Below, piece by piece: positions 1 through 64,000 of a stretch of 64,000 nt of DNA. Positions within the stretch are counted from its first letter, which is position 1. The number at the start of each line of letters is the position of its first letter. A program made the position numbers and the translations under genes. Under the pieces are notes generated by a model. That model searched no databases, was not told the DNA's origin, and saw nothing but the letters and a program-made list of their open reading frames with translations. Source of the stretch: Thermoplasmata archaeon. GTDB taxonomy: Archaea > Thermoplasmatota > Thermoplasmata > Halarchaeoplasmatales > Halarchaeoplasmataceae. The stretch covers positions 6,954-70,953 of the forward strand of contig JBKHFH010000003.1 of assembly GCA_046540335.1 (NCBI GenBank). Reading direction: 5' to 3'.

Positions 1-94
1 AAAGATTATGATATAACGGTAATCTGCGAAACTCCTGAGCTTGACCGGGATAGCCTCAAGATGAAAGAGATTTTAGAAAGCTGAGCTGGGAAAA

Positions 95-2506
95 TCATCT
101 GGATTTTTCCAGCGACGAAACACCGTCTCTCTTTTCCACTCTATAGACCACATCCGCCAAGTTGACTATCTCGTTCTCATGAGAAACGATGATCACTTGG
201 TCCGCAGAAACTTTGTTTATCACGTCTTTCAGTCTCGTAAGCTGTTCCCTACTGAAGCCGGTCGTGGGCTCGTCTAAAACCAATAGATTGCTCTCAAGTC
301 CGAGTTCTTTTTTGATCATATTGTTGAAAGCCAGTCTATAAGCCAAAGCTACTGAAGTCCTTTCGCCCCCACTTAGATCATCCACCGTGGTCTCGTTGCC
401 CTGAACTGTTACAATGGGCGAAAACTTCTCGTCGAGCCTTGCACTCACATCCGGTTCGTCTAGAATCTCATCGAACCAGCCTCTGAAGAATCTACCGAAC
501 TTCGACCTTATCTGGCCTAAACGGTGCTCTTCTATGTTTTTTATAGTTTCTTTGAATTCATCAGAGATCCAAGTCTTGATATCTTTCAATTCCTCCGCTC
601 TTTCCTTGCTGTCCAGTCTCTCCTCGAGTTCAACTTTTTTCTCTTTTATCTCCGCTTCCAATCGCTCTATATCTGAGGAGAGGTTCTTTTTCTTTTCTAC
701 GAGCCGGCTTTCTTTCTGGATCAACTCTTCATATCTTTCTTTTACTTTTTCATGTTTTTCCTGTGAATAGTCTTCCTTCAGAGAGTCGAATTCTTCTTCA
801 AGATCCTTTTTATTTTCTTTTAATACCTCGAACTCCTCGCTCTTCTTGTTCTGTTTGCGCATCAATTCTCCCTTTTTCTTCAATCTCTCTTTTATCCCGA
901 TGAATTCCTCTTTAAATCTCTCGAGCTCGTTTTTTCTTTCTTTCATTTCCTTGATATCATCTTGGCCGTACTCGAATGACTTGATCTGGTTTTCTAATTC
1001 CTCGGTCTTGCTTTCAAGGTCCTCGACCCTTTCTTCGACTTCTTCTTTCTCTTCCAATTCTTTTTTCAGTCTCTTCTTCTCCTTTATTTTATAGTTAAGG
1101 TCCTCCTCTTTTTTTTCTATTTCCGAGATTTGTTCTGCTAATTCATCTAAATCTTTTTCTAAACCTTCTCTCTCTTCTTCAAGGGCCTTTTCTTCCTCAT
1201 TCAAAGATTCCTTTTCCTCTTCCAAATCTTTCAATATCTTCTCTACATGTTCGCTATCTAGAGGCTGTTTACACTTGGGGCACTGTTTCTCACCTTCTAG
1301 GCCAGATATTTCCTCCTCCTCGCTCTTGATATCTTTTATCTCCTTCTTTACCGCTCTGATATCCCCCCGTACCTCGCTCAATTTTTCTCTTATCTCCGTT
1401 TCTTCTTTTTTGAAATCTTCTAGATCTTCGATCTCCTCTTTTAAACCATCGATCTCATCTACTAATTCTTCCACTTCTTCTTCTTTATCTTCGAGTTCCC
1501 CCAATCTTTTCTTTTTGTTATCCAATCTTAGCTCAATATTATTCTTTTTACTCTCTTTCTTACTCTTCTTTTCCACGATGCTTCTAGCTTCTTCCAGCCT
1601 TTCTGCCATTTCGTCAAATTCCTTCTTCTTTTCTCTTATCTCATCCAACCTTTCTTCGTCTTCACTTATCCTCTCAAGATCCTCTTCGATCTCTTCAAGG
1701 TCCTTTTCAAGCGAACTCAACTTGTCATTTTTTCTTTGAATATCTCTCTGTAGTTCATCTATATCTTCCCTCAATTCCTCTAATTTTTCTCTTTTCACTT
1801 CGATATCCTTCTTTTCGTTCCTGCAGGATGTTAACTCTTCGAGAGTTCCTTTTTTTTCCTCTCTCTTCTCATCGAGTTCTTCCTCTCTCTCTTCTAATTC
1901 ATCTTCGACGTTCTCTATCTTCTCCGCTTTCACCTCCAACTTTCCTATCTCGTTCTTCAAACCGTCTCTCACTATCTTGGTATTTTCAGCGGCTCTTCTG
2001 TAGTCCTCTAAGTTGAATACTTTCCTTATGGATTCCAATCTCTCTTCTTCATTCATCGAGAGTATCTCTTTCATCCTTTCCTGCGGAGTATAGATACCCA
2101 TATGGAAGGTCTCGACCTTCCCGCTAGAAGATTCTCTGAGGCCTAAAAGTTCGTTCACCATCTCTCTCATCTCAGTCCAGGATAGTTCCATCCTCTTGCC
2201 GTCGGTCTCCATATAGGAGTCTTTACCCCATCCACTGCTCCTTTCTTTTACAGACCGGTAGGCAAGATATTCCTGTCCATCCACTTCAAATTCTAGTTCA
2301 ACGGTGGCTTTCTTCGCTCCATGTCTCAATATCTTGTCATAAAAATTCCGCTGTGTAGCCCCAAAAAGGACGAATTCTAAAGCATAGAGTATGGAAGACT
2401 TACCGGAACCGATATCCCCCTGAAATAGAAGGACTCCATCCTCAAATTCTATCTCCTGATGTTGGTAACTTCGGATGTTATCGATCACCATCCTGTTCAG
2501 TTTCAT
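95..2506 (-). CDS. rad50: DNA double-strand break repair ATPase Rad50 (SMC-like, long coiled coil with zinc hook)
   Basis: N-terminal Walker A GDIGSGKSS; roughly 600 aa of E/K-rich coiled coil; central CPKC zinc-hook motif; C-terminal ABC signature LSGGERTSVALAYRLAF and Walker B LLVLDEPTTGFS; overlaps mre11 by 4 bp (ATGA). Confidence 0.92.
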   Translation of the reverse strand: MKLNRMVIDNIRSYQHQEIEFEDGVLLFQGDIGSGKSSILYALEFVLFGATQRNFYDKILRHGAKKATVELEFEVDGQEYLAYRSVKERSSGWGKDSYMETDGKRMELSWTEMREMVNELLGLRESSSGKVETFHMGIYTPQERMKEILSMNEEERLESIRKVFNLEDYRRAAENTKIVRDGLKNEIGKLEVKAEKIENVEDELEEREEELDEKREEKKGTLEELTSCRNEKKDIEVKREKLEELREDIDELQRDIQRKNDKLSSLEKDLEEIEEDLERISEDEERLDEIREKKKEFDEMAERLEEARSIVEKKSKKESKKNNIELRLDNKKKRLGELEDKEEEVEELVDEIDGLKEEIEDLEDFKKEETEIREKLSEVRGDIRAVKKEIKDIKSEEEEISGLEGEKQCPKCKQPLDSEHVEKILKDLEEEKESLNEEEKALEEEREGLEKDLDELAEQISEIEKKEEDLNYKIKEKKRLKKELEEKEEVEERVEDLESKTEELENQIKSFEYGQDDIKEMKERKNELERFKEEFIGIKERLKKKGELMRKQNKKSEEFEVLKENKKDLEEEFDSLKEDYSQEKHEKVKERYEELIQKESRLVEKKKNLSSDIERLEAEIKEKKVELEERLDSKERAEELKDIKTWISDEFKETIKNIEEHRLGQIRSKFGRFFRGWFDEILDEPDVSARLDEKFSPIVTVQGNETTVDDLSGGERTSVALAYRLAFNNMIKKELGLESNLLVLDEPTTGFSREQLTRLKDVINKVSADQVIIVSHENEIVNLADVVYRVEKRDGVSSLEKSR

Positions 2507-3822
2507 CTAATACCGCCTCCAAAGTCCGTCAGAGATATCTGTCCGTCTTTCTGTTTCTCTCTTTCTTCTTTTGAATCTTCATCATCTGTATCTTCCTCAT
2601 GATCCTTGTCTTTCAAGTCTTCTCCGCTTTCCGAGCTGCTTTCATCATACTCATCTCTTTTCTTGATAAGTCCCCATGTTTCGCTCCAGATCCTGTTCTC
2701 GTAATCGGTAGTGGTTTCACCTTCTCTCTGCTGGTTTTTCAATACATTCAGCAGATCCTCTTGAAAAGATATGGAGAATACTCCAGAACTATCCGATTCT
2801 TCCAAAAGGCGGGATTCCATTTCTTCTTCCTTCCCCTCCTTTATATTCACCCTTTCGATCTCTTTACCCTCTAGTCCTCTCTGATTCAGATAAACGGTTT
2901 CAAAACCTCTTTGCTTTAGTGTACGGCGGAGTTCACTGAAGTCTATATCAGAGGGAGAACCACTGGAAAGTGTTCCTGATATTTTGAGCAGGAGTATGTC
3001 ACCCTGGAGATCTCTTTCCCTGAGTTCTTCCAACTCATCTCTCAGTTCATCTATCTTCAATCCTTCAGCGTCTATATGCTCCTTCCATATTTCCGGTTCC
3101 TTAAATGAGACGTATTCAGGTTCCCAATCCTCTACGATATAAAAGCCGCGCTGGTCTCTTTCAAGGTCTGTATAATCCGCTCCAAAAGTCGGACCTGGAT
3201 AGTATATACCTTTTCCCTCATCATATTCGATCTTCGCGTGGATGTGCCCGCCGGCATAATAAGTGAAGTCGTCTGGGAGAAGAGAAAGTGGAAGACTCCT
3301 ATCTTCGTGTATCTCTGCTGGCTTGAGTTCTGCAATAGGTGAATGAAAAACGAAAATACTCTCACCCTTTGCTTCAGGAAACTCTAGTTCCTCAAAATAA
3401 CTGATATCCGTCCTGTTCTTTCTGCCGCTCAATCCTGTTATAGAAACACCGGAGGGGTCTTCCTCGAATTCCAAAACGCCGTCTTCGTCAAGATATTTCA
3501 CCACTTTCTTGAAAACGCCGGCGCTCGCTAGAACATCTATCAAAGAGGCCCGAGATATCTTGTAATCGTGAGAGCCATAAACTGAATATATATTTATACC
3601 TAGTTTACGGGCCTCCATCAGCTTTTTAACAGCTCGGTCTACGATCTCCATATCCGGATGTGGGTTATGAAATAGATCGCCCGCTATGATTATGAAGTCG
3701 ACATCTCTCTGTTCGCTTATATCTATGGCTTTTTCAAAAGCCTTCAGATTGTAATCTCGGAGAACCTGGTCTCTAGAGAACGCGCCAAGATGACAATCAG
3801 CGATATGGGCGAACTTTACCAT
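2503..3822 (-). CDS. mre11: DNA repair nuclease Mre11 (calcineurin-like metallophosphoesterase)
   Basis: N-terminus MVKFAHIADCHLG ... IIIAGDLFH ... GSHD carries phosphoesterase motifs I-III; start/stop overlap with rad50 implies translational coupling. Confidence 0.9.
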   Translation of the reverse strand: MVKFAHIADCHLGAFSRDQVLRDYNLKAFEKAIDISEQRDVDFIIIAGDLFHNPHPDMEIVDRAVKKLMEARKLGINIYSVYGSHDYKISRASLIDVLASAGVFKKVVKYLDEDGVLEFEEDPSGVSITGLSGRKNRTDISYFEELEFPEAKGESIFVFHSPIAELKPAEIHEDRSLPLSLLPDDFTYYAGGHIHAKIEYDEGKGIYYPGPTFGADYTDLERDQRGFYIVEDWEPEYVSFKEPEIWKEHIDAEGLKIDELRDELEELRERDLQGDILLLKISGTLSSGSPSDIDFSELRRTLKQRGFETVYLNQRGLEGKEIERVNIKEGKEEEMESRLLEESDSSGVFSISFQEDLLNVLKNQQREGETTTDYENRIWSETWGLIKKRDEYDESSSESGEDLKDKDHEEDTDDEDSKEEREKQKDGQISLTDFGGGIR

Positions 3823-3925
3823 GCCGCTTCATAACTCACATATCGGTTTATAGTCTTTACCACAGGAGAGGGGAGCGAAAGTGGGGTGAAGGGATAATAC
3901 TAAATTATTCATCCCGAATAACCAT

Positions 3926-4858
3926 TTGATGTTTTGGCTCTCTTATCTTATAATTGCGATAATCTTCGCAGGGTTGATATACGCCTTCAGGTCCGATATG
4001 TACCTGACTCAGGTCTTGATAATAATCAATATGATCATATTTATCTTGATGCTCGCCGGTGAGATGTATCTTGCCGGAATTTATAATACGGTGATCCTAG
4101 ATTTGGCAGGACGAGCGATATTCGTAGGAGATCCTGAGCTATTGTTGGTTCGTGGACACACATTTTTAACGATGATGTTCATACATGGTGGGATAATGCA
4201 TATCTTCGGCAACATCATAATTCTCTTTTTCATAGGGATACCGTTAGAAGATAGAGTGGGAAAAAAGTGGACTTTCCTATTTTATATAATTGCAGGTTTG
4301 ATCGCCACGCTAGGGCAGTATCTTTTTACCTGGCTTCAGTTCGCTTTTGGTGGCGCACCTTTTGATGTGCTTACCACACCAAATCTAGGTGCATCAGGCG
4401 CAGTCTTCGGTATCATGGGGTCCCTAGTATTTCTCTTTCCAAGAGATAAGATAACAATGATAATCCCACCTCTTATCCTACCTAGAGTGAGGGTGGACCT
4501 AGCGGTCGGAGCTTTCATAATGATCCAGACCGGTATCGCTTTATTTACGGGATTAGGTAACACGGCTCACGCCGCACATTTTACCGGTTTAGCTGGTGGA
4601 ATAATCCTCGCATATTATGCAAAGAAGGCCGGTATAGTAGAAAAAGAGAAAGGCCCTATAAGGGATTACACAAAATTGAAAAAGTTAGTTGATAACGAAG
4701 AGAAAGAAAAAATTTATCAAAAAATCATAGATGCTGACGAGAGAGACGTGAAAGAGGCATGGTCGGATCATCTGATCAAAAAATCTCATTGCCCAAAATG
4801 CGGTAGAGATTTTAATAACGATGGGTGTGAATGCGGTTTCGAGGTATGGGAAGATTAA
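3926..4858 (+). CDS. Rhomboid-family intramembrane serine protease with C-terminal zinc ribbon
   Basis: Multi-TM protein with GASGAVFGIMG (GxSG catalytic Ser) and AHFTGLAGG (catalytic His helix); C-terminal CPKCG...CECG Cys4 ribbon. Confidence 0.8.
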   Translation: MMFWLSYLIIAIIFAGLIYAFRSDMYLTQVLIIINMIIFILMLAGEMYLAGIYNTVILDLAGRAIFVGDPELLLVRGHTFLTMMFIHGGIMHIFGNIIILFFIGIPLEDRVGKKWTFLFYIIAGLIATLGQYLFTWLQFAFGGAPFDVLTTPNLGASGAVFGIMGSLVFLFPRDKITMIIPPLILPRVRVDLAVGAFIMIQTGIALFTGLGNTAHAAHFTGLAGGIILAYYAKKAGIVEKEKGPIRDYTKLKKLVDNEEKEKIYQKIIDADERDVKEAWSDHLIKKSHCPKCGRDFNNDGCECGFEVWED

Positions 4859-4905
4859 TATACTTCTCATCCTAAAACACAGGTGATATAATAGGGTGTC
4901 AAAAG

Positions 4906-5499
4906 ATGAAAGTTCCCGATTCATACTATCTGCAGTGTCCTGTTTGCGAGAGAGAAACCCTTCATGAAATCCTAAAGGGCGAAATAGGGACCAAAGGCGA
5001 AGAAGTGACCATCGACGGAGTGGTGAAATGCGAAGAGTGCGGAAATACAAGACATAAAACTATCAGAGAAAAAAAAGCTATCGATGTCCCGATCGTGGTC
5101 AGCTGGAAAGGTGAATCCGAAAAGGATCACATCTCTCTTTATCCCGAGGAATGGGTGCATAAAGGTGACAACCTGATACTTGACGGGACCACCGTAAAGA
5201 TAACCTCGATAGAACAGGAAGAAGGCAGAACTGATTCATCCAAAGTTGAAGATATTAAGAACCTCTGGGCAAAAAAACATGAAAAGGTCAGGGTCAAATT
5301 CACCGTTCACAAGGGGAGGAGCAGCGCTTCAGAAGTCAGAGAGGTCGTGCCTGAAGAAGAGTTCTACGTCAATGATAGGGTAGAAATAGACGGGAACGAA
5401 GCTGTGATACACAAGATAATGACAGACGAAGAGGTAAAAACTAAGGGAAAAGCTATAGCAGAGAATATAAAAAGGATATATGCTAAGAGGATCAGATAA
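4906..5499 (+). CDS. Uncharacterized archaeal zinc-ribbon protein
   Basis: N-terminal CPVC...CEEC Cys4 ribbon followed by a beta-rich soluble domain; no catalytic motif recognised. Confidence 0.4.
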   Translation: MKVPDSYYLQCPVCERETLHEILKGEIGTKGEEVTIDGVVKCEECGNTRHKTIREKKAIDVPIVVSWKGESEKDHISLYPEEWVHKGDNLILDGTTVKITSIEQEEGRTDSSKVEDIKNLWAKKHEKVRVKFTVHKGRSSASEVREVVPEEEFYVNDRVEIDGNEAVIHKIMTDEEVKTKGKAIAENIKRIYAKRIR

Positions 5500-5507
5500 T
5501 CAAAGAC

Positions 5508-5566
5508 CAAAATTTTAAAATATTTCATCAGAAATCAATCAAGTCCTAAAAATAGTAAGAGGAGGT
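5508..5566 (+). promoter_or_regulatory. Predicted archaeal promoter (TATA-like AAATTTTAAAATATTT) and Shine-Dalgarno GAGGAGGT for albA
   Basis: AT-rich TATA-like element about 50-60 bp upstream of the ATG; perfect GAGGAGGT 8 bp before the start codon. Confidence 0.5.
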
Positions 5567-5573
5567 AAGACAT

Positions 5574-5852
5574 ATGGATGATGAAAACACAGTTTTTATC
5601 GGAAAGAAGGAAACCATGAACTATGTTATGGCAGTGGTCACCCAGTTCAAAGAGGGATCCGACGAAGTGATCATAAAGGCCCGTGGAAGAGCTATCAGTA
5701 AGGCAGTCGACGTGGCCGAGATAACTAAAAATAGGTTTCTCCCCGATGCTGATATAAAAGCTATAATAACTGAAACGGAAAAGATCCCGATCGACGAAGA
5801 AGAAGGTGAAACTACCAACGTATCTTCCATCGAGATCACCTTGGAATTATAA
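5574..5852 (+). CDS. albA: Chromatin/RNA-binding protein Alba (Sso10b family)
   Basis: 92 aa; [42 protein letters not shown] matches the Alba consensus; strong RBS. Confidence 0.9.
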
Positions 5853-5921
5853 CTTCGTCCCTTACCCTTTACTTTCTCCTTTCATCGATAATATTAAAAT
5901 AATGTCAACATATCCTTAAAT

Positions 5922-6236
5922 ATGTCAACAATTCAAGACCTGACCGAGGAGGCCAATGAGTTCAGGGATCAAAGAGGATGGAAGAAATACCACACTCCTA
6001 AAGATATTGCGATCTCTATATCGTTAGAAGCTTCCGAACTGCTTGAACTTTTTCAGTGGAAAGATGATTCACTTGAAAATGTAGAGAGAGACCATCTCAG
6101 TGAGGAAATGGCAGATATCTTTATCTATCTTCTTTTCCTTTCAGACGTGACCGATATAAACCTTGAAAAAGCGGTGAGAGACAAGTTAGAGAAGAATAAA
6201 AAGAAATATCCCTCTGATGAGGATCATTTTGACTAG
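5922..6236 (+). CDS. MazG-like nucleotide pyrophosphohydrolase domain protein
   Basis: EEA.E....W....KY..P...A.SLEASELLELFQW ... EEMADIFIYLL are typical MazG/NTP-PPase all-alpha motifs (E-x2-E, E-x2-D). Confidence 0.7.
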   Translation: MSTIQDLTEEANEFRDQRGWKKYHTPKDIAISISLEASELLELFQWKDDSLENVERDHLSEEMADIFIYLLFLSDVTDINLEKAVRDKLEKNKKKYPSDEDHFD

Positions 6237-6280
6237 GGTTAAAAAAATAAAAATATAAAAAGTGGTTTAGAAGAGCTTGT

Positions 6281-6847
6281 TTACTTATTCTGTATGAACT
6301 TCGATACGTACGGACTGACCCCTGGCTTGTCCCTTCTGTAGTGTCCAGACGGATTTCCGTTCAAAAGTTCCTCGAACCATGCTTCGTGTTCTGTCTCCTC
6401 GTGAAGGATCGCCGCTGATAACTCGTAGGTCCTTGGATCCTTTCCATGAGTCATCTTGCAGATCTGAGTGTAAACTCCCACAGCGCATCTTTCCGCACCC
6501 AGTAACACTTCTAATATGTTCTCCGTTGTAGGATCGTCGGGAAGTTTTGCATCTTCACATGCCGCTCTATTGGCAAATTCTCTGATATCATTAGGTATCT
6601 CCCCACCCAACTCATATATACGGGGCAATAGTGCTTCGAAGTGATTCCTGTCTTCTAGTCTTGCGTCTTCGGCTATCTCTTTGATACTTTCCCCTTCCAT
6701 ACCTGTGCAGTTGTTTCTAAGGACGGTGTAATAATAGTAAGTCGTGAATTCAGCTGCAGCTGCATCTACAAGCTTCTCTTTCAGTTCATCTACATCGATC
6801 CCCGCTTCTTCTATCAATTCTACATTTCTTCGCGAAATAGTTCTCAC
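6281..6847 (-). CDS. Ferritin-like diiron protein (Dps / bacterioferritin-like)
   Basis: Paired helical E...E-x-x-H motifs ([20 protein letters not shown]) and a YYYY helix, as in ferritin-like four-helix bundles. Confidence 0.5.
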
Positions 6848-7031
6848 CCAATTACCTAAATGTAATAGTATTAAATAAACTTTACGAATTAATTATTATT
6901 GTTTTCTTAAATAGAACAATATATTACGATATTCGAGCTTTTTTTTGCGATTTATTTGGAAACGTCTCAGTTGTGATCGGGATAGAATCCTTCAAAAAAT
7001 ATATCTAATCATTCTAGCATACGAATATCGT

Positions 7032-8144
7032 ATGTCTTCAGAAGAAAAAGAATGGCCTGACTTCAGATTCACCTTGGAGGAACTAGCAGGAGCAGTAGGA
7101 GATTACGGGACTCTTCTTCCTATAGTTTTAGGAGTCGCAGTAGTTACTGAGATGAACCTGGGCCATATCTTACTGTTCTTTTCTATATGGTACATCTTTA
7201 CAGGCCTTTACTACAGGAAGCCAGTACCCGTCGAACCCATGAAGGCTATAGGGGCGATAATCATAGCCGGTCAGTTCACCCAAACTGAGATAGCAGCTAC
7301 CGGTATAGTCTTAGGTCTCTTTTTCCTAATGTTAGGGTTTTTAGGAGGTATGAAGCTTATAGAAGAAAAGATACCGCAGAGCATCATCAGAGGAGTTCAA
7401 TTGGGACTCGCCCTTATACTCTTAGAGACATCTTTAGACTTTCTGATAACTGACTACACGATTTCTTTTTTCTCTATAGCGATTATAGTTTCATTTTTTG
7501 CCGTTAAACAATTCAAAGAAATACCCGATGTTTCTTCCTTGATAGTTTTAGCTTTAGGCTTCATCATAGGTGTCTCAACTCACGGTTTCCCCCCTATAGA
7601 ACTGATGCCGATTCCTTCAATTCTGATCCCTGATCTGCAGGATTTCTTCACAGGGACTTATCTTTTAGCGCTACCCCAGATCCCGCTCACCGTTACCAAC
7701 TCGATCCTTGCGACCTCTCTTTTGATGAGTGATCTATTCAGAAAAAAACTTGATCCCGACAAACTTTCCAAAACGATAGGATTGATGAACATAGTCTCGA
7801 CACCTCTCAGTGGCTTTCCGATGTGTCACGGATCAGGAGGTCTAGCAGCTCAATATAGGTATGGTGCTAGAACTGGGGGCTCTAACATCCTGAGTGGAGT
7901 TATACTTCTGTTTATAGCCTTCGGCTTTGCCAGTGCAGCGTTCGTTAATATTTTGCCCATGGCCATCTTTGGGGCGCTTCTAGTTTTCGTAGCAGTAGAG
8001 CTTGGAAAGCACTCTTTCAAAACTGAATCCTATCTGATCACGATCATCGTAGCAGTTTTATCTCTTTTAGCAAATATAACCATTGGATTCATCGCTGGTC
8101 TAGGGGTTTATTATCTCATAAAGATTTTAAGTAAGAGTGGATGA
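7032..8144 (+). CDS. MOT1-family (SulP-related) molybdate/tungstate permease
   Basis: About 10 TM protein with VPVEPMKAIGAIIIAGQF and SGFPMCHGSGGLAAQYRYGARTG, the two signature motifs I recall for MOT1 molybdate transporters (PxPVQPMKxIxAxA and FGxMPxCHGAGGLAxQYxFGxRTG). ORF track start 6945; M at 7032 chosen. Confidence 0.6.
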   Translation: MSSEEKEWPDFRFTLEELAGAVGDYGTLLPIVLGVAVVTEMNLGHILLFFSIWYIFTGLYYRKPVPVEPMKAIGAIIIAGQFTQTEIAATGIVLGLFFLMLGFLGGMKLIEEKIPQSIIRGVQLGLALILLETSLDFLITDYTISFFSIAIIVSFFAVKQFKEIPDVSSLIVLALGFIIGVSTHGFPPIELMPIPSILIPDLQDFFTGTYLLALPQIPLTVTNSILATSLLMSDLFRKKLDPDKLSKTIGLMNIVSTPLSGFPMCHGSGGLAAQYRYGARTGGSNILSGVILLFIAFGFASAAFVNILPMAIFGALLVFVAVELGKHSFKTESYLITIIVAVLSLLANITIGFIAGLGVYYLIKILSKSG

Positions 8145-8214
8145 TCCGGATACGCAAGATTTATTAATTCTTAATCCATGGCTGATTCCAGATAGAGTTA
8201 AAAAAGGTGAAATT

Positions 8215-10092
8215 ATGTCAGGACATTGGGGAAAATTGTTGAGGATAGATCTGGGCGACGGCAGTGCTCAGGAAGAAGAACTTTCTGAAGACTTCTTGAA
8301 GAAATTCATAGGAGGCGCCGGTTTTACTACGAAAATACTATATGATGAAGTTGGAGAGGACGTTGAGCCTCTCTCCGAAGAGAACAAGCTGATAATGGCA
8401 CCCGGCCTCTTGGTCGGTCCGAAAGTACCCACGGGATCAAAGACCGCCTTCGGATTCAAAAGTCCACTTACTGGCGGTTACGGTAAGTCCATCGTCGGGG
8501 GTAAATTGGGCGATGAGCTCAAGAAAGCTGGCTACGATGCTCTTATCATAGAAGGTAAAGCGGATGAACGTTCGGTAGTGATTATAGATGACGGAGAAGT
8601 GAAATTGGAAGAAGCCGAAGATATGTGGGGCAAAGATACCCATGAAGCTGGCGACGTGATAAAAGAAAAATACGATGATGTCGAGACCGCAGTTATCGGA
8701 CCCGCCGGTGAAGAACTCTCAAAGATCTCGCTCGTAGAATGTAATGAAAGACAGGCTGGAAGAGGCGGTATCGGTGCGGTCATGGGTTCTAAAAACTTGA
8801 AAGGTATAGGTATCAGAGGATCTAAAGATTATCCGATACATGACAAAGATAAATTGGACGAACTCATCTCCGAATACAGGAAAGAGACACAAGAACAAGG
8901 CAAAACCGATATGGAGTACGGTTCCGGAGAAGCTCTACACCCGCTGAACGTGGAGATAGGGGCTTTCCCGGTCAAGAACTGGGAAGCCGGGTATTTCAAA
9001 GAGGCTTATGAAGAACTGGAAGATCCAGAAGCTGGTAGGATAGATATAGATCCTAGGAAATGGACGGAGGAATATAGAGATGGTAGAAGACCCTGTCCTT
9101 ATTGTACAAAACCCTGCAGCCAGTACTTTAAAGCTGAAGATACGCCGTATGGCGATATAGGAATAGATGGACCAGAATACGAAACTCAATACTCATTAGG
9201 TGGAAACTGCGGTGTAGACGATGTTGAAGCAGTTGCAAAGGCTAACGAACTCTGTGATAAACTGGGCCTAGATACCATTTCAGCAGGAGTGACAATTGCA
9301 TGGGCTATGGAGGCCTATGAAAAGGGATTATTGGAGACTGACTTGGACCTAGAATTCGGGAACGCCGAAGCGATGATAGAAGCCGTTAGAAGGATGGGTA
9401 AGAAAGAAGGTGAACTCGGTGAAATGCTTTACAACGGTGTGAAAGAAGCCGCTAAGAAACTAGGTCAAGGTTCTGAAGAATTCGCTATCCACATGAAAGG
9501 TATGGAACCCCCGGGATACGAGGCTAGAGGTATGTTCGGAATGGGACTCGCTATGGGTGTTGCTCCTAGAGGGGGAGATCACCTCACTTCTTGCGCTTAC
9601 GCCTTGGACTACGGTGGTAGTTTCTGGTATTTTGACGACTACAAGAGAAGAGACGTGGTTTCTAAAGGATTCCCACTAAAGATGATGGAAGACCTGATGA
9701 TGATATTCGATATGACTGGGATATGCAAGTTCTCAAGAGGTATATATCTAGACAAAAATCAGGTCGGTTTGGTCAATGCGATCACAGGATGGGATGTGAC
9801 CAACGGAGAGTTATTGAGAGCTGGTGAGAGAGGCCATAACGTTGCGAAGGCTTACAATGTGAGAGAAGGATTCCAGAGAGAAGACGACTACCTGCCTGAA
9901 AGGGTATATAGAGAAGAGGTCCCCTATGGTCCAAACGAAGGAGCACGCATCAAACCAAGGGATTATGAGGAAGCATTGAACCGATACTATATGGCTAGAG
10001 GTTGGAGTCTCGAAGGCATTCCAACAAAAGGAAAACTTGAAGACCTAGACCTTACCGATGTTGCGGAAGAAGTAGGTGCTACAAAACAGTAA
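8215..10092 (+). CDS. aor: Tungsten-containing aldehyde:ferredoxin oxidoreductase (AOR family)
   Basis: N-terminus MSGHWGKLLRIDLG; KSPLTGGYG pterin-binding loop; 626 aa typical of AOR; Cys residues for the 4Fe-4S cluster; GGTGA RBS upstream of the internal ATG at 8215 (ORF track begins at 8137). Confidence 0.88.
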   Translation: MSGHWGKLLRIDLGDGSAQEEELSEDFLKKFIGGAGFTTKILYDEVGEDVEPLSEENKLIMAPGLLVGPKVPTGSKTAFGFKSPLTGGYGKSIVGGKLGDELKKAGYDALIIEGKADERSVVIIDDGEVKLEEAEDMWGKDTHEAGDVIKEKYDDVETAVIGPAGEELSKISLVECNERQAGRGGIGAVMGSKNLKGIGIRGSKDYPIHDKDKLDELISEYRKETQEQGKTDMEYGSGEALHPLNVEIGAFPVKNWEAGYFKEAYEELEDPEAGRIDIDPRKWTEEYRDGRRPCPYCTKPCSQYFKAEDTPYGDIGIDGPEYETQYSLGGNCGVDDVEAVAKANELCDKLGLDTISAGVTIAWAMEAYEKGLLETDLDLEFGNAEAMIEAVRRMGKKEGELGEMLYNGVKEAAKKLGQGSEEFAIHMKGMEPPGYEARGMFGMGLAMGVAPRGGDHLTSCAYALDYGGSFWYFDDYKRRDVVSKGFPLKMMEDLMMIFDMTGICKFSRGIYLDKNQVGLVNAITGWDVTNGELLRAGERGHNVAKAYNVREGFQREDDYLPERVYREEVPYGPNEGARIKPRDYEEALNRYYMARGWSLEGIPTKGKLEDLDLTDVAEEVGATKQ

Positions 10093-10108
10093 ACCTTTAC
10101 TAAAACAC

Positions 10109-10121
10109 CTTTTCTTTTTTT
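10109..10121. terminator. T-tract terminator between convergent aor and PiT genes
   Basis: TTTCTTTTTTTG run immediately after the aor stop, in a convergent intergenic region. Confidence 0.4.
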
Positions 10122-10147
10122 GCCATCCTCAAAATTTCTAAAAATAT

Positions 10148-11095
10148 TCATCCTACAACGTATTGAAAGATATTTCCAAGTGTATAAGTCAGACCAATAG
10201 CTACGAATATCGCTGATATCCAAGCTCCAGAGGTTAACACTATCTTTCTCTTCCCTACACTCCAGCCACTTATAACCATCCCACTTCCTATGATCGATGC
10301 AATTATGGCCTGGCCGAAAGAGATCGGAACGCCGATAAAAACTCCGATTTGAGCGAGGATCGCTGCCGTTGCTAAAGCCGAAACCGACCTTCTTGGCCCG
10401 AGATTGGAATATTCGAATGTAACAGCCTCGATTATTTTAGGGGACAAAACCCAAGCACCGATAAGAATCGAAAAACCTCCGAGAGGCAATAGCCAAAAAA
10501 GCTCAAATCCCATCCCCATCAAAGGGCCAACTGCCTTTCCTACGGAGTTTGCACCAGCGGTATAGGCCACGAAGAGTCCTAATAATAGGGTCGCATAGTG
10601 GATGGATTTCTTAGATCCTTCCTTGGAAACATACTTTTTAAGCAACCTGGCTATCGAATAGGCAATTATAACAGCCAAAATTGGCACAAGAGCCCAGTAA
10701 CCCACTATCTTTTGGATTGTTACCCATTCCACACTAACCCCAAAACTGAAGGCACTCCCGATAACCGATCCAACGACAGTAAAGGCAGTCGGCATAGGAT
10801 ACTTCGTTAAGACACTTATTATTACAAGTACAGGAGCCACGATCAGTATGCTAAGTGCCTGAAGTGGCTGTATATCTCCGAATATCATCTTGGAACCCAC
10901 TGTTGAGGCCACATTACCCCCTTGGACCACTGCTCCTAGACAGGCAGCTATACCTGCAAGCAGAGCTGATTTCAGGACCCCGATGTTTCTAGAAAAGGTA
11001 ACTGGACCAAAAGCCGGAGGAACAGCTGACGCGCCTATAGATATGCCCATGAAAACAGATGCGATGAATGTGAAAAATATTAGGAAGTCTATCAT
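10148..11095 (-). CDS. PiT-family inorganic phosphate (or sulfate) permease
   Basis: Polytopic membrane protein with two divergent copies of the PiT GANDVANAFG-like repeat (GISIGASAVPPAFGPV; AYTAGANSVGKAVGPLMG). Confidence 0.55.
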   Translation of the reverse strand: MIDFLIFFTFIASVFMGISIGASAVPPAFGPVTFSRNIGVLKSALLAGIAACLGAVVQGGNVASTVGSKMIFGDIQPLQALSILIVAPVLVIISVLTKYPMPTAFTVVGSVIGSAFSFGVSVEWVTIQKIVGYWALVPILAVIIAYSIARLLKKYVSKEGSKKSIHYATLLLGLFVAYTAGANSVGKAVGPLMGMGFELFWLLPLGGFSILIGAWVLSPKIIEAVTFEYSNLGPRRSVSALATAAILAQIGVFIGVPISFGQAIIASIIGSGMVISGWSVGKRKIVLTSGAWISAIFVAIGLTYTLGNIFQYVVG

Positions 11096-11847
11096 TTTCC
11101 CTTTTCCCTAAGACCTCTTTTGATGGTTTTCCTTAGTTCATCATCGGGTATATTAACGGTCAGTAGATAATGGTCATCATCCTTTTCTTCCAAGTTTATG
11201 GAAAGGTGCTCGGTGTCAAAATAGTAGGGATTGAGTTTCAGCATCACTTGTTCGTAAATTGCTTCCTCCATCTTTCGGAGCGATTCTATAGACTTGGAGC
11301 CGATCAGACGGTTAATACTTTTTGATGCGTCTTTCAATTCGGCTGATGGAGATTTATTTTCTTCTGTACCTTTGATTTCCTTCTTTTTATCAGGAGGGGC
11401 AGTATTTTCCTCAGTTCTATCGACATTTTTTTGAGATTTCTTTGACTTGTTGTTTATTAGATTATTCATACCTTTAGAAGCGTTGTCTTTCAATTCTACA
11501 ATAGCTGATTTTCCTTTGTCTTTAGCCCCATTTATGCCCTTTTTAACTTTCTTACCTGCTGATTTAAGTTCTTCGTTTGTTCCCTTGAAGTCCTTCTCTA
11601 CACCTTTCTTTTTGATCGCGGCTTGTTCGGCCGTTCTTTTAGAGAGATCTTTTTCATCTTCTTCTTCTCGAGGACGCCATTTGTTGTAACCTTCTATTGA
11701 ATCATCCATGTTTTCAGCTGTGTCTTCCTTCTCATAACTCTCTTTCAGTATCCTCTCTAAATCCCTTGCAAACCCACATATTTCCTCCCAGTTCCCTTCA
11801 ATCCTTATACCAGAATGTGTGGTTTTCTGCTTTTGTTTACTCATCAT
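11092..11847 (-). CDS. Lys/Glu-rich low-complexity hypothetical protein, translationally coupled to the PiT permease
   Basis: 251 aa, central K/E/N-rich disordered region, ordered C-terminal segment YFDTEHLSINLEEKDDDHYLLTVNIPD; 4-bp ATGA overlap with the downstream permease. Confidence 0.45.
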   Translation of the reverse strand: MMSKQKQKTTHSGIRIEGNWEEICGFARDLERILKESYEKEDTAENMDDSIEGYNKWRPREEEDEKDLSKRTAEQAAIKKKGVEKDFKGTNEELKSAGKKVKKGINGAKDKGKSAIVELKDNASKGMNNLINNKSKKSQKNVDRTEENTAPPDKKKEIKGTEENKSPSAELKDASKSINRLIGSKSIESLRKMEEAIYEQVMLKLNPYYFDTEHLSINLEEKDDDHYLLTVNIPDDELRKTIKRGLREKGK

Positions 11848-12020
11848 TGCTCAATGGTAAAATAATGTTATAAAAAGATTTCGATTTGTATTGGTTTATT
11901 AACCGAAAAGGGGGTCGAAAAATTTATCATATCTCGAAATGAATTTTACTAAGCACATCTAATAAACATGGTATCTCGCCACTAAAAAGTCACCCCAACA
12001 TCTTTTTATATCATCCATGT

Positions 12021-12048
12021 TTCAAATCATTGTGAATTTGAACCCAAG
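12021..12048 (+). promoter_or_regulatory. Inverted repeat (GTTTCAAAT-N7-ATTTGAAC) in the 5' region of the DRG GTPase gene
   Basis: 8 of 9 bp palindromic arms seen directly in the sequence 12 bp upstream of the ATG at 12060. Confidence 0.3.
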
Positions 12049-12059
12049 AAAAGGTAAAC

Positions 12060-13160
12060 ATGGCTGAAGATATCGAAGAGGAAATCAAGAAAATCGAGGA
12101 AGAGATCCGCGAAACCCCCTATAATAAATCCACGGAGCAGCATATAGGCCGTTTGAAGGCAAAGGTAGCTAAACTGAAGGAAAAAAAAGAGAAAAGGGAA
12201 AAAGGAAAATCGGAAAGTGGTGGAGGGTACGACATAAAGAAGGAAGGCGACGCGACGGTAGCTTTGGTAGGTCTCCCAAGCGTTGGTAAAAGTACACTTC
12301 TCAATAAACTCACAAATGCAGAAAGCAAAGTCGCGAACTATCATTTCACAACTCTAGACGTGATACCAGGGATAATGGAGCACAACGGGGCAGAAATACA
12401 ACTTTTAGATCTCCCCGGTCTTGTCGAGGGCGCTTCAAAAGGAAAAGGAAGAGGTAGAGAGATCTTATCGGTTATAAGGAACGTCGATCTGATAATAATC
12501 ATCGGAGACATATATAGAAGAGACATAAATAAGATCGAGGAAGAATTGCGCTCTCACGGCATAAGGCTGAATCAGGAACCTCCTGATATCAAGATAAAAG
12601 AAAAAGATAGGGACGGTATCAAGATAAACACCACCGTCGAACTAAACAACATAAGAAAAGAGACTATAATGGACATACTGAGAGAGTTCGACTATGTTAA
12701 TGCTGACGTAGTTATAAGAAGCGATATAGACGATCAAGAACTGATCGATTTTCTGAGTAACAACAGGGTCTATCTTCCATCTTTTCCGATAATTAACAAG
12801 ACAGACCTGATAGATGAGGAAGCTAAAAAAGATCTACAAGATGAATTAGGAGACCGCGAACCTCTGTTGATATCCGCCGAAGAAGGATTGGGCATTCAAG
12901 AAGTCAAGCAGAGGATCTTTGACGAGTTGGATTTCATCCGAGTGTTTCTCAGACCCCAGGGCGAGAAAGCTGACGATGAACCGATGGTGATCAAAAAAGG
13001 GAGTACTGTGGAAAACATATGTAAGAAACTGCATAGTGATTTTCTTGAAAATTTCAGATATGCAAGGATCTGGGGGCCCACCGCGAAGTTCCCGAAGCAA
13101 AAAGTAGGTCTAGATCATGAACTAGCGGAAGGAGATACCGTCAGGATCATCACCAAATAA
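12060..13160 (+). CDS. Developmentally regulated GTP-binding protein (DRG/Rbg1, Obg-like GTPase with C-terminal TGS domain)
   Basis: G1 GLPSVGKST, G2 FTTL, G3 DLPG; N-terminal K-rich helix ...HIGRLKAKVAKLKEK; C-terminal TGS-like domain (RIWGPTAKF ... GDTVRII). Confidence 0.85.
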   Translation: MAEDIEEEIKKIEEEIRETPYNKSTEQHIGRLKAKVAKLKEKKEKREKGKSESGGGYDIKKEGDATVALVGLPSVGKSTLLNKLTNAESKVANYHFTTLDVIPGIMEHNGAEIQLLDLPGLVEGASKGKGRGREILSVIRNVDLIIIIGDIYRRDINKIEEELRSHGIRLNQEPPDIKIKEKDRDGIKINTTVELNNIRKETIMDILREFDYVNADVVIRSDIDDQELIDFLSNNRVYLPSFPIINKTDLIDEEAKKDLQDELGDREPLLISAEEGLGIQEVKQRIFDELDFIRVFLRPQGEKADDEPMVIKKGSTVENICKKLHSDFLENFRYARIWGPTAKFPKQKVGLDHELAEGDTVRIITK

Positions 13161-13180
13161 GTTATATTGTACTTATTTTC

Positions 13181-13738
13181 TTGATAAACTTACCTATGAA
13201 AGAGATAATATCAAAAGCGATGAGCTCAGGGTTAGATTTTTCGCAGAAGGGTGTCCTGAAATCTTTCCTCTACAAAATGGATATCGACGAAGAGACCTAC
13301 GATCGCGTATATGTTCAGATCAAGAATAATGCGATGAAAGATAAAGTCTCGAAGATACCTTTTAAAGACAGGATGGTGATGGTGCCTCAGTGTTTGAGAG
13401 ATCCTGAAAATTGCGAAGCTGAATTGGGTGAATGGGGTCATGAGTGTAACAGATGCGGGAAATGCGATGTAGATAAAATCATGGAGATCGCAGAAGACCT
13501 CGGATACGGTGGTGTATATATCGTGCCGGGTTCCAGTATGGCCAAAAAACTACTGAAGAAGAAAAACTATGGGGCTGTGGTTGCTGTAGCTTGCCATTCG
13601 GAACTTGTAGAAGGTTTTGAAGCCGCACATGTTTTTAACGTGCTTGCTCAGGGCATACCTCTCAAAAAAGAAGGGTGTGTCAACACGGAGGCTGATCTTA
13701 GAGAAATCAAAGAAAAGCTGAGGATCCGGAAGGAGTAA
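13181..13738 (+). CDS. DUF116-family protein with conserved cysteine cluster
   Basis: PQCLRDPENC...CNRCGKC cysteine motif followed by VAVACHSELVEG, which matches my recollection of the DUF116 (PF01976) consensus. Confidence 0.45.
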   Translation: MINLPMKEIISKAMSSGLDFSQKGVLKSFLYKMDIDEETYDRVYVQIKNNAMKDKVSKIPFKDRMVMVPQCLRDPENCEAELGEWGHECNRCGKCDVDKIMEIAEDLGYGGVYIVPGSSMAKKLLKKKNYGAVVAVACHSELVEGFEAAHVFNVLAQGIPLKKEGCVNTEADLREIKEKLRIRKE

Positions 13739-13748
13739 ATATGATATT

Positions 13749-14462
13749 ATGATCCAAGAACTTCCCGTTATCAGCGTGGTCGGTGATTCCGACTCTGGTA
13801 AGACCGAGCTCATCTGTCAGTTGATCGAAGAGCTCAGAGGATCAGGCTATGATGTGGCGACGATAAAGCATACCAGAGGTGATTTCAGCATCGATACTGA
13901 AGATAAAGATACATGGAAACATTCTAAAGCCGGTGCGGAGCTAGTTGTCTTTTCCAGTCCAGAGGAATCCGACTTCTTATACCAACGCTCCTTAGAACTG
14001 GAAGAACTGGTATCACACATCGAAGAATTCGGGGATCATGACCTAGTGCTGGTAGAGGGTATGAAAGAAGAGGACATACCCAAGATAAGCGTTGGAGAAG
14101 GATTTGAAGATGAATCGGGGATGCATTATTCTGGAGATATGGAGACGATCCTAGATTATATAGAGAGAAAAATTGAATTGCATAATATACTCATAGAGCT
14201 GGCCGGTCAGGACTGCGGGGAGTGCGGATATCCGAGCTGTGAAGAGCTCGCAGAATCGATATTAGAAGGTGAAAATTCAATCGATGACTGTCAAAAACTC
14301 GAGAATACAGAAACTGTTAAACTTTGGATAAATGGAGAAAGTGTTTCTTTAGGGAGATTTCCTGCTAATATGGTCGAAAAGACTATCAGAGGGATGCTCA
14401 GTTCCCTAAAAGGCATCGAGGGCGACGAAAACGATATCGAGATCGAGATAGATGAGAGGTAG
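13749..14462 (+). CDS. mobB: Molybdopterin-guanine dinucleotide biosynthesis adaptor MobB fused to a C-terminal Fe-S cluster domain
   Basis: VISVVGDSDSGKTELICQLI P-loop ... ATIKHT ... LVLVEGMK are MobB hallmarks; C-terminal CGECGYPSCEEL...DDC resembles a PF04060-type Fe-S binding domain. Confidence 0.75.
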   Translation: MIQELPVISVVGDSDSGKTELICQLIEELRGSGYDVATIKHTRGDFSIDTEDKDTWKHSKAGAELVVFSSPEESDFLYQRSLELEELVSHIEEFGDHDLVLVEGMKEEDIPKISVGEGFEDESGMHYSGDMETILDYIERKIELHNILIELAGQDCGECGYPSCEELAESILEGENSIDDCQKLENTETVKLWINGESVSLGRFPANMVEKTIRGMLSSLKGIEGDENDIEIEIDER

Positions 14463-14469
14463 GTATAGA

Positions 14470-14943
14470 ATGGAAGTCATCGGGGTAAAGATATCTGAAA
14501 CGAAAGATTCTAAAGATATATTTGAAGATATAGAGTGCTTCAGAGAACAAACTGAAACTTTCGTACAGATCTTCGATCATTCAAAAGTTGTATCTAAAGA
14601 TCATCTTTTGTGGGCTCACCAAAAGGCTGAAGAGAATTTTGAAGAAAAAACAAATCGAGCCGATAATATCGAGATTGAAACTTTACTTTGGTCTTCAGGT
14701 GAGTGGCAGATCAAGGATGCGATCGATAAGATGGGGATCGAAGATAGGGACAGAAGAGCTGTTGTCCTTTTAGATTCAAGTCCGCAGAAATTCATCGATT
14801 TCATGAGTTGGGAAAGAGACGATTCCATATTGGAAGTTAGTGAGGAAAAACTGAAAGCATTTGGAATAGATGAGAAAGAGATCGAATCTGTGGATTCCCC
14901 TGAAGATCTCGTATTCGAAAAGATGGCTACATCCATACTGTGA
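14470..14943 (+). CDS. cgi121: KEOPS complex subunit Cgi121
   Basis: HLLWAHQKAE...IEIETLLWSSGEWQIKDAIDKMGI...VVLLDSS...ILEVSEEKLKAFGI aligns block by block with archaeal Cgi121 (HVLHAINQA / ILVRASGQRQIHEAIKIIG / VLEINEDK). Internal ATG at 14470 chosen; overlaps the mobB stop. Confidence 0.55.
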   Translation: MEVIGVKISETKDSKDIFEDIECFREQTETFVQIFDHSKVVSKDHLLWAHQKAEENFEEKTNRADNIEIETLLWSSGEWQIKDAIDKMGIEDRDRRAVVLLDSSPQKFIDFMSWERDDSILEVSEEKLKAFGIDEKEIESVDSPEDLVFEKMATSIL

Positions 14944-14969
14944 AAAAGGAAAAAAGAGAAAAAAGGTTT

Positions 14970-16079
14970 TTATTCTTCTACTTCTTCGAACCTATCTTCT
15001 AGATCGTCCATCACGTCTGGTAGGGTCGTGTATTCCATCTCTTCCAGAGGGAGTCTGTGAGGTTCGAACGGTCCGTGTCTCCTCATGTAATCAGCAGTCT
15101 CCGCGGACTTCTCTCTAACGGTGTCGAATGCGGGATCATCGAAAAGATCAGCGGGCTCGTCAAATTTACCGTTCTTCAGCTGTGTACCAAGTGCCATCAC
15201 CCTGGGCGGGCCATCGAATCTAGTGCACTGAGAGTCCTTTTCACCTACGGGCATTATAGGCCCGTTATGACTTCCTCTCATCCATCCAGAAACCAAGTAT
15301 GGATGAGCGAAAGGTTCTAGAACTTCTCCTAGAGCGGGGAGTCCGGACTGGGCTCTCACAACAGCTACCGGGTCGTCTTTGCCTACGTACTCTCCTGCTA
15401 CCTGGTACAATTTTTCTGTACTCACCGCAGCTACGGGTTCATCTTCCGGTAACTTGCTCTCTTTCTTCGGATAGACTTTCTTGATCACGAATCTTCCTTT
15501 AGCTCCTAGAAGTGCCAGCATATCGTATAGTTCTTCAGGGGTCTCCATCATTATCTTCTCGTTCTTTTTGATGTCCCATATCTCGAATCTGAAACCGATA
15601 TGGAGTGAAGGGTCTATAACCAGACCGGCAGTGTTGAATGGATCGGCAAAGATCTTGAATATAGGGTAATTGAACGCACCGGGCTCAGTCTTATCCATAA
15701 GGAAAGCTACTACAGGTTCCGCTTTTCTTGCCGTGAATTCCATCTCGGCTATCCCGGGACCCATACCTCTCACGTTTCCTGAGAACGCGTCGGAGAGAAG
15801 GTCCTGTCCAGCGCCGTAAAGCCCCAGTTCTTTAGCCTTTTCCGTTGCTTCCTGGAAAGTGTCCCAGGCGAGCGAATGTATCTCTTCTGAGTCTTCACCC
15901 TTTCTGTGGGTCATCAGAAGTTCAAGATCGTCCCCGCAGTGTGTCACGTAGTAATCTTCTAGAACATCTGAATACGCGAGTTTTTTCTCCGCCACTTCCA
16001 TCAGATCATCGTGTACTCTGGAATGTCCGGGGTATCCACCGACATCGGCCTTTATGATACTAAATGTTATCTTGCTCAT
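14970..16079 (-). CDS. fbp: Bifunctional fructose-1,6-bisphosphate aldolase/phosphatase (archaeal class V FBPase)
   Basis: MSKITFSIIKADVGGYPGHSRVH N-terminus and overall length (369 aa) are characteristic of FBPase V. Confidence 0.88.
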   Translation of the reverse strand: MSKITFSIIKADVGGYPGHSRVHDDLMEVAEKKLAYSDVLEDYYVTHCGDDLELLMTHRKGEDSEEIHSLAWDTFQEATEKAKELGLYGAGQDLLSDAFSGNVRGMGPGIAEMEFTARKAEPVVAFLMDKTEPGAFNYPIFKIFADPFNTAGLVIDPSLHIGFRFEIWDIKKNEKIMMETPEELYDMLALLGAKGRFVIKKVYPKKESKLPEDEPVAAVSTEKLYQVAGEYVGKDDPVAVVRAQSGLPALGEVLEPFAHPYLVSGWMRGSHNGPIMPVGEKDSQCTRFDGPPRVMALGTQLKNGKFDEPADLFDDPAFDTVREKSAETADYMRRHGPFEPHRLPLEEMEYTTLPDVMDDLEDRFEEVEE

Positions 16080-16183
16080 CTATACACCTCAATTGTCTCT
16101 ATAGAGACACTAAATAAAAGATTATCGATTTAGGCGGACCAAAAGTGAAAATGTTTTAAGGGAAAAACAGGATTTTAGAATAT

Positions 16184-16528
16184 ATGAACTCAGAATTTAT
16201 CGAAGACTACTCCTTCGGTAAGATAGTGATCGACGGTGAACGTTACACCGATGATGTGATTCTTCTAGGAGAAAAAGTGATAGATGGTTGGTGGAGGGAG
16301 AGAGGGCACAGAGTGAACAAAGATGATCTCGGTAAAATTGTGAGGTTCGATCCAGATATTTTGATAATAGGAACCGGTAGTTCAGGACGGATGAAGGTAC
16401 CTTCTAGTCTATCCAGTAAATTTGAGTTTGAAATGGAATCGTATCCGACTCGGCAGGCATGTGAGAGATATAATGAGTTACTGCAGCAAGATAAGAAGAT
16501 CGCTGGGGGTTTCCATCTGACATGTTGA
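16184..16528 (+). CDS. MTH938-like (DUF498) domain protein, tandem copy 1
   Basis: DILIIGTGSSGRMKV...GGFHLTC; MTH938 fold consensus (..lviGtG..g.l.v ... H.tC). Confidence 0.6.
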   Translation: MNSEFIEDYSFGKIVIDGERYTDDVILLGEKVIDGWWRERGHRVNKDDLGKIVRFDPDILIIGTGSSGRMKVPSSLSSKFEFEMESYPTRQACERYNELLQQDKKIAGGFHLTC

Positions 16529-16887
16529 AGATAGAGGGCACTGAATTTGGTGAAGTCACCGTGAACGGTGAAAAATACGATCATGATATCGTAGCATTTC
16601 CAAATGAGGTGATCGAGAGGAAAAAATGGATCACTAAAGATAAGCACGGAACCAGTCACAGGTTTACCAGGGATGAGATGGAAGAGTACATAGAGGGAGC
16701 GGGTCATGAGGCGATAGATGAAGTGATCGTTGGGACCGGTCAGTACGGTAAGTTGGGCTTGCTTCCGGAGACTAGAGAATACCTTGAACAAAAAGACATC
16801 TCCTATAAAGAGAAAAAGACGCCCGAACTTGTCGGTCGAGATATCGATGAAAGTGAAACTATGACGATAATCCACGTTACCTGCTAG
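16522..16887 (+). CDS. MTH938-like (DUF498) domain protein, tandem copy 2
   Basis: Paralogue of the preceding ORF (FGEVTVNGEKYDHD / VIVGTGQYGKLGL / IIHVTC); 7-bp overlap with copy 1. Confidence 0.6.
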   Translation: MLKIEGTEFGEVTVNGEKYDHDIVAFPNEVIERKKWITKDKHGTSHRFTRDEMEEYIEGAGHEAIDEVIVGTGQYGKLGLLPETREYLEQKDISYKEKKTPELVGRDIDESETMTIIHVTC

Positions 16888-18389
16888 ATCATACCGTGTT
16901 CTTCTACACCCTTTTCGACTTCGTTCAGAAATTCCTCCGTCCCTTCTGGTTTTTCCGTCACTGAGCTGACACTAACGAATATGATCAGGGTGATCAGCAG
17001 TCCCCAAAAAGAAGGCCACCACCCGAGCGGATAATAAGCCGGTCCAGCGATATACATAGATGTGGTGATGATCCCACCGACAACCATGCTCGATAAAGCC
17101 CCTTCGGTCGTCGAACCTTTCCAGAAGAACGAACCGATGATCGTAGGAGCCATCACCAGTAAGCCGCCTGAAGCCATGCTCGATAGAACCGCTATCATGT
17201 TCAATCTAAGGTTCGCGAAAAATATACAGCTCAGAAGTATAAGGATGATGATGATCTTACCGAAATAGACTTCTATCTTTTCAGAAATACCCGGTTTAAA
17301 ACCTTTAACAAGGTCTCTAGAGCCGAGTGAGCTGAGTGTGAGCGTTATAGAACTCAAAGTGGAAGTGGCGGCTGCAAATATGCTTACGAAAACGACCAAA
17401 GCTAGAACAACAGGCACGTTACCCAAGAGGACGGGCATCGCACTGTCGGGATCAGCTCCAACTTCAAGGCCGGTTCCAGCTATAGAGAAACCCAATAGCG
17501 TTGTTATCACCGTATAAACAAGGGCGAAAATCGAGAAATAGATTATCATCCTTTTTACGCTCTTCACAGAATCAGAAACGAACATCCTCTGAGATACCTG
17601 GGGATTGGTGAGAGCGAAGAAGGCCCAAGGTAAAGTAAGTCCTATGAACATGCTGAAATCCCAATTTAGTGTGAGAAGCTGAGAGTGTTCCGTAGTTATC
17701 TCAGTTACGAAACCGGCGGGTCCGCCGAAAAAGTGATAGAATACGAATATCACCAGAAGGATGCTGGCTCCCAGCATGATCAAGGCCTGAAAGGCGTCCG
17801 TCCAGGAGACCGACCTCATGCCCGCCCAGAACGCACTTATACCGCTGAAACCCGCGACGAGCAGAACGCCGATTAGGTACAGGCTGGAAATGGTGACTCC
17901 GAAGACCTCGAAAGCGGGAAGAGAAACTGATGCCATGCCTTCGATCAGGAAACCTATACCCATCATCTGGGCCGAAGCATAAGGGATGAGCATGGTGAGA
18001 CAGATGATCGATGAAACGATGCCGACCCACCTGCTGTTATACCTCTTAGCCATCAATTCCGGCGGTGTGATTATATCGTATTTCTTCCCAGCGATCCAAA
18101 ATCTTGGAGCGAATATTATCAATAATAGTATAGTAAAGACGATATATATCATCTCGAAACCTACAGCACCAACTCCCGTACTGTAGGTCAGACCCACTAG
18201 ACCAACCATCATGAACGCACTAAAAGTCGTCGCGCTGTAAGTCATGCCGGAGATGAAACCGCTCAGTTTCCTGTTCGCTAGGAAGAAATCAGGCATGCCT
18301 TCCCCGACATATTTTCTGGCCTTATATGCGATGACCACTCCCAGGAAAAACCATATCGCCAGTGCGATCGCTATATAGATCGGACTCAT
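16884..18389 (-). CDS. Sodium:solute symporter family (SSF/SSS) transporter
   Basis: 13-14 TM segments; N-terminal FLANRKLSGFISGMTYSATTFSAFMMVG matches the SSS signature region. Confidence 0.8.
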   Translation of the reverse strand: MSPIYIAIALAIWFFLGVVIAYKARKYVGEGMPDFFLANRKLSGFISGMTYSATTFSAFMMVGLVGLTYSTGVGAVGFEMIYIVFTILLLIIFAPRFWIAGKKYDIITPPELMAKRYNSRWVGIVSSIICLTMLIPYASAQMMGIGFLIEGMASVSLPAFEVFGVTISSLYLIGVLLVAGFSGISAFWAGMRSVSWTDAFQALIMLGASILLVIFVFYHFFGGPAGFVTEITTEHSQLLTLNWDFSMFIGLTLPWAFFALTNPQVSQRMFVSDSVKSVKRMIIYFSIFALVYTVITTLLGFSIAGTGLEVGADPDSAMPVLLGNVPVVLALVVFVSIFAAATSTLSSITLTLSSLGSRDLVKGFKPGISEKIEVYFGKIIIILILLSCIFFANLRLNMIAVLSSMASGGLLVMAPTIIGSFFWKGSTTEGALSSMVVGGIITTSMYIAGPAYYPLGWWPSFWGLLITLIIFVSVSSVTEKPEGTEEFLNEVEKGVEEHGMI

Positions 18390-18568
18390 CTGTTCTCACC
18401 CCAGTCTCTGAGGTGGATGAAACCGATCATTATGGTTATAAGAGCTAAAAGAGTCCAGTAGAGATAACTGGCCCAAAAACTCGCTATATCTCCTAGGAAA
18501 GTATAAGGTACTCCCACGCTCAATAAAGCCATGATCACCGCTATTATGCCCAGAGTCTTTATCTTCAC
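18386..18568 (-). CDS. Small two-TM membrane protein coupled to the SSS transporter (DUF3311-like accessory subunit)
   Basis: 60 aa, two hydrophobic helices; ATGA overlap with the downstream symporter, as for known symporter-associated small subunits. Confidence 0.5.
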   Translation of the reverse strand: MKIKTLGIIAVIMALLSVGVPYTFLGDIASFWASYLYWTLLALITIMIGFIHLRDWGENR

Positions 18569-18684
18569 TCTATCACTTATATTATGAATAGGACTAACCC
18601 CAATAATTATTTAAATATATTGATACCAAGGTCGAAGATACCTACTTGATGATAGGCAGAATCTTAAAATAATTTACATCACCA

Positions 18685-18918
18685 TTAGGTTCGTCTTCGA
18701 CCTTCTTTAGACAGGAGCGATACTACCTCGTCTACGTCGTACAATTTGAGATCCTCACGCTCTTCAGCAGCCTCGGCTACCTCACTCAGCACTTCGACGA
18801 TAGCGTCCCAGACCTGCCCGAGCGCGTCCAGCACCGTATCTATCGCTCCATTCATCTCTTCCTCCACTTGTACTTCGTTGCCGGCCTGGTCTTTGCTGGG
18901 CAGAAAGTATCGGTCCAA
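18685..18918 (-). CDS. Small highly acidic hypothetical protein in a local GC-rich island
   Basis: 77-aa ORF; local GC is about 55% versus about 42% window-wide; helical acidic sequence; no recognised domain. Confidence 0.3.
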   Translation of the reverse strand: MDRYFLPSKDQAGNEVQVEEEMNGAIDTVLDALGQVWDAIVEVLSEVAEAAEEREDLKLYDVDEVVSLLSKEGRRRT

Positions 18919-19087
18919 ATGTGACTAGATGAAATCATCTGAATTATCAACAAAAAGACATTCAAAGTCGCTCTTCTCGACATCCTCGGCCAACCTATTT
19001 CCTCTGGATTCTAGGTGTATAAATGATAGCGAATAAAATACTTTCGGACCCGATTAGCGATCATATATAGAATCCCTACATAATTGT

Positions 19088-19109
19088 TATATGAGACATA
19101 TAATCATTA
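19088..19109 (+). promoter_or_regulatory. Nested palindromes (TATATG-AGA-CATATA; ATAAT-C-ATTAT) upstream of the relB-like gene: putative operator/TATA
   Basis: Perfect 6-bp inverted repeat plus an overlapping 5-bp inverted repeat 13-34 bp upstream of the antitoxin ATG. Confidence 0.4.
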
Positions 19110-19121
19110 TATATTGGTAAG

Positions 19122-19319
19122 ATGTCAACAACGATCCAGATAGAGAAAGAAACGAGAGAAAGGCTGAAAAGATTTGGACATAAAGGAGAATCCTATGACG
19201 AGATAATAGAGCGGTTGATGAACTACTGCGACGAATTGGACATGGAGGAGTTCATAGAGGCAAGGTGGAAAAGACTCCAGGAAGAAAAAGATGAATATCT
19301 CTCAGTGGACGAGATATAG
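19122..19319 (+). CDS. RelB-like (archaeal aRelB-type) antitoxin
   Basis: 65 aa; IQIEKETRERLKRF..GESYDEIIERLMN resembles archaeal RelB antitoxins; the stop lies 1 bp before the toxin ORF. Confidence 0.55.
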   Translation: MSTTIQIEKETRERLKRFGHKGESYDEIIERLMNYCDELDMEEFIEARWKRLQEEKDEYLSVDEI

Positions 19320-19320
19320 A

Positions 19321-19627
19321 TGAAAGTAGTTATACATCCAAGGGTTCAGAAATACATTGAAAATGATAGAGAAATAAAAACTCCTTCCATCCTCAAAAAT
19401 AAAAAATTTTCTGCGGATAGTGGGAAAAAGAAAGACTGGTCAAACATCTAAAAAGATTGGCTGATGGTCCGTATAACAGTAGGAGTGGTGCCGATATCAA
19501 GAAATTAAAAGGAAAAAAACATGATATGTATAGATTGGGGATCGGGGGTCATCGATTCGAGTATTTTGTCGAAGAGGGAAAAGTCTGGATCGATGAAGCT
19601 TTTCAGAGAGGGAGAGGGTATAGATGA
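19321..19627 (+). pseudogene. RelE/ParE-family toxin gene disrupted by a +1 frameshift
   Basis: Frame 1 (19321-19455) encodes MKVVIHPRVQKYIENDREIKTPSILKNKKF...; frame 2 (to 19627) encodes ...IKKLKGKKHDMYRLGIGGHRFEYFVEEGKVWIDEAFQRGRGYR. Joined, these parallel archaeal RelE (MTYRVKIHKQVVKAL...VIKLEGTGDLDLYRARLGDYRVIYSVN...KPRGRAY). The frame switch lies in an A-rich stretch near 19420-19455. Confidence 0.55.
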
Positions 19628-19950
19628 GGTCATACTGCTTAGAAATTTTTTCTATGAACACATACCGGAATCTATATGTGACTGGATAAAGTCGTCTGTA
19701 TTGTCAAAAAAAGGAGTAGAAGCCTCACGCTTCACAACTCTCTCTGCCAATCTTCGGCCTCCGGAGTCATATTGATATTTCTTAATAGAATAAAATGATT
19801 ACGGAAAATATGCAGGGATTCTACCTTACTAACCAGGTAGTTCTATATGATCATCGAGAGCTGTTTTTACGAGGATAGGAACCAAAGACCCCAACACTCA
19901 TTTAATAACTGTGACTCAAGATACGGATTCGGTAAGTTCGAAAGGTCTTC

Positions 19951-20706
19951 CTAAGATTTAACGAAATGATTCCTCAGAGTCCCTATCCCTTCGATCTCTA
20001 TCTCCACCTCATCTCCGTCTTCTATCGGGCTTACTCCGGAAGGTGTTCCAGTAGAGATTATATCGCCTCTCTCCAGGGTTATGTAAGTCGTTATCTCCTC
20101 GATCAATTCGGGTACCGAGAAGGCGAGTTGATCTATCGTAGATCGTTGTTTGACTTCGCCATTAACCACCGCTTTTATCTCAGCGTCTTCAGGCACGTGA
20201 TTTTTCTCAGCAACTACAGGACCGATAGGAGCGGCCTTATCGAAGGCTTTACCTCTCACCCAGTTCTGCTCCACTCTCTGATCGTCTCTATTCGAAAGAT
20301 CGTTGACGCAGGTGAAACCCATCACGTGATCCATCGCTTCCGAACGATCGACACCTTTACATCTCTCTCCGATGACCACGCCCAGCTCGGCCTCATGGTC
20401 TATACGTTCTTTTCCCGCCAAAAGTTCGATGGTCTCCTGGTGAGACGCTACGGTATTAGGGGTCTTCAAAAACAACTTTGGTCTTTCGGGGATCTCTTTC
20501 CCAGTCTCCTCTGCATGATCCTGATAGTTCAATCCTATACATACGAGTTTGGACGGCTTCACCGGAGGGAGTATCTCCACTTCATCACATCTGTAGATGT
20601 TGTCCTCGTGCTCTATCTCGCCACCTTTCATCTCCCCGTGAAGTACCGAGCCGTCTTCATCTCTAAATCTGATCCGTCGCATGTATTTCGTAGTAGAGAA
20701 AATCAT
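19951..20706 (-). CDS. Fumarylacetoacetate hydrolase (FAH) family protein (2-keto-4-pentenoate hydratase / oxaloacetate decarboxylase-like)
   Basis: KLVCIGLNYQDHAEE ... PKLFLK ... DHEAELGVVIG are FAH-fold metal-binding motifs. Confidence 0.8.
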   Translation of the reverse strand: MIFSTTKYMRRIRFRDEDGSVLHGEMKGGEIEHEDNIYRCDEVEILPPVKPSKLVCIGLNYQDHAEETGKEIPERPKLFLKTPNTVASHQETIELLAGKERIDHEAELGVVIGERCKGVDRSEAMDHVMGFTCVNDLSNRDDQRVEQNWVRGKAFDKAAPIGPVVAEKNHVPEDAEIKAVVNGEVKQRSTIDQLAFSVPELIEEITTYITLERGDIISTGTPSGVSPIEDGDEVEIEIEGIGTLRNHFVKS

Positions 20707-20728
20707 ATAAATATTTCTTCACGAAAGA

Positions 20729-21355
20729 TCAGCCTTTTTCAGCTTCTACATAGTTGTTGCCGTTAGAGTGATAAGCCTCCAACACTTCAAGACCGCTTTT
20801 CTTGACGTCCTCTTCAAGCTCATCCAGCTTATAAAGGTGATAGAACCTGTCTACGATCTCACCGCCTTCTCGGTGCCAGGGAACTATCACCTCTCGCTCG
20901 TCTTCCCCTAAATCCCATCTATCGTTCTCTCTCGCCCAGCTCGAAACCAATATCTTCCCTCCTTCTTTCAGCACTCTCTTCGACTCTTTTAGGCTCTTGA
21001 CCCTTCCCTCCTTCAGATGATGGATCGTAGCGATATATATCGCATCATCGAAGCTTTCATCTTTGAACGGAATTGACTTGACTCCGGATCTTACCACCTC
21101 CGCCTCACCCCCGGTCTTTTTCCTGCAGATCTTGAGTAGCTCGCTTGAAGCGTCTACTCCATAAACTTTCAATCCGATGTCTAGAGCTCCAATCAGATGA
21201 CGACCGTTCCCGCATCCTATATCTAAAAGACTTCCTCCACATCCCTCGAAAAACTCGACGACCTCGTTCCAGGGCCGATTCCTCGTTTTGTCGAAGTGCT
21301 CGGCTATCGAATTGAAGGTCTCTGATGCCCTTCTAGCGTCTTCCATATTCACCAA
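20729..21355 (-). CDS. Class I SAM-dependent methyltransferase, Trm9-like tRNA methyltransferase
   Basis: Motif I LLDIGCGNGRHL; N-terminal HFDKTRNRPWNEV resembles the Trm9/ALKBH8 MTase HFS.TR..PWP motif. Confidence 0.5.
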   Translation of the reverse strand: MVNMEDARRASETFNSIAEHFDKTRNRPWNEVVEFFEGCGGSLLDIGCGNGRHLIGALDIGLKVYGVDASSELLKICRKKTGGEAEVVRSGVKSIPFKDESFDDAIYIATIHHLKEGRVKSLKESKRVLKEGGKILVSSWARENDRWDLGEDEREVIVPWHREGGEIVDRFYHLYKLDELEEDVKKSGLEVLEAYHSNGNNYVEAEKG

Positions 21356-21398
21356 AGAAAAAACATAAGTTTTATATTCTCCGGAAAGTTAAATCTAT

Positions 21399-22154
21399 TT
21401 GATGGTTGTTTTCAGAGTCGGTTTGTTAGTAGGGATATGCTCATTCCTCGGCCTCGTCACCTATCGAAGAGGGATGCTGAATGCCGACGGCTCGATAACC
21501 GCTTTCATCATCGGCCTTTTCATCGGTCTCCAGGCCGGTCTCACCCTGATCTTGCTTCTGCTGGTTTTTTTAGCGAGCGCTTTCCTAGCTACAAGATACA
21601 AGTTCGATTACAAAAAGGAAAGAGGTATAGAGGAGGGTTTCAAAGGGGAAAGAGGATGGACCAACGTTCTGGCTAACGGCATCGTACCCGTCTTTATACT
21701 CCTACTTTACAGCTCGGGCAATTTAATAGATTTCGGCTTTCTAGATACGCGCTTTACCATGTTTTTATTCGTACTAGCTGTCGCTGCTGCAGCTTCTGAC
21801 ACACTCGCATCCGAAATAGGTATGGCTTCAGAGAAAGTTTACCTCATAACCACGTTTGAAAAAGTGAAACCGGGTACCAACGGTGGGGTCTCTCTCTACG
21901 GGGAGTTCTGGGCGATGATAGGCTCCTTATATACCTTTTCAGTAGCACAGATGATGTTCTATCTATCGAATCAGCCTATCTTCTCCATCGAAATGCTTTT
22001 ATTCGGTGCTTTCATCGGTTTCTTAAGTTGTCAGATAGATAGCGTACTCGGAGCGACACTAGAGAGGAAAGGAGTACTCAATAAATCACTCGTCAATCTG
22101 TTCGCGATCGCTATATCTGTGACGATATATGGAGGTGTTATCCATGTCTGGTAA
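21399..22154 (+). CDS. DUF92 (TMEM19-like) integral membrane protein
   Basis: Polytopic; conserved KPGTNGGVSLYGE motif typical of the DUF92 family. Confidence 0.5.
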   Translation: MMVVFRVGLLVGICSFLGLVTYRRGMLNADGSITAFIIGLFIGLQAGLTLILLLLVFLASAFLATRYKFDYKKERGIEEGFKGERGWTNVLANGIVPVFILLLYSSGNLIDFGFLDTRFTMFLFVLAVAAAASDTLASEIGMASEKVYLITTFEKVKPGTNGGVSLYGEFWAMIGSLYTFSVAQMMFYLSNQPIFSIEMLLFGAFIGFLSCQIDSVLGATLERKGVLNKSLVNLFAIAISVTIYGGVIHVW

Positions 22155-23364
22155 GATGTTGATGTTTATATTAGACGGGGTTGGAGATAGATCTGTGGAA
22201 GCTTTAGACGGTAAAACTCCTCTTGAAGCGGCCGATACGCCAAATTTGGATTCTTTCGCGAAAGAAGGAGAGAACGGCATCATGGATACGATCGCACCCG
22301 GAATCAGGCCGGGAAGCGATACCGGTCATCTTTCTCTTTTAGGATACGATCCTTATGAGGTATACAGCGGAAGAGGTCCTTTCGAAGCTGCGGGAATAGG
22401 TATGGATCTCGAGCCTCAAGATGTTGCCTTCAGGTGTAATTTTGCGACCCTCGAAGACGGTAAAGTCGTGGACCGAAGAGCCGGGAGGATAAAGGAGGAT
22501 ACGGAGGAATTGTCTGAAGCTGTCAGGGATATCGATTTAGATGTAGACTTTGAATTTGAAAAGGCTGTAGAACACAGATGCGTTTTGGTCTTGAAAGGTG
22601 AAGGATTGGGGGGCGATGTTACCGACGTTGATCCACACCAAGCCGATGTAGAACCTCATAGAGCGTCACCTTTAGAAGATTCTGAAGAGAACGACAGGAC
22701 CGCTAAGATACTAAATGAGTTCGTGGATAAGACCATAGACGTTCTTTCTGACCATCCCGTCAACCAAAGAAGAAGAGAAGAGGGCAAACTCCAGGCTAAT
22801 GTGATCCTCCCTAGAGGAGGGGGCAAAGTTCCAGAGATGGAGGACATAAAATCAAAGCATGGATTGAACGCGGGAGCTATCTCAGGTATACCTCTAGTTA
22901 GAGGGGTTTGTTCATTGGCGGGGATGGATATACAGGTGGTAGATGAAGCCACCGGGGGACTCGACACCGATCCCACTTCTATAATGGAAGCCACCATAGA
23001 GTCTTTCGAAGATCACGATTTTATGATGGTCAATATCAAAGGCTGTGACCTCTCGGGTCACGACGGACTGCCAGAACAGAAAATAGAATTCATAGAAAAG
23101 ATAGATTCATCGATAGGCCGTCTCAAAGAGATAGACGATGTTTATATCGCAATAACTGGCGATCATTCAACACCCGTCACTATCAAAGAGCATAGCGGGG
23201 ATCCCCTTCCACTGACGATATGGGGCAATGATGTCAGAGTTGACGATGTCGAGGAGTTCAATGAAAAAGCTTGCAGTCAAGGCGGTATCAATAGAGTGAG
23301 AGGTAAAGATATACTTAATATCCTGAAGGATCTTGCGAATCGTACGGAAAAATTCGGCGCCTAG
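22144..23364 (+). CDS. apgM: 2,3-bisphosphoglycerate-independent phosphoglycerate mutase, archaeal type (ApgM)
   Basis: MSGKMLMFILDGVGDR N-terminus; metalloenzyme superfamily motifs (GDHSTP, alkaline-phosphatase-like core); about 407 aa. Confidence 0.85.
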   Translation: MSGKMLMFILDGVGDRSVEALDGKTPLEAADTPNLDSFAKEGENGIMDTIAPGIRPGSDTGHLSLLGYDPYEVYSGRGPFEAAGIGMDLEPQDVAFRCNFATLEDGKVVDRRAGRIKEDTEELSEAVRDIDLDVDFEFEKAVEHRCVLVLKGEGLGGDVTDVDPHQADVEPHRASPLEDSEENDRTAKILNEFVDKTIDVLSDHPVNQRRREEGKLQANVILPRGGGKVPEMEDIKSKHGLNAGAISGIPLVRGVCSLAGMDIQVVDEATGGLDTDPTSIMEATIESFEDHDFMMVNIKGCDLSGHDGLPEQKIEFIEKIDSSIGRLKEIDDVYIAITGDHSTPVTIKEHSGDPLPLTIWGNDVRVDDVEEFNEKACSQGGINRVRGKDILNILKDLANRTEKFGA

Positions 23365-23843
23365 CGCTTGTAACCTATAGTTTGAAGGAACTCCTTTCTC
23401 TCTTCCTTATCTTCTTCGTCTTCAACTCCCACAGTCGGGGATCCATCGATGACTCCCATTATCCCTCTCCCGCTCTCAGCATCAGCCACGACTACCTCTA
23501 CTGGATTGGCCGTAGCGCAGTATATCCTGCATACCTCGGGTACGTCTTTCAAAGCTTTCATCACATTTATCGGGAACGCATTTTCCATTAATACAATAAA
23601 GCTGTGTCCCGCGTTTATTTTCTCTGCATTCTCCACAGCAAGATACTCTAGATATTCATCAGTTCCATCGTATCTTATCAGTCTATCTCCAGATGCTTCA
23701 CAGAAAGCAAGTCCAAAATCCATCTCCGGTACTGAAGTGACCATCGCCTCATAGATATCTTCGACGGTCTTTATAAAATGACTTTGCCCTATGATCACAT
23801 TCATCTCCTCGTCTTTCTCAACTTCCACTCTTTCCAATTCCAT
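23361..23843 (-). CDS. Adenosine-specific kinase-like protein (PF04008/DUF355 family)
   Basis: NVIIGQSHFIKTVEDI...FGLAFCEASG...CATANPVEV resembles the archaeal adenosine-specific kinase family as I recall it. Confidence 0.4.
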   Translation of the reverse strand: MELERVEVEKDEEMNVIIGQSHFIKTVEDIYEAMVTSVPEMDFGLAFCEASGDRLIRYDGTDEYLEYLAVENAEKINAGHSFIVLMENAFPINVMKALKDVPEVCRIYCATANPVEVVVADAESGRGIMGVIDGSPTVGVEDEEDKEERKEFLQTIGYKR

Positions 23844-23901
23844 CTCACATCATCTCCGGACACTCATAATCAAAGTTCTAAATAGATTTAACGTAAAGAG
23901 G

Positions 23902-24882
23902 TTAGACGTCGGGTTCTCCCTCTTCATCGTACATCTCATCTTCGGGTTCTTTCACCCATCCGCACCGAATACATTCCTTTTTCCCTTCAAGTAGATGGCC
24001 ACACTCAGGACAGTTATCCTCGAGCTCTTCTTCTTTTTCCTCTAGACCTTCTGTACTCTCACTAATGCTCTTATCCATCCGTCTTTTCAACCACAGGATT
24101 CCGACTCCCAAAAAGAAGAACATCAAAGTAGATATACTCTGCTGAAAGGTGATTATGCCTAGAACGTCTCTTCTGTTCAGAGTGACAGGTCCGAATCCGA
24201 GAGACGTTCTTTCCCAGTCGTAGTCCTCTTCACCACTCATAGATATGTTTCTCTTCAATGAGAAGTAATGATTAAATAGCCTATCTGGAAGGTCAGTCAC
24301 AATCGTAAAAAATTCAACCGTGCCGTTTTTGTCGACATCAGAATCGACCCTTTCCATCATATAGCCATCAAAATCATCTCTCCTTAAACCTTCCACTTGG
24401 GTATAAGATAGATTGGCAAAAACTTTGTAATTTCCTTCAGTATGATTTTCCACGAATTCTTCGCTCAATTCAACAGTGAAATTGAACTTAGTTCCACCGT
24501 CCCCATAAACAGGTTCAACGGTTCCATTAACGAGTTTCCCCTCCGCTGAATCCACCTGTCTGGATGGCCGGCCATAGATGACCTCAGTTTGATAGAAAGC
24601 CATACTGAAAGCTATCAGGATTATCACCGTTAATCCCACAACGATCAATTTTCTGAGTTTATACTCATCATATAGCTTGTAAGGTATCAATATCGCCAAT
24701 ATCGGTATAACTAAATTCATCAGACAGGGGTTCATAAAGATAACCCAGAGGGAGGCGATGAATACCGTAAAGATATAGACTGGGATGGAGAGCCGAGACT
24801 CCCTCACCTCCTTGGTCTTCTCGTTTATCTTTTTTAGCACTCCATCAGACCCTTCATTTTCCATAATTAAACCTTTTATCAC
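23902..24882 (-). CDS. Membrane protein with extracytoplasmic domain and C-terminal cytoplasmic zinc ribbon
   Basis: Three TM helices at the N-terminus, a fourth TM late in the protein, then CPECGHLLEGKKECIRCG Cys4 ribbon and an acidic tail. Confidence 0.45.
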   Translation of the reverse strand: MIKGLIMENEGSDGVLKKINEKTKEVRESRLSIPVYIFTVFIASLWVIFMNPCLMNLVIPILAILIPYKLYDEYKLRKLIVVGLTVIILIAFSMAFYQTEVIYGRPSRQVDSAEGKLVNGTVEPVYGDGGTKFNFTVELSEEFVENHTEGNYKVFANLSYTQVEGLRRDDFDGYMMERVDSDVDKNGTVEFFTIVTDLPDRLFNHYFSLKRNISMSGEEDYDWERTSLGFGPVTLNRRDVLGIITFQQSISTLMFFFLGVGILWLKRRMDKSISESTEGLEEKEEELEDNCPECGHLLEGKKECIRCGWVKEPEDEMYDEEGEPDV

Positions 24883-24901
24883 TCATAATATTTTGAACTA
24901 A

Positions 24902-26248
24902 TTAATCTTTTTGAATAGTGACCCCATGTTTAATTCTTTGACCTGACTTGTAAATATATTCCACTAGATTGACACCGAACCGATAAGGGATGTGTTGATG
25001 GTTTGGTACATCTAAGATCAAAAAGTCCGCTTTTTTTCCTACTTCGATAGAACCTATATCATCTTTGTTCAGTGCTTTAGCCGCATTGAAAGTCGCCGCC
25101 GTCAGAGCTTCGCTGGGAGTCATCTTCATCTGTAAGCATGCAAGAGTTATCACGGACTGCATACTCTCGGTCCAGCAATTCGGATTGAGATCGGTAGCGA
25201 GAGCTATAGCCATGCCTTCCTCTATCATCTTCCTCGCTGGAGAATATTCATCTTCCATAAGCATGAACGGCGTTCCCGGTAAAAGTATACCGATTGTTCC
25301 ACTATCAGCTAACTTCTTTATATCTTCTGCACCGGTCTTGACTAGATGTTCTGCCGATATCGCACCGATATCTGAAGCCATGGAACTGCACCCGATATTT
25401 TCTATCTCGTCGGCGTGTACCCGTGGTCCTAAACCGCTTTCTTTCGCAGTCTCAAGCAGTTTCCTGCTTTCACTGGACGAAAAAACACCTTTTTCGCAGA
25501 ACACGTCGCAGTAGTCGGCGAGATCTCTCTTTATCACTTCGGGCAGGACTTCCTTGATGCAGAAGTCGATGTATTCTCCACTGTCCTCGAACTCTGGAGG
25601 TAGTGAATGCGCCCCAAGATAGGTAGGGACCAGATCAACAGGGTGCTCTTCGTCAAGTTCCTTTATAACCTCTAAAGATTTGATCTCATTTTCTTTGTCC
25701 AGACCATAACCGCTCTTGGCCTCTACGGTGGTCGTTCCGGACCTCATCATACCGTTCAATCTTTTTAAAGACTGCTCTTTCAATTTTTGTTTCGAGGCCC
25801 TCCTTGTAGCTTTTACGGTACTCAGTATGCCGCCGCCTTCTTCCAGTATCTGCATGTAACTCTTACCTTCTATCTTCATCTGAAGTTCTTCTTCTCTCGA
25901 ACCCGCATAGACCAGATGGGTATGAGGATCCACGAATCCTGGTATCAATGTCTTGCCTGAGGCATCGATCACTTTTTCAGCCTCGTATTCATCTCTCAAT
26001 CTCTTAGAATCGCCGACCTCCACTATATTCTCTCCTTTCACCGCCAATGCTCCGTTCTCGATCTTCCCGGTATCTCTCATCTCATCGCCCCTTCTAGCTC
26101 TATCCGGTCCTTGAAGGGTATGCACCTCAGATATGTCCTTGACCAAAATATCTACTTTGTTCAAATCATCACCTCTAATATACCTAGGTTCTTGAGTAAA
26201 AAGTAGCCGAAAACTATGAAACCTATCACTATAGCTATTGTAGCCCAT
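24902..26248 (-). CDS. hutI: Imidazolonepropionase-like amidohydrolase (HutI family)
   Basis: GFVDPHTHLVYAGSREEE and RVHADEIENIG match HutI metal-binding motifs; the true start is probably internal, as 448 aa is long for HutI. Confidence 0.65.
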   Translation of the reverse strand: MGYNSYSDRFHSFRLLFTQEPRYIRGDDLNKVDILVKDISEVHTLQGPDRARRGDEMRDTGKIENGALAVKGENIVEVGDSKRLRDEYEAEKVIDASGKTLIPGFVDPHTHLVYAGSREEELQMKIEGKSYMQILEEGGGILSTVKATRRASKQKLKEQSLKRLNGMMRSGTTTVEAKSGYGLDKENEIKSLEVIKELDEEHPVDLVPTYLGAHSLPPEFEDSGEYIDFCIKEVLPEVIKRDLADYCDVFCEKGVFSSSESRKLLETAKESGLGPRVHADEIENIGCSSMASDIGAISAEHLVKTGAEDIKKLADSGTIGILLPGTPFMLMEDEYSPARKMIEEGMAIALATDLNPNCWTESMQSVITLACLQMKMTPSEALTAATFNAAKALNKDDIGSIEVGKKADFLILDVPNHQHIPYRFGVNLVEYIYKSGQRIKHGVTIQKD

Positions 26249-26344
26249 ATCTGACCTATAGTGATCAGAAGATACAGTTTTGCTTTCTTTTCAGAAGTGT
26301 CAAAATATTTTTCTATCAATTTTTTCAGCCTATCACCGGCTGTT

Positions 26345-26974
26345 TCATGATTCTTCTTCCATCATACTTTTGATCTTCTTTCTTCTGAAAAAATCCTCCC
26401 TCTCTCTCTCCTCCAATTGTCTCTCTATATATTTTATAGTAGCTTCGAGTTTAGGGATGTAATTGTACTCTAAAGAATTAACTCTCCGCTTGGCCTTTTC
26501 GATCTCCTCCGATAATCTATTCAATTTCCCTTCGACCTCTGCAAGTTCTAAAGAGATCCGGATAGCGTCTCTAAAATTCTCAACGGTTTCGTCCAACCTT
26601 ACTGACGTGTCGGCATAGCCATAAAATTTTTCATCAGGGAATTTCGGATGCAATTCTGGAACACTCACCCCCATGATGTTGTCCGATTCGATCTCCACGC
26701 CACCCATCTTCTCTGCTCCTTCTGCAGCACTTTCGATGTCACTAGTCCCCATCACCATCTGTGCCTCGACAAGGCTATCAAAGCTCTCCTCCAGTGTTTT
26801 TTCCAATTTGTCTCTGAGATCCCTTCTCTTATCGACTATCTTGAAGAATTCATTGATGAGAGCGTCCTTTTTCTCGCTGAGAAGGTCGTGACCGTTCTCC
26901 GCCAGTACTTTTCTCTTTTTGATGCGGAGAAGTTCCATCCGGGTCGGTTTGACGTCCTCGAGTCTTTCTGCCAT
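26345..26974 (-). CDS. atpD: A/V-type ATP synthase subunit D
   Basis: MAERLEDVKPTRMELLRIKKRKVLAENGHDLLSEKKDALINEF matches the subunit D N-terminal consensus; 209 aa coiled-coil protein. Confidence 0.85.
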   Translation of the reverse strand: MAERLEDVKPTRMELLRIKKRKVLAENGHDLLSEKKDALINEFFKIVDKRRDLRDKLEKTLEESFDSLVEAQMVMGTSDIESAAEGAEKMGGVEIESDNIMGVSVPELHPKFPDEKFYGYADTSVRLDETVENFRDAIRISLELAEVEGKLNRLSEEIEKAKRRVNSLEYNYIPKLEATIKYIERQLEEREREDFFRRKKIKSMMEEES

Positions 26975-27021
26975 CGTACCAATTGAAGATAAAAAGATGT
27001 ATTATATATTTTCGCCCTTAC

Positions 27022-27522
27022 TCACATTTTCTCATTCAATATATCCAACACCTGGTCTGTCTCGGGCAGCATCTCCTTATTTTCAACTTCTCTCTCTATT
27101 TCATCCAAATCGATAAATTTCGCACTTTCGAACTCCTGGGTGGATAGTTCTATCTTTTTCGGGTCCACTTCGACCTCATAGAGCCGCACGTTCTCTTTTT
27201 CTTCTTCTAACTCTTTGGTGAATGAACCCATCTTTTCGTACCTACTTAGAACTCCGATCTCCTCTTTCATCTCTTTTTCTAAAGCTTCGTCATAGGTCAG
27301 GTCAGAAAGAACGTGGCCTCCAAGAACAATACTCCAGTGACCCGGAAAGAATCTCTTATCCTCGCTCCTACGGGTCATCAGAAGTTTCCCCTCTCGGTTA
27401 AAAACGAAGAACATGACACTCCTGTGCCTCAATCCCTTGTCATGTGCTTCTTTTCTACTCTTGACATCGATCACTTCGTCATCTTCATTCACTATGTCGA
27501 GTTTTTCGGTCATAAGCACCAA
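27022..27522 (-). CDS. NUDIX hydrolase
   Basis: Nudix box GGHVLSDLTYDEALEKEMKEEIGV (G-x5-E-x7-REuxEExGu). Confidence 0.85.
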   Translation of the reverse strand: MVLMTEKLDIVNEDDEVIDVKSRKEAHDKGLRHRSVMFFVFNREGKLLMTRRSEDKRFFPGHWSIVLGGHVLSDLTYDEALEKEMKEEIGVLSRYEKMGSFTKELEEEKENVRLYEVEVDPKKIELSTQEFESAKFIDLDEIEREVENKEMLPETDQVLDILNEKM

Positions 27523-27598
27523 TTAAAGGATAGTTATATCAAAATTGTTTGTATCTAAATGCAAATGTTTAAGTAATTCATTTTTATCGTTTTTGAAG

Positions 27599-28936
27599 AT
27601 GGCAGACAAAGAACAGGAACCATTCGGTATCAAGAGCGTTCTATCGGACCTAAAGATAGTATTAGAGTACAAAGAGCTTTTGATATTGGTCTTCGCGGTC
27701 TTCGTGAGTATGATAGGTTTCGGCCTTATCATGCCTTTCTTACCTATCTATGCAAGACAGTTCGGAGCTACAAAGACTCACGTAGGTTTGATGCTCGGTA
27801 TCTTCTCAATAGTGAAGATCATCATCGCTCCTATCGGGGGGAAAATCGCTGACGTCTATGGGAGAAAACCTGTGATGGTCGGCGGGATGTTCATGTATAT
27901 GGTGGTCATGGGGATGTTCGGTCTAGCTAGTACACTGCCAGAACTTTTTATATATAGAGCTAGCCAGGGAGCAGCCTCAGCTCTCGTTTGGCCGATAGCC
28001 ATGACTTATATCGGGGATGTGGTAAAAGAAAAAGATAGAGGCAAAGCCATGGGTCTATATTCGATGTCCTTCGCCACTGGTAACGCTTTCGGACCTTTGA
28101 TAGGAGGTCTCATCGCTACCTATTATTCTCTTTCTGTGCCGTTCTTCTTCACATCCGGATTAGCAGCGTTAAGTGGGGTTCTTTTGTTATTTGGTGTCAA
28201 GGAATCCTATGAAAGCTCTAAAGCTAGAGGTGACGAGAAAGAAGAATCCATTTCAATATCCGGTCTCAAACAGAAAAAGAGGAAGTACTCGATAAACATA
28301 TTCAAATGGGTATGGAATTACATAAAGAAGATAACTCCTTTCCCGAAGATATTCCTGGGGCTGACAGTCGGATCTTTCACTATCTTTTTTGGATTAGCGA
28401 TGGTTTGGTCGATGTTATCCATATTTGGAGACGAAATCCTAGGACTCAATGAATTTCATATATCTCTAGTTTTCACCCTTATAGGTGTAGTACAGGTCCT
28501 AGTGATGTTCCCCGCAGGTAGTTTATCCGACAGAATAGGAAGGAAAAAACTGATACTGGCGGGAGCAATCTTTTCTGCAATTTTCTCGGGAGTTATAGGC
28601 CTTTCGAACAGCTTCCTCTTCTTGATGGGGGCGGTGGGCATGTACACCGTAGGAAGAGCATTAGCAAGGCCCTCATTTCCGGCTTTTGTGTCTTCTCTCT
28701 CACCTATGAAACATCGAGGGAAGATGATGGGTGTTTACAACTTCGCTCAGAACGCCGCTTTCTTTCTAGGTTCCGCCCTGGGAGGCGGGATAGCTGATCT
28801 TTTGAATCTTAGGTGGCCTTTTTTCGGCGCGATGATAATCGGTCTCTTAGGTGTAGCTTTTATCTATTTCACGGTGAAAGACCCAGATAAAAAGGATTTG
28901 AAAGAATTGGACGATCAGGACAAACTTAACCATTAA
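27599..28936 (+). CDS. Major facilitator superfamily transporter
   Basis: 12 TM; MFS motif-A-like GKIADVYGRKP and DRIGRKK between TM2/3 and TM8/9; start set at the internal MADKEQE. Confidence 0.8.
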   Translation: MADKEQEPFGIKSVLSDLKIVLEYKELLILVFAVFVSMIGFGLIMPFLPIYARQFGATKTHVGLMLGIFSIVKIIIAPIGGKIADVYGRKPVMVGGMFMYMVVMGMFGLASTLPELFIYRASQGAASALVWPIAMTYIGDVVKEKDRGKAMGLYSMSFATGNAFGPLIGGLIATYYSLSVPFFFTSGLAALSGVLLLFGVKESYESSKARGDEKEESISISGLKQKKRKYSINIFKWVWNYIKKITPFPKIFLGLTVGSFTIFFGLAMVWSMLSIFGDEILGLNEFHISLVFTLIGVVQVLVMFPAGSLSDRIGRKKLILAGAIFSAIFSGVIGLSNSFLFLMGAVGMYTVGRALARPSFPAFVSSLSPMKHRGKMMGVYNFAQNAAFFLGSALGGGIADLLNLRWPFFGAMIIGLLGVAFIYFTVKDPDKKDLKELDDQDKLNH

Positions 28937-29360
28937 ACTTTCTCGCTCTCTCTTTTAGAATAGTATTTTATACCCGATTCTTCAAATTCGAGATATTCAA
29001 AGAAATCCATAGCCTCCGGATTATCTGGCTCTATCAAGGTCGCCCAGATCTTAAAGCCTTTTTCTTCGAACTTTCGCTCTAATTCCTCGACTAGGGCTCT
29101 TCCTATATCCCGACCTCTGTAGTCTTCATCTACTGCTAATCGATTGATCCACCCTTTTCTTCCATCGTCGGTCCCGAAGACTATGCCGACCAACTTTTCA
29201 TCTTCGTAGGCGCCTACCCAGTATTCAGGCTGTTCGTCGATCTCTCTCTCTCTATGCTCTCTCTTGTATCTCTTCCTTCCGGTTTGTAAGGAAGGCCACC
29301 TTCATCCCAGAGTTCTAAAATCCTTTCGTACTCTTCTATACTGGGTGTTCTGAGTTTCAT
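28933..29360 (-). pseudogene. GNAT-family N-acetyltransferase interrupted by a frameshift within a (TC)6 dinucleotide repeat
   Basis: N-terminal frame MKLRTPSIEEYERILELWDEGGLPYKPEGRDTRESIERE and C-terminal frame IDEQPEYWVGAYEDEKLVGIVFG...RGRDIGRALVEELE (GNAT motif A) are out of phase. Deleting one TC unit from the (TC)6 tract at 29241-29252 gives a continuous 137-aa GNAT. Confidence 0.6.
29241..29252. repeat. (TC)6 dinucleotide microsatellite inside the GNAT coding sequence
   Basis: tctctctctctc seen directly; it is the site of the frame change. Confidence 0.8.
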
Positions 29361-29414
29361 AGAGCAGTAAATCTAGAGATATTTTATATATCCTTCGTCT
29401 CTGTTTCAACGACC

Positions 29415-30641
29415 ATGACGGGAAAAAAAGTTACGATACCTCTGCTACACGACCATCACGCTCATTTGAGTGGAAAAGCGGCATACATCGACTGTGTGGA
29501 TCTATCAGATGTTGAAGACAAAAAAAGAGCGCTTTCGATGATAAAAGAAGGCTGCCCAGAAGACGAGATGAATGTGGTCAAGGGTTGGAACGATTCGAAA
29601 TTCACTCTAGACCAAAAGAGTATAAAGGAACTACCGCCGGTATTCATCTGGAACGTCTCTGGCCACGGACTCATATTCAACGAAAGAGCCGAGGAAAGAT
29701 TTAAAGAGAAATTTGAAAGATCTGAGATCATCGAGAAGATGAAAGATCCCGAGTGGGTGGAAAAGCACTTGATAGAACTTTCGAAACTCATGATGAAGAT
29801 AGAAGGTATCGATGAAAGAAAGCTGGATAGAACATATGATTTTCTCCTGGAAAGAGGTATTTACGAAGTCGATGACATGCTTCTACCATCGGAAGAAGTA
29901 CTGGATATGATAAAAGGGTCAGCGTATGAAGAAAGGTGGAAAATCTACGCCGATATCGATACCTATAGGGGTTTAAGCGATAAAGGAAAAAGGCAGGTGG
30001 AAGGGATCAAGCTCTTCGCCGACGGAGCATTGGGTACAAGAACCGCAGCGATCAGCGTGGAATATCTTGACGGGAGTGACGGTGTTCTTACACTGAAAAA
30101 AGACGAGCTAAAAAGATCCCTGAATGAGATAAAAAAAGACAAATTCTCCATCCACGCGATCGGAGACAGATCAATAGATATGATAGTAGAAGCCGTGAGT
30201 GAGATGGAAAAAGAAGGTTTACAGATACCTGACATAAGGATCGAACACGCACAGTTCATAGGCAAGAAAACCGCTGAACTAGCTAGCTCTCTGGATATGA
30301 CCCTAAGCATGCAGCCGAACTTCAGTATCGACTCAAAGAATTACTCTGACAGATTACCCGAAAATTATCTGAAGAAGAACAACCCGTTCAGGATGCTGAT
30401 CGATGAAGTGGGATTTGTCCCTGGCGAAGACCTTATCTTTGGTTCGGACGGACTGCCTTATGGAGTGAGCGAGGCGGTCAAGAATGCGCTGTACCCTTCT
30501 TATGAGGACCAGCGGTTGACCCTGGATGAACTCCGGAGGGGCTACTGCATCGATTCTGAAGCTCCAGGTAAAATAGAACTGAATATCGATGATAAAAAAG
30601 AAGAAGTCACCTTCGATCTAAAGGGTGTAGAGACAGCGTGA
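29415..30641 (+). CDS. Amidohydrolase-3 family metal-dependent hydrolase
   Basis: N-terminal IPLLHDHHAHL metal-binding HxH and IHAIGDRSID (Amidohydro_3 HAIGD motif). Confidence 0.6.
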   Translation: MTGKKVTIPLLHDHHAHLSGKAAYIDCVDLSDVEDKKRALSMIKEGCPEDEMNVVKGWNDSKFTLDQKSIKELPPVFIWNVSGHGLIFNERAEERFKEKFERSEIIEKMKDPEWVEKHLIELSKLMMKIEGIDERKLDRTYDFLLERGIYEVDDMLLPSEEVLDMIKGSAYEERWKIYADIDTYRGLSDKGKRQVEGIKLFADGALGTRTAAISVEYLDGSDGVLTLKKDELKRSLNEIKKDKFSIHAIGDRSIDMIVEAVSEMEKEGLQIPDIRIEHAQFIGKKTAELASSLDMTLSMQPNFSIDSKNYSDRLPENYLKKNNPFRMLIDEVGFVPGEDLIFGSDGLPYGVSEAVKNALYPSYEDQRLTLDELRRGYCIDSEAPGKIELNIDDKKEEVTFDLKGVETA

Positions 30642-30649
30642 TCAACAGC

Positions 30650-31273
30650 TCAACCTTTCCGGAGATGCGTAACATCTCCCGAGACGAACTTTTCACCGCT
30701 CTCTAGCACGAGTCTCCCTCTCTCATCTATATCTTCTACCGTGCCTTCAATTTGCCCATTCTGTGTTCTTATCTTGACCCGTTCTCCGATGGTTGAAGAA
30801 TAATTTTTGTAGGTGTTCAACAGATCCTCTATCCCATAAAAATTGGAGATGATATCTTTCATCAGTTTATCTAAAGAGTATTCGTTTCTGTTAATATCAT
30901 AGATGCATATACTATCGGATAAAGGAGCGGATTCAACATTGAGACCTATACCTACGATACCTCTTTCATACGCGATCTCTGTCAATATACCACATATCTT
31001 TCTCTCTTCTACCAAAACATCATTAGGCCATTTGAGTTCTGGCTCCATACACAATTTCTCCAATGTCTTTGCGACTGCGACCGAAGCTTTCAGAGGTAAA
31101 AGATCTTCTTTTTCAGTACATAAAGAAAAATAGAGGTTTCCGGGAGGTGATTCCCATGAACGATCTTTTCTTCCTTTTCCATCGGTCTGTCTTTCCGCTA
31201 GAACTACGAAATCATCGGTTTCTTCATCCAATAACTCCTTGGCTACCTCGTTGGTCGAACCCGCCTTTTCCAA
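30650..31273 (-). CDS. birA: Biotin--protein ligase (BirA catalytic domain, no DNA-binding domain)
   Basis: AERQTDGKGRKDRSWESPPGNLYFSL matches the BirA Q.aGRGR.GR.W.Sp.G.Ly.S biotin-binding loop. Confidence 0.85.
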   Translation of the reverse strand: MEKAGSTNEVAKELLDEETDDFVVLAERQTDGKGRKDRSWESPPGNLYFSLCTEKEDLLPLKASVAVAKTLEKLCMEPELKWPNDVLVEERKICGILTEIAYERGIVGIGLNVESAPLSDSICIYDINRNEYSLDKLMKDIISNFYGIEDLLNTYKNYSSTIGERVKIRTQNGQIEGTVEDIDERGRLVLESGEKFVSGDVTHLRKG

Positions 31274-31297
31274 TCTGTATACCTTTATGAGATCCCC

Positions 31298-31627
31298 TCA
31301 CATGAAGGTCGGAGGTGAACTTACGGTTACATAGGAGGCCTTTTCGCCTCCCACGTTTTCAGCGTGATGAGATACGTCAGATGGATGCCATAGAGTATCA
31401 CCTTCTTTCAACCTATGGACTTGATCACCTACAAAATAATCGATCTCTCCTTTCAAAACGAGATGGATCTCTTCACCTCTGTGACAGTACTCTTCAGATT
31501 CAGCACCGACTTCCAGTTCCGCGATTATTGCCTCCATCTCACTTGATTTCTGCATCAGCCGAAATATTTTTCCATCGACTTCCTCCCTCTCTTTTTCTTC
31601 TCCTTTTCTTACCAATTCACATTCCAT
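31298..31627 (-). CDS. Cupin-domain protein
   Basis: HRGEEIHLVLKGE...GDTLWHPSDVSHHAEN carries the two-motif cupin signature. Confidence 0.7.
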   Translation of the reverse strand: MECELVRKGEEKEREEVDGKIFRLMQKSSEMEAIIAELEVGAESEEYCHRGEEIHLVLKGEIDYFVGDQVHRLKEGDTLWHPSDVSHHAENVGGEKASYVTVSSPPTFM

Positions 31628-31631
31628 AATA

Positions 31632-32732
31632 TCACCCTACTAATCCTATCAAGATTCCAGCTGCGGTAGCGGAGCCGATCACTCCAGCGACGTTAGGTCC
31701 CATAGCGTGCATCAAAAGGTGGCTGCCCGCATTTTCCTCCTGTCCCATCTTTTGAACTACTCTCGAAGCCATGGGAACTGCGGAAACTCCAGCAGCTCCG
31801 ATCATGGGGTTGATCTTTCCTCCCGATATCTTGTAGAACAGCTGGCCGAAGAGTGTCCCACCGGCGGTCGCGGTTGCGAACGCGAAGATTCCCAATAATA
31901 GTATCTTTATGGTGGACAGTCTGATGAAAGTACCGCCAGTCATCAGAAAACCGACTCCTAATCCTAACATTATCGTAGCTATGTCCATGAGGGCATTACC
32001 GCCAGTATCGGACAGTCTGTCCATCACGCCCGAAGTCTGGAACAGATTGCCCAGCATCAGCATACCTATAAGTGGGAGCGCCGAGGGCACTATGAGGCCT
32101 ACAATGATGGTCACACCTACAGGGAAAATTATTTTTTCCAACTGACTGACTTCTCTCATCTTGCCCATCTCTATGCTACGCTGTTCTTCTGTCGTTAATG
32201 CCTTGATTATCGGCGGCTGGATTATAGGTACTAGAGCCATATAGCTGTAAGCTGAAACAGTCACCGCCGCGATTATCTCAGGTCTATCTCCTACGAGTTT
32301 TGTGGCCGCATAGATCGCCGTAGGTCCGTCCGCCCCACCGATGATGCCAATAGAGGATGCTGCGCTTAAATCAAAACCGATAAGAAAGGAAAGACCAAGA
32401 GCTAGAAAGATTCCAACCTGAGCCGCTGCCCCGAGCAAAAAGGTTTTGGGATTCGCCAAAAGAGGCGAAAAGTCGGTCATCGTTCCTATTCCTAAGAATA
32501 TTATCAATGGGATTATACCAGTGCCCACCCAATCATTGTATATAGTGTATAGTAGTCCAGTCTCTCCAGTTATACCGGTGAGCGGTAAATTCGCAAGGAC
32601 AACAGTAAAACCTATCGGCCCCAATAAAAGAGGCTCCATCTCTTTAGCTATACCCAGATAAACCAGCAGAAGACCGATAGCTATCATGAGGGCCTGTTGC
32701 CAGGTCATCGCAAAAAGGCCGACCTCGAACAT
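31632..32732 (-). CDS. oadB: Na+-translocating decarboxylase beta subunit (OadB/GcdB family)
   Basis: N-terminal ...LLLVYLGIAKEMEPLLLGPIGFTVVLANLP and overall polytopic topology are characteristic of the Na+-pumping decarboxylase beta subunit. Confidence 0.85.
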   Translation of the reverse strand: MFEVGLFAMTWQQALMIAIGLLLVYLGIAKEMEPLLLGPIGFTVVLANLPLTGITGETGLLYTIYNDWVGTGIIPLIIFLGIGTMTDFSPLLANPKTFLLGAAAQVGIFLALGLSFLIGFDLSAASSIGIIGGADGPTAIYAATKLVGDRPEIIAAVTVSAYSYMALVPIIQPPIIKALTTEEQRSIEMGKMREVSQLEKIIFPVGVTIIVGLIVPSALPLIGMLMLGNLFQTSGVMDRLSDTGGNALMDIATIMLGLGVGFLMTGGTFIRLSTIKILLLGIFAFATATAGGTLFGQLFYKISGGKINPMIGAAGVSAVPMASRVVQKMGQEENAGSHLLMHAMGPNVAGVIGSATAAGILIGLVG

Positions 32733-32909
32733 CTATTTTTCACCTCCGACCTGAATAGCTGCGACCATCGCCGCTACTTTTTCATCATCATCTTCTTCAA
32801 CAAAATATCTATCGATGAGCCAACCGAAAAAATACGTAACTAACGTTAGTATACTGAGGGTGAGAAAAACAACGCCTAGGCCGATAAGAATAACTTCTAA
32901 AGCGGTCAT
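32733..32909 (-). CDS. oadG: Oxaloacetate decarboxylase gamma subunit (small membrane anchor), not in the ORF track
   Basis: 58-aa ORF MTALEVILIGLGVVFLTLSILTLVTYFFGWLIDRYFVEEDDDEKVAAMVAAIQVGGEK: single TM with GLGVVFL and a C-terminal VAA..AAI motif like OadG; lies exactly between oadA and oadB. Confidence 0.65.
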   Translation of the reverse strand: MTALEVILIGLGVVFLTLSILTLVTYFFGWLIDRYFVEEDDDEKVAAMVAAIQVGGEK

Positions 32910-32911
32910 GA

Positions 32912-34723
32912 TTATCCTACCATGGTTGCTATAATATCATCTTCTTCTACGTCTTGACCTTTCTTCACGTGTATGTCCTTTATTTTACCATCAGTCGGTG
33001 CCGAAACATCGTTCTCCATCTTCATCGCTTCTAGGATCGCTACCGGTTCTCCCTCGCTGACACTGTCTCCAGGGCTGACCTTCAACTCAAGTATAGTCCC
33101 GAGCATCGGTGAATTTATCTCTATCTCTTCGCCACTCACCTCTTCCTGTCCTTCATCAGAAGTTCCGGACGGTTCTGGTTGTTGACCTTCGGGATACAGT
33201 ACGGAAATGTCGTATGTCTTTCCATTGACCCGAACTTTGTTCTTGTTTTTCATCACAACATCGTACTTCTGACCGTTGATCTCCACTTTCCCTTCCCACG
33301 GATAGCTTACCTGTCTGGAAGTTTTCTGTTCTTCTTTTTCCAATTCAGTTTCCAGTGGAAGATCTTCAGAGTAGAATTCTGCTTCGACTTCACCCTTCAG
33401 GAATTTGAGACCTATGTCAGGATAGATGGTGTAGGTCAAAACGTCCTCGGGTTTTTCCAGTAGGCCGTTGTCTTCCAGGAAGTCCTTGTTCTTTTCGAAC
33501 TGGGGCTCTAACAAGCTCGCGGGCCTCTCATCTATCACTTCGTCTTCCCAATCAGGGCCCAATATCTTTTCGTACATCTCTTCCGATATCTCTCCAGGGG
33601 GTCTCCCGTACATACCCCGGAAATACTCTTTGGTATCGTTGGTTATCTTTTCATAGCGGCCGAACTTCACGTTCATAACGGCCTGAACACCGACAACTTG
33701 AGAGGAAGGTGTGACGAGAGGTGGATGCCCGAATTCTTCTCTAACCTTCGGTACTTCTTTCAATACTTCTTCGTATTTATCCGCAGCACCTTGTTTTTCT
33801 AACTGGCTGACCAGATTGGAAAGCATACCGCCAGGGATCTGGTGTACAGTTACTGAGGGGTCTATCCTCAAAGCTTGATCTCGGTGAAGATGTCTATATT
33901 TTTCCCAGACCTCGTTGAAATATTCTCTTATCTCCATTAGGAGATCCATATCATAACCCGTGTCGTGTTCGGTGCCTTGTACCGCGGCCGTTACCGATTC
34001 TGTCGGGGGTTGTCCTGTCGCTCCTGTTAGAGAAGAAAAGGAAGTGTCCACGACATCGACACCAGCTTCGATAGCCTTCATGTAAGCCATACCGGTCATA
34101 CCGGACGTGTTGTGACTATGAAGATCTATAGGTATGTCGATTCCCGCGTCTTTACATCCTTTTATAATATCATAGGCTCGCGGAGGCGATATCATCCCCG
34201 CCATATCTTTGATACATAGAGAATCACACCCTATCTTTTCTAATTCTTTGAACTTTTCCACGTACTGCTCAACAGTATGTATCGGCGATATGGTATAACA
34301 GAGTGAACCTTGAACGTGAGCCCCTTCTTTATTGGCCTGTTCTATAGGGACCTTCATGTTCCTCAGATCGTTCAGCGCGTCGAAGATCCTGAAGCTGTCA
34401 CACCCGTTCTCATGAGCGTAGTGTATGAATTTTTTAACCACATCATCTGGAAAGTTCTTGTAAGCGACTATGTTCATAGCTCTTTCCAACATCTGGGTCC
34501 TGGTATTCGGCAGCGCATCGCTCAGTTTGTTCAACCTCTCCCACGGGTCCTCGTCCAAATATCTGATACAGGCGTCGAAGGTGGCTCCACCCCATATCTC
34601 CATAGAGTCGAAACCCACTTGGTCCATCTTGTCGCATATAGGCAGCATATCTTCCGTTCTCAACCTTGTAGCGAGAACGGACTGATGTGCATCTCGCAGA
34701 GTCTGATCATGAAGTTGTACCAT
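32912..34723 (-). CDS. oadA: Oxaloacetate decarboxylase alpha subunit (5S carboxyltransferase + biotin carboxyl carrier domain)
   Basis: N-terminal MVQLHDQTLRDAHQS (pyruvate carboxyltransferase TIM barrel) and C-terminal biotinyl domain with EAMKMEN biotinylation motif; adjacency to oadG/oadB argues for the membrane decarboxylase rather than PycB. Confidence 0.8.
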   Translation of the reverse strand: MVQLHDQTLRDAHQSVLATRLRTEDMLPICDKMDQVGFDSMEIWGGATFDACIRYLDEDPWERLNKLSDALPNTRTQMLERAMNIVAYKNFPDDVVKKFIHYAHENGCDSFRIFDALNDLRNMKVPIEQANKEGAHVQGSLCYTISPIHTVEQYVEKFKELEKIGCDSLCIKDMAGMISPPRAYDIIKGCKDAGIDIPIDLHSHNTSGMTGMAYMKAIEAGVDVVDTSFSSLTGATGQPPTESVTAAVQGTEHDTGYDMDLLMEIREYFNEVWEKYRHLHRDQALRIDPSVTVHQIPGGMLSNLVSQLEKQGAADKYEEVLKEVPKVREEFGHPPLVTPSSQVVGVQAVMNVKFGRYEKITNDTKEYFRGMYGRPPGEISEEMYEKILGPDWEDEVIDERPASLLEPQFEKNKDFLEDNGLLEKPEDVLTYTIYPDIGLKFLKGEVEAEFYSEDLPLETELEKEEQKTSRQVSYPWEGKVEINGQKYDVVMKNKNKVRVNGKTYDISVLYPEGQQPEPSGTSDEGQEEVSGEEIEINSPMLGTILELKVSPGDSVSEGEPVAILEAMKMENDVSAPTDGKIKDIHVKKGQDVEEDDIIATMVG

Positions 34724-35046
34724 ACTTTATCCTCCATCTAAATCCATAAATCAATTCCGAAACCTCTCTACTCGGACATATTGATTTGAGGAATCAATGT
34801 TATATAAAAAGTTTAGTGTAATTTTAGACGGCCTGAATTTCCTTCAACGCCTACCAAACTGACAGATATGATAATGAAAACACGTCGAAATGCTCTGATA
34901 TAATGTAGTTATTAAAGAACCACAAGAGCATCTGTTATTATTTTATAATAATATAATGATACTATATAATCGATCAGTTTACAAAAACTATAAATATTAC
35001 CTTCACCTATCATTACAACAAGAATATAACAACATAACATTGTATA

Positions 35047-37251
35047 GTGATGGTGAAAAATATGAAAAGTAACGAAAAAGTACTGAAGGTGGCTGAGGCA
35101 AGGTCTAGTGATGTAGGAAGAGGATTAGCAAGGATTGATCCAGAGGTCAAGGAAAAACTTAAGCTTAAAAGTGGAGATATAATTTTGATCCATGGAGAGG
35201 ACTTCACCGCTGCAAAAGTTTGGGCAGGCGACGAGGGCGACAGGAATACAGGCCTGATAAGGATAGACGGCCCTACTCGAAGAAACGCAGGAGTGAAGAT
35301 TGACGAAAAGGTAGGGATAGAAAAAGTAGAAACAGTTCCCGCTAAGAAAGTCACCTTTGCGCCTACTCAACCCGTCAAGTTGATGGGAGGGGAAGAATAT
35401 CTCAGAAAACAGGCTCTAAGAGATAGACCGATTACTAAAGGGGACTCAGTCACACTGAACATCATGGGTAACAAGATCGAGTTGGTTGTCAAGAATTTTA
35501 CCCCTTCAAAGAAAGCCGTCATAATTAAACCAGACACCACTCAAGTGAAAATATCCGATAAGCCGATAAGCAAAGAAGAGATCACTAAAGCTCCCCGTGT
35601 TTCATATGAGGACATCGGTGGCCTCGATCAGGAGGTAGAGAGAGTCAGAGAGATGGTAGAACTACCTTTGAGACATCCTGAACTTTTCGATAAGGTCGGA
35701 GTGGAAGCTCCAAAAGGAGTACTTTTACAAGGACCTCCGGGAACCGGTAAAACACTCATGGCCAAAGCTGTGGCGAGTGAAACCGACGCGAACTTCTTTA
35801 CCATAAGCGGTCCGGAGATAATGTCTAAATATTACGGTGAGAGCGAAGGGAAATTGAGAGAGATATTTGAGGAGGCGGAAGAGAACCAGCCTTCCATAAT
35901 TTTCATAGACGAATTGGACTCTATCGCTCCAAAAAGAGATGAAGTCTCTGGAGAGACCGAGAGAAGGGTGGTCGCTCAGCTTTTGTCCCTCATGGACGGA
36001 CTAAAAGCGAGAGGTAAAGTGATAGTGATCGGAGCCACCAACAGAGCTCATGCATTGGACCCCGCTCTGCGAAGACCAGGCAGATTCGATAGAGAGATCG
36101 AAATAGGTATGCCCGATAGAGGGGGTAGGAAGGAGATACTAGAGATACACACTAGAGGGATGCCTTTAGCGGAAGACATCGATCTAGAGGAATTAGCTGC
36201 TCACACACACGGCTTCGTCGGTGCAGATATAGAGGCTCTAGCGAAAGAATCAGCTATGAATGCCTTAAGAGATGTACTACCAGATATAGATCTTGAAGCG
36301 GAAAAGATACCTTCAGACGTATTGGAAGACCTAGAAGTAACATCTGAACACATCAACCATGCTCTGAGAGAGATGGAGCCATCAGCGATGAGAGAAGTCG
36401 TTATAGAAACACCAGATGTTACATGGGAAGACGTCGGTGGACTTGAAGAGGCAAAGCAGGAATTGAGAGAAACGGTTGAATGGCCTTTGCAATACGAAGA
36501 TCTATTCGACCACATGGACGCAGAAGTTCCAAAAGGTATACTTCTAAGAGGACCACCAGGTACTGGTAAGACCTTGATCGCCAAAGCGGTTGCTAATGAA
36601 AGCGATGCTAATTTCATCTCGGTGAAAGGACCAGAATTTTTCTCCAAGTGGGTCGGTGAAAGCGAAAAAGCAGTTAGGGAAACCTTTAGAAAGGCTAGAC
36701 AGGCAGCACCGACCATCATATTCTTCGATGAGATCGATGCGCTAGCTCCCGAAAGAGGTTCTAGTTCAGATTCAAACGTATCAGAAAGAGTTATATCACA
36801 ATTGCTCACCGAACTAGACGGCTTAGAGGCTCTACACGACGTGGTTGTTATAGGAGCTACCAACAGACCAGAATTGATCGATCCGGCTTTACTTAGACCC
36901 GGCAGATTCGACAGGAGTATACACGTAGGCTTGCCGGACGAGGAAACTAGAAAAGAGATATTCAAGATCCATATCCGAGATAGACCTGTAGATAGCGAGG
37001 TAAACTTCGATGATTTAGCAAAGAAAACTAGAGATATGAGCGGAGCCGATATAGCTTCGATATGCAATGAAGCGGTGATGCTATCTATCCGTGAATTTAT
37101 CCAGAGCGGAAAAGGTGAAGACGAAGATGAAATAGGAAAAGCCAAGGTGAAACAGGAGCATTTCGAACAAGCATATAAGAAAGTCAAAGAAAAAAAGGAA
37201 AGATCGGAGGAGAGAGATCAATTCACGGAAGGGCCCAGAGCATATCACTGA
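35047..37251 (+). CDS. cdc48: CDC48/VCP-like AAA+ ATPase (VAT)
   Basis: N-domain then two AAA modules, each with GPPGTGKT Walker A and DEID/DELD Walker B plus second region of homology. Confidence 0.92.
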
Positions 37252-37342
37252 TTGAAAAACCTTCCTATTAATTTTTTTATTTTTACTATTATTGAGCATT
37301 AGTTTTATTAGCGATCCTCTCATATACATCTCTGTGAGATGT

Positions 37343-38341
37343 ATGGGGATTTCATATCCTGAAGAGAGAACTGAAATAACTCTAGATTCCAATGAAAACC
37401 TGCTGATGCCAGAACGATACTACGAGGAGATAAAGGATGAGATGGATTTTGAATTTAGAAATTATCCATCCCCCACAGCTAAAGAATTGAAGAGAAATAT
37501 CGCCGACCATTATGGATTGAGCGAAGAACAGGTGACCGTAGGAAACGGATCTGACGCTATCCTGGATACCATCGTCAAGAGTTTCTCAACTGGTGAACAC
37601 GTCTTAGGGTACTTCACCCCTTCATACGAGATGTATCCCTTTTTTTCTTCCCGAAACCAAAGAAAGTCGATCGAGATCCCCTTGAACGGAGATTTCTCCC
37701 TGCCCTCGCTGGATAATTATCTGGAAGAAGTGGACGTCCTTATTATCTGTTCACCGAATAATCCCTCCGGTATCACCGTGGACCGGAAAAAAATAGAATC
37801 TATATTAGATGAAGATGTTCTGGTAGTGGTGGACGAAGCTTATGTGGAATATTCCGATCAAAATCTTCTCCCTTTACTCGATGAACACGATAATCTGTTT
37901 CTTGTAAGGACATTTTCAAAAGCATGGGGTCTGGCCGGTATAAGGGTGGGCTACGCCTTGAGTTCTGCAAGAAGAGGGATCGAACTACTTGAAGACATGC
38001 TGCCGTACAATGTCAACTCTCTTTCTATCGAGGCGGCTTTGTCTGCCATCGATAAAAAAGACATGATGAAAGAGGCTGTAGAAAGGACAATCCAGGAAAG
38101 AAACAGACTTTCCATGGAATTAGAAAACCTCGGCTTCAACCTTCTGCCTTCAGAAACCAATTTCGTATTTTGTAAAAAGCCTGGTTCCATCGAGACCTCA
38201 GATCTATACCGTGAATTACTTGAAAGAGGTATAAGAATAAGGAAATTCGACCACCCATCACTCGCTGACAACGTAAGGATCACTATCGGTGATGAAGAGG
38301 GTAATAACCGTCTTTTAGAGGCACTTGATGAGATCCTTTAA
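37343..38341 (+). CDS. hisC: Histidinol-phosphate aminotransferase-like class II PLP aminotransferase
   Basis: LDSNEN..., NYPSP, and PLP-lysine region FSKAWGLAGIRVGY match the HisC family; internal ATG at 37343 chosen. Confidence 0.75.
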   Translation: MGISYPEERTEITLDSNENLLMPERYYEEIKDEMDFEFRNYPSPTAKELKRNIADHYGLSEEQVTVGNGSDAILDTIVKSFSTGEHVLGYFTPSYEMYPFFSSRNQRKSIEIPLNGDFSLPSLDNYLEEVDVLIICSPNNPSGITVDRKKIESILDEDVLVVVDEAYVEYSDQNLLPLLDEHDNLFLVRTFSKAWGLAGIRVGYALSSARRGIELLEDMLPYNVNSLSIEAALSAIDKKDMMKEAVERTIQERNRLSMELENLGFNLLPSETNFVFCKKPGSIETSDLYRELLERGIRIRKFDHPSLADNVRITIGDEEGNNRLLEALDEIL

Positions 38342-38589
38342 ATTATCTCGAGAATATCTAATATCCTTCTCATGACTATACCCGTGAAGACAACGATACC
38401 AACTTGGATGAACACGTCAAGGCGGTAAGCTATCGATGGTCTTATATATACACTCGAGAGCTCTCTAGCTATCAAGATTCCGATGAGGATCATGATAACG
38501 AAAAGTTCAGTGCTATGAGTTCCGACTAGAAGGAGGACAATGCCGGTCCAGATCGCTATCAAAAGTGTTAATTTTTGAGAAAAAAGCAT
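38338..38589 (-). CDS. Small hydrophobic membrane protein
   Basis: 83 aa, three predicted TM helices; start overlaps the stop of the upstream 263-aa gene. Confidence 0.4.
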   Translation of the reverse strand: MLFSQKLTLLIAIWTGIVLLLVGTHSTELFVIMILIGILIARELSSVYIRPSIAYRLDVFIQVGIVVFTGIVMRRILDILEII

Positions 38590-39380
38590 CAGACCTCCTC
38601 CAATTCAAATTTTATATGTCTTCCTTGCACTTCGAAATCTACGACTTCGAGAGGCTGAGACAAAGACTCGGCAGCAGCAATCAAATAAGCGCTACAGATG
38701 GGACAACCGGTTCTTGTACATATATCAGTAGAAACGTTTCTAAGACTCTCACAATATTCAAGATATCTACCATGAGTGATCCTTACATTTATCTTTGAAT
38801 CTTTCTCTCTAAAGCTGAAAGATCTAGCGAGTCCCATACCTTCACTCAGATGACCCATGCATTCTCTTCCGCTCTCTAAACCTCCTCTCTCTATCCCATA
38901 TTCCAACCGATCTTTTGCTTCTCGCAGCAGCGGCAATCCGGGTGGATTGACCGAGATACCGACTTTTCCACTACCAGATGAAACGATGGTCATCTCATCG
39001 TAAAGATCTGGAAGATCTTTCAGTTCTCCCGCTGGAACATATACTCTTGATTCTGTAAGATTATCATTAGGAGGTACATGAACACCCTTATCCGCCACGT
39101 CTAAATCTGCGAGGATATCATGATAAGTGAGAACCCCACTTTTCAGCCCTGCTAAAGAAACATCCTCCTCTACGGTCGGGTAATTGATTATCAAGATGGT
39201 GAAAATCCCTATGAAGCCCGATGCCAACGCCGCATTGAGATGGTCAGTTTTAAAGAATAGATATATCGATATACATATGAATATGATCCCTGTAATCTTG
39301 GAACTGTACTCTGGTCTCAGGTACCTGGGTTTCTCCATATTCTTAAAGTAAAATAACCTATATATTAAAATTATCGACAA
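38589..39380 (-). CDS. Membrane-anchored hypothetical protein with C-terminal Cys-containing domain
   Basis: Two N-terminal TM helices then a 200-aa soluble domain (..ICTRTGCPICSAY..); no recognisable family. Confidence 0.45.
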   Translation of the reverse strand: MSIILIYRLFYFKNMEKPRYLRPEYSSKITGIIFICISIYLFFKTDHLNAALASGFIGIFTILIINYPTVEEDVSLAGLKSGVLTYHDILADLDVADKGVHVPPNDNLTESRVYVPAGELKDLPDLYDEMTIVSSGSGKVGISVNPPGLPLLREAKDRLEYGIERGGLESGRECMGHLSEGMGLARSFSFREKDSKINVRITHGRYLEYCESLRNVSTDICTRTGCPICSAYLIAAAESLSQPLEVVDFEVQGRHIKFELEEV

Positions 39381-39443
39381 ATGAATTTAGATTAAAAATA
39401 AAACCCTCAAATCGGCTTTGGTCCAAGAAAACATTTATAGATG

Positions 39444-39683
39444 TCACCATCTGTCATATCCATCGGTCTGGCCATCATCTCGATCCCTTCCTGACTGGAA
39501 GCTAGATCCCGGTGGTTTTGATAAAGCGGATTTCACCATCAATAAAGTGAATATAGAAAGTAGAAAAAACACAACTATACTTTTTTCTGGACCTATCTGT
39601 AAAAAACCTGAAAGATAGAGTATCCATAACAGAGCCAAGATGAAACCAGCTGCGAGATACATCTTCAATATATTAGGATGCAT
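39444..39683 (-). CDS. Small membrane protein
   Basis: 79 aa, two TM helices, charged tail. Confidence 0.3.
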   Translation of the reverse strand: MHPNILKMYLAAGFILALLWILYLSGFLQIGPEKSIVVFFLLSIFTLLMVKSALSKPPGSSFQSGRDRDDGQTDGYDRW

Positions 39684-39805
39684 CCTACCAAGCGTAATAT
39701 CCTACTCGGGAAGTAATAAATTTTTCTTAAAGTTGGTGATCTTTTGAGAGATGCTAAATCTGTGAATCTCTATCCCTGATTTATCAAAAAGTTCGGAAGA
39801 TGATA

Positions 39806-42800
39806 TCAAAGTTCATATTTATCTTCTCTTTTATTTATTTTTTCTCTACCGAGCTCTCTCTCCAGTTCACTCAAACTCTTACCTTCATCACTTATCTCTT
39901 TAGGTCTCCAGAAGATTTTATCAAAGAGGACTATGATAGCTATAGCGACTATCGTCGTGATGATCCACCAATTCTCTCTCAATCTCTCTGAAAAACTGTC
40001 TTTCTCGATTTTAATTTCCATACTATCCACTGCATTGTTGCCTGCCTCGTCCCAAACTCTGACTTCTATGGTGTGCTCACCCTCTTCAAGTCCGTCAAAA
40101 AGATATTTTGTTTCTTTCCCAACTTCGATCCACTCTCCTCCATCGATCCTTACTTCATACTTTTCTACACCTGACCCATCATCGTAGCCCTCCCAGCGGA
40201 CCCTAATGTTGTCCTCACTCAAGGACTCACCGTTTTTAGGTTCCAATATCTGAATGACTGGCTCAGTCACATCTACTGTGAATGTGACATTATCTTTTAC
40301 TACCTTTCCAGTCTCATCCGCTGCTCTAACATAAACCTCGTACTCGCCCTCTCTAAGATCTGTCAGATTATATTTTTGGCCTGTACCAGCTCTGTTCCAT
40401 CTACCGCCACGTATGCTCACAAAATGTTCCTCAGTATTTTGAGATGTCCACTCCACCGTGACATCGCGGCTGTTAATAGACGCAGCCTCATCTGGCCCCT
40501 TTATTTCCAACTCGACTTTCCTGACACTGAAGCCTACACTGTCATACTTGATATAACCCTCTCCGTCAACAGCCCGAACACTCAGCTTGTAATCACCATC
40601 CTTTAGATCGCTAAAGGTGTACTCTGTTTTGGTACCTACATCTCTCCATTCAGTGGACTCATTATCTCTTCCTTCAAGTCTTATCTCGCTGTATTCCATA
40701 TTTCTTGCCTTCCATTCCACCCTCACCTTTGATCTCCTTTCTATACTCGATGGCCTAGGAGCCTTTATCTCTACAAATACATCGGTTTCAACTTTGAATT
40801 CGACCGAATGGGATGCTGTCTCTTCATCATCTTCTACTATCACCTCAACAGTGTGATATCCATCATCTAAATCTTCAAAAGTATATTCACTCATACCTCT
40901 AACATCTATCCAAGCCCCTCCGTCTAATCTGATTTTCGCATCAACATTCCTTTTCCCACCTTTTAAAGCCCATCTTACATCAACTTCAGATGAGAAAATC
41001 ATGTCTTTATCTCTAGGGTCAATGATGGATACACTGAGTCCATCTACAGGGTCGGTATCTATCAAAGGATACCTGTCTTTGCTGCTATCCCCCATGATCT
41101 CATATGAAATATTCCAGAAGCCGGATTTTGGAGCTTCACCTGCTTCAGGATACCGTATGGCGTAGTTGGACCAATAATTACCCTCCATTTTATGATCCCA
41201 GATATTCCCACCTGTGTCATAAGCTAAACTCTGCTCTTCTAAGCGGGGGTGATCGGCTCTAGTGATATCATTGTGATATATCTTATTTTCATCTGAATTG
41301 ACGACATATAATCCATAAATATCGTTGTTGTAGAATTCATTACCGAAAATAATATTCTGCTCAGAGTATGAAAGGTATGCTCCGTGTATCTGATTATGAG
41401 AGATATTGTTCTCCGATATCGTGTTCTTGTCTGAATCAACCATGTACAACCCTAGATAGTTGTGTTTTATCCTATTGCCCTTTAGGACGTTTCGGTCAGA
41501 ATATCTAAGGGTGATACTCAGACTCTGATCAAATAGAGTATTGTTGACTATCTCGTTACCTTCCGAAAATCCAAGGGTCACACCCAACTTTCCGGACTCT
41601 ATTTCTTTATCCTTTATTACTAAATTGGTAGAGTTCGCTATGAGGATTTGACCAGCGTCTTCTTCAATGATAGCACCGTCTTCATCTACATCCCCATCGA
41701 TATTTTTAAGATAATATATCCGTTTTCCATTCGACAAAGTGTTGTTGTCAGGAATAAAGTGTGTGTTCCAGTATTCGATAGACCGACCTCTCAAATTAAT
41801 ACCTCCCTCATTGAATCTGTTATTGTAGATACTATGGTTTTGGGAAGTGAAGAGTGTTAGACCATAGCCCCCATTATCTGAAAAATTACTAGTGCTGACT
41901 CTGTTACTCTTTGAAGAGAAAAACATCATCCCCGTGCCCCGATTATGCATCATGTTGTTATTTAAAAATAAATTTTTTTCGGAAGACCTAATATAGGCTC
42001 CATAGACATTGTTAAAAGAATGGAGATAAGAAATTTCATTTTCTTCTGAATCATCCATATATATACCGAAGAATCTGTTTTTATATAAGCTCATTCCGTT
42101 GACTTGGTTCATATTAGACTCTTCAAATTTTAGCCCCCTACTGTTGAAAGAAGCATTGTTTTCCTTTAACAGGTTTTCATCAGAGTTCTCCAGTAAAATC
42201 CCTTCGTCGCTGTTGATAACGCTGTTACCTGTTATATCATTGTTGTTAGAATCATCTAAAAAAATCCCATGACCATAGACAGGATGATAGGACTTTCCAA
42301 CACTGTTGTTTTCAATAGTATTTCCTTCTGATGAAGACAGATGGATACCAACATGATTATTCAAAGCTCTATTATCTTCAATTGTATTTCCGCTGGAATT
42401 TTCTAATAAGATCCCACAAGAATTTAGCTCTATCTTATTATCTATGATCAATCCGTTTTTTGTATCAGCCAGATAGATACCACTAGTCCCTGATCGTGCA
42501 TCTCGGCTGCGGTTGGCATTATAGAGTCTATTATCCCTTATTATAAAATGTGAGTCTACATCCTCGATAAAAATGGGAGAAGATTTTTCACCACCGTCTA
42601 TAGCATAACCTTCAATGAGGAACGGGTCTTCTTCGGTACCACTCCCTAACCATCCGTTTTGTTCAACCTTTGTTTCAAATTCCTCATCATCCTTTATATG
42701 TATAGGATTTATCTCTGAATACTCGGAAACATCCTCATTATCTTCGGAGAGTCTAATAGATTGAGAATCAACCCGCCTAGAGGATTGAGTGTCTGTGGTT

Positions 42801-45154
42801 TTCAATTCTGAGCTTTTACTGTTGAAGACGGTGAGAGCATAGTCCTGATCTAAAGAGCCATCGTCGGTTCCATCTTCAGGTATGTTGAACCCCTCGACCT
42901 CAACGCTATATTTACCATCTTCTGTTTCTCCGGGTCGGATATAGACGTTCTCCACATTGTTTGCATCGTCCCATCCATCCCCGTTCCTATCGAAATCTTC
43001 TATCGCATTAGAACCGGATGGAGTCCAACTCTGGGAAAATGCATTACCTCTATACGTTTTTCCACTAGGAGAAGTAACTTTCAGGTTGAGATCATTTTTC
43101 AAGGCCACATGGTCTTCGGATTCAGCGTTTTTATCAGTCCAAGCAAGAGTTATCTTCAAAGGTTCTCCCCTATCATCACACTCAAATTCATACTTCTGGC
43201 TCTCTCCACTTTCAACCGTCCTTGATTGATCTTCAACGGAAAATGGTATAGGACTGTCTTTCGGATATTCGAGTTTAGATATATCAACCATGCCCCAGCC
43301 TTCGTCTTTATTTGGAATAGGTTGGCTTCTATATCCATCACCTTTCAGATCCTCAGCAGTATTTATCAGAAGGGCTTTCACCATCGCCGGACTCGGCCTC
43401 TCATTGAATTTTTCCTCATACCACTCCACTACGATCGAAGCGGCTCCGGCAACAGCGGGATTTGACATAGATGTTCCTGATTTCCAATCGTATGTCGGTC
43501 CATCAAAAATACTAGATGATCCTAAAGAAAGAACATTTTTCCCTGGAGCGACAACATCTGGCTTTACTCTGTTATCTTCCGTCCACCCGCGTGAACTGAA
43601 CCCAGCGATACTGGAAAGTTGATGGGAATTTCCACCTCCATAATCATTACCATCCGGCATATAGGTTTCTGTCGCGCCAACAGTGATGACATTCTTCGCA
43701 TTGCCTGGACTTCCAGTGGTTTGTTCTATCGGCCCCGAATTCCCGGCAGAGACCGTTATAACCATGGGCTCTGACCGATCTGTCTCTCTGTTAGCATCCC
43801 TCACAGCCTGATCGAAGACACTTTCTAGATCAGTGTACTTTCCACCTGTACTAGCTCCCCAAGAATTGGAATGGATATACGCATCGGACTCCTGCTTCGG
43901 TTTTTCAAAGATAGGATAAAAGTTATCATCTTGTAGTAGAAAAGTACCTGCATCGCTGAACATCTTTACCGAATAAAGTTCTGAATTATAGGCAAGACCC
44001 TGTCCCATCAGGTAATCTCCAAAACCAGGGTACTCTCCATCTTCTCCACTACCGTGATATGTATCACCTGCGGCAGAACCTGTCACGTGAGTACCATGCC
44101 CGTGGCCGTCTGCCCAATCTTCTTGATCCAGCTCTCCGAAAGCATATCCTCCCTTCACTCTCTCAGTTAAATCCGGATGGCCTGAATCACCTATGGTTCC
44201 GTCTCCAATACCCGTATCTGCTATGGCTATGGTGACTCCGTCCCCACTGTATCCCATCTGATTTATATATGCTCCAAAATCCCCGTATTTCCTGTAGGGT
44301 ACGTCAGGGTCCCCATAATCGTCCTCGATTAAATCTATCCCACCGCCGATCACCTGGCTTTCCACTTCGGAATGTAATTCAGGTTCGATCCTGTTTGAGA
44401 GACTATATAAATCATCAAGGTGAGCCCAGCGCTTTAACTCTTTGGTAGAACTAACATTCAATGTTAATTCTTTCCAACCGTTCTCTAGTTCTCTAGAGTT
44501 CAACACTGGTGTTTTAAGTGTATTTTCTCTGATCTGTCTTTCAGGATCGCTGACGAACTTAGCGTTCACAGTACCAGTATCTATATCCTCAGGTATCTTA
44601 TAAGCGGGATGATAAAGACCTATCCAATCAACGAAAGATTTATCCTTTACTCTCTCTGCCTGCTCAGGAGTCATCCTCACTTCATAGGCATAGTTTGGAA
44701 CATAGTTCAAAAACTCCACCCCCTGATCTTCAATTTCTCTTCTCCATTCAGGATCGATGGGACCCAGCATATGGATTAGATAGAGACCTTCCTGTCCGGA
44801 CTCGTACCCATCTATTTCCATATCAGGTGATATATCCGGTCCTTCTTCGATATCAAAGTTATATCCTCTGATGAATATCTCCTTCCTAGAGGGTAAATTA
44901 TTGATCTCAAAACCTCTCTCAATAAGACTCCGCTTTTCTTTTTCATCACCTCTAAGTAGAGCTTTTTGTTCGTAAGTTGCTATAACTTCCAAATCGCTCA
45001 ACCGATCTATACTCTCCCCATCATCAAAACTTACAAGAAATATGTCGTCCTTTTCAGAAGGAAAATGAGGGACCTCTATCACTACAAAAAAACCAGAAAT
45101 CATGACCAACAAAACGCATACATATGCTTTGATTCTATCTTTTTGTTTATCCAT
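39806..45154 (-). CDS. Giant membrane-anchored cell-surface protein: signal anchor, subtilisin-like S8 peptidase, parallel beta-helix repeats, four Ig/Fn3-like domains, C-terminal TM
   Basis: 1782 aa. S8 catalytic triad context ADTGI (Asp), HGTHVTGS (His), GTSMSNPAVAG (Ser) at about aa 310-570. More than 20 PbH1-type repeats (N.I..N....GI.L..S..N.I) at about aa 840-1360. Four ~90-aa repeats ending ...EYTF.DL.DG.Y...V.A.D. C-terminal hydrophobic helix WWIITTIVAIAIIVLF plus charged tail. Confidence 0.85.
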   Translation of the reverse strand: MDKQKDRIKAYVCVLLVMISGFFVVIEVPHFPSEKDDIFLVSFDDGESIDRLSDLEVIATYEQKALLRGDEKEKRSLIERGFEINNLPSRKEIFIRGYNFDIEEGPDISPDMEIDGYESGQEGLYLIHMLGPIDPEWRREIEDQGVEFLNYVPNYAYEVRMTPEQAERVKDKSFVDWIGLYHPAYKIPEDIDTGTVNAKFVSDPERQIRENTLKTPVLNSRELENGWKELTLNVSSTKELKRWAHLDDLYSLSNRIEPELHSEVESQVIGGGIDLIEDDYGDPDVPYRKYGDFGAYINQMGYSGDGVTIAIADTGIGDGTIGDSGHPDLTERVKGGYAFGELDQEDWADGHGHGTHVTGSAAGDTYHGSGEDGEYPGFGDYLMGQGLAYNSELYSVKMFSDAGTFLLQDDNFYPIFEKPKQESDAYIHSNSWGASTGGKYTDLESVFDQAVRDANRETDRSEPMVITVSAGNSGPIEQTTGSPGNAKNVITVGATETYMPDGNDYGGGNSHQLSSIAGFSSRGWTEDNRVKPDVVAPGKNVLSLGSSSIFDGPTYDWKSGTSMSNPAVAGAASIVVEWYEEKFNERPSPAMVKALLINTAEDLKGDGYRSQPIPNKDEGWGMVDISKLEYPKDSPIPFSVEDQSRTVESGESQKYEFECDDRGEPLKITLAWTDKNAESEDHVALKNDLNLKVTSPSGKTYRGNAFSQSWTPSGSNAIEDFDRNGDGWDDANNVENVYIRPGETEDGKYSVEVEGFNIPEDGTDDGSLDQDYALTVFNSKSSELKTTDTQSSRRVDSQSIRLSEDNEDVSEYSEINPIHIKDDEEFETKVEQNGWLGSGTEEDPFLIEGYAIDGGEKSSPIFIEDVDSHFIIRDNRLYNANRSRDARSGTSGIYLADTKNGLIIDNKIELNSCGILLENSSGNTIEDNRALNNHVGIHLSSSEGNTIENNSVGKSYHPVYGHGIFLDDSNNNDITGNSVINSDEGILLENSDENLLKENNASFNSRGLKFEESNMNQVNGMSLYKNRFFGIYMDDSEENEISYLHSFNNVYGAYIRSSEKNLFLNNNMMHNRGTGMMFFSSKSNRVSTSNFSDNGGYGLTLFTSQNHSIYNNRFNEGGINLRGRSIEYWNTHFIPDNNTLSNGKRIYYLKNIDGDVDEDGAIIEEDAGQILIANSTNLVIKDKEIESGKLGVTLGFSEGNEIVNNTLFDQSLSITLRYSDRNVLKGNRIKHNYLGLYMVDSDKNTISENNISHNQIHGAYLSYSEQNIIFGNEFYNNDIYGLYVVNSDENKIYHNDITRADHPRLEEQSLAYDTGGNIWDHKMEGNYWSNYAIRYPEAGEAPKSGFWNISYEIMGDSSKDRYPLIDTDPVDGLSVSIIDPRDKDMIFSSEVDVRWALKGGKRNVDAKIRLDGGAWIDVRGMSEYTFEDLDDGYHTVEVIVEDDEETASHSVEFKVETDVFVEIKAPRPSSIERRSKVRVEWKARNMEYSEIRLEGRDNESTEWRDVGTKTEYTFSDLKDGDYKLSVRAVDGEGYIKYDSVGFSVRKVELEIKGPDEAASINSRDVTVEWTSQNTEEHFVSIRGGRWNRAGTGQKYNLTDLREGEYEVYVRAADETGKVVKDNVTFTVDVTEPVIQILEPKNGESLSEDNIRVRWEGYDDGSGVEKYEVRIDGGEWIEVGKETKYLFDGLEEGEHTIEVRVWDEAGNNAVDSMEIKIEKDSFSERLRENWWIITTIVAIAIIVLFDKIFWRPKEISDEGKSLSELERELGREKINKREDKYEL

Positions 45155-45299
45155 ACTTCACTACCTGCGGACTGTCTTATAATGTAGTTGATTGAACTAT
45201 AGATATATTAAACCTTGGAAAACCGTACTCTATCCAAGGGAGAAAATAGAGGGGGCAAGATATAAATAATTAAAAATTAATATCTCCGCCGGGTTAGAT

Positions 45300-45749
45300 A
45301 TGAACAGAAAAACTGGATATGTTATTCTGGCCGTTGGGCTCGCTCTTTTGCTGTTCACCTTCTATTTGGCGATACAAGCTTTTCTAGGTGCAGAATATAT
45401 TCAAAATTTTGAGGACCTAGTAGTAACCAATCGAGAAGGTGTGGCAGCACTTGTAGATGTGCTGATATATGTGATCCCTATCCTCTTATTGGTTGTGATG
45501 GCTTCTATCGGAGGCAAAGTTATGCACTACGGGATCAAACTGATAAGAACTCCAGATCCTAAGACACTGGACGAAAAAAGGGAAGAAGAGAAAACAGCTC
45601 CTCCTAAAAGAGTTAAAAGGACCACATCCCCAAAAAATAAAACACCACCACCTCCACCCAAAACCGATCAAACGAAAGGTGGAGAAAAAGAGACACCGGA
45701 ACCTCCCGAACCTCCGGAACCTCAAAGTCCTTCAGAAACGGAGCAATAA
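45300..45749 (+). CDS. Membrane protein with proline-rich low-complexity C-terminal tail
   Basis: Two TM helices followed by ...KNKTPPPPPKTDQ...PEPPEPPEPQSP tail. Confidence 0.45.
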   Translation: MNRKTGYVILAVGLALLLFTFYLAIQAFLGAEYIQNFEDLVVTNREGVAALVDVLIYVIPILLLVVMASIGGKVMHYGIKLIRTPDPKTLDEKREEEKTAPPKRVKRTTSPKNKTPPPPPKTDQTKGGEKETPEPPEPPEPQSPSETEQ

Positions 45750-45927
45750 GATTACTCACTGAACCCAGAAAATCTTTCCTCTATTTTTCTTCAAACTAAA
45801 CTTTTTTTTTGGTTTACGATATTTTCAGGAACATAACATAACACATGTGATCTCTCCTAAAATAATCACTGTAAAATCCACTTGTAACTGATGACAAAAC
45901 TCAAATGCCACCTATCCTACATCTCTA

Positions 45928-48540
45928 ATGATGTCAGTTAAACCCGTAGATGCTTCTGAATCTTCCGATGATCTACCGAATGATTTCGAACCCTATGTGA
46001 AAGAATGGTTCAGTGATCAATTCGATTTATTGACTCCTCCGCAGAAATATTCTTTTGATCTGATCCATGAAAACAAAAATTCACTGATCTCTTCGCCAAC
46101 AGGTTCAGGTAAGACTCTCTCGGCCTTTTTATCCATACTGAATGAGCTCTTTTTGAAAGGAGACGAAGGGGAATTGGAAAATAAGGTATACTGCCTCTAC
46201 GTTTCTCCACTCAGAGCGCTAGGTAACGACATACAGAGAAACTTGAAGGAGCCTCTAGAAGGTATAAAGAAAAAAGCAGAAGAGATGGATATTGACATGC
46301 CCGGAGTCAGAAGCGCCGTCAGGACGGGCGACACCTCCTCCCAGAAAAGACAGAAAATGCTGAAGGAGACACCGCACATCTTGGTAACCACCCCTGAAAC
46401 TTTAGGTATAATTTTGAACGCCCCGAAATTCAAGAAAAAACTTCAGGACACTAATTACGTTATAGTGGATGAAATTCATTCACTATGTGATAACAAAAGA
46501 GGAGCTCATCTCTCATTATCACTGGAAAGACTTCAGGCCATGTGTGACCATGAGATAACTAGAATAGGCCTTTCGGCTACACAGGCCCCCATAGATGAGA
46601 TAGGAAGATTTCTCGTTGGATATGAGAACGGAAAACCTCGACCATGCAATATAGTCCAGGTCTCCTCTTCCAAAGATATGGATCTCAGAGTTTTATCTCC
46701 TGTGGACGATCTGATTCATACTCCAGGCGACATCGTGAACGACAAGATGTATGATAGGATCGACAGCCTCGTCAAAGACCATGTAACTACCTTGATATTT
46801 ACCAACACGAGAAGCGCTACTGAAAGAGTTGTCAACAATCTAAAAAATAAAGATCCGGATTTCTATCGAGGTGACATAGGAGCCCATCATTCCTCTATGA
46901 GCCGAGATAAAAGGCTGGATGTTGAAGAATCACTGAAGGCGGGTGAATTGAGCGTAGTGGTAACTTCCACATCTCTAGAGCTCGGTATAGATATCGGTTA
47001 TATCGACCTAGTACTGCAGCTTTCTTCTCCAAAAGGCGTTTCGCGAGCCATCCAGAGGATCGGTCGGTCGGGTCACAACGTAGATGAATACGCAAAGGGG
47101 AGGGTCCTAGTGATGGAAAGAGGTGACGCACTGGAGTGCACTGAGATGATGAGATGCGCAAAGAACGGAGAACTCGACAGGGTGCGTATACCAAAAAATT
47201 GCTTAGATGTACTATCACAGCACATTGTAGGTATGGGCTGCAATAAGAAGTGGAAAGTGGAGGAAGCCTTCGAAACTATCAAGAAAAGCTTCAACTTTAG
47301 AGATCTGAAGAGAGAAGATTACGAAAAGACATTGAAGTATGTGGCTGGAGATTATGTTTCATTAGAAAATCAACAGGTCTACGGGAAAATATGGATCGAT
47401 ACCGACGAGGAAGGGGACAAAGTCTTTGGACAGAGGGGTAAGATGACCAGAGTCATCTATATGACCAATATAGGTACGATCCCAGACGAAAGCGCCTACA
47501 GAGTCCATACTAGGGAAGGGCGATTCGTCGGTACACTCGATGAAGAATTCCTGGACAGACTGACTAAAGGTGATATATTCGTCCACGGTGGAGATACCTA
47601 CGAATTCCGCTACACTAGGGGGATGAAAGTTTATGTTGATGCTAGACCAGAAAAAGCCCCAACCGTACCGTCGTGGTTCTCCGAAATGCTCCCCCTCACA
47701 TACGATCTCGGAAAGAAAATAAGTAGGTTCAATCAAAAAGTAAAAGATATGATAGAGAGTGGTGAAGACCCTTCAGAGTGGATCAGAGATAATTATTATG
47801 TTGACGAAAATACCGTATCCTCGATAGTCTCATATTTGGATGAACAATATCGGTATGTAGATGCTGTACCGACCGATTCTCACTTATTGATCGAGAAAAA
47901 TATCGAAGGGAGTAAGATAAACCTGATCTTCCATACCATATTCGGCAGGGAAGTGAACGATGCTTTGTGTCGCATATTCGCGGACATCGCATCTGAGATT
48001 TTGGGTTCGAACGTTGGTATAGTGGTGGATGATCACGGGTTCGTTTTGATATGTCCCAACGAGCAGATACCAGTTGATAGGTTGATTCAGAGAGCTGTAG
48101 AGAGTGATATCAGGTCTGTATTGAAAAGCGCGGTAAGAAAAACTGAACTCATGAAAAGAAGGTTCAGACATGTCGCAGCTAGAGCTCTCATGATACTTAG
48201 GAATTACAAAGGTAAAAAGATGAGTGTCGGTAAGCAGCAGATGAAATCTCATTTCCTGCTCTCCGCCTGTGAGGATATAGATAAGGAATTTCCCATAGTG
48301 AAGGAGACCTACCGCGAGATAATTGAAGACTATATGGACATCGAGAACGCTTCCGATATAATCGAAGATCTTGACAGTGGAGATATGAGCTATGAAGTGG
48401 TGGAGACCGACGTACCTTCGCCTTTCGCTCACAATCTGGTGATCCAGAGTCAGGGCGATGTTCTAAAACTCGAGGATAAAAAAGAAAGACTTCAGAGCCT
48501 CCATCAGAAGGTGATGGATAAAGTCGAAGGTGAGAGCTGA
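45928..48540 (+). CDS. lhr: Lhr-like large ATP-dependent helicase (superfamily 2, Lhr-Core)
   Basis: Motif I PTGSGKTLSAF, motif II DEIH, motif VI QRIGRSGH, followed by the winged-helix and Lhr-specific C-terminal domains (870 aa). Confidence 0.85.
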   Translation: MMSVKPVDASESSDDLPNDFEPYVKEWFSDQFDLLTPPQKYSFDLIHENKNSLISSPTGSGKTLSAFLSILNELFLKGDEGELENKVYCLYVSPLRALGNDIQRNLKEPLEGIKKKAEEMDIDMPGVRSAVRTGDTSSQKRQKMLKETPHILVTTPETLGIILNAPKFKKKLQDTNYVIVDEIHSLCDNKRGAHLSLSLERLQAMCDHEITRIGLSATQAPIDEIGRFLVGYENGKPRPCNIVQVSSSKDMDLRVLSPVDDLIHTPGDIVNDKMYDRIDSLVKDHVTTLIFTNTRSATERVVNNLKNKDPDFYRGDIGAHHSSMSRDKRLDVEESLKAGELSVVVTSTSLELGIDIGYIDLVLQLSSPKGVSRAIQRIGRSGHNVDEYAKGRVLVMERGDALECTEMMRCAKNGELDRVRIPKNCLDVLSQHIVGMGCNKKWKVEEAFETIKKSFNFRDLKREDYEKTLKYVAGDYVSLENQQVYGKIWIDTDEEGDKVFGQRGKMTRVIYMTNIGTIPDESAYRVHTREGRFVGTLDEEFLDRLTKGDIFVHGGDTYEFRYTRGMKVYVDARPEKAPTVPSWFSEMLPLTYDLGKKISRFNQKVKDMIESGEDPSEWIRDNYYVDENTVSSIVSYLDEQYRYVDAVPTDSHLLIEKNIEGSKINLIFHTIFGREVNDALCRIFADIASEILGSNVGIVVDDHGFVLICPNEQIPVDRLIQRAVESDIRSVLKSAVRKTELMKRRFRHVAARALMILRNYKGKKMSVGKQQMKSHFLLSACEDIDKEFPIVKETYREIIEDYMDIENASDIIEDLDSGDMSYEVVETDVPSPFAHNLVIQSQGDVLKLEDKKERLQSLHQKVMDKVEGES

Positions 48541-49296
48541 ATGAAGATCTTCGAGAAATTCGAGATCGTCGATAATTATCCCGCTCTTTATTTAAAAGAG
48601 ATCAACGCGCTTATCATATCAGATCTTCACCTCGGCTTAGAAGCTCTGATGGCAGAATCTGGGCTCTATATGCCAAAATTTCAGCTCGAAGAGATGAAAA
48701 ACGATCTCGAAGAATTGAGCGAGAAAAGGGATTTTGAAAAACTGATGGTCTGCGGGGATATCAAGCACGAATTTTCTGAAACATCCTACCAGGAAAAGGT
48801 TGAAGTCGAAGAATTCCTCGAATTCTCCCAAAAATTGGCTAAAGATATATATCTAGTGAAGGGAAACCATGACAATTATCTGATATATCCCGTTAAGAAG
48901 TACGAAAATGTGGAGCTGGAAGAGTCATTTGTTTTTGATGGAGTGAATTTCATCCATGGTGACAAAAAAGTAGAAAGCATAAACGGTCCAGATGTAGAAT
49001 ATATTGTCATGGGCCATGAACATGCGGCTTTAAGTTTGACCGACGAGGTGGGGGCTAGGGAGAAAATACGGTGTTTCCTTTACGGCGAGATGAGAAACGG
49101 TAAAAAACTGATCGTCATGCCCGCCTTTTCTAGACTAGCCGAGGGTTCCCAGCTGAACCAGGTGAGAAAAAAAGACCTACTCTCCCCGGTGCTAAAGGAC
49201 ATGATCACCGTGGGAGAGATGAAAGCGATCGGTATAGACAAAGAAGCGGGGCTTTTCAAGTTCCCTGAGATCAAAAAGATCAGGTCCCTAGAATGA
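48541..49296 (+). CDS. Lhr-associated metallophosphoesterase (MPE)
   Basis: Calcineurin-like motifs ISDLHLG, GDIKHE, GNHDNY, GHEH; starts immediately after the lhr stop (TGA-ATG), matching the known Lhr-MPE operon arrangement. Confidence 0.75.
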   Translation: MKIFEKFEIVDNYPALYLKEINALIISDLHLGLEALMAESGLYMPKFQLEEMKNDLEELSEKRDFEKLMVCGDIKHEFSETSYQEKVEVEEFLEFSQKLAKDIYLVKGNHDNYLIYPVKKYENVELEESFVFDGVNFIHGDKKVESINGPDVEYIVMGHEHAALSLTDEVGAREKIRCFLYGEMRNGKKLIVMPAFSRLAEGSQLNQVRKKDLLSPVLKDMITVGEMKAIGIDKEAGLFKFPEIKKIRSLE

Positions 49297-49305
49297 TCGA
49301 GTGAT

Positions 49306-49860
49306 CTATCTCTTTATCCTAGATATGTTTTGAGATATGCAGAACTCTTCTCCCTTCACGTGTCCTAGTGATCCAAGCTCTTCTAGATTCAGTCTCCCGT
49401 TCCGTATTCCTTCCTTATCGGCATCGATATGTACAACTTCTCCGACCAACAGTACGTGATCTTCGACCTCGAACTCGTCATGAAACTCGCATTCTATATT
49501 GATAGCTGCTTCTTTCACTCCAGGTGATCTGACTTCTTTGGACTCCTTTTCGGTCAGACCTACCTCTTCGAATTCACTCTCCTCTCTAGGTATAGAAACC
49601 TCGGTCCTTACACCCTTTTCCGCCCAATGTTCCGTCACCGGGATCACGACAAATTCACCGGTATCTCTACAATTAGCTGTTGTATCTCTACTTTCTGCCG
49701 CGGCCACACCTATCATCGGTGGATTGAAAGAAAGCGGCGAAACAAAACTGTACGGAGCGATATTAGAATTGCCTTCAGAATCGATGGTAGAAACGCAAAC
49801 GGTCGGTCGGGGAGCTATAAACCCAAAATAATCCTTCGGTTTGATCTTATCTGACATCAT
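49306..49860 (-). CDS. Flavin reductase-like FMN-binding split-barrel protein
   Basis: ...RPTVCVSTIDSEGNSNIAPYSF matches the flavin reductase-like domain consensus. Confidence 0.7.
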   Translation of the reverse strand: MMSDKIKPKDYFGFIAPRPTVCVSTIDSEGNSNIAPYSFVSPLSFNPPMIGVAAAESRDTTANCRDTGEFVVIPVTEHWAEKGVRTEVSIPREESEFEEVGLTEKESKEVRSPGVKEAAINIECEFHDEFEVEDHVLLVGEVVHIDADKEGIRNGRLNLEELGSLGHVKGEEFCISQNISRIKR

Positions 49861-49907
49861 TATCCCGGTGTAAATACAAAAAGATGATACTTATCTTTTT
49901 CCGCTTA

Positions 49908-50483
49908 TCACTGCTCATTCAAAATACTTTCTAATAGCTCTCTAATCTCAGAGGTCTCAAGATTTACATCCTCAAGAGATAAAAATTCTGATAAGTCCTT
50001 TTCAGGATATTTTTCCTCATATTCGAGCGCTTGCAGGATCATCTCCGTTCTGTCTATATCTCTTGCCACCATCGCCTCTCGGCATTCTCCTCTTTCAAAT
50101 TCCTTCCAGAGAGCTAGAAGATCGAATCCGCCTTCAAAGCTTTTCGAGATCCCCCTGATAGCTTTCTCTTCTTTATCAAACTTTTCAGGTTCAGATATAT
50201 TATCTTCAGGGGTTTAATCCCCTATCACACTCTCTGCTATATCGTGAACCAGCAAAAGCTTCACCAGCTTGAAGCCATCTAGATCCCACTCCTCTCCCAG
50301 AATCAAAGCTATGAAGGCAGCTCGAAAAGAATGATCTGCCACGGATTCAGGTTCATCTATACCCGCCCTTTTCCATCCTTCTCTCACAGTGTTTTTCAAA
50401 ACTCCTGCTTTTCTGAACAGGTCCAAGTATCTCTCCATGGTCTCAGTAAATGTAAATCGATCGATATTAATAAACGTTAACAA
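49908..50483 (-). pseudogene. HD-domain phosphohydrolase (YfbR-like 5'-deoxynucleotidase family) with in-frame TAA stop
   Basis: Upstream part ...SVADHSFRAAFIA...LLLVHDIAESVIGD stops at a TAA (50211-50213). The same frame continues as TPEDNISEPEK...LALWKEFERGECREAMVARDIDRTEMILQALEYEEKYPEKDLSEFL, the expected continuation of YfbR-like proteins (HD..E...GDIPTP...W.EfE...s.EA..vK.lDklE...QA.eYe). Confidence 0.55.
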
Positions 50484-50543
50484 AGTTCACAAGAGATTAA
50501 AAATACAAAAAAAGAGTTTTGGAACTCTGGTGAATGATATAGT

Positions 50544-51110
50544 CTAGATGTCTATGTGGTCGCCGGGTCTCATTATCCTGTTAGTTATACCTTCCTCGTT
50601 CAATCTTTCTTTGAGACCCTCAGCGTCTTCCATGTCTTCTTCTGGATCGTAATGGAATGGAACTACAAGGTCAGGCCCCAATCTTTTGAAGGCCTCTATA
50701 TAATCGTCGTAATAGTCGGGAAAACATGCTGTAAACACTGCTTTAACTGGTTCAGCATCTGGAAAATAAGCTGAATCACCGGCGTGAAGTAGACCTTTGT
50801 ATAAATAACTTACAGATTCTTCAGAACCATAACAGTCGGATTCTAGGACTTCTATATCGTCGATCTGATCACCGGGTCTCACTGCAGTACCTTCGAGTTC
50901 GAATTTCTCCAAAGATAGAGCGGGGGCATACAATTCAGCTTCTTTTCCTATTTCTCGGTAATCTTCAGGTGAAAAATGATCGTCATGCTCGTGAGTCAAA
51001 AGCACTGTATCCGGTGTTTCTGAAGCTTCAACAGTTAAATTCGGATCGATCAAAATATGTTTGTCCCCAAAAACTTCCAAAGCCGCGTTACCCAGCCACC
51101 TAACTTTCAT
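50544..51110 (-). CDS. Metallo-beta-lactamase-fold hydrolase
   Basis: LLTHEHDDHF (HxHxDH) motif and downstream His/Asp ligands. Confidence 0.75.
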   Translation of the reverse strand: MKVRWLGNAALEVFGDKHILIDPNLTVEASETPDTVLLTHEHDDHFSPEDYREIGKEAELYAPALSLEKFELEGTAVRPGDQIDDIEVLESDCYGSEESVSYLYKGLLHAGDSAYFPDAEPVKAVFTACFPDYYDDYIEAFKRLGPDLVVPFHYDPEEDMEDAEGLKERLNEEGITNRIMRPGDHIDI

Positions 51111-51218
51111 GTTTTCACTTCCTTGTTAAAATAAACGCGAAAAAGGATAAAAGTTTTATTGAGTCAGTGCAGGAAAGCAACAAAACGATTAAATATAAAA
51201 GGTGTTGTAGTGTCAAAC

Positions 51219-51386
51219 ATGGCAAGACAACAAGGTGGTGGAGGTTTTCAATCCGCCGCAGGTCTTATGAGATACTTCGATGAAGAAGAGGACAAGGGTC
51301 CAAAGATAGATCCAAGGGCAGTGGTCGCTGGTATCATAATCATGATCATCGTGATAGAGGTTGCCCAGTGGCAGTGGCCTGTTTGA
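51219..51386 (+). CDS. secG: Preprotein translocase subunit Sec61-beta (archaeal SecG)
   Basis: MARQQGGGGFQSAAGLMRYFDEEEDKGPKIDPRAVVAGIIIMIIVIEV: the conserved S.AGLmRYf motif plus a single C-terminal TM; internal ATG with GGTG RBS chosen. Confidence 0.8.
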   Translation: MARQQGGGGFQSAAGLMRYFDEEEDKGPKIDPRAVVAGIIIMIIVIEVAQWQWPV

Positions 51387-51594
51387 ATAAATCGAAGTCT
51401 CATCCATCAAAACTGCTGATATTTCTACAAGTCTTCTAAAATACCTCTTGACCATGGACTTTTAGGAGCCTTCATTCTCTACCAATCCACATTGAGTACT
51501 CCGATAAGTGAAAACATATATATCTTGTCATCTACATGTCCAACTGAGGATAAGATCAAAGAAATCAACGATGGTGATATGAGGCGGTAAAGTT

Positions 51595-53235
51595 ATGGAA
51601 AGAACCACGAAAGTCCAAAGAATTAGAGAACTCATAAACATCCTCAGGAAACACGGATTGGAGAATTTCATCAAAGAGTTAGGGTTTGGAAGTTTCATTT
51701 CTAGGTCTACAATGGAGGAACGTCTTGAAGAAAAAATGGAAGACGTTAGTGCTCGGGAACTTAGGGAACTCTTTGAAGATCTTGGACCGGCCTTTATCAA
51801 GCTTGGACAGTTTTTAGGCATGAGACCAGATTTGGTACCGCCTCATTTTGCTAAAGAACTACAGAAACTTCATGACGAGGCTACAACGTTCTCCGGAGAA
51901 AAAGCTAGAGAGATCATAGAGAAAGAACTCAATTACAACATGGAAGAGATCTTTGAGGAATTCTACAATGAACCCATCGCTGCCGCGTCTATCGGACAAG
52001 TACATGAAGCGAGGCTGAAAACAGGTGAAGAGGTAGTAGTAAAGGTTCAACGCCCAGACATCGAGCAGAAAGTTAAGGCGGATTTAGAGCTCATCGAAAG
52101 ATTTACTGGTATCCTTGAGCAGGTGTACCCAGAAAGCGAGATGTATCAACCTCAAGAGATAACCCAAGAATTCAAAAAAATGTTGGAAAAGGAATTGGAC
52201 TATACTGTAGAAGCTAGAAATGCACAGCGGTTCTACAATGCCTTTGAGGAAGAGCCGAACATAAAGATACCGAAAGTTTATTGGGATTATCTCACCAAGA
52301 ACGTGTTGGTACTCGAGAACGTCGATGGAAAAAGTATGAGGACACTCATAGATGGTGATTATCCAGAAGATTTCAAAAAGAAAATCGCCAGAAATTTCGC
52401 CAGAAACATGATGAGACAATTCTTTATCCACGGCATTTTCCATGCAGACCCCTCCCCTGGAAATATCCACTTTTGTGAGGAAGACGGCTCCTTAGTCCTC
52501 CTCGATTTTGGAGCGATAGGGCGATTTAACGATAAGATGAGAAAAAACCTCATCGACATCTTCATCGCAATGTTCGAAGGCGACATAAATAAAGTAAAAG
52601 ATATTTTGCTGGAGATCGGAGAAGTACACGGAGATTTTGACGAGGAAGATCTTAAATGGGATATTGACAACGTTCTACAGCTATACAAAAATAAACCCGA
52701 TCTGATGCTGAAAGAGGGGATGGATAACGAGATCATGGACATCGTTAGAACTCACAATATAACTCTACCGGTGGATTTTCTGCTGATGGAGAGAGCTATA
52801 GCGGAAACGGAAGGTATCTGCACAGCTTTGAATCCAGAATTCGACTTTTTCAAAGCCTCTGAGCCGGTGATAGAAGAAGTGATCATAGAGAGATATCATC
52901 CCAAGAAACAGATAAAAAATGTTTTCAAATCTGTCAACAATTATCGGGAACTCTTCATGAATTTCCCGGATAGAGCAAATAACGTTCTTGCCAACCTGGA
53001 AAAGGGAGAACTCAAGATAGATATAGAGCTTCAGGGCCTGGAAGATATGGAAAAACGTCTGGATACTATTTCAAACAGATTGAGTTATACTATACTTGCG
53101 GCTTCCATTATAGTCGGATCAGCACTTATGGTACTCTCTGGGAAAGAAGCGGTATTCGGACCCTACATATTCCTTATCTCAATAGTTATCGGCATATTTC
53201 TAATAATTACGATCGTTAAACAAGGTGGTTACTGA
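51595..53235 (+). CDS. ABC1/UbiB-family atypical protein kinase with C-terminal TM helices
   Basis: N-terminal KxGQ-like region (FIKLGQFLGMRPDLVPP), AASIGQVHEARL lysine region, HADPSPGNI catalytic loop, DFG; two C-terminal TM helices. Confidence 0.85.
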   Translation: MERTTKVQRIRELINILRKHGLENFIKELGFGSFISRSTMEERLEEKMEDVSARELRELFEDLGPAFIKLGQFLGMRPDLVPPHFAKELQKLHDEATTFSGEKAREIIEKELNYNMEEIFEEFYNEPIAAASIGQVHEARLKTGEEVVVKVQRPDIEQKVKADLELIERFTGILEQVYPESEMYQPQEITQEFKKMLEKELDYTVEARNAQRFYNAFEEEPNIKIPKVYWDYLTKNVLVLENVDGKSMRTLIDGDYPEDFKKKIARNFARNMMRQFFIHGIFHADPSPGNIHFCEEDGSLVLLDFGAIGRFNDKMRKNLIDIFIAMFEGDINKVKDILLEIGEVHGDFDEEDLKWDIDNVLQLYKNKPDLMLKEGMDNEIMDIVRTHNITLPVDFLLMERAIAETEGICTALNPEFDFFKASEPVIEEVIIERYHPKKQIKNVFKSVNNYRELFMNFPDRANNVLANLEKGELKIDIELQGLEDMEKRLDTISNRLSYTILAASIIVGSALMVLSGKEAVFGPYIFLISIVIGIFLIITIVKQGGY

Positions 53236-53343
53236 GTCGAGTATATGATCAAAAATCAGGATCTACATTTTCGTTTTCATGCAAAGATTATAAATATGCT
53301 GAAAGTAGATTGTTCGAATAGAATCTGATTATCCAAATTTGAG

Positions 53344-54495
53344 GTGAAAAAATTGCAGTATAGAAAATTTGGAGAGATCGATTGGAAACCGTCGGCTCTA
53401 GGTTTTGGAGCTATGAGATTGCCGCATGAGGAAGATGATCGAGGCGCTATAAATGAAGATGAAGCTATAAAGATGATCAGGTGGGCGATCGACAACGGAG
53501 TGAACTATATCGATACCGCCTGGCCCTATCATGACGAAGAGAGCGAAAAGTTGGTCGGAAAAGCTTTGAAGGACGGTTACAGAGAAAAAGTGAAAATAGC
53601 GACAAAACTGCCTTCGTGGGAGGTGGAGGATTCTCAAGATCCTGACGAGTTATTGAACAAGCAGCTGGATAAACTCGATGTTGACAAGATAGATTTTTAT
53701 CTCCTCCATGCCCTGAGTAGAAATCACTGGGAAAATTACCAATCTTTAGATATCGATATATTTGATTGGATGAAGGAAAAGAGAGATGAAGGTAAGATAG
53801 ATTACCTCGGTTTCTCTTTCCATGACGATCTAGAAATCTTCAAAAAGATAGTGGATACTTATGACTGGGACTTCTGCCAGATACAATACAACTATTTGGA
53901 TCAGGAGTTTCAAGCGGGTCGAGAGGGTTTGAAGTACGCCGCTGATAAAGGACTCGGTGTCGTGATAATGGAACCACTTCGGGGAGGAAAATTGGCGAAG
54001 GAACCTCCTGAAGAGATCAAGGAAATTTGGAATGAAGCGGAAAAAGATAGAAATCCGGTGGAGTGGGCTCTGAAATGGTTATGGAATCAGCCAGAAGTCT
54101 CTCTAATTTTGAGCGGTATGAGTAATTTGGAACAGGTAAAGGAGAATGTCAAATACGCCTCCGAATCTGGTGTCGGTGTACTCTCTGAGAAAGATCTCGA
54201 ACTCATAGATAAAGCGGCTAAAACCTACAGAGAGATATCACCAGTTGAATGTACTGGATGCAACTACTGTGTTCCCTGTCCAAACGATGTTTCGATCCCT
54301 AGGAACTTCAGGATGTACAATCAAGCCGAGATATACGATGAATTCAAAAAACAGAAAGAGATCTGGGACGAAAACATGAAAGACGATTCGAAGGCGACGA
54401 ACTGCGTGAGGTGCGGCGAATGTATAGAGAAATGTCCTCAAAACCTCCCGATAATGGATCTACTAGAGGAAGTTTCAGAGTACTTTGAAGGATGA
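53344..54495 (+). CDS. Aldo/keto reductase fused to a C-terminal 2x[4Fe-4S] ferredoxin-like domain
   Basis: AKR motifs (GFGAMRL, IDTAWPYHDE, ...LLHA) and C-terminal CTGCNYCVPCP...CVRCGECIEKCP. Confidence 0.8.
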   Translation: MKKLQYRKFGEIDWKPSALGFGAMRLPHEEDDRGAINEDEAIKMIRWAIDNGVNYIDTAWPYHDEESEKLVGKALKDGYREKVKIATKLPSWEVEDSQDPDELLNKQLDKLDVDKIDFYLLHALSRNHWENYQSLDIDIFDWMKEKRDEGKIDYLGFSFHDDLEIFKKIVDTYDWDFCQIQYNYLDQEFQAGREGLKYAADKGLGVVIMEPLRGGKLAKEPPEEIKEIWNEAEKDRNPVEWALKWLWNQPEVSLILSGMSNLEQVKENVKYASESGVGVLSEKDLELIDKAAKTYREISPVECTGCNYCVPCPNDVSIPRNFRMYNQAEIYDEFKKQKEIWDENMKDDSKATNCVRCGECIEKCPQNLPIMDLLEEVSEYFEG

Positions 54496-54664
54496 TCTCA
54501 TTTTGATCTAAGGCTCTAAAAATCATTTCTCCATCTTCCCGTATCTTTAAAATGCCTTTTATAGATTCTAAAATTCGAGGCGATGGTTTTCTGAAATTAA
54601 ACTGTGATATAGAAAAGGAAAAAACATTATTAGTCTCAGCATCATATTATATTAAAAAGGTGAT

Positions 54665-55051
54665 ATGATGTTATCTTCACTTATGGAAAAGAAAATGAAG
54701 AAATTGAGAGGGGAAGTACTGATCGCTGTCATGGATGATGGAGAGGCTTTCCTGGGAAAACTGAGAGACTTCGATGAAGACACTTTGATCCTTAATGAGG
54801 TCTACGAAGGACCCAGTTCGGAGATAAAATGGGAAACTCTAGGAGAAGAGGATGACCAATCTCCTGAGATGGGTTATGGATTTGTAGATTGGGTAAGGGT
54901 AAACCTTGAAGAGGTCTATCTGAGAGTAAATCACGTCTCTAGGATCTGGCCCTGGGAACACATTGAAGGATATGAAAAAGAGCCAAATACTAAAAAGAGA
55001 AGGGCTACTTATACCAGAACACCTGCGATAGATATCCTTTCAGAAGATTAA
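54665..55051 (+). CDS. Sm-like-fold protein, paralogue A of a three-member local family
   Basis: LRGEVLIAVMDDGEAFLGKLRDFDEDTLILNEVYE (Sm1-like) ... GFVDWVRVNLEEVYLRVNHVSRIWPW; shares its architecture with the two ORFs below. Confidence 0.6.
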   Translation: MMLSSLMEKKMKKLRGEVLIAVMDDGEAFLGKLRDFDEDTLILNEVYEGPSSEIKWETLGEEDDQSPEMGYGFVDWVRVNLEEVYLRVNHVSRIWPWEHIEGYEKEPNTKKRRATYTRTPAIDILSED

Positions 55052-55182
55052 AGAAATACGATTACCGATAAAGTCTTTTATTCTCTCTCAGCTTGATCAG
55101 GCTTAAAACCAAAATCCTATTATTAAAGTAGGATAAAGAATAAAAAAGAAAAGGTGAACATAGGTCATTTTAGTGATTTGAT

Positions 55183-55629
55183 TCAACCGGGGTGGGTTCC
55201 CGGGATGTCCCCTATACTAGATGCTCTCTCCTCTGGTACTTTATCTCTTTTCGTGTAAACAGGTTTCCTAGATTCATCTGATCTCGGCGTCTGCTTCCCT
55301 TTTTCCTTTTTTTTCCATCGCCATATCCGTGTAACATGTGCAGTTTGGATGTACGCCTCTTCTAGATTTACTTTTGTCCAATCGATAAAACCGAATTTCT
55401 CTTTCTGCTCAATTTTTTCTCTTCCTCCCCCTGATTCCGAAGATATCCCTTTCCAATCGATCTCATTGGATGGTGATTGATAAACATTTTTAAGGACCAA
55501 CGTGTGTTTATCGTATTCTCCTAGCTCTCCAAGAAAGGCTAGCCCGTCGTCCATCACAATTAGTATGTCATCACCTTTAAGTTCTTTCAATTTTTTCTCC
55601 AATAACTCATCAAACATATTTCCCTTCAC
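55183..55629 (-). CDS. Sm-like-fold protein, paralogue B
   Basis: LLEKKLKELKGDDILIVMDDGLAFLGELGEYDKHTLVLKNVYQ ... FGFIDWTKVNLEEAYIQTAHVTRIWRW plus a basic K/R tail. Confidence 0.6.
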   Translation of the reverse strand: MKGNMFDELLEKKLKELKGDDILIVMDDGLAFLGELGEYDKHTLVLKNVYQSPSNEIDWKGISSESGGGREKIEQKEKFGFIDWTKVNLEEAYIQTAHVTRIWRWKKKEKGKQTPRSDESRKPVYTKRDKVPEERASSIGDIPGTHPG

Positions 55630-55803
55630 CCTAACATATGATACGATTATCCCGTTATAATAACTTATCCCAGGTAGAAATGAAAGCGGGGGATAAAATA
55701 CTTCAAGCCTTTAATACAACCGAGTTATATAGAGTAAACTCGAAAGAGAGCCAACGATCATCTGGAAATGAAAGATTTATCTCCTTATCTTATCAGCAGA
55801 TAT

Positions 55804-56190
55804 CTATAGATATTCTTTTTCATAATAGATAGGCCTGGTTCGACCTTTTTCGCCTTTTTTTGCTTCATTAGGTAGCTCTTCCTTTTTGGTCCAAGGCCAA
55901 ATTCTCGAGATATGATCGATTCGGACATACACTTCTTCCAGATTCACCTCGGTCCAAGTGGCAAATCCTGCCCTTTTATCTTTCTTGTCAGCACCTCTTT
56001 GCATTTCCGCTGGTGATATCTCCTTCCAATCTATATCCTTAAATTTGGACTGTAAAACCTTTTTCAGGACTAAAATGTTCCTATCGTACTCTTTAAGTTC
56101 TCCAACAAATCCAAGGCCATCGTCCATCATCACCAAAATATCCTCATTTTTTAAACCGCTGAGTTTTTTCTCCAATAATTCAACCGACAT
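55804..56190 (-). CDS. Sm-like-fold protein, paralogue C
   Basis: LLEKKLSGLKNEDILVMMDDGLGFVGELKEYDRNILVLKKVLQ ... GFATWTEVNLEEVYVRIDHISRIWPW plus a basic tail. Confidence 0.6.
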   Translation of the reverse strand: MSVELLEKKLSGLKNEDILVMMDDGLGFVGELKEYDRNILVLKKVLQSKFKDIDWKEISPAEMQRGADKKDKRAGFATWTEVNLEEVYVRIDHISRIWPWTKKEELPNEAKKGEKGRTRPIYYEKEYL

Positions 56191-56233
56191 CTTTTCTCCT
56201 CTTTCAAAGTGTTTTCACATAATTAATTATTTT

Positions 56234-56244
56234 GGGGGGGGGGG
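56234..56244. repeat. G11 homopolymer tract (C11 on the coding strand of the flanking genes)
   Basis: tttggggggggggaccc seen directly; lies 44 bp upstream of the paralogue C start, in a 42% GC genome. Confidence 0.8.
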
Positions 56245-56370
56245 ACCCTCAAAAACTCTCCGCAGCTATAATACCGAAACCTATAGCCTTTTCTTCTAGA
56301 GTATCCATATCTTTAACAAGTGAAAGAGCCGGCTCTTTTCCCTCGATAGCAATTACGACTTCCAATATCT

Positions 56371-57567
56371 CTAACTTAACGGAGTCTTTTTAGATTTTTC
56401 AGCCAGCTCTCTCGCTTTCAGGGCGTGATCTTCAGCTCTCTGAAGTTTTCCATCTTTGAGATATGATAAACTTATCTCTTTGTTTGTTATTGACTTTATC
56501 TCTTCGTTTTCCATGAAACCCAGATATTCATGAACTCTTTCGTACTCTCCTTTCTCTAGCAGATTCTTTATTAGTTCTTTATAAATTTGGTCCCTCTCCC
56601 ATCTGTCTTCTATAGTTTCGACCAACTTCAAAGCTTGATCAACTAAAGCCTTGTGGATAAGATCAGTTGCTATAATTCTAATCAAAGTATCTCTGATGTC
56701 ATCACTTTCGATGTCTCCAACTATTTTCAGTGCATTTTCCCATAATCCTTCATCTGATAGCGCTATACCTAATTCCATCAAATAGATGTCGCCTGCTCCA
56801 CTTTGATTTATCTCCTCGATTAGGGTTTTAGCTTTTTCAGTTTCCCCGAGTCTTAAAAAAGTCTTTCCAATGATACATTTTATCCATTTCTCATCCTCTC
56901 TAGTATTAAAATCACTTGTCAGTGCAAGTGCATATCGGCATAGTTCTTCGACCTCGTCATCACCCATTCTGGCTTTCATCTCCGCTACTAAAGTTAAAGG
57001 TACTATGTTTTTCCCATCTTTAGACAGATTTAAAGCGGGTCGGAGAGCCCGTTCTAGATTCTTTTTTGCCCTCTCAACAAGTCCAAGATCAAGCTGCTCT
57101 TCAGCCACAGAGATGAAAATATCGACTAACTTTTGATCGTCTTTTATTTTCTCAGCCTCCTTTAACCCATATCCAAAGATTTCCTGATATTTACTTTCGA
57201 ATTCATGCTTTAAAAATGTAGACGCCAATCGAGATAATGTCTTTACTTTTTCAGATGTTACTTTCACCTGAAAGGCGGAATCTAGAGCTTCATCGCCAAA
57301 TTTCTTCGCTAGATAGATCAGATCGTTCTCCAAAAATACATCGATAACCTCGTTAATCACTAGAGCTCTGCTGTTGGATGAAGGAAGTGAGTTCAATGTA
57401 TCTATACTTTTCTGGAGAGTAGTTGCGGTTAGTGAATTTCCACCTTCTCTTCTCATCTCATCGATGATCTCGCCTAAAGTTTTAGGGTCATCATTGAGTA
57501 TTTCAAAACGCCGTCCCATGGTCAATCTTTTACTATATGAAAGGTAATTAATGTCAGTTTCTATCAC
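56371..57567 (-). CDS. All-alpha helical-repeat (TPR/HEAT-like) hypothetical protein
   Basis: 398 aa of repeated amphipathic helix pairs; no catalytic motifs. Confidence 0.5.
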   Translation of the reverse strand: MIETDINYLSYSKRLTMGRRFEILNDDPKTLGEIIDEMRREGGNSLTATTLQKSIDTLNSLPSSNSRALVINEVIDVFLENDLIYLAKKFGDEALDSAFQVKVTSEKVKTLSRLASTFLKHEFESKYQEIFGYGLKEAEKIKDDQKLVDIFISVAEEQLDLGLVERAKKNLERALRPALNLSKDGKNIVPLTLVAEMKARMGDDEVEELCRYALALTSDFNTREDEKWIKCIIGKTFLRLGETEKAKTLIEEINQSGAGDIYLMELGIALSDEGLWENALKIVGDIESDDIRDTLIRIIATDLIHKALVDQALKLVETIEDRWERDQIYKELIKNLLEKGEYERVHEYLGFMENEEIKSITNKEISLSYLKDGKLQRAEDHALKARELAEKSKKTPLS

Positions 57568-57621
57568 AAAATTCCAATTGAACAGTTAAGTTTATTAAAT
57601 GACTCTTCATTTGCCTCCAAT

Positions 57622-59118
57622 ATGTCAACTTACGAAGACCTTCTCGAAATTTCTGAGCAGTTAAGAAACATCCAGCGCTCACTTTACCTTCTAGCCTGGG
57701 ATGAACGAACGTATATGCCCGAGGGAGCCATCGAAGGGCGCTCTGAGAGCAAAGCCCATCTCTCACAGCTGTATCACAAAAAATTAACTTCGGAGAAAAC
57801 GAAAAAGATAATAGATGAGCTGAACAAAGAGTCCACTCAAGCGGAAATGGACGAAGTGCAAAGAGCCGCGGTCAGGGAAATGACTAGAGATTTCCAGAGA
57901 AGATACAAAGTACCGGAAGAACTGATAAAGAAGATGTCTAAAATTTCAACTAAAGCTCAGTCCGCTTGGGAAAAAGCCCGTGAGAAATCGGATTTCGAGC
58001 TTTTCTTGCCTCATTTAGAGAAGCAGATAGAAGTTAAGAAAGAGGTGGCGGAATACATCGGTTATGAGAATGAACCATACGATGCGCATATCGAGGAGTT
58101 CGAACCGGGATTCACGGCCGAGAAGATAGATAAAATCTTTGAACCCATGAAAGAGGAACTCAGCTCGATGGCCAGTGAAATATTTTCTAAAGAGTTAACA
58201 CCTGGTGAAGATGTCTTTGAGGGTAAAAAATTTGATGTTGAAAAACAGAAAAAAATCGGTAGAGAGATAGCTGACGAGTTCGGTTATGATTTTGAGCACG
58301 GAAGATTGGATGATGCTGTCCATCCATTCACGATAGGGATGGACGACGATGTGAGGATAACCAACAGGTATAACGAAGAAAACCTCAACTCGCTCTTCAG
58401 TCTTATGCATGAGACCGGTCATGCCCTCTATGAGCAGGGACTACCATCAGAATGGTACGGACATCCTTTAGGGCGAAGGATATCTAGCGGATATCACGAA
58501 TCCCAATCTAGGATGTGGGAAAACTTCGTAGGGAGAAGTAAAGAATTTTTGAATTACCTGTTCCCGAAACTGTGTGATGAGTTCCCGAAGTTGGATGAAT
58601 ATTCTAAAGAAGATTTCTACAATAGGGTCAATCGAGTTGAACCAACCTTCATAAGGGTGGACGCTGACGAAGTCACCTATAATCTCCATATAGCTCTACG
58701 TTTCGATCTAGAACTGGGGCTTTTCAGAGGAGAAATGGAACCCGAGGAAACTAAGACTGTGTGGGAAAACAAGATGGAAGAATATCTTGATATAGTTCCA
58801 GAAGATCCCGCGAACGGAGTTCTTCAAGACATACACTGGTCCAGCGGGCAGTTCGGCTACTTCCCGAGTTACGCTCTAGGAAACCTCTTCGCGGCTCAGA
58901 TATACCACACCGCGGAAGATGAAATAGATGGTCTAAAGGATAAAATATCACAGGGCGAATTCCAACCGTTGAGAGAATGGTTGAAAGAAAATATTCACCA
59001 GCAAGGCAGGATGTACAAATCTGAGGAAATGACCAAAAGACTGACCGGTGAAGGATTGAACGAAAAGTACCACATAAATCATCTCAAAGAGAAGTTTGGA
59101 CCGATATACGAACTGTAA
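57622..59118 (+). CDS. M32 carboxypeptidase (Taq carboxypeptidase family)
   Basis: HETGHALYEQG (HExxH), HESQSRMWEN, and IHWS.G.FGYFPSY motifs diagnostic of the M32 family. Confidence 0.88.
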   Translation: MSTYEDLLEISEQLRNIQRSLYLLAWDERTYMPEGAIEGRSESKAHLSQLYHKKLTSEKTKKIIDELNKESTQAEMDEVQRAAVREMTRDFQRRYKVPEELIKKMSKISTKAQSAWEKAREKSDFELFLPHLEKQIEVKKEVAEYIGYENEPYDAHIEEFEPGFTAEKIDKIFEPMKEELSSMASEIFSKELTPGEDVFEGKKFDVEKQKKIGREIADEFGYDFEHGRLDDAVHPFTIGMDDDVRITNRYNEENLNSLFSLMHETGHALYEQGLPSEWYGHPLGRRISSGYHESQSRMWENFVGRSKEFLNYLFPKLCDEFPKLDEYSKEDFYNRVNRVEPTFIRVDADEVTYNLHIALRFDLELGLFRGEMEPEETKTVWENKMEEYLDIVPEDPANGVLQDIHWSSGQFGYFPSYALGNLFAAQIYHTAEDEIDGLKDKISQGEFQPLREWLKENIHQQGRMYKSEEMTKRLTGEGLNEKYHINHLKEKFGPIYEL

Positions 59119-59128
59119 AAACCCTTTT

Positions 59129-59533
59129 CTATTTTTTTGAAATCTTTCTTCTGCTGAGTTCATCTGCTCTTTTGTTCTTTTCTCTATCTATACATTCAAA
59201 AGAAATATTCATGTCGCCTGCCACTTTAGAAGCTTTTTTCCATAAGTCAAAGAGACTATCGGTATCCACGCTCGATTCACCGATCATCTGTCTTATGACC
59301 AGTCTAGAATCACCTCTACATATGATAGGTTCGTCTGGATAATTGGATTTGAGATATTTCAGACCTATTATCAGGGCCAGATACTCAGCTCTATTGTTTG
59401 TCATATCGTCCATATTTTTCATCTGTCCAACTAATTCATCGATTATCTTATCGTCTCTTTTTATTACTACACCATACCCCCCAGTGCCTCCCGGGTTTTT
59501 CGTACAGGACCCATCAAATTCCATTATCAACAT
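59129..59533 (-). CDS. rnhA: Ribonuclease HI
   Basis: FDGSCTKNPGGTGGYGVVI, TNNRAEYLALIIGL, RGDSRLVI, KNKRADELS carry the RNase H type 1 DEDD catalytic motifs. Confidence 0.85.
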   Translation of the reverse strand: MLIMEFDGSCTKNPGGTGGYGVVIKRDDKIIDELVGQMKNMDDMTNNRAEYLALIIGLKYLKSNYPDEPIICRGDSRLVIRQMIGESSVDTDSLFDLWKKASKVAGDMNISFECIDREKNKRADELSRRKISKK

Positions 59534-59539
59534 ATCTGA

Positions 59540-59821
59540 TCACTTCTTCCTATCGAAGTACCATTTATAGAGTAAAGCCATATCTCTAGGGAATAATGCC
59601 AGGCGATCACCGTCCTGGACTTCTCTTTCAGGATGTGAATATTCTCTATTCAAGAATATATGGCTCACATCACTTTCATCCAGACCGAGATGTTCTAAAA
59701 TATCAGAGATCCGTCCTAAGCTTTTTTCTTCTATCTCTTTTTTGTCGATCGAGCCTGTTTCGACTTTAGTTTCGTCAGCTTTAGATTTAAGTTTACCGTA
59801 CAATTTTATATTTATACCCAT
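59540..59821 (-). CDS. ThiS/MoaD-like beta-grasp protein with C-terminal extension (no terminal GG)
   Basis: IKLYGKLK...VQDGDRLALFP beta-grasp pattern followed by RDMALLYKWYFDRKK; adjacent to a bona fide MoaD/SAMP gene. Confidence 0.4.
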   Translation of the reverse strand: MGINIKLYGKLKSKADETKVETGSIDKKEIEEKSLGRISDILEHLGLDESDVSHIFLNREYSHPEREVQDGDRLALFPRDMALLYKWYFDRKK

Positions 59822-59836
59822 TTTTTCAACCCTATC

Positions 59837-60115
59837 TTAGCCACCACCGATCGGCGGAAATACTGATATTTTATCTCCTTCTTTTAACTCAGTTTCTAGG
59901 CCGTTCAAGTAAGTTATATTTCTACCGTCCTTAATGACTGTTACGTTATCACTGAGCTCATTTTGGTCGCGATCCTTGAATATCAGATCATCTAACCTAG
60001 GATTTTTGTCAATCAGTTCTTTAAGAGCATCTTTGACCTTTTCAGCAGAAACGTGCAATTCCTTTTGACCGGCTTTTTCAGCCAAATTTGCAAACAGTTT
60101 TATTTTGACAGACAT
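59837..60115 (-). CDS. MoaD/SAMP-type small ubiquitin-like sulfur-carrier / modifier protein
   Basis: 92 aa, beta-grasp pattern, ends ...KEGDKISVFPPIGGG with the diglycine terminus. Confidence 0.7.
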   Translation of the reverse strand: MSVKIKLFANLAEKAGQKELHVSAEKVKDALKELIDKNPRLDDLIFKDRDQNELSDNVTVIKDGRNITYLNGLETELKEGDKISVFPPIGGG

Positions 60116-60141
60116 GGTAAATAAAAGCGGAAGAAGAGTTT

Positions 60142-61866
60142 TTAGTCCTCTCTAAAGACATTATCCAATTCTTCATCGGAAACATCGAACACTGTGTTGT
60201 GTGGCGGAAGTTCTTCTTTTTTCATAAACTCGGGCATCCTGTCGTCTTCTTTAGAGAAGCCCGCTGCTTTGTTAAACTCTCTCTCCATCTTTAGGATATC
60301 CATGCCCATCTCCATGACTTCTTCTGTGGAATAGTCGGTTCCCAAGACTCCATTTACAGTTTCTATCATCCCTTCCATTCCTTCGTTTATATCCATAGTT
60401 GCGAACGCGATGAATAAACAGTAGCCAGCTGTATCGATCATCGCGGTAGCCTGCTGAAGTGATTTAGAAAGATCCGCCTTTTCAGTATCCATCGGATCGG
60501 CTTCTCCACCGACGCCCATTATTTCTGGGGCGATAGCGTAACCAGCGGTGTGGTCCGCGCCCATCGGCGTAGTCGCATAAGTCACACCTATACCTTTTAT
60601 AGCTCTCGGATCATAAGCTGGCATGGCCTGACCCTTCACTGTTGGAATCCGGTTGACCCCGAACGCTTCTCCTGTGAATTCTGCTCCGTTCGCCAGTATT
60701 CTACCTAACGGCGTTTTATCGTAAATCTCGTCCATCAATTCTAAGGCTTTTTCACCGTCACCGAAATCTAAGAGACCGCCTTCCATCGCAACAGCTAAAG
60801 TATTTCCCGCCTCTATAGTATCTAGACCTAGATCGTTGCACGCACGGTTAAGTTCTCCTATAGTGTCTAAATCATAGATACCGCAGTTCGGACCTAGAGA
60901 CCAAACTGACTCGTATTCAAGAACCCCAACAGGATCTTCACCGCCTTCTTTCGTCCATATCTCCGAACACTGTATTATACAGCTAGGGCTGCACTTGTGC
61001 GGTCTTACACCGCCTCTCTCTTCGATAAGTTCTGCTTTCCTCTCACCGGAGACCTGCGATGATCTCTCGTCGCTGCCCTCTGAGAAATTCCTTTGGGGGA
61101 GGGCGCCGCTCTCGTTTATTATGTTTATAAGAACTGAAGTTCCGTAAGAATTCAATGCGCCGTCTTTTTTAGTGACGTCGTGTTCCATAAGAGCATTGGC
61201 CAATTTTTTTCGACCCTGATCGAATGTCTCTTTGTCCTTTATCTCTTTCTTGTTTTCATCTGTGTTAGCTGCGACAATAAATTTCAGACCTCGTGAAGCC
61301 ATCACAGCTCCTAGTCCTCCTCTGCCTGAATATCTGCTCGATCTTCCTTCCGGATCAGTGAATGCGATGCCGGCGTTTGAAGCATTCAGTTCGGCCGCAA
61401 TACCTGCTCCAGCTATCTCTATATCTTCTTCGAACTGTTCATGTAGTTCGACATAGGCGTCGTACAGTCCTTTTCCGACCCATTCGTCAGCCTCTATCAG
61501 TTCTTCCTTTCCATCTCCAACTTTTAAGAGATAGTACTTGTCTTTTTCCGGCTTACCTTCAACTATTATGGCTTTGATCCCGTTCCGGGCTAGATTCCGG
61601 GCGAATGGTGTTCCGGCATTAGATTCTTTTATTCCTCCTGTAAGAGGGGATTTACCTCCTGCTGAAAGTCTTCCTGAATTTGGTGCGCCGGTTCCCGTTA
61701 CTATCCCTGGTGCAAGAACTAGTTTATTGTTCGGTCCTAACGGATGTGCGTTGGGTGGGACCTCCTCTGATACTATAGTCGAGGTAAGGCCTCTTCCTCC
61801 TAATTTTTCATAATCCTCAGGGACTTCTTCTTCTTTAATCTCCAGGTTCTCCATATCGACTCTCAA
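60142..61866 (-). CDS. Aldehyde:ferredoxin oxidoreductase family tungsto/molybdopterin enzyme, second paralogue (FOR/GAPOR-like)
   Basis: GKSPLTGGIKESNAG pterin loop; N-terminal domain plus two pterin-binding domains; clearly divergent from the first aor (574 aa). Confidence 0.8.
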   Translation of the reverse strand: MRVDMENLEIKEEEVPEDYEKLGGRGLTSTIVSEEVPPNAHPLGPNNKLVLAPGIVTGTGAPNSGRLSAGGKSPLTGGIKESNAGTPFARNLARNGIKAIIVEGKPEKDKYYLLKVGDGKEELIEADEWVGKGLYDAYVELHEQFEEDIEIAGAGIAAELNASNAGIAFTDPEGRSSRYSGRGGLGAVMASRGLKFIVAANTDENKKEIKDKETFDQGRKKLANALMEHDVTKKDGALNSYGTSVLINIINESGALPQRNFSEGSDERSSQVSGERKAELIEERGGVRPHKCSPSCIIQCSEIWTKEGGEDPVGVLEYESVWSLGPNCGIYDLDTIGELNRACNDLGLDTIEAGNTLAVAMEGGLLDFGDGEKALELMDEIYDKTPLGRILANGAEFTGEAFGVNRIPTVKGQAMPAYDPRAIKGIGVTYATTPMGADHTAGYAIAPEIMGVGGEADPMDTEKADLSKSLQQATAMIDTAGYCLFIAFATMDINEGMEGMIETVNGVLGTDYSTEEVMEMGMDILKMEREFNKAAGFSKEDDRMPEFMKKEELPPHNTVFDVSDEELDNVFRED

Positions 61867-62986
61867 TATTTTTTCGGCTATTTTACCACCCGTCTTTTGG
61901 TATGGAATTATTAGCTATATATCTTTTGGATTTTTTCTTTTTCCTTTCTATATATACTCTTAATCCCGCTCTTTTACTCCTATCAATTACGTGCTTTTGG
62001 AAAGAACTTCTTCCGACGTAATCAGAAAATCAAAAACACATGTGTTGGTCGAAAAAGTGAAGAAGGTATCTAGACCTAAGAACATCCGTGACAAAGTCAG
62101 CTCGATTGGATTTTTAAAAGGAAAAACGCAGTACTGCTATCTGTGATCAAAGAGAGCGGAGTATCACGATTTATAACTAAATTGGCGAGAGCTAAAGGAG
62201 CTAGTCTGATCCTTATGCCCAAGAGAGGAAAAGGAGGTCTTATAGAATATCTTTGATATCACCGTTTATTTGGAGGTCTAGAATAGCCCATCTTCTTTAA
62301 TCTGATAAGACTCTTTATCAGTTTTCTAGTAACGTTGACTATCCTTTTCCTGCATCTTCTTTCGTAACAATCGGTCCTGTTAGTTTCATCGTACTCCATA
62401 TCCTGACTCCTCTTGTAGAATTTTATGTTGTTGTGCGTGTCTCTCAAATGCATGTTCAATGAAAGTAGTTCTTCAACGAGTTCAGGTTCAAAGTGTTCTG
62501 AATAACGAGTGTTAAATAAACTCTACAGGTCCTCTGCCTTCTCATAGAGGTGATCATCTTATCACCTGTCCAAAAATTCGTCTTTCATCAAATCGAGTAT
62601 TTCTTTATCGTTCTTCTCTAAAATTTTCTAGAAAAATCGATCTTCCTGTAAGTGTATAGAACCCTCTATATTGTCATTCATCTTTTTAGAGCAAGCTATA
62701 TCGGGTTGGAAATCGAATAATTTTCTAAGAACATCATCTCTTAGACTATGGACAGTCCTTCCCAAAGTGTACTCGATTTCCTCTTTTACGAGGCTCCATC
62801 TCTTCCTTTTTTGATTTCAATAGAAGCTGATATCTATGATAACTATAGTCAAAAAGACACCTAGAAGTGCTATAGTGATATCGATCTCGAAGTCTGCGTG
62901 ATATCCCAAAAGACACCTCCCACGATAATAGCAAAAACGATCATGAAGTAAGGGCCGAATGGTCTTCCCTTAATCCAAGACATCTT

Positions 62987-63313
62987 TCAACCTTGTTCTT
63001 CCTCTTCAGGTTTTTTAGCTTTCACGAACTCATGACGTTCTTTGTAAGCGGAGACGACCATCATGGAATTTGAATTCTCAACACCTTCGATATCAGGAAG
63101 TTCCAATGTTAGAAATCTCTTCATGTGGTCGTAGCTCTCGAAAGAGGCTTTTACAATGAAATCGAAATTCCCAGTGAGAAAGAGCACGTCTTCGATAAAT
63201 TTGTATTCTGAAAGTGTTTTACCGATCTCATCGGCCAAATCAGTGTCTGCTTTTATAGATATAAGAGCTTTGACGCCTTTTTGTTTTCTAGAAGAGTTCT
63301 TCTTTTTAGCCAT
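62987..63313 (-). CDS. Stand-alone Lrp/AsnC-type RAM (ligand-binding) domain protein with basic N-terminal tail
   Basis: KALISIKADTD...IEDVLFLTGNFDFIVKASFESYDHMKRFLTLELPDIEGVENSNSMMVV matches RAM-domain beta-alpha-beta-beta-alpha-beta consensus; no HTH. Confidence 0.55.
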   Translation of the reverse strand: MAKKKNSSRKQKGVKALISIKADTDLADEIGKTLSEYKFIEDVLFLTGNFDFIVKASFESYDHMKRFLTLELPDIEGVENSNSMMVVSAYKERHEFVKAKKPEEEEQG

Positions 63314-63381
63314 CTAAATCTATTAGTTTATATAAAGTATAAAAAGATTTTCTATGGTTAGTTTTCACCGCTCTCCAGATG

Positions 63382-63699
63382 TCAAAGCTTTTCTATCTCT
63401 TCCTTCCAGCTGTCAACCTCTTCGTCCTTCTGATCAGCGTCTTCATCAGCGATCTTTTCCTCTAGTTCACTCTCTACTAGACCGGGTACATTTTCAGATT
63501 CATTGTCTTCGTATTGGTCTGGATCCGCGATAAGGGTCCCGCATACTGAACATTCCTCTACACCGACAGATACTTTTTCATCACATTCCGGACAAATCTT
63601 CATGCTGCTCGGTCTCGGGAAAAAATCATAGTCTCTTCTGACAAGTTCGATCTGAGCCGCTAAAGAGAAAATTACAAGAGCTAAAAGGCCGAGCATCAA
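63382..63699 (-). CDS. Single-TM membrane protein with cytoplasmic Cys4 zinc ribbon and acidic tail
   Basis: N-terminal TM MMLGLLALVIFSLAAQI then CPECDEKV...CSVCG. Confidence 0.4.
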   Translation of the reverse strand: MMLGLLALVIFSLAAQIELVRRDYDFFPRPSSMKICPECDEKVSVGVEECSVCGTLIADPDQYEDNESENVPGLVESELEEKIADEDADQKDEEVDSWKEEIEKL

Positions 63700-64000
63700 T
63701 AATCCACTTCGTCAAGACTATGGAGAAGCTCTTCAATACCTAGAAGATCCCGACAGATACTACTGTCCAGAGTGCGATGAACTCAAATGAGATTTCATTT
63801 GATATATTTGAATATGTCTTCCAGACCCTACTTTTTTTGGACCTATCTCCTTTTATCTCATACAGGAATGTCACTATCTTCGAAGAGCAGGAAGGCAAAT
63901 ACAGATATTATCAAAGTCACGCTCAAAAGTAGTAGGAGATTCAATGGATGAACTACACCGTCCAAAAGCACAGAGTTGTAATCCCAATAATGGGATATAG

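Follow-up and report, generated by a model that had tools for sequence, protein, structure and literature searches.

The gene described here encodes a 1782-amino-acid, membrane-anchored extracellular protein that combines an S8 protease, a beta-helix and Ig-like domains, and we consider it probable that this protein is a cell-surface-tethered subtilisin-type protease that feeds a halophilic (acidic-proteome) Thermoplasmata archaeon. The complete gene occupies positions 39806..45154 on the minus strand of the window (the whole 64,000-nucleotide stretch of DNA that was analysed), stop codon included; all features given below lie on the same strand. The ORF listing returned exactly the coordinates that the first-pass annotation had reported, with an ATG start. 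The ORF is real and intact. The same 1782-aa protein was present on three independent assemblies, and NCBI already holds an identical protein from a Thermoplasmata MAG under the automatic name 'NosD domain-containing protein'. From the N- to the C-terminus, it consists of a hydrophobic signal or anchor segment, a pro-region, an S8 domain with a beta-jelly-roll, a beta-helix, four Ig-like domains, a transmembrane (TM) helix and a tail. Its pI of 4.5 and net charge of -152 fit a salt-in halophile. The first-pass interpretation was a sensible one: the domains, residues and predicted topology agree with its general reading of a membrane-anchored extracellular S8/beta-helix/Ig protein, but not with an assignment to the SPEARE family. 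The roles it named, attachment and proteolysis, are plausible as judged from the sequence. A surface-displayed protease is a well-known kind of protein, and the present one is a lineage-specific variant of it.

Protease head and pro-region

The S8 subtilase catalytic domain spans aa 299-625 (43280..44260). Pfam identified Peptidase_S8 (PF00082, E 1.1e-42) at aa 304-621 with 146.8 bits against a cutoff of 21.8, and the match covered profile positions 1-288 of 288. Alignment to KP-43, with the codons checked, located D313 (in ADTG, 44216-44218), H353 (HGTH, 44096-44098) and S562 (GTSMS, 43469-43471), together with the oxyanion residue N472 (AGN, 43739-43741). All four residues were invariant in 44 homologues, and the Asp-His-Ser order is that of S8 proteases. 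Thus the intact catalytic triad proposed at first was confirmed, as D313, H353 and S562 align to the triad region of KP-43 and lie within a match to the full S8 profile. The head is apparently active, to go by these residues.

The similarity to KP-43 and SubHal (oxidatively stable alkaline proteases of Bacillus; 1WMD, 5FAX) is not restricted to the catalytic domain, as their catalytic domain and jelly-roll match aa 299-760 contiguously. In phmmer, this segment aligned with residues 16-423 of KP-43 (1WMD; E 1.5e-54, 32% identity), and Foldseek against the same structure gave an E-value of 4.2e-42, a TM-score of 0.88 on the target and an rmsd of 3.1 A. We assigned aa 626-775 (42830..43279) to a beta-jelly-roll packed on the protease, since the 1WMD alignment continues to aa 760 and the model is all-beta in this region; the jelly-roll alone had no match in Pfam. 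KP-43 is known to have a long N-terminal prepro-region. It is, however, a secreted soluble bacterial enzyme without a beta-helix, Ig repeats or a membrane anchor. The jelly-roll is followed by a Ser/Asp/Glu-rich linker (aa 776-815, 42710..42829) that is predicted to be disordered (pLDDT <50), and at the equivalent position paralogues P0005-P0009 carry three extra Ig-like domains.

The catalytic domain is preceded by a 270-aa pro-region (aa 29-298, 44261..45070). According to the secondary-structure pattern of the AlphaFold model (pLDDT about 75-95), it contains three tandem units with the order beta-alpha-beta-beta-alpha-beta, which resembles subtilase propeptides. It ends in a conserved junction, EPELHSE..SQ.IGGG, and our guess from the sequence is that processing would occur near this junction. 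The pro-region alone did not match any Pfam family; a search with it alone yielded 1681 cluster representatives, in which almost always residues about 30-310 were aligned. Foldseek aligned 644 columns with pro-Tk-SP (3AFG) and 522 columns with pro-subtilisin E (3WHI). These numbers exceed the catalytic domain and jelly-roll alone, so the alignments extend into the pro-region. Tk-SP of Thermococcus kodakarensis (3AFG, 9UES), a subtilase likewise from an archaeon, also combines a propeptide and a C-terminal jelly-roll with its catalytic domain (sequence E 1.8e-22, 21-26% identity; Foldseek E 8e-32, the 644 columns including the propeptide). It has a single propeptide unit and neither stalk nor anchor, whereas the present protein has three units, a stalk and an anchor.

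The first 28 residues (45071..45154) form a basic N-terminus and a hydrophobic segment (Kyte-Doolittle peak at aa 6-33), predicted to be a Sec-type signal peptide or signal anchor. This agrees with the N-terminal signal anchor annotated earlier, and the feature is shared by the homologues. The segment has no obvious small-residue signal-peptidase site; if it were neither cleaved nor removed by autoprocessing, the protein would have a membrane anchor at either end. Tat export was ruled out by the lack of an RR within the first 30 residues, and lipoprotein export was ruled out as well, C13 being outside a lipobox context. Halolysins (SptA, Nep) of haloarchaea are extracellular S8 proteases with a C-terminal extension; they are small, Tat-secreted and released. 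By this description alone they differ from the present protein, which has no RR, is membrane-anchored and has KP-43 and Tk-SP as its nearest solved relatives.

Stalk, membrane anchor and cytoplasmic tail

Pfam, the model and the sequence periodicity all placed a right-handed parallel beta-helix of the NosD/CASH type at aa 816-1372 (41039..42709). Pfam matched NosD (E 2.6e-61, 207 bits) and Beta_helix (E 2.8e-46) over approximately aa 830-1331, and TIGR03804 repeats were also detected. The structure prediction (pLDDT 81.9) contains about 20 coils with three strands per coil and a period of 22-23 aa, a single insert of ~45 aa (aa 1120-1165) and a C-terminal cap, GNYWSNY...YPL; within the beta-helix, the pLDDT is mostly >90. 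The region is therefore not predicted to have a different fold from the one annotated, and a long beta-helix is supported, but the count of 'more than 20' PbH1 repeats has to be corrected to about 20 coils.

To relate the beta-helix to solved structures, a six-sequence profile was needed, as single-sequence phmmer against the PDB gave only a marginal match to NosD (E 0.034). With the profile, the best match was NosD 7O0Y (E 9.8e-12); the alginate C5-epimerases AlgG (E about 5e-7) and AlgE (about 0.02) were also matched, and no pectate lyases were returned. Thus the earlier term 'pectate-lyase-like' holds for the fold class, the right-handed parallel beta-helix, but not for the sequence, which is NosD/CASH-like. 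NosD, a periplasmic protein of N2O-reductase maturation, is the closest solved beta-helix relative and shares the C-terminal cap (GNYWSDY); it differs in that here the beta-helix is a ~20-coil module inside a protease. The protein does not belong to the NosD family proper: it scored 83.5 bits with TIGR04247 against a cutoff of 300, passing only the domain-level Pfam NosD and Beta_helix models, and the annotated ORFs of the window and of the orthologous loci included no nosZ, nosF, nosY or nosL genes.

Could the beta-helix itself be carbohydrate-active? As a CASH lyase, epimerase or hydrolase, it would make the protein a bifunctional enzyme for a dual attack on glycoprotein or exopolymer matrices. 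The AlgG and AlgE matches point in this direction, as do H934 (NNH.G), K954 and Y960 (lengthened turn), which are invariant in 12 orthologues and not obviously structural. However, the best-matching protein, NosD, is not a carbohydrate enzyme, most of the invariant residues belong to the Asn/Gly/Ser ladder of the fold, and no catalytic motif was found in the beta-helix. Moreover, Pfam detected no pectate-lyase, pectinesterase or glycoside-hydrolase family in the protein at E<=0.1. We consider a second enzymatic activity very unlikely.

The membrane-proximal part of the stalk (aa 1373-1718, 40001..41038) is composed of four tandem Ig-like beta-sandwiches, as indicated by the model, self-alignment and Pfam. 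Their limits in the model are aa 1373-1458, 1459-1546, 1547-1631 and 1632-1718, and they were predicted, like the beta-helix, with high confidence. Both the model and self-alignment support the four motif-sharing domains described at first: the repeats have 26-38% mutual identity and a common motif, W..G.W..VG...Y.F..L..G...V.V...D. Over aa 1470-1720, Pfam returned Y_Y_Y, Big_13, Big_7, Ig_J and fn3. In Foldseek searches against the PDB and BFVD, the C-terminal model matched only generic chains of tandem Ig/Fn3 domains from GhpA, NCAM and phage tail proteins (TM-scores 0.1-0.3), and no match was informative for the beta-helix.

Only two hydrophobic segments were found, aa 6-33 and aa 1725-1750. 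As both are at the extreme termini, everything between them lies on one side of the membrane. The second segment corresponds to a single C-terminal TM helix (aa 1729-1750, 39905..39970), which the model shows as a long helix, and it is followed by a cytoplasmic tail of 32 aa (aa 1751-1782, 39809..39904; SLSELERELGREKINKREDKYEL) with an SL.ELE.EL motif and a C-terminal K-Y-E-L. A C-terminal helix with a cytoplasmic tail, as annotated earlier, is thus supported by both hydropathy and the model. The pattern [ST]L.ELE.E[LH] and a terminal Y-[KRE]-L were common to all 11 members of the beta-helix orthogroup. We rejected the tail as a shared sorting signal, as no other ORF in the window or in loci L004 and L005 ended in Y-[KRE]-L. 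The reported lack of a PGF-CTERM signal was borne out (no NCBIfam match; the sole PGF, at aa 376, belongs to the S8 domain), and an LPxTG sortase signal was absent throughout the protein. A glycoprotein signature was also dismissed, as N-x-S/T sequons occurred at shuffle expectation in every domain.

A pre-pro S8 domain atop a multi-domain, C-terminally fixed stalk is likewise found in lactocepin PrtP, the C5a peptidases ScpA/ScpB and SpyCEP of Gram-positive bacteria, and C5a peptidase (3EIF, E 3e-8) and SpyCEP (6VJB) were matched weakly by sequence and fold. While these proteinases have Fn3 and helical spacer domains and LPXTG, the present protein has a beta-helix and Ig-like stalk with a TM anchor and tail, and the PA domain that is inserted in the catalytic domain of lactocepin and C5a peptidase had no Pfam match at E<=0.1. 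Lactocepin/C5a-type proteinases are an analogue, and the present protein is not a member of their group.

The head family and its genomic setting

Species-representative genomes contained 464 loci of the family that is defined by the 790-aa protease head. Among the 80 best of these loci, nearly all were from halophilic Thermoplasmata (Ca. Halarchaeoplasmatales), and a single assembly had as many as 7 copies; the named closest relatives were all Thermoplasmata/Thermoplasmatota MAGs or Ca. Halarchaeoplasmatales genera, save a few bins labelled Aenigmatarchaeota or Dehalococcoidia. The family is large in its lineage and previously undescribed; the literature searched on Halarchaeoplasmatales/Haloplasmatales and proteases yielded no description of it (the founding paper of Halarchaeoplasmatales is that of Zhou et al. 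2022). Across the family, the head is conserved and the stalks and anchors joined to it vary. Of the 120 best homologues, 81 had a hydrophobic anchor at the C-terminus, either a TM helix or a PGF-CTERM-like segment, consistent with a surface-displayed head; PGF-CTERM-like ends were found in 13 of the 120. The query gene itself is a member of a syntenic orthogroup with the conserved tail ending in Y-[KRE]-L.

Elsewhere in the window, tblastn with three modules detected no paralogues, and the window contained no tRNA genes or Rfam families. In the window and in the orthologous loci, the protease gene is isolated: its neighbours are housekeeping genes and include no peptide transporter. An operon with the downstream DUF7982/DUF8044 genes was rejected: the synteny of this pair, seen in three genomes, extends to Cdc48 and other housekeeping genes as well. 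At the L005 locus, a beta-lactamase gene intervenes between the protease gene and the pair.

The first-pass annotation had likened the protein to the SPEARE proteins, which are 3,300-8,500 aa long and are defined by one or more laminin-G domains and by a type III restriction-enzyme region in the cytoplasm, the latter being better conserved than the rest (PMC6642349). In the sense of these proteins of hypersaline Nanohaloarchaeota, the present one would be an adhesin-protease that attaches to other cells (hosts, prey or partners) and opens them. The gross topology is the same, with an extracellular serine protease and adhesion-type domains making up the bulk, a C-terminal TM helix and a cytoplasmic C-terminus; in fold, the Ig repeats resemble those of bacterial adhesins and of the grappling hook GhpA, and interaction proteins typically have diversified paralogues. 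The fold matches are, however, the generic ones with the low TM-scores given above, and the defining SPEARE parts are missing: Pfam found no laminin-G, ResIII or helicase domain at E<=0.1, and the tail has only 32 aa. With 1782 aa, the protein is 2-5 times shorter, and no SPEARE protein was among the named matches of the homologue search. In addition, the window encodes an ordinary free-living metabolism (gluconeogenesis, ATP synthase, the oxaloacetate decarboxylase (OAD) sodium pump, aldehyde:ferredoxin oxidoreductases (AFORs)) and not that of a reduced symbiont genome, and the host lineage belongs to the Thermoplasmata, with a complete metabolism, and not to the DPANN symbionts. Hence the likeness stands for topology and fails for family membership, and we see only a slight chance that the protein acts in cell-cell interaction of this kind.

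The size of the family bears on another explanation, in which the S8-headed proteins are the main surface coat (S-layer-like or glycocalyx spikes) of these probably wall-less Thermoplasmata, the beta-helix and Ig stalk has a structural role, and the protease serves mainly envelope maturation, turnover or protection instead of feeding. The many paralogues would agree with this, and so would the anchors, PGF-CTERM-like ends included, which are of the kinds that envelope proteins of archaea typically have. We also counted in its favour that surface-layer proteins of archaea often contain NosD/CASH beta-helices and Ig-like repeats, and Foldseek touched the bacterial S-layer proteins EA1 (8OPR) and SbsB (4AQ1) with low TM-scores. 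On the other hand, N-glycosylation sequons are not enriched, a pro-region of 270 aa is not normal for S-layer proteins, and the strict conservation of the catalytic residues argues for selection on proteolysis itself. A structural coat is thus unlikely to be the main role. We regard as more doubtful still the wider proposal that a lineage-defining set of S8-headed modular 'protease-tipped spikes' together form the envelope of Ca. Halarchaeoplasmatales, with the head recombined with beta-helix, beta-propeller, CARDB, PKD or coiled-coil stalks and several anchors, and with tails (Y-K-L ends, zinc ribbons) that couple surface events to a cytoplasmic partner.

Proposed function and its meaning for the lineage

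With the domain identities, catalytic-residue conservation, predicted folds, hydrophobic segments, family distribution and synteny observed, we infer the export route, autoprocessing, stalk geometry and nutritional role of the tethered feeding protease as follows. The protein would be synthesized in a pre-pro form and cross the membrane through the Sec pathway. Its three propeptide-like units may aid folding of the catalytic domain and keep the enzyme inhibited until the pro-region is cut off by the enzyme itself, the N-terminal hydrophobic segment being lost with it. The mature KP-43-like head (catalytic domain and jelly-roll) would stay covalently joined, via the flexible acidic linker, to a rigid stalk made of the ~20-coil beta-helix and the four Ig-like domains, and would be held in the membrane by one C-terminal helix and the short conserved cytoplasmic tail. 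In this arrangement, the head would be displayed some 20-25 nm off the membrane, where it could degrade extracellular or particle-bound protein and so supply the cell with peptides for uptake and fermentation. The NosD-type beta-helix would act as a spacer, possibly also as a glycan- or particle-binding surface.

Several observations bear on the nutritional role. In MGII Thermoplasmatota, extracellular S8 proteases (1-4 genes per genome) have already been inferred to feed the cells (PMC6864105), which we counted in favour of such a role here. These genes also give some substance to the link with marine archaeal surface proteins made in the first-pass annotation, although the link is loose, given the named closest relatives described above. 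Consistent with catabolism of peptides and amino acids, genes for two AFORs, an M32 carboxypeptidase, an aminotransferase and a Na+-solute symporter lie in the window. Against a pure feeding role count the strictly conserved cytoplasmic tail, which it leaves unexplained, and the lack of an adjacent peptide transporter; moreover, simple nutrition would not seem to require as many as 7 paralogues in one assembly and such a diversity of stalks.

Independent adaptation to salt saturation is known from only four lineages of archaea; Ca. Halarchaeoplasmatales, of which no member has been cultured, is one of them. For the single gene the result is more modest: it is an intact member of the family, for which a function may be proposed from sequence with reasonable confidence. 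The head (aa 29-775) is compact and well predicted, and its expression could provide a relative of the industrial protease KP-43 that is adapted to salt and possibly to alkali. If the protease-tipped spikes did form the envelope, this would be a surface architecture not described for any archaeon. The head family provides the first concrete candidates for the cell-surface composition of Ca. Halarchaeoplasmatales, and the hundreds of copies of this one head in the order, on interchangeable stalks and anchors, point to cell-surface protein degradation as central to the order's ecology in soda-lake and salt-lake sediments.

Gene, topology and protease head

The protein is encoded by an ATG-initiated ORF on the minus strand (45154 to 39806; 1782 aa). 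An assembly artefact is excluded, because the same protein was found, residue for residue, on three independent assemblies (Logan SRR19844286, Logan SRR19844287 and the NCBI MAG GCA_046539565.1). It is very acidic (pI 4.5, net charge -152), and hydropathy analysis revealed two hydrophobic segments and no more, one at aa 6-33 and one at aa 1725-1750, in agreement with the N-terminal signal anchor and C-terminal TM helix proposed in the first-pass annotation. With one segment at each terminus, all residues between them must share a single side of the membrane, which for a subtilase that carries a pro-region should be the exterior of the cell. Neither a twin-arginine motif nor a lipobox was found, and export therefore probably proceeds by Sec. 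PGF-CTERM identity was rejected since the protein had no NCBIfam match to this signal, as anticipated.

Pfam placed Peptidase_S8 at aa 304-621 (E 1.1e-42). We predicted the structure of the head (aa 28-800) from a 44-sequence alignment (mean pLDDT 84.9). In this model the pro-region (aa 37-254), which matches no Pfam family, is a series of three beta-alpha-beta-beta-alpha-beta units that have the subtilase-propeptide fold. It is followed by the S8 catalytic domain (aa 299-625, from model and sequence) and an all-beta jelly-roll (aa 626-775); the most conserved junction after the pro-region in the alignment is EPELHSE..SQ.IGGG (aa 257-273). The closest solved relative was KP-43: residues 16-423 of 1WMD aligned continuously with aa 299-760 (phmmer, E 1.5e-54), and Foldseek matched the head model to 1WMD with E 4.2e-42 and a TM score of 0.88 on the target, at 32% identity. 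Next came SubHal and the archaeal Tk-SP, whose pro-form (3AFG) aligned with the model over 644 columns, its propeptide included (Foldseek). The protein belongs to family S8 and, within this family, to the jelly-roll-bearing KP-43-like enzymes. Its alignment with KP-43 puts D313 on the catalytic Asp, H353 on the HGTH motif and S562 on the GTSM motif, so that the Asp/His/Ser triad noted earlier is indeed intact; these residues and N472 are invariant in 44 of 44 aligned homologues (residue numbers are alignment numbers plus 27). Because of this invariance and the KP-43 match, the enzyme is, judged from its sequence, very probably active.

Stalk, membrane anchor and cytoplasmic tail

Pfam detected NosD (2.6e-61) and Beta_helix (2.8e-46) over roughly aa 830-1331 and the Ig-like families Y_Y_Y, Big_13, Big_7, Ig_J and fn3 over aa 1470-1720, and NCBIfam the parallel beta-helix repeat TIGR03804 (E 3.2e-42). 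Together with the predicted models, the Pfam matches bear out the original reading of a subtilase joined to a beta-helix and four Ig-like domains. In the model of aa 790-1782 (mean pLDDT 81.9), a Ser/Asp/Glu-rich linker predicted to be disordered (aa 776-815) leads into a right-handed beta-helix whose coils contain three strands each and repeat with a period of 22-23 aa (aa 845-1313); this helix carries one insert of roughly 45 aa (aa 1120-1165) and a cap reading GNYWSNY...YPL. The helix has about 20 coils rather than the 'more than 20' repeats first counted. Four beta-sandwiches follow (aa 1373-1458, 1459-1546, 1547-1631 and 1632-1718), and after the fourth a long helix spans the C-terminal hydrophobic segment. 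Pairwise identity among the sandwiches is 26-38%, and they share the motif by which the first-pass annotation had recognised them as tandem repeats.

When a profile built from six orthologous beta-helix segments was searched against solved structures, the best relative was NosD (7O0Y, E 9.8e-12), with a match that takes in the GNYWSDY cap; 8WM1 and the alginate C5-epimerases followed (about 5e-7). Since NosD is the best solved relative and no pectate-lyase family of Pfam matched the protein, the accurate description is a beta-helix of about 20 coils of the NosD/CASH type, and not a pectate-lyase-like one. That the beta-helix is itself catalytic and acts on carbohydrates seems to us quite improbable. 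At NCBI the identical protein is named 'MAG: NosD domain-containing protein [Thermoplasmata archaeon]'; a functional NosD was rejected, as its TIGR04247 score, 83.5, falls short of the cutoff of 300 and nos genes are absent from the neighbourhood.

The 32-aa cytoplasmic tail (39809-39904, minus strand) contains [ST]L.ELE.E[LH] and ends in [DEK]-Y-[KRE]-L-COOH in 11/11 beta-helix orthologues, that is, the protein itself and P0002-P0011. The tail is missing from the non-acidic relative P0012, and, apart from the protease itself, none of the ORFs in the window, L004 (the locus of P0002) and L005 (the locus of P0010) has the Y-[KRE]-L end. This sequence conservation, out of proportion to the tail's size, implies a putative cytoplasmic partner.

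Relatives, anchors and genomic neighbourhood

The full-length relatives P0002-P0011 are 43-56% identical to the protein, and many more proteins match only its first ~790 aa (41-46% of its length). Among the sources that carry a name are Ca. Natronoplasma and Ca. Saliniplasma, two genera of Ca. Halarchaeoplasmatales (class Thermoplasmata); this order is given as one of four lineages of archaea in which adaptation to extreme salinity arose independently (10.1101/2024.03.10.584303). When the head alignment was used to scan a single genome of each species, 464 loci encoding a relative were found. The best 80 of these lie in 29 assemblies, nearly all Thermoplasmata MAGs, with up to 7 per assembly (PWHR01, PUNG01). 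Names given to their isolates and contigs, such as B1Sed10, T1Sed10, CSSed, GSL and NA-30cm, point to soda-lake and Great Salt Lake sediments as a possible origin. An exhaustive search with the pro-region (aa 28-299) retrieved 1681 cluster representatives at E<=1e-3, of which 96 reached E<=1e-30; the region almost always lay at residues about 30-310, in proteins of up to 4316 aa. Five head loci (L008, L013, L016, L048, L080) occur in the MAG JBKHKA01, labelled 'Candidatus Aenigmatarchaeota' (isolate D5M12_30, contigs up to 176 kb), and one (L082) on a 2.5-kb contig of the 'Dehalococcoidia' bin PWUO01; both are probably misclassified or mis-binned Thermoplasmata DNA.

The middle parts of the homologues vary widely (beta-helix, PQQ-type beta-propeller, CARDB, PKD or coiled coil in precomputed Pfam lists), and so do their ends. 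Among the 120 best homologues, 32 have a TM helix with an acidic tail, 15 one with a short basic tail, 10 one with a tail containing CxxC...CxxC and 11 one with a ~30-aa tail ending in Y-[KRE]-L; 13 have a PGF-CTERM-like end and 39 no C-terminal anchor (16 of these end in W.V.Y). A rough neighbour-joining order of the catalytic and jelly-roll parts grouped the 11 proteins that have the Y-[KRE]-L end (ours among them), placed P0012 next to this group, and scattered the PGF-like, anchor-less and other beta-helix proteins. Because of the PGF-CTERM-like ends (P0033, P0044, P0092, P0093 and nine further proteins; one such end is ...ETPGFTLIPMVLIAAVLAVAIYYKKVK), the same head is predicted to be attached also via the archaeosortase route in these members. 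Zinc-ribbon-like CxxC...CxxC motifs, sometimes repeated, were seen in the long post-TM cytoplasmic tails of P0015, P0020, P0023, P0024, P0027, P0030, P0088, P0097, P0105 and P0117, which is unusual for surface proteases.

In the window, L004 and L005, the protease gene is followed by genes for DUF7982 (249 aa) and DUF8044 (83 aa) membrane proteins and then by Cdc48, an order we take as a sign of orthology rather than of an operon. The DUF pair lies just downstream of the protease gene, at 38338-39380 in the window (minus strand, as the protease gene), 13963-14963 in L004 and 15158-16169 in L005; DUF7982 was assigned from a precomputed Pfam table and a separate Pfam search did not recognise it. 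Housekeeping genes flank the protease gene on both sides (Lhr helicase, aminotransferase, Cdc48, an oxaloacetate-decarboxylase-type sodium pump). Two predicted membrane proteins without a family adjoin it, one of 79 aa between it and DUF7982 (39444-39683, minus strand) and a divergent one of 149 aa, which contains two hydrophobic segments and whose tail is rich in Pro, Glu and Lys (45300-45749, plus strand). A rhomboid intramembrane serine protease is encoded at 3926-4858 (plus strand); rhomboids cleave single-pass membrane proteins. Elsewhere, genes for a Rad50-like protein (803 aa, AAA_23/SMC_N) and an Mre11-like protein (439 aa, Metallophos) form a pair at 95-3822 (minus strand), and the first 2 kb have an extreme strand composition (GC skew -0.385, AT skew -0.383). 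A biotin-dependent Na+-pumping decarboxylase is encoded at 30650-34723 (minus strand), with an alpha subunit of 603 aa (carboxyltransferase and biotinyl domains) and an OAD_beta of 366 aa, and adjoins a biotin-protein ligase gene; a gamma subunit was called in the locus L001. Two small ORFs in a stretch otherwise without ORFs of >=120 aa (19122-19319 and 19457-19627, both plus strand) look, by eye, like a candidate ribbon-helix-helix antitoxin and a RelE/ParE-like toxin fragment.

A probable surface-tethered protease and its possible role

Surface-displayed subtilases are a well-known kind of protein, and subtilase maturation, as in KP-43, Tk-SP and subtilisin E, is established. By analogy with these enzymes, the pro-region would act as a folding chaperone and keep the enzyme inhibited until it is removed; its removal would at the same time release the protein from the N-terminal hydrophobic segment, so that the mature form would be a type I membrane protein. 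With a rise of about 4.8 A for each coil, the 20 coils would span roughly 10 nm and the four Ig-like domains would add up to about 15 nm, so that, from general structural knowledge, we infer that the stalk may hold the head about 20-25 nm away from the membrane.

Further genes of the window encode two aldehyde:ferredoxin oxidoreductases (8137-10092, plus strand, with a molybdate-transporter-like gene directly upstream at 6945-8144; 60142-61866, minus strand) and an M32 carboxypeptidase (57622-59118, plus strand), which fit peptide and amino-acid fermentation; with the aminotransferase and a sodium:solute symporter they are consistent with peptide/amino-acid catabolism. Extracellular S8 enzymes are taken to feed related marine group II archaea (PMC6864105). 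From these catabolic genes and this precedent we therefore favour, with moderate confidence, a surface-tethered feeding protease. Feeding alone does not explain the copy number, the stalk variety or the conserved cytoplasmic tail. An envelope or S-layer-like role of the whole head family is unlikely in our estimation.

The SPEARE group is defined by a laminin-G domain and a cytoplasmic restriction-enzyme region (PMC6642349). Our protein lacks both and is not a SPEARE protein. The domain reading of the first-pass annotation stands and its SPEARE comparison does not, and we give a SPEARE-like role in cell-cell interaction very little credence. The favoured feeding protease would work like the Gram-positive cell-envelope proteinases but is not one of them, as it has no PA domain or LPXTG signal, and it differs from halolysins in having no Tat signal.

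The sequence itself is already public under an automatic name, and no paper describing the head family was found in the literature searched, one key paper being outside that search. What appears to be new is the architecture (triple pro-region, KP-43-like head, NosD-type helix, four Ig-like domains, TM helix and conserved tail), the lineage-wide expansion of the head family and the shuffling of its head onto different stalks and anchors.

Follow-up and report, generated by a model that had tools for sequence, protein, structure and literature searches.

Three adjacent genes for similar proteins lie beside a gene for a helical-repeat protein on a contig from an archaeon of the order Halarchaeoplasmatales. 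The locus raises the question of what kind of proteins these genes encode and how they came to stand together. A preliminary description of the window (the whole analysed stretch of 64,000 nucleotides) had proposed diverged Sm-like paralogues that arose by a local triplication. The three ORFs of 128, 148 and 128 aa, oriented plus, minus, minus, are indeed present. Gene p1 (54665..55051, plus strand) is a 128-aa ORF with a probable start at 54668, which yields a product of 127 aa (P0032). Gene p2 lies on the minus strand at 55183..55617 and encodes 144 aa (P0001) from an ATG at 55617, and the 148-aa ORF (55183-55629, minus strand) begins at a GTG at 55629. NCBI-type gene calls place the starts of p2 and p1 at 55617 (144 aa) and 54668 (127 aa). 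Gene p3 (55804..56190, minus strand) encodes 128 aa.

The pairwise identities of the three proteins were 36-43% in a MAFFT alignment and 37-48% in BLASTP (84-110 bits), a likeness which, judged from the sequences, is far beyond chance, and p1 matched the profile of the family with E = 4e-51. As three NCBI MAGs and five independent Logan read-set assemblies show the same three-gene arrangement and encode identical proteins, it is not an assembly artefact. An additional ORF antisense to p3 (55958-56299, plus strand) was rejected as a gene, since its homologues are only the shadow of the conserved p3.

AF2 models of p2 and p1 showed confident cores, with the topology H3-12, E17-22, E26-35, E39-49, E54-57, E69-72, E83-86, E90-96 in the p1 model ma67209b3197c. 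Every significant Foldseek match was an Sm/LSm protein, and the top structural matches were RNA-binding members of this group. The models and the matches together bear out the Sm/LSm fold that had been suspected. With the Pfam LSM model PF01423, p1, p2 and p3 scored 14.1, 15.0 and 18.4 bits (E = 0.0017 for p3), all below the gathering threshold of 23.4, and this match ranked first for p1 and p3 and second for p2. Since some members of the family have a precomputed PF01423 match and distant relatives exceed the threshold with 28-31 bits, whereas the proteins of the window stay below, the family is located on the fringe of the LSM model. Relatives were named 'snRNP-like' by JGI, and searches with NCBIfam profiles gave matches at noise level only.

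The segments noticed in the primary sequence could be assigned to elements of this fold. The Sm1-like segment corresponds to β1-β3, following an N-terminal helix. The variable charged loop together with GF.DW forms an elongated β3-β4 hairpin, i.e. loop L4, and VNLEEVY..H.SRIWPW is β4-L5-β5, the Sm2 half. The strands β4 and β5 were predicted in the models and are highly conserved. The shared W-rich second motif is thus conserved, but it is not a new module: it consists of the divergent Sm2 half (β4-β5) and the base of the elongated L4 hairpin. Loop L4 is the classical site of length variation among Sm proteins. We take it as the insertion site, because a low-confidence segment sits between β3 and β4 in both models, the p2-type protein P0018 carries an additional insert of about 70 aa in L4, and P0135 has a long L4. 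P0018 had also been considered as a natural tandem fusion showing subunit packing, and was rejected as such on account of this insert. The C-terminal part of the proteins is a disordered tail of mixed charge, which in both models lacks secondary structure and has a pLDDT below 50; one motif in it, [RK][RK]-P-[IV]-Y, is conserved. Extensions that are absent from typical SmAPs of about 75 aa are therefore present in p1-p3, but the tails are not simply K/R-rich as described: net charges were -1 (p1), +5 (p2) and +2 (p3), with a family median of 0.

This small family of about 113 proteins occurs only in halophilic Thermoplasmatota. The genera named among its members are Natronoplasma (order Halarchaeoplasmatales), Saliniplasma and Haladaptatiplasma; a search of the literature on Natronoplasma and Halarchaeoplasmatales found nothing on Sm proteins. 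Across 112 family members, ten positions were invariant (G30, L32, D36, W55, G76, W80, H94, R97, W99 and Y121, numbered on P0001), and the sequence blocks quoted in the preliminary description are real and strongly constrained. Within the tail motif, P119 was conserved in 91% and Y121 in 100% of the family alignment. A strictly conserved Gly in β2 and an Asp in loop L3 are the hallmark of Sm/LSm proteins (PMC3710371). Both residues, here G30 and D36, remained invariant once distant relatives were added to the alignment. Two of these relatives, P0198 and P0194, are encoded convergent to ECF-transporter operons, which was uninformative, and cluster look-ups yielded hardly any names. P0172 (1229 aa) was rejected as a spurious match of a repeat protein.

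The comparison with known Sm systems revealed several differences. SmAP1/SmAP2 (1loj, 1ljo, 1th7; PF01423) comprise about 75 aa, the proteins analysed here about 125-145 aa. In contrast to SmAP1/SmAP2, the family has an elongated L4 hairpin with an invariant Trp pair, a loop L3 shortened by one residue and without the Asn that contacts uridine, an Sm2 half without the Gly, and a disordered tail with the P-[IV]-Y motif. The eukaryotic Sm/LSm proteins with a long L4 (SmB, SmD2/D3, LSm4, LSm11) show 11-26% identity and no orthology with the family, and they retain the uridine pocket of Asn and RG. The characters of Hfq (short L4, 'YKHAI' motif in Sm2, bacterial-type hexamer) were not found in the family. 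The closest solved relative is 1YCY, a 'conserved hypothetical protein' (Pfu-1806301-001) of 71 aa from Pyrococcus furiosus. Like the family it has neither the canonical L3 Asn nor the Sm2 Gly; unlike the family it is a minimal Sm domain without L4 extension, RIWPW block or tail. A literature search for 1YCY found no paper describing its function. In the 'augmented' Sm protein SmAP3 from Pyrobaculum aerophilum (1m5q) the additional residues fold as an autonomous domain at the C-terminus (PMC3710371), whereas those of the family consist of the L4 hairpin and the disordered tail, without an autonomous domain.

The residues of the canonical uridine pocket (L3 Asn and aromatic, loop-L5 Arg-Gly) were not found in the family. 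At the L3 Asn the HMMER alignments of the family profile with LSm8 and LSm5 showed a one-residue gap, and 1ycy aligned ungapped. The Sm2 half reads Y-I-R/Q-x-x-H-V-S-R-I-W-P-W; position 91, the Sm2 Arg, is Arg in 83% of the family and Gln in p2, and no Gly follows it. With the L3 Asn deleted and the 'RG' of Sm2 degenerate, the canonical pocket is probably unused. By analogy with characterised Sm proteins, β4 would pair with β5 of the neighbouring subunit to give hexameric or heptameric rings, which may bind RNA or scaffold an RNP, probably via a different ligand surface composed of the invariant His94, Arg97 and Trp99 with Trp101 and the Trp55/Trp80 pair on the L4 hairpin. As the canonical RNA-contact residues are absent, RNA binding would rest on analogy of the fold. 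In the whole 64-kb window, no RNA genes were detected with Rfam at gathering thresholds or with ARAGORN for tRNA. The single-copy form of the family adjoins Nop-NMD3 in 15 loci, but convergently and inside a generally syntenic block, so that this neighbourhood is a weak hint of RNA biology.

To reconstruct the history of the cluster, we compared the gene neighbourhoods of the orthologues with neighbour-joining trees, from which clades were assigned without support values. The p1 orthologues form their own clade with the gene order UbiB-AKR-p1. Orthologues of p2 follow the helical-repeat gene and precede MFS-MatE. The ancestral neighbours of p3 are a Na/sulfate-symporter-type gene on one side and an Asp-Al_Ex permease gene on the other, as in 14 of 14 dispersed p3 loci; in the window p3 was relocated between the helical-repeat gene and p2, and the relocated p3 genes are monophyletic. 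These separate clades with separate conserved contexts indicate that the copies are old and were gathered secondarily. The cluster is also not a generally conserved module, since 53 loci in 36 other genome assemblies (GTDB species representatives) contained one family member each, with dispersed copies; family copy numbers are lower bounds because the MAGs are incomplete. The reading that the genes are never clustered elsewhere was nevertheless overturned by metagenome contigs, as the order helical-repeat gene, p3, p2 occurs in at least four further lineages, one of them with p1. Counting the window, this order is found in at least five lineages, and p1 has joined it in at least two.

The relocation of p3 between the helical-repeat gene and p2 took place once, in an ancestor shared by at least five lineages. 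Tail-to-tail joining of the p1 locus followed, at first with an intervening MFS gene, which was later lost in the species of the window. A single inversion had been considered as the origin of the p1-p2 junction and was rejected, because the genes at the other predicted breakpoint (about 11.9 kb in the window; a DRG-type GTPase, DUF116 and MobB) are not the ancestral p2 neighbours MFS and MatE. The intermediate seen in L070/L071 accounts better for the junction.

Each gene has retained a promoter-like element of its own. In the helical-repeat-to-p3 spacer aligned from five lineages, an AT-rich TATA-like box is conserved at 56219..56233 (minus strand, AAATWATTAATTAT), about 30 nt upstream of the p3 start and followed by GGAG. 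The p3-p2 spacer, likewise aligned from five lineages, contains a conserved TATA-like box at 55655..55666 (minus strand, AAGTTATTATAA) with an invariant TATTATA, 38-49 nt upstream of the p2 ATG. We infer that these boxes are the predicted promoters of p3 and p2, respectively. A G11/C11 homopolymer at 56234..56244 lies between the p3 box and the stop codon that ancestrally ended the helical-repeat gene. It is present in other assemblies of the same species (L054, L058, L062, L056, L063) and absent from the orthologous helical-repeat-to-p3 spacers.

The helical-repeat gene itself (56371..57567, minus strand) is a 398-aa all-alpha ORF directly upstream of p3 on the same strand. Its TPR/HEAT-like nature is supported by a match to Pfam TPR_12 just below threshold (E = 5.6e-6, 26.9 bits, cut-off 30.1) and by TON_1535 (3zpj) as best PDB profile match (E = 2e-6, over only part of the length); several other TPR/PPR/HEAT models matched weakly. 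In the window the gene is truncated by a 1-nt frameshift, and its last 46 or so codons continue out of frame at 56249..56389 (minus strand, KDSVKLEILEVV...IGFGIIAAESF, followed by a stop). Three-frame translation against L072, L073 and L008 showed that this remnant matches the C-termini of the orthologues, which indicates a 1-nt deletion near 56386-56389. The same 398-aa product was called in other assemblies of the species, and orthologues comprise 422-428 aa. The protein is poorly conserved (24-38% identity, compared with 76-84% for the adjacent M32 peptidase), and in L006/L007 the gene has shrunk to 134 aa.

This local decay bears on a reading in which the juxtaposition has no functional meaning: rearrangements in a variable intergenic region would have produced the cluster as a neutral by-product, and the proteins would act independently. 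The interval that separates p2 from the helical-repeat gene is insertion-prone, with an IS605-type TnpB gene in place of p3 in L076/L077; the window shows further decay in its frameshift, its G11 run and the loss of the MFS gene; and the promoters are predicted to be separate. However, successive independent events are unlikely to have brought three of three family members within 1.5 kb by chance, and the p3-p2 tandem persists in at least five lineages, with p3 proteins of only 67-80% identity. We consider neutrality rather unlikely, although it is the strongest of the alternatives.

Several Sm-fold proteins do not bind RNA, and Gemin6/7, Naa38 in NatC and MnxE/F are examples of Sm-fold protein scaffolds. 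In the same way p1-p3 could be protein-protein adaptors without RNA binding, whose ring or dimer scaffolds other proteins and whose P-[IV]-Y motif and Trp-rich surface serve protein docking, possibly for the helical-repeat protein. The missing uridine-binding Asn and RG, the short conserved linear motif within a disordered tail and the helical-repeat gene, upstream and co-directional in at least nine lineages, are in line with such a role. Against it, that gene changes rapidly, carries a frameshift in the window and is reduced to a remnant in L006/L007, which would not be expected of an obligate partner; no helical-repeat gene adjoins the p1-type, dispersed p3-type and single-copy members; and the best structural matches bind RNA. 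We regard this role as unlikely.

Quite unlikely, in our judgement, is that p1, p2 and p3 are obligate partners in one hetero-oligomeric Sm ring, with their clustering selected for balanced co-expression. Natronoplasma-like genomes do retain all three types together, at least two independent rearrangements gathered them into one locus in one sub-lineage, and the β4/β5 interface residues are nearly identical among the paralogues. Co-immunoprecipitation of SmAP paralogues, reported for other archaea (PMC3710371), also counts for such a ring. But the genes lie dispersed in the majority of genomes, and in many relatives no more than one or two copies were seen, so that homomeric assembly must be possible; each gene also has its own promoter-like box, with p1 convergent to p2. 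A recent local tandem triplication, suggested by the adjacency and the common architecture, carries virtually no weight, because the paralogues share only 36-48% identity with one another, compared with 58-76% with orthologues at other genomic positions elsewhere, and fall into three different orthologue clades, each of which has a conserved neighbourhood of its own.

Taken together, the reading towards which we lean, with a little more belief than doubt, is that the three genes encode ancient, lineage-restricted Sm paralogues with a ring and RNA mechanism assumed by analogy, a non-canonical surface and a cluster built stepwise. By the same analogy, p1-p3 are probably ring-forming and RNA-associated and bind through a non-canonical surface. 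What is established so far is limited to the fold, the distribution and the genomic history; the function we infer by analogy.

The family is a variant within the Sm/LSm-type proteins, marked by a long extra hairpin. An uncultivated halophilic archaeal lineage has thus retained a structurally modified Sm domain in three old paralogous copies, and one sub-lineage progressively drew their genes into a single locus. In the textbook view, Sm proteins went from homomeric rings in archaea and bacteria to heteromeric ones in eukaryotes via paralogue duplication. An independent archaeal move of this kind, with a single heteromeric p1/p2/p3 ring, a locus selected for co-expression and a new Trp/His/Arg ligand surface, is an improbable conjecture at present. 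Neither the window nor 737 kb of related DNA yielded a canonical short SmAP. If the genomes also encode canonical SmAPs, they would have four or more Sm-fold genes each, a number that a 2013 review called unknown in archaea. If the three proteins co-assemble, they would provide a tractable prokaryotic model for the evolution of heteromeric Sm rings; otherwise, an uncharacterised Sm subtype would still be defined by the family and the orphan structure 1YCY.

An ORF scan of the window recovered the four genes named in the preliminary description: p1 (54665-55051, + strand, 128 aa), p2 (55183-55629, - strand, 148 aa), p3 (55804-56190, - strand, 128 aa) and an all-alpha helical-repeat gene (56371-57567, - strand, 398 aa). 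The database gene calls start one codon later for p1 (127 aa, P0032) and at the ATG at 55617 for p2 (144 aa, P0001, used here for residue numbering). The three paralogous proteins are 36-43% identical over end-to-end alignments (37-48% and 84-110 bits in pairwise BLASTP). Three NCBI MAGs and five independently made Logan assemblies show the order p3-p2-p1 with identical proteins, so a misassembly is excluded and the cluster is real. On the strand opposite p3, an ORF of 113 aa (55958-56299, + strand) was rejected as a gene; its apparent homologues at other loci only mirror the conservation of the p3 coding sequence.

The source of the window is a halophilic Thermoplasmata MAG with an acidic window proteome (median pI 4.95), and its annotated relatives are Candidatus Natronoplasma, which belongs to the order Halarchaeoplasmatales, Saliniplasma and Haladaptatiplasma. 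The remaining window is ordinary chromosomal housekeeping DNA, in which no mobile-element genes were found. It includes a Mo/W-cofactor theme with a MOT1-type molybdate transporter (6945-8141), MobB (13749-14459), two aldehyde:ferredoxin oxidoreductases (8137-10089 and 60145-61866) and two ThiS/MoaD-like genes (59543-60115), and also a predicted surface protein of 1782 aa (39809-45154, - strand) combining a subtilase S8 domain, NosD/right-handed beta-helix repeats and several Ig-like/PKD/fn3 domains.

The family has an Sm fold with the hallmark Gly and Asp residues. Pfam LSM ranked first for p1 and p3 and second for p2, scoring 14-18 bits and thus below the threshold of 23.4 in all three cases. 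Comparison of the family profile with solved structures identified as the nearest one 1YCY, a 71-aa "conserved hypothetical protein" from Pyrococcus (E = 2.5e-8), followed by LSm8, LSm5 and SmB. An AlphaFold2 model of p2, built on a 112-sequence alignment, consists of a helix (4-12) and five strands (17-22, 26-35, 39-49, 88-91 and 95-100), with pLDDT values of 75-88 in the core and below 50 for residues 56-76 and the tail from 105. The model of p1 shows the same topology, and a Foldseek search with it returned only Sm/LSm chains. On this topology the segment first read as Sm1-like comprises helix alpha1 and beta1-beta3, the "variable charged loop" together with GF.DW turns out to be an elongated beta3-beta4 hairpin (loop L4), and the block VNLEEVY..H.SRIWPW is beta4-L5-beta5, a divergent Sm2 half. 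Loop L4 is the classical place where Sm proteins vary in length (PMC3710371). In this family it is plainly permissive and tolerates domain-size insertions, because at its tip P0018 (214 aa) carries an additional acidic insert of about 70 aa and P0135 (151 aa) a long, low-complexity K/S/D-rich insert.

Ten residues are invariant in 112 family members: G30, L32, D36, W55, G76, W80, H94, R97, W99 and Y121. Of these, G30 corresponds to the beta2 Gly and D36 to the L3 Asp that mark the Sm fold (PMC3710371). Compared with canonical Sm proteins, loop L3 lacks one residue: HMMER gaps the family profile precisely where LSm8 (FDKNTNLFL) and LSm5 (FDEYVNMVL) have the Asn, whereas 1YCY aligns ungapped at this loop. 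In place of the canonical Sm2 motif IRG the family shows Y-I-R/Q-x-x-H without the Gly; the Arg is kept in 83% of the members and is Gln in p2. With the L3 Asn deleted, the Sm2 Arg variable and the Gly absent, the canonical uridine pocket is not conserved. The tails had been described as K/R-rich, but they are polyampholytes (net charge -1 in p1, +5 in p2 and +2 in p3; family median 0) in which one linear motif is conserved, [RK][RK]-P-[IV]-Y (P119 91%, Y121 100%); it also occurs in several distant relatives.

Using a word-indexed search we collected 113 family proteins, beyond which the E-values jump from 4e-28 to 5e-8; all organism-named members come from halophilic Thermoplasmatota MAGs. 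When 1.84 billion representatives were searched exhaustively with the profile, just 80 proteins reached E <= 1e-3, among them 9 core family members and about 60 distant relatives that are full-length (90-140 aa) and share the same layout. Some of the latter clear Pfam LSM and several are named "snRNP-like" by JGI; their gene contexts were uninformative. The subfamily thus lies at the edge of the LSM family as known. No published description of it was found in the literature searched.

The proposed local triplication did not hold, since each type has its own clade and its own conserved neighbourhood. A scan of GTDB species representatives gave 53 loci in 36 assemblies, and no locus has a second family member within +-6 kb. 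Across orthologue loci, p1-type genes lie in the order UbiB-AKR-p1-DUF5828 and p2-type genes in the order M32 peptidase (- strand), helical-repeat gene, p2, MFS, MatE, while p3-type genes are located between a Na/sulfate symporter and an Asp-Al_Ex permease, both on the - strand, at 14 of 14 dispersed loci. Natronoplasma-like genomes contain one gene of each type on three different contigs and more distant genomes one or two copies, as counted in incomplete MAGs. In a neighbour-joining tree rooted with the distant relatives and drawn without support values, p1, p2 and p3 of the window each fall in their own clade; p2 and p3 are sisters, and p1 groups with a single-copy, Nop-adjacent form. This ancestral-type gene follows a small PIN-like/coiled-coil gene and is convergent to Nop-NMD3-DUF424-MCM (15 loci). 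The gene directly upstream, present and co-directional at 13 of these loci (L018-L049 set; e.g. 5482-5949 in L034), encodes about 156 aa with weak PIN_10/DUF5615 matches in the N-terminal part and a coiled-coil C-terminus. The location may hint at RNA metabolism, yet the whole region is syntenic. Their separate clades and contexts show that the three paralogues are old.

The interim view that the genes are never clustered elsewhere was overturned by metagenome contigs of lineages more closely related to the window than the GTDB representatives are, and these show that the cluster was built in steps and not by copying on the spot. At the first stage, the co-directional order helical-repeat gene, p3, p2, MFS, MatE is found in contigs L073-L075, L078/L079 and L080. 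At the second, sample ERR11420199 contains M32, helical-repeat gene, p3 and p2 (L072) as well as AKR and p1 followed by MFS on the opposite strand (L070). The last 160 bp of L070 match the end of L071 (p3-p2-MFS) in reverse complement at 98% identity, so the locus of this lineage, joined from contigs of two samples, reads AKR and p1 facing MFS, p2, p3 and the helical-repeat gene on the opposite strand. At the third, the window species keeps this order minus the MFS gene. The p3 genes that have moved (window, L071, L072, L073) form one clade within those at the Asp-Al_Ex locus, which favours one relocation event, and the five tandem lineages are distinct, as their p3 proteins are only 67-80% identical. 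A lineage with a 73%-identical p1 retained the ancestral AKR-p1-DUF5828 order. In related genomes (L042, L047, L050 and L069) p1 is immediately followed by the DUF5828 gene and the block 6284-11850; in the window this gene (11095-11847, - strand) and its block lie inverted at a distance of 43 kb, so the p1 junction stems from a large rearrangement. The helical-repeat-to-p2 spacer, which houses p3 in the window as in four further lineages, contains in L076/L077 (4717-5904) a 395-aa IS605-type TnpB gene (OrfB_IS605 / Cas12f1-like_TNB) instead; the spacer is thus insertion-prone and looks like a hotspot.

The probable TPR/HEAT-like assignment of the neighbour rests on a TPR_12 score just below threshold and on a match of the orthologue profile to TON_1535, an archaeal helical-repeat protein (E = 2e-6). 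In at least nine lineages the gene precedes p2 or p3 on the same strand. As an obligate partner of the Sm-like proteins it is doubtful, because it diverges fast (24-38% identity between lineages that share 76-84% in the M32 peptidase next to it), has shrunk to 134 aa in L006/L007 and is truncated in the window by a 1-nt frameshift near 56386-56389. The last ~46 codons continue in another frame (56249-56389, - strand) and match orthologue C-termini; the same 398-aa product is called in other assemblies of the species. A G11/C11 homopolymer (56234-56244) between the ancestral stop and the p3 TATA-like box is likewise present in these assemblies and absent from orthologous spacers of other lineages. 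The helical-repeat-to-p3 and p3-p2 spacers each contain a TATA-like box conserved over five lineages and a GGAG/GGTGA motif. With these boxes, and with p1 convergent to p2, the three genes look like separate transcription units, the promoters being putative and proposed from conservation.

Ring assembly would proceed via beta4-beta5' pairing, and an RNA-associated or RNP-scaffold role would use a non-canonical surface formed by H94, R97, W99 and W101 together with W55/W80 on the L4 hairpin. That p1, p2 and p3 form one heteromeric ring is improbable. Taken together, proteins of the Sm/LSm kind are already known and the variant represented by this family is undescribed; it unites an extended L4 hairpin that carries two invariant Trp residues, an L3 shortened as in the orphan structure 1YCY, an RIWPW-type Sm2, the P-[IV]-Y tail motif and three old paralogues that have been progressively clustered in a euryarchaeal-type lineage.
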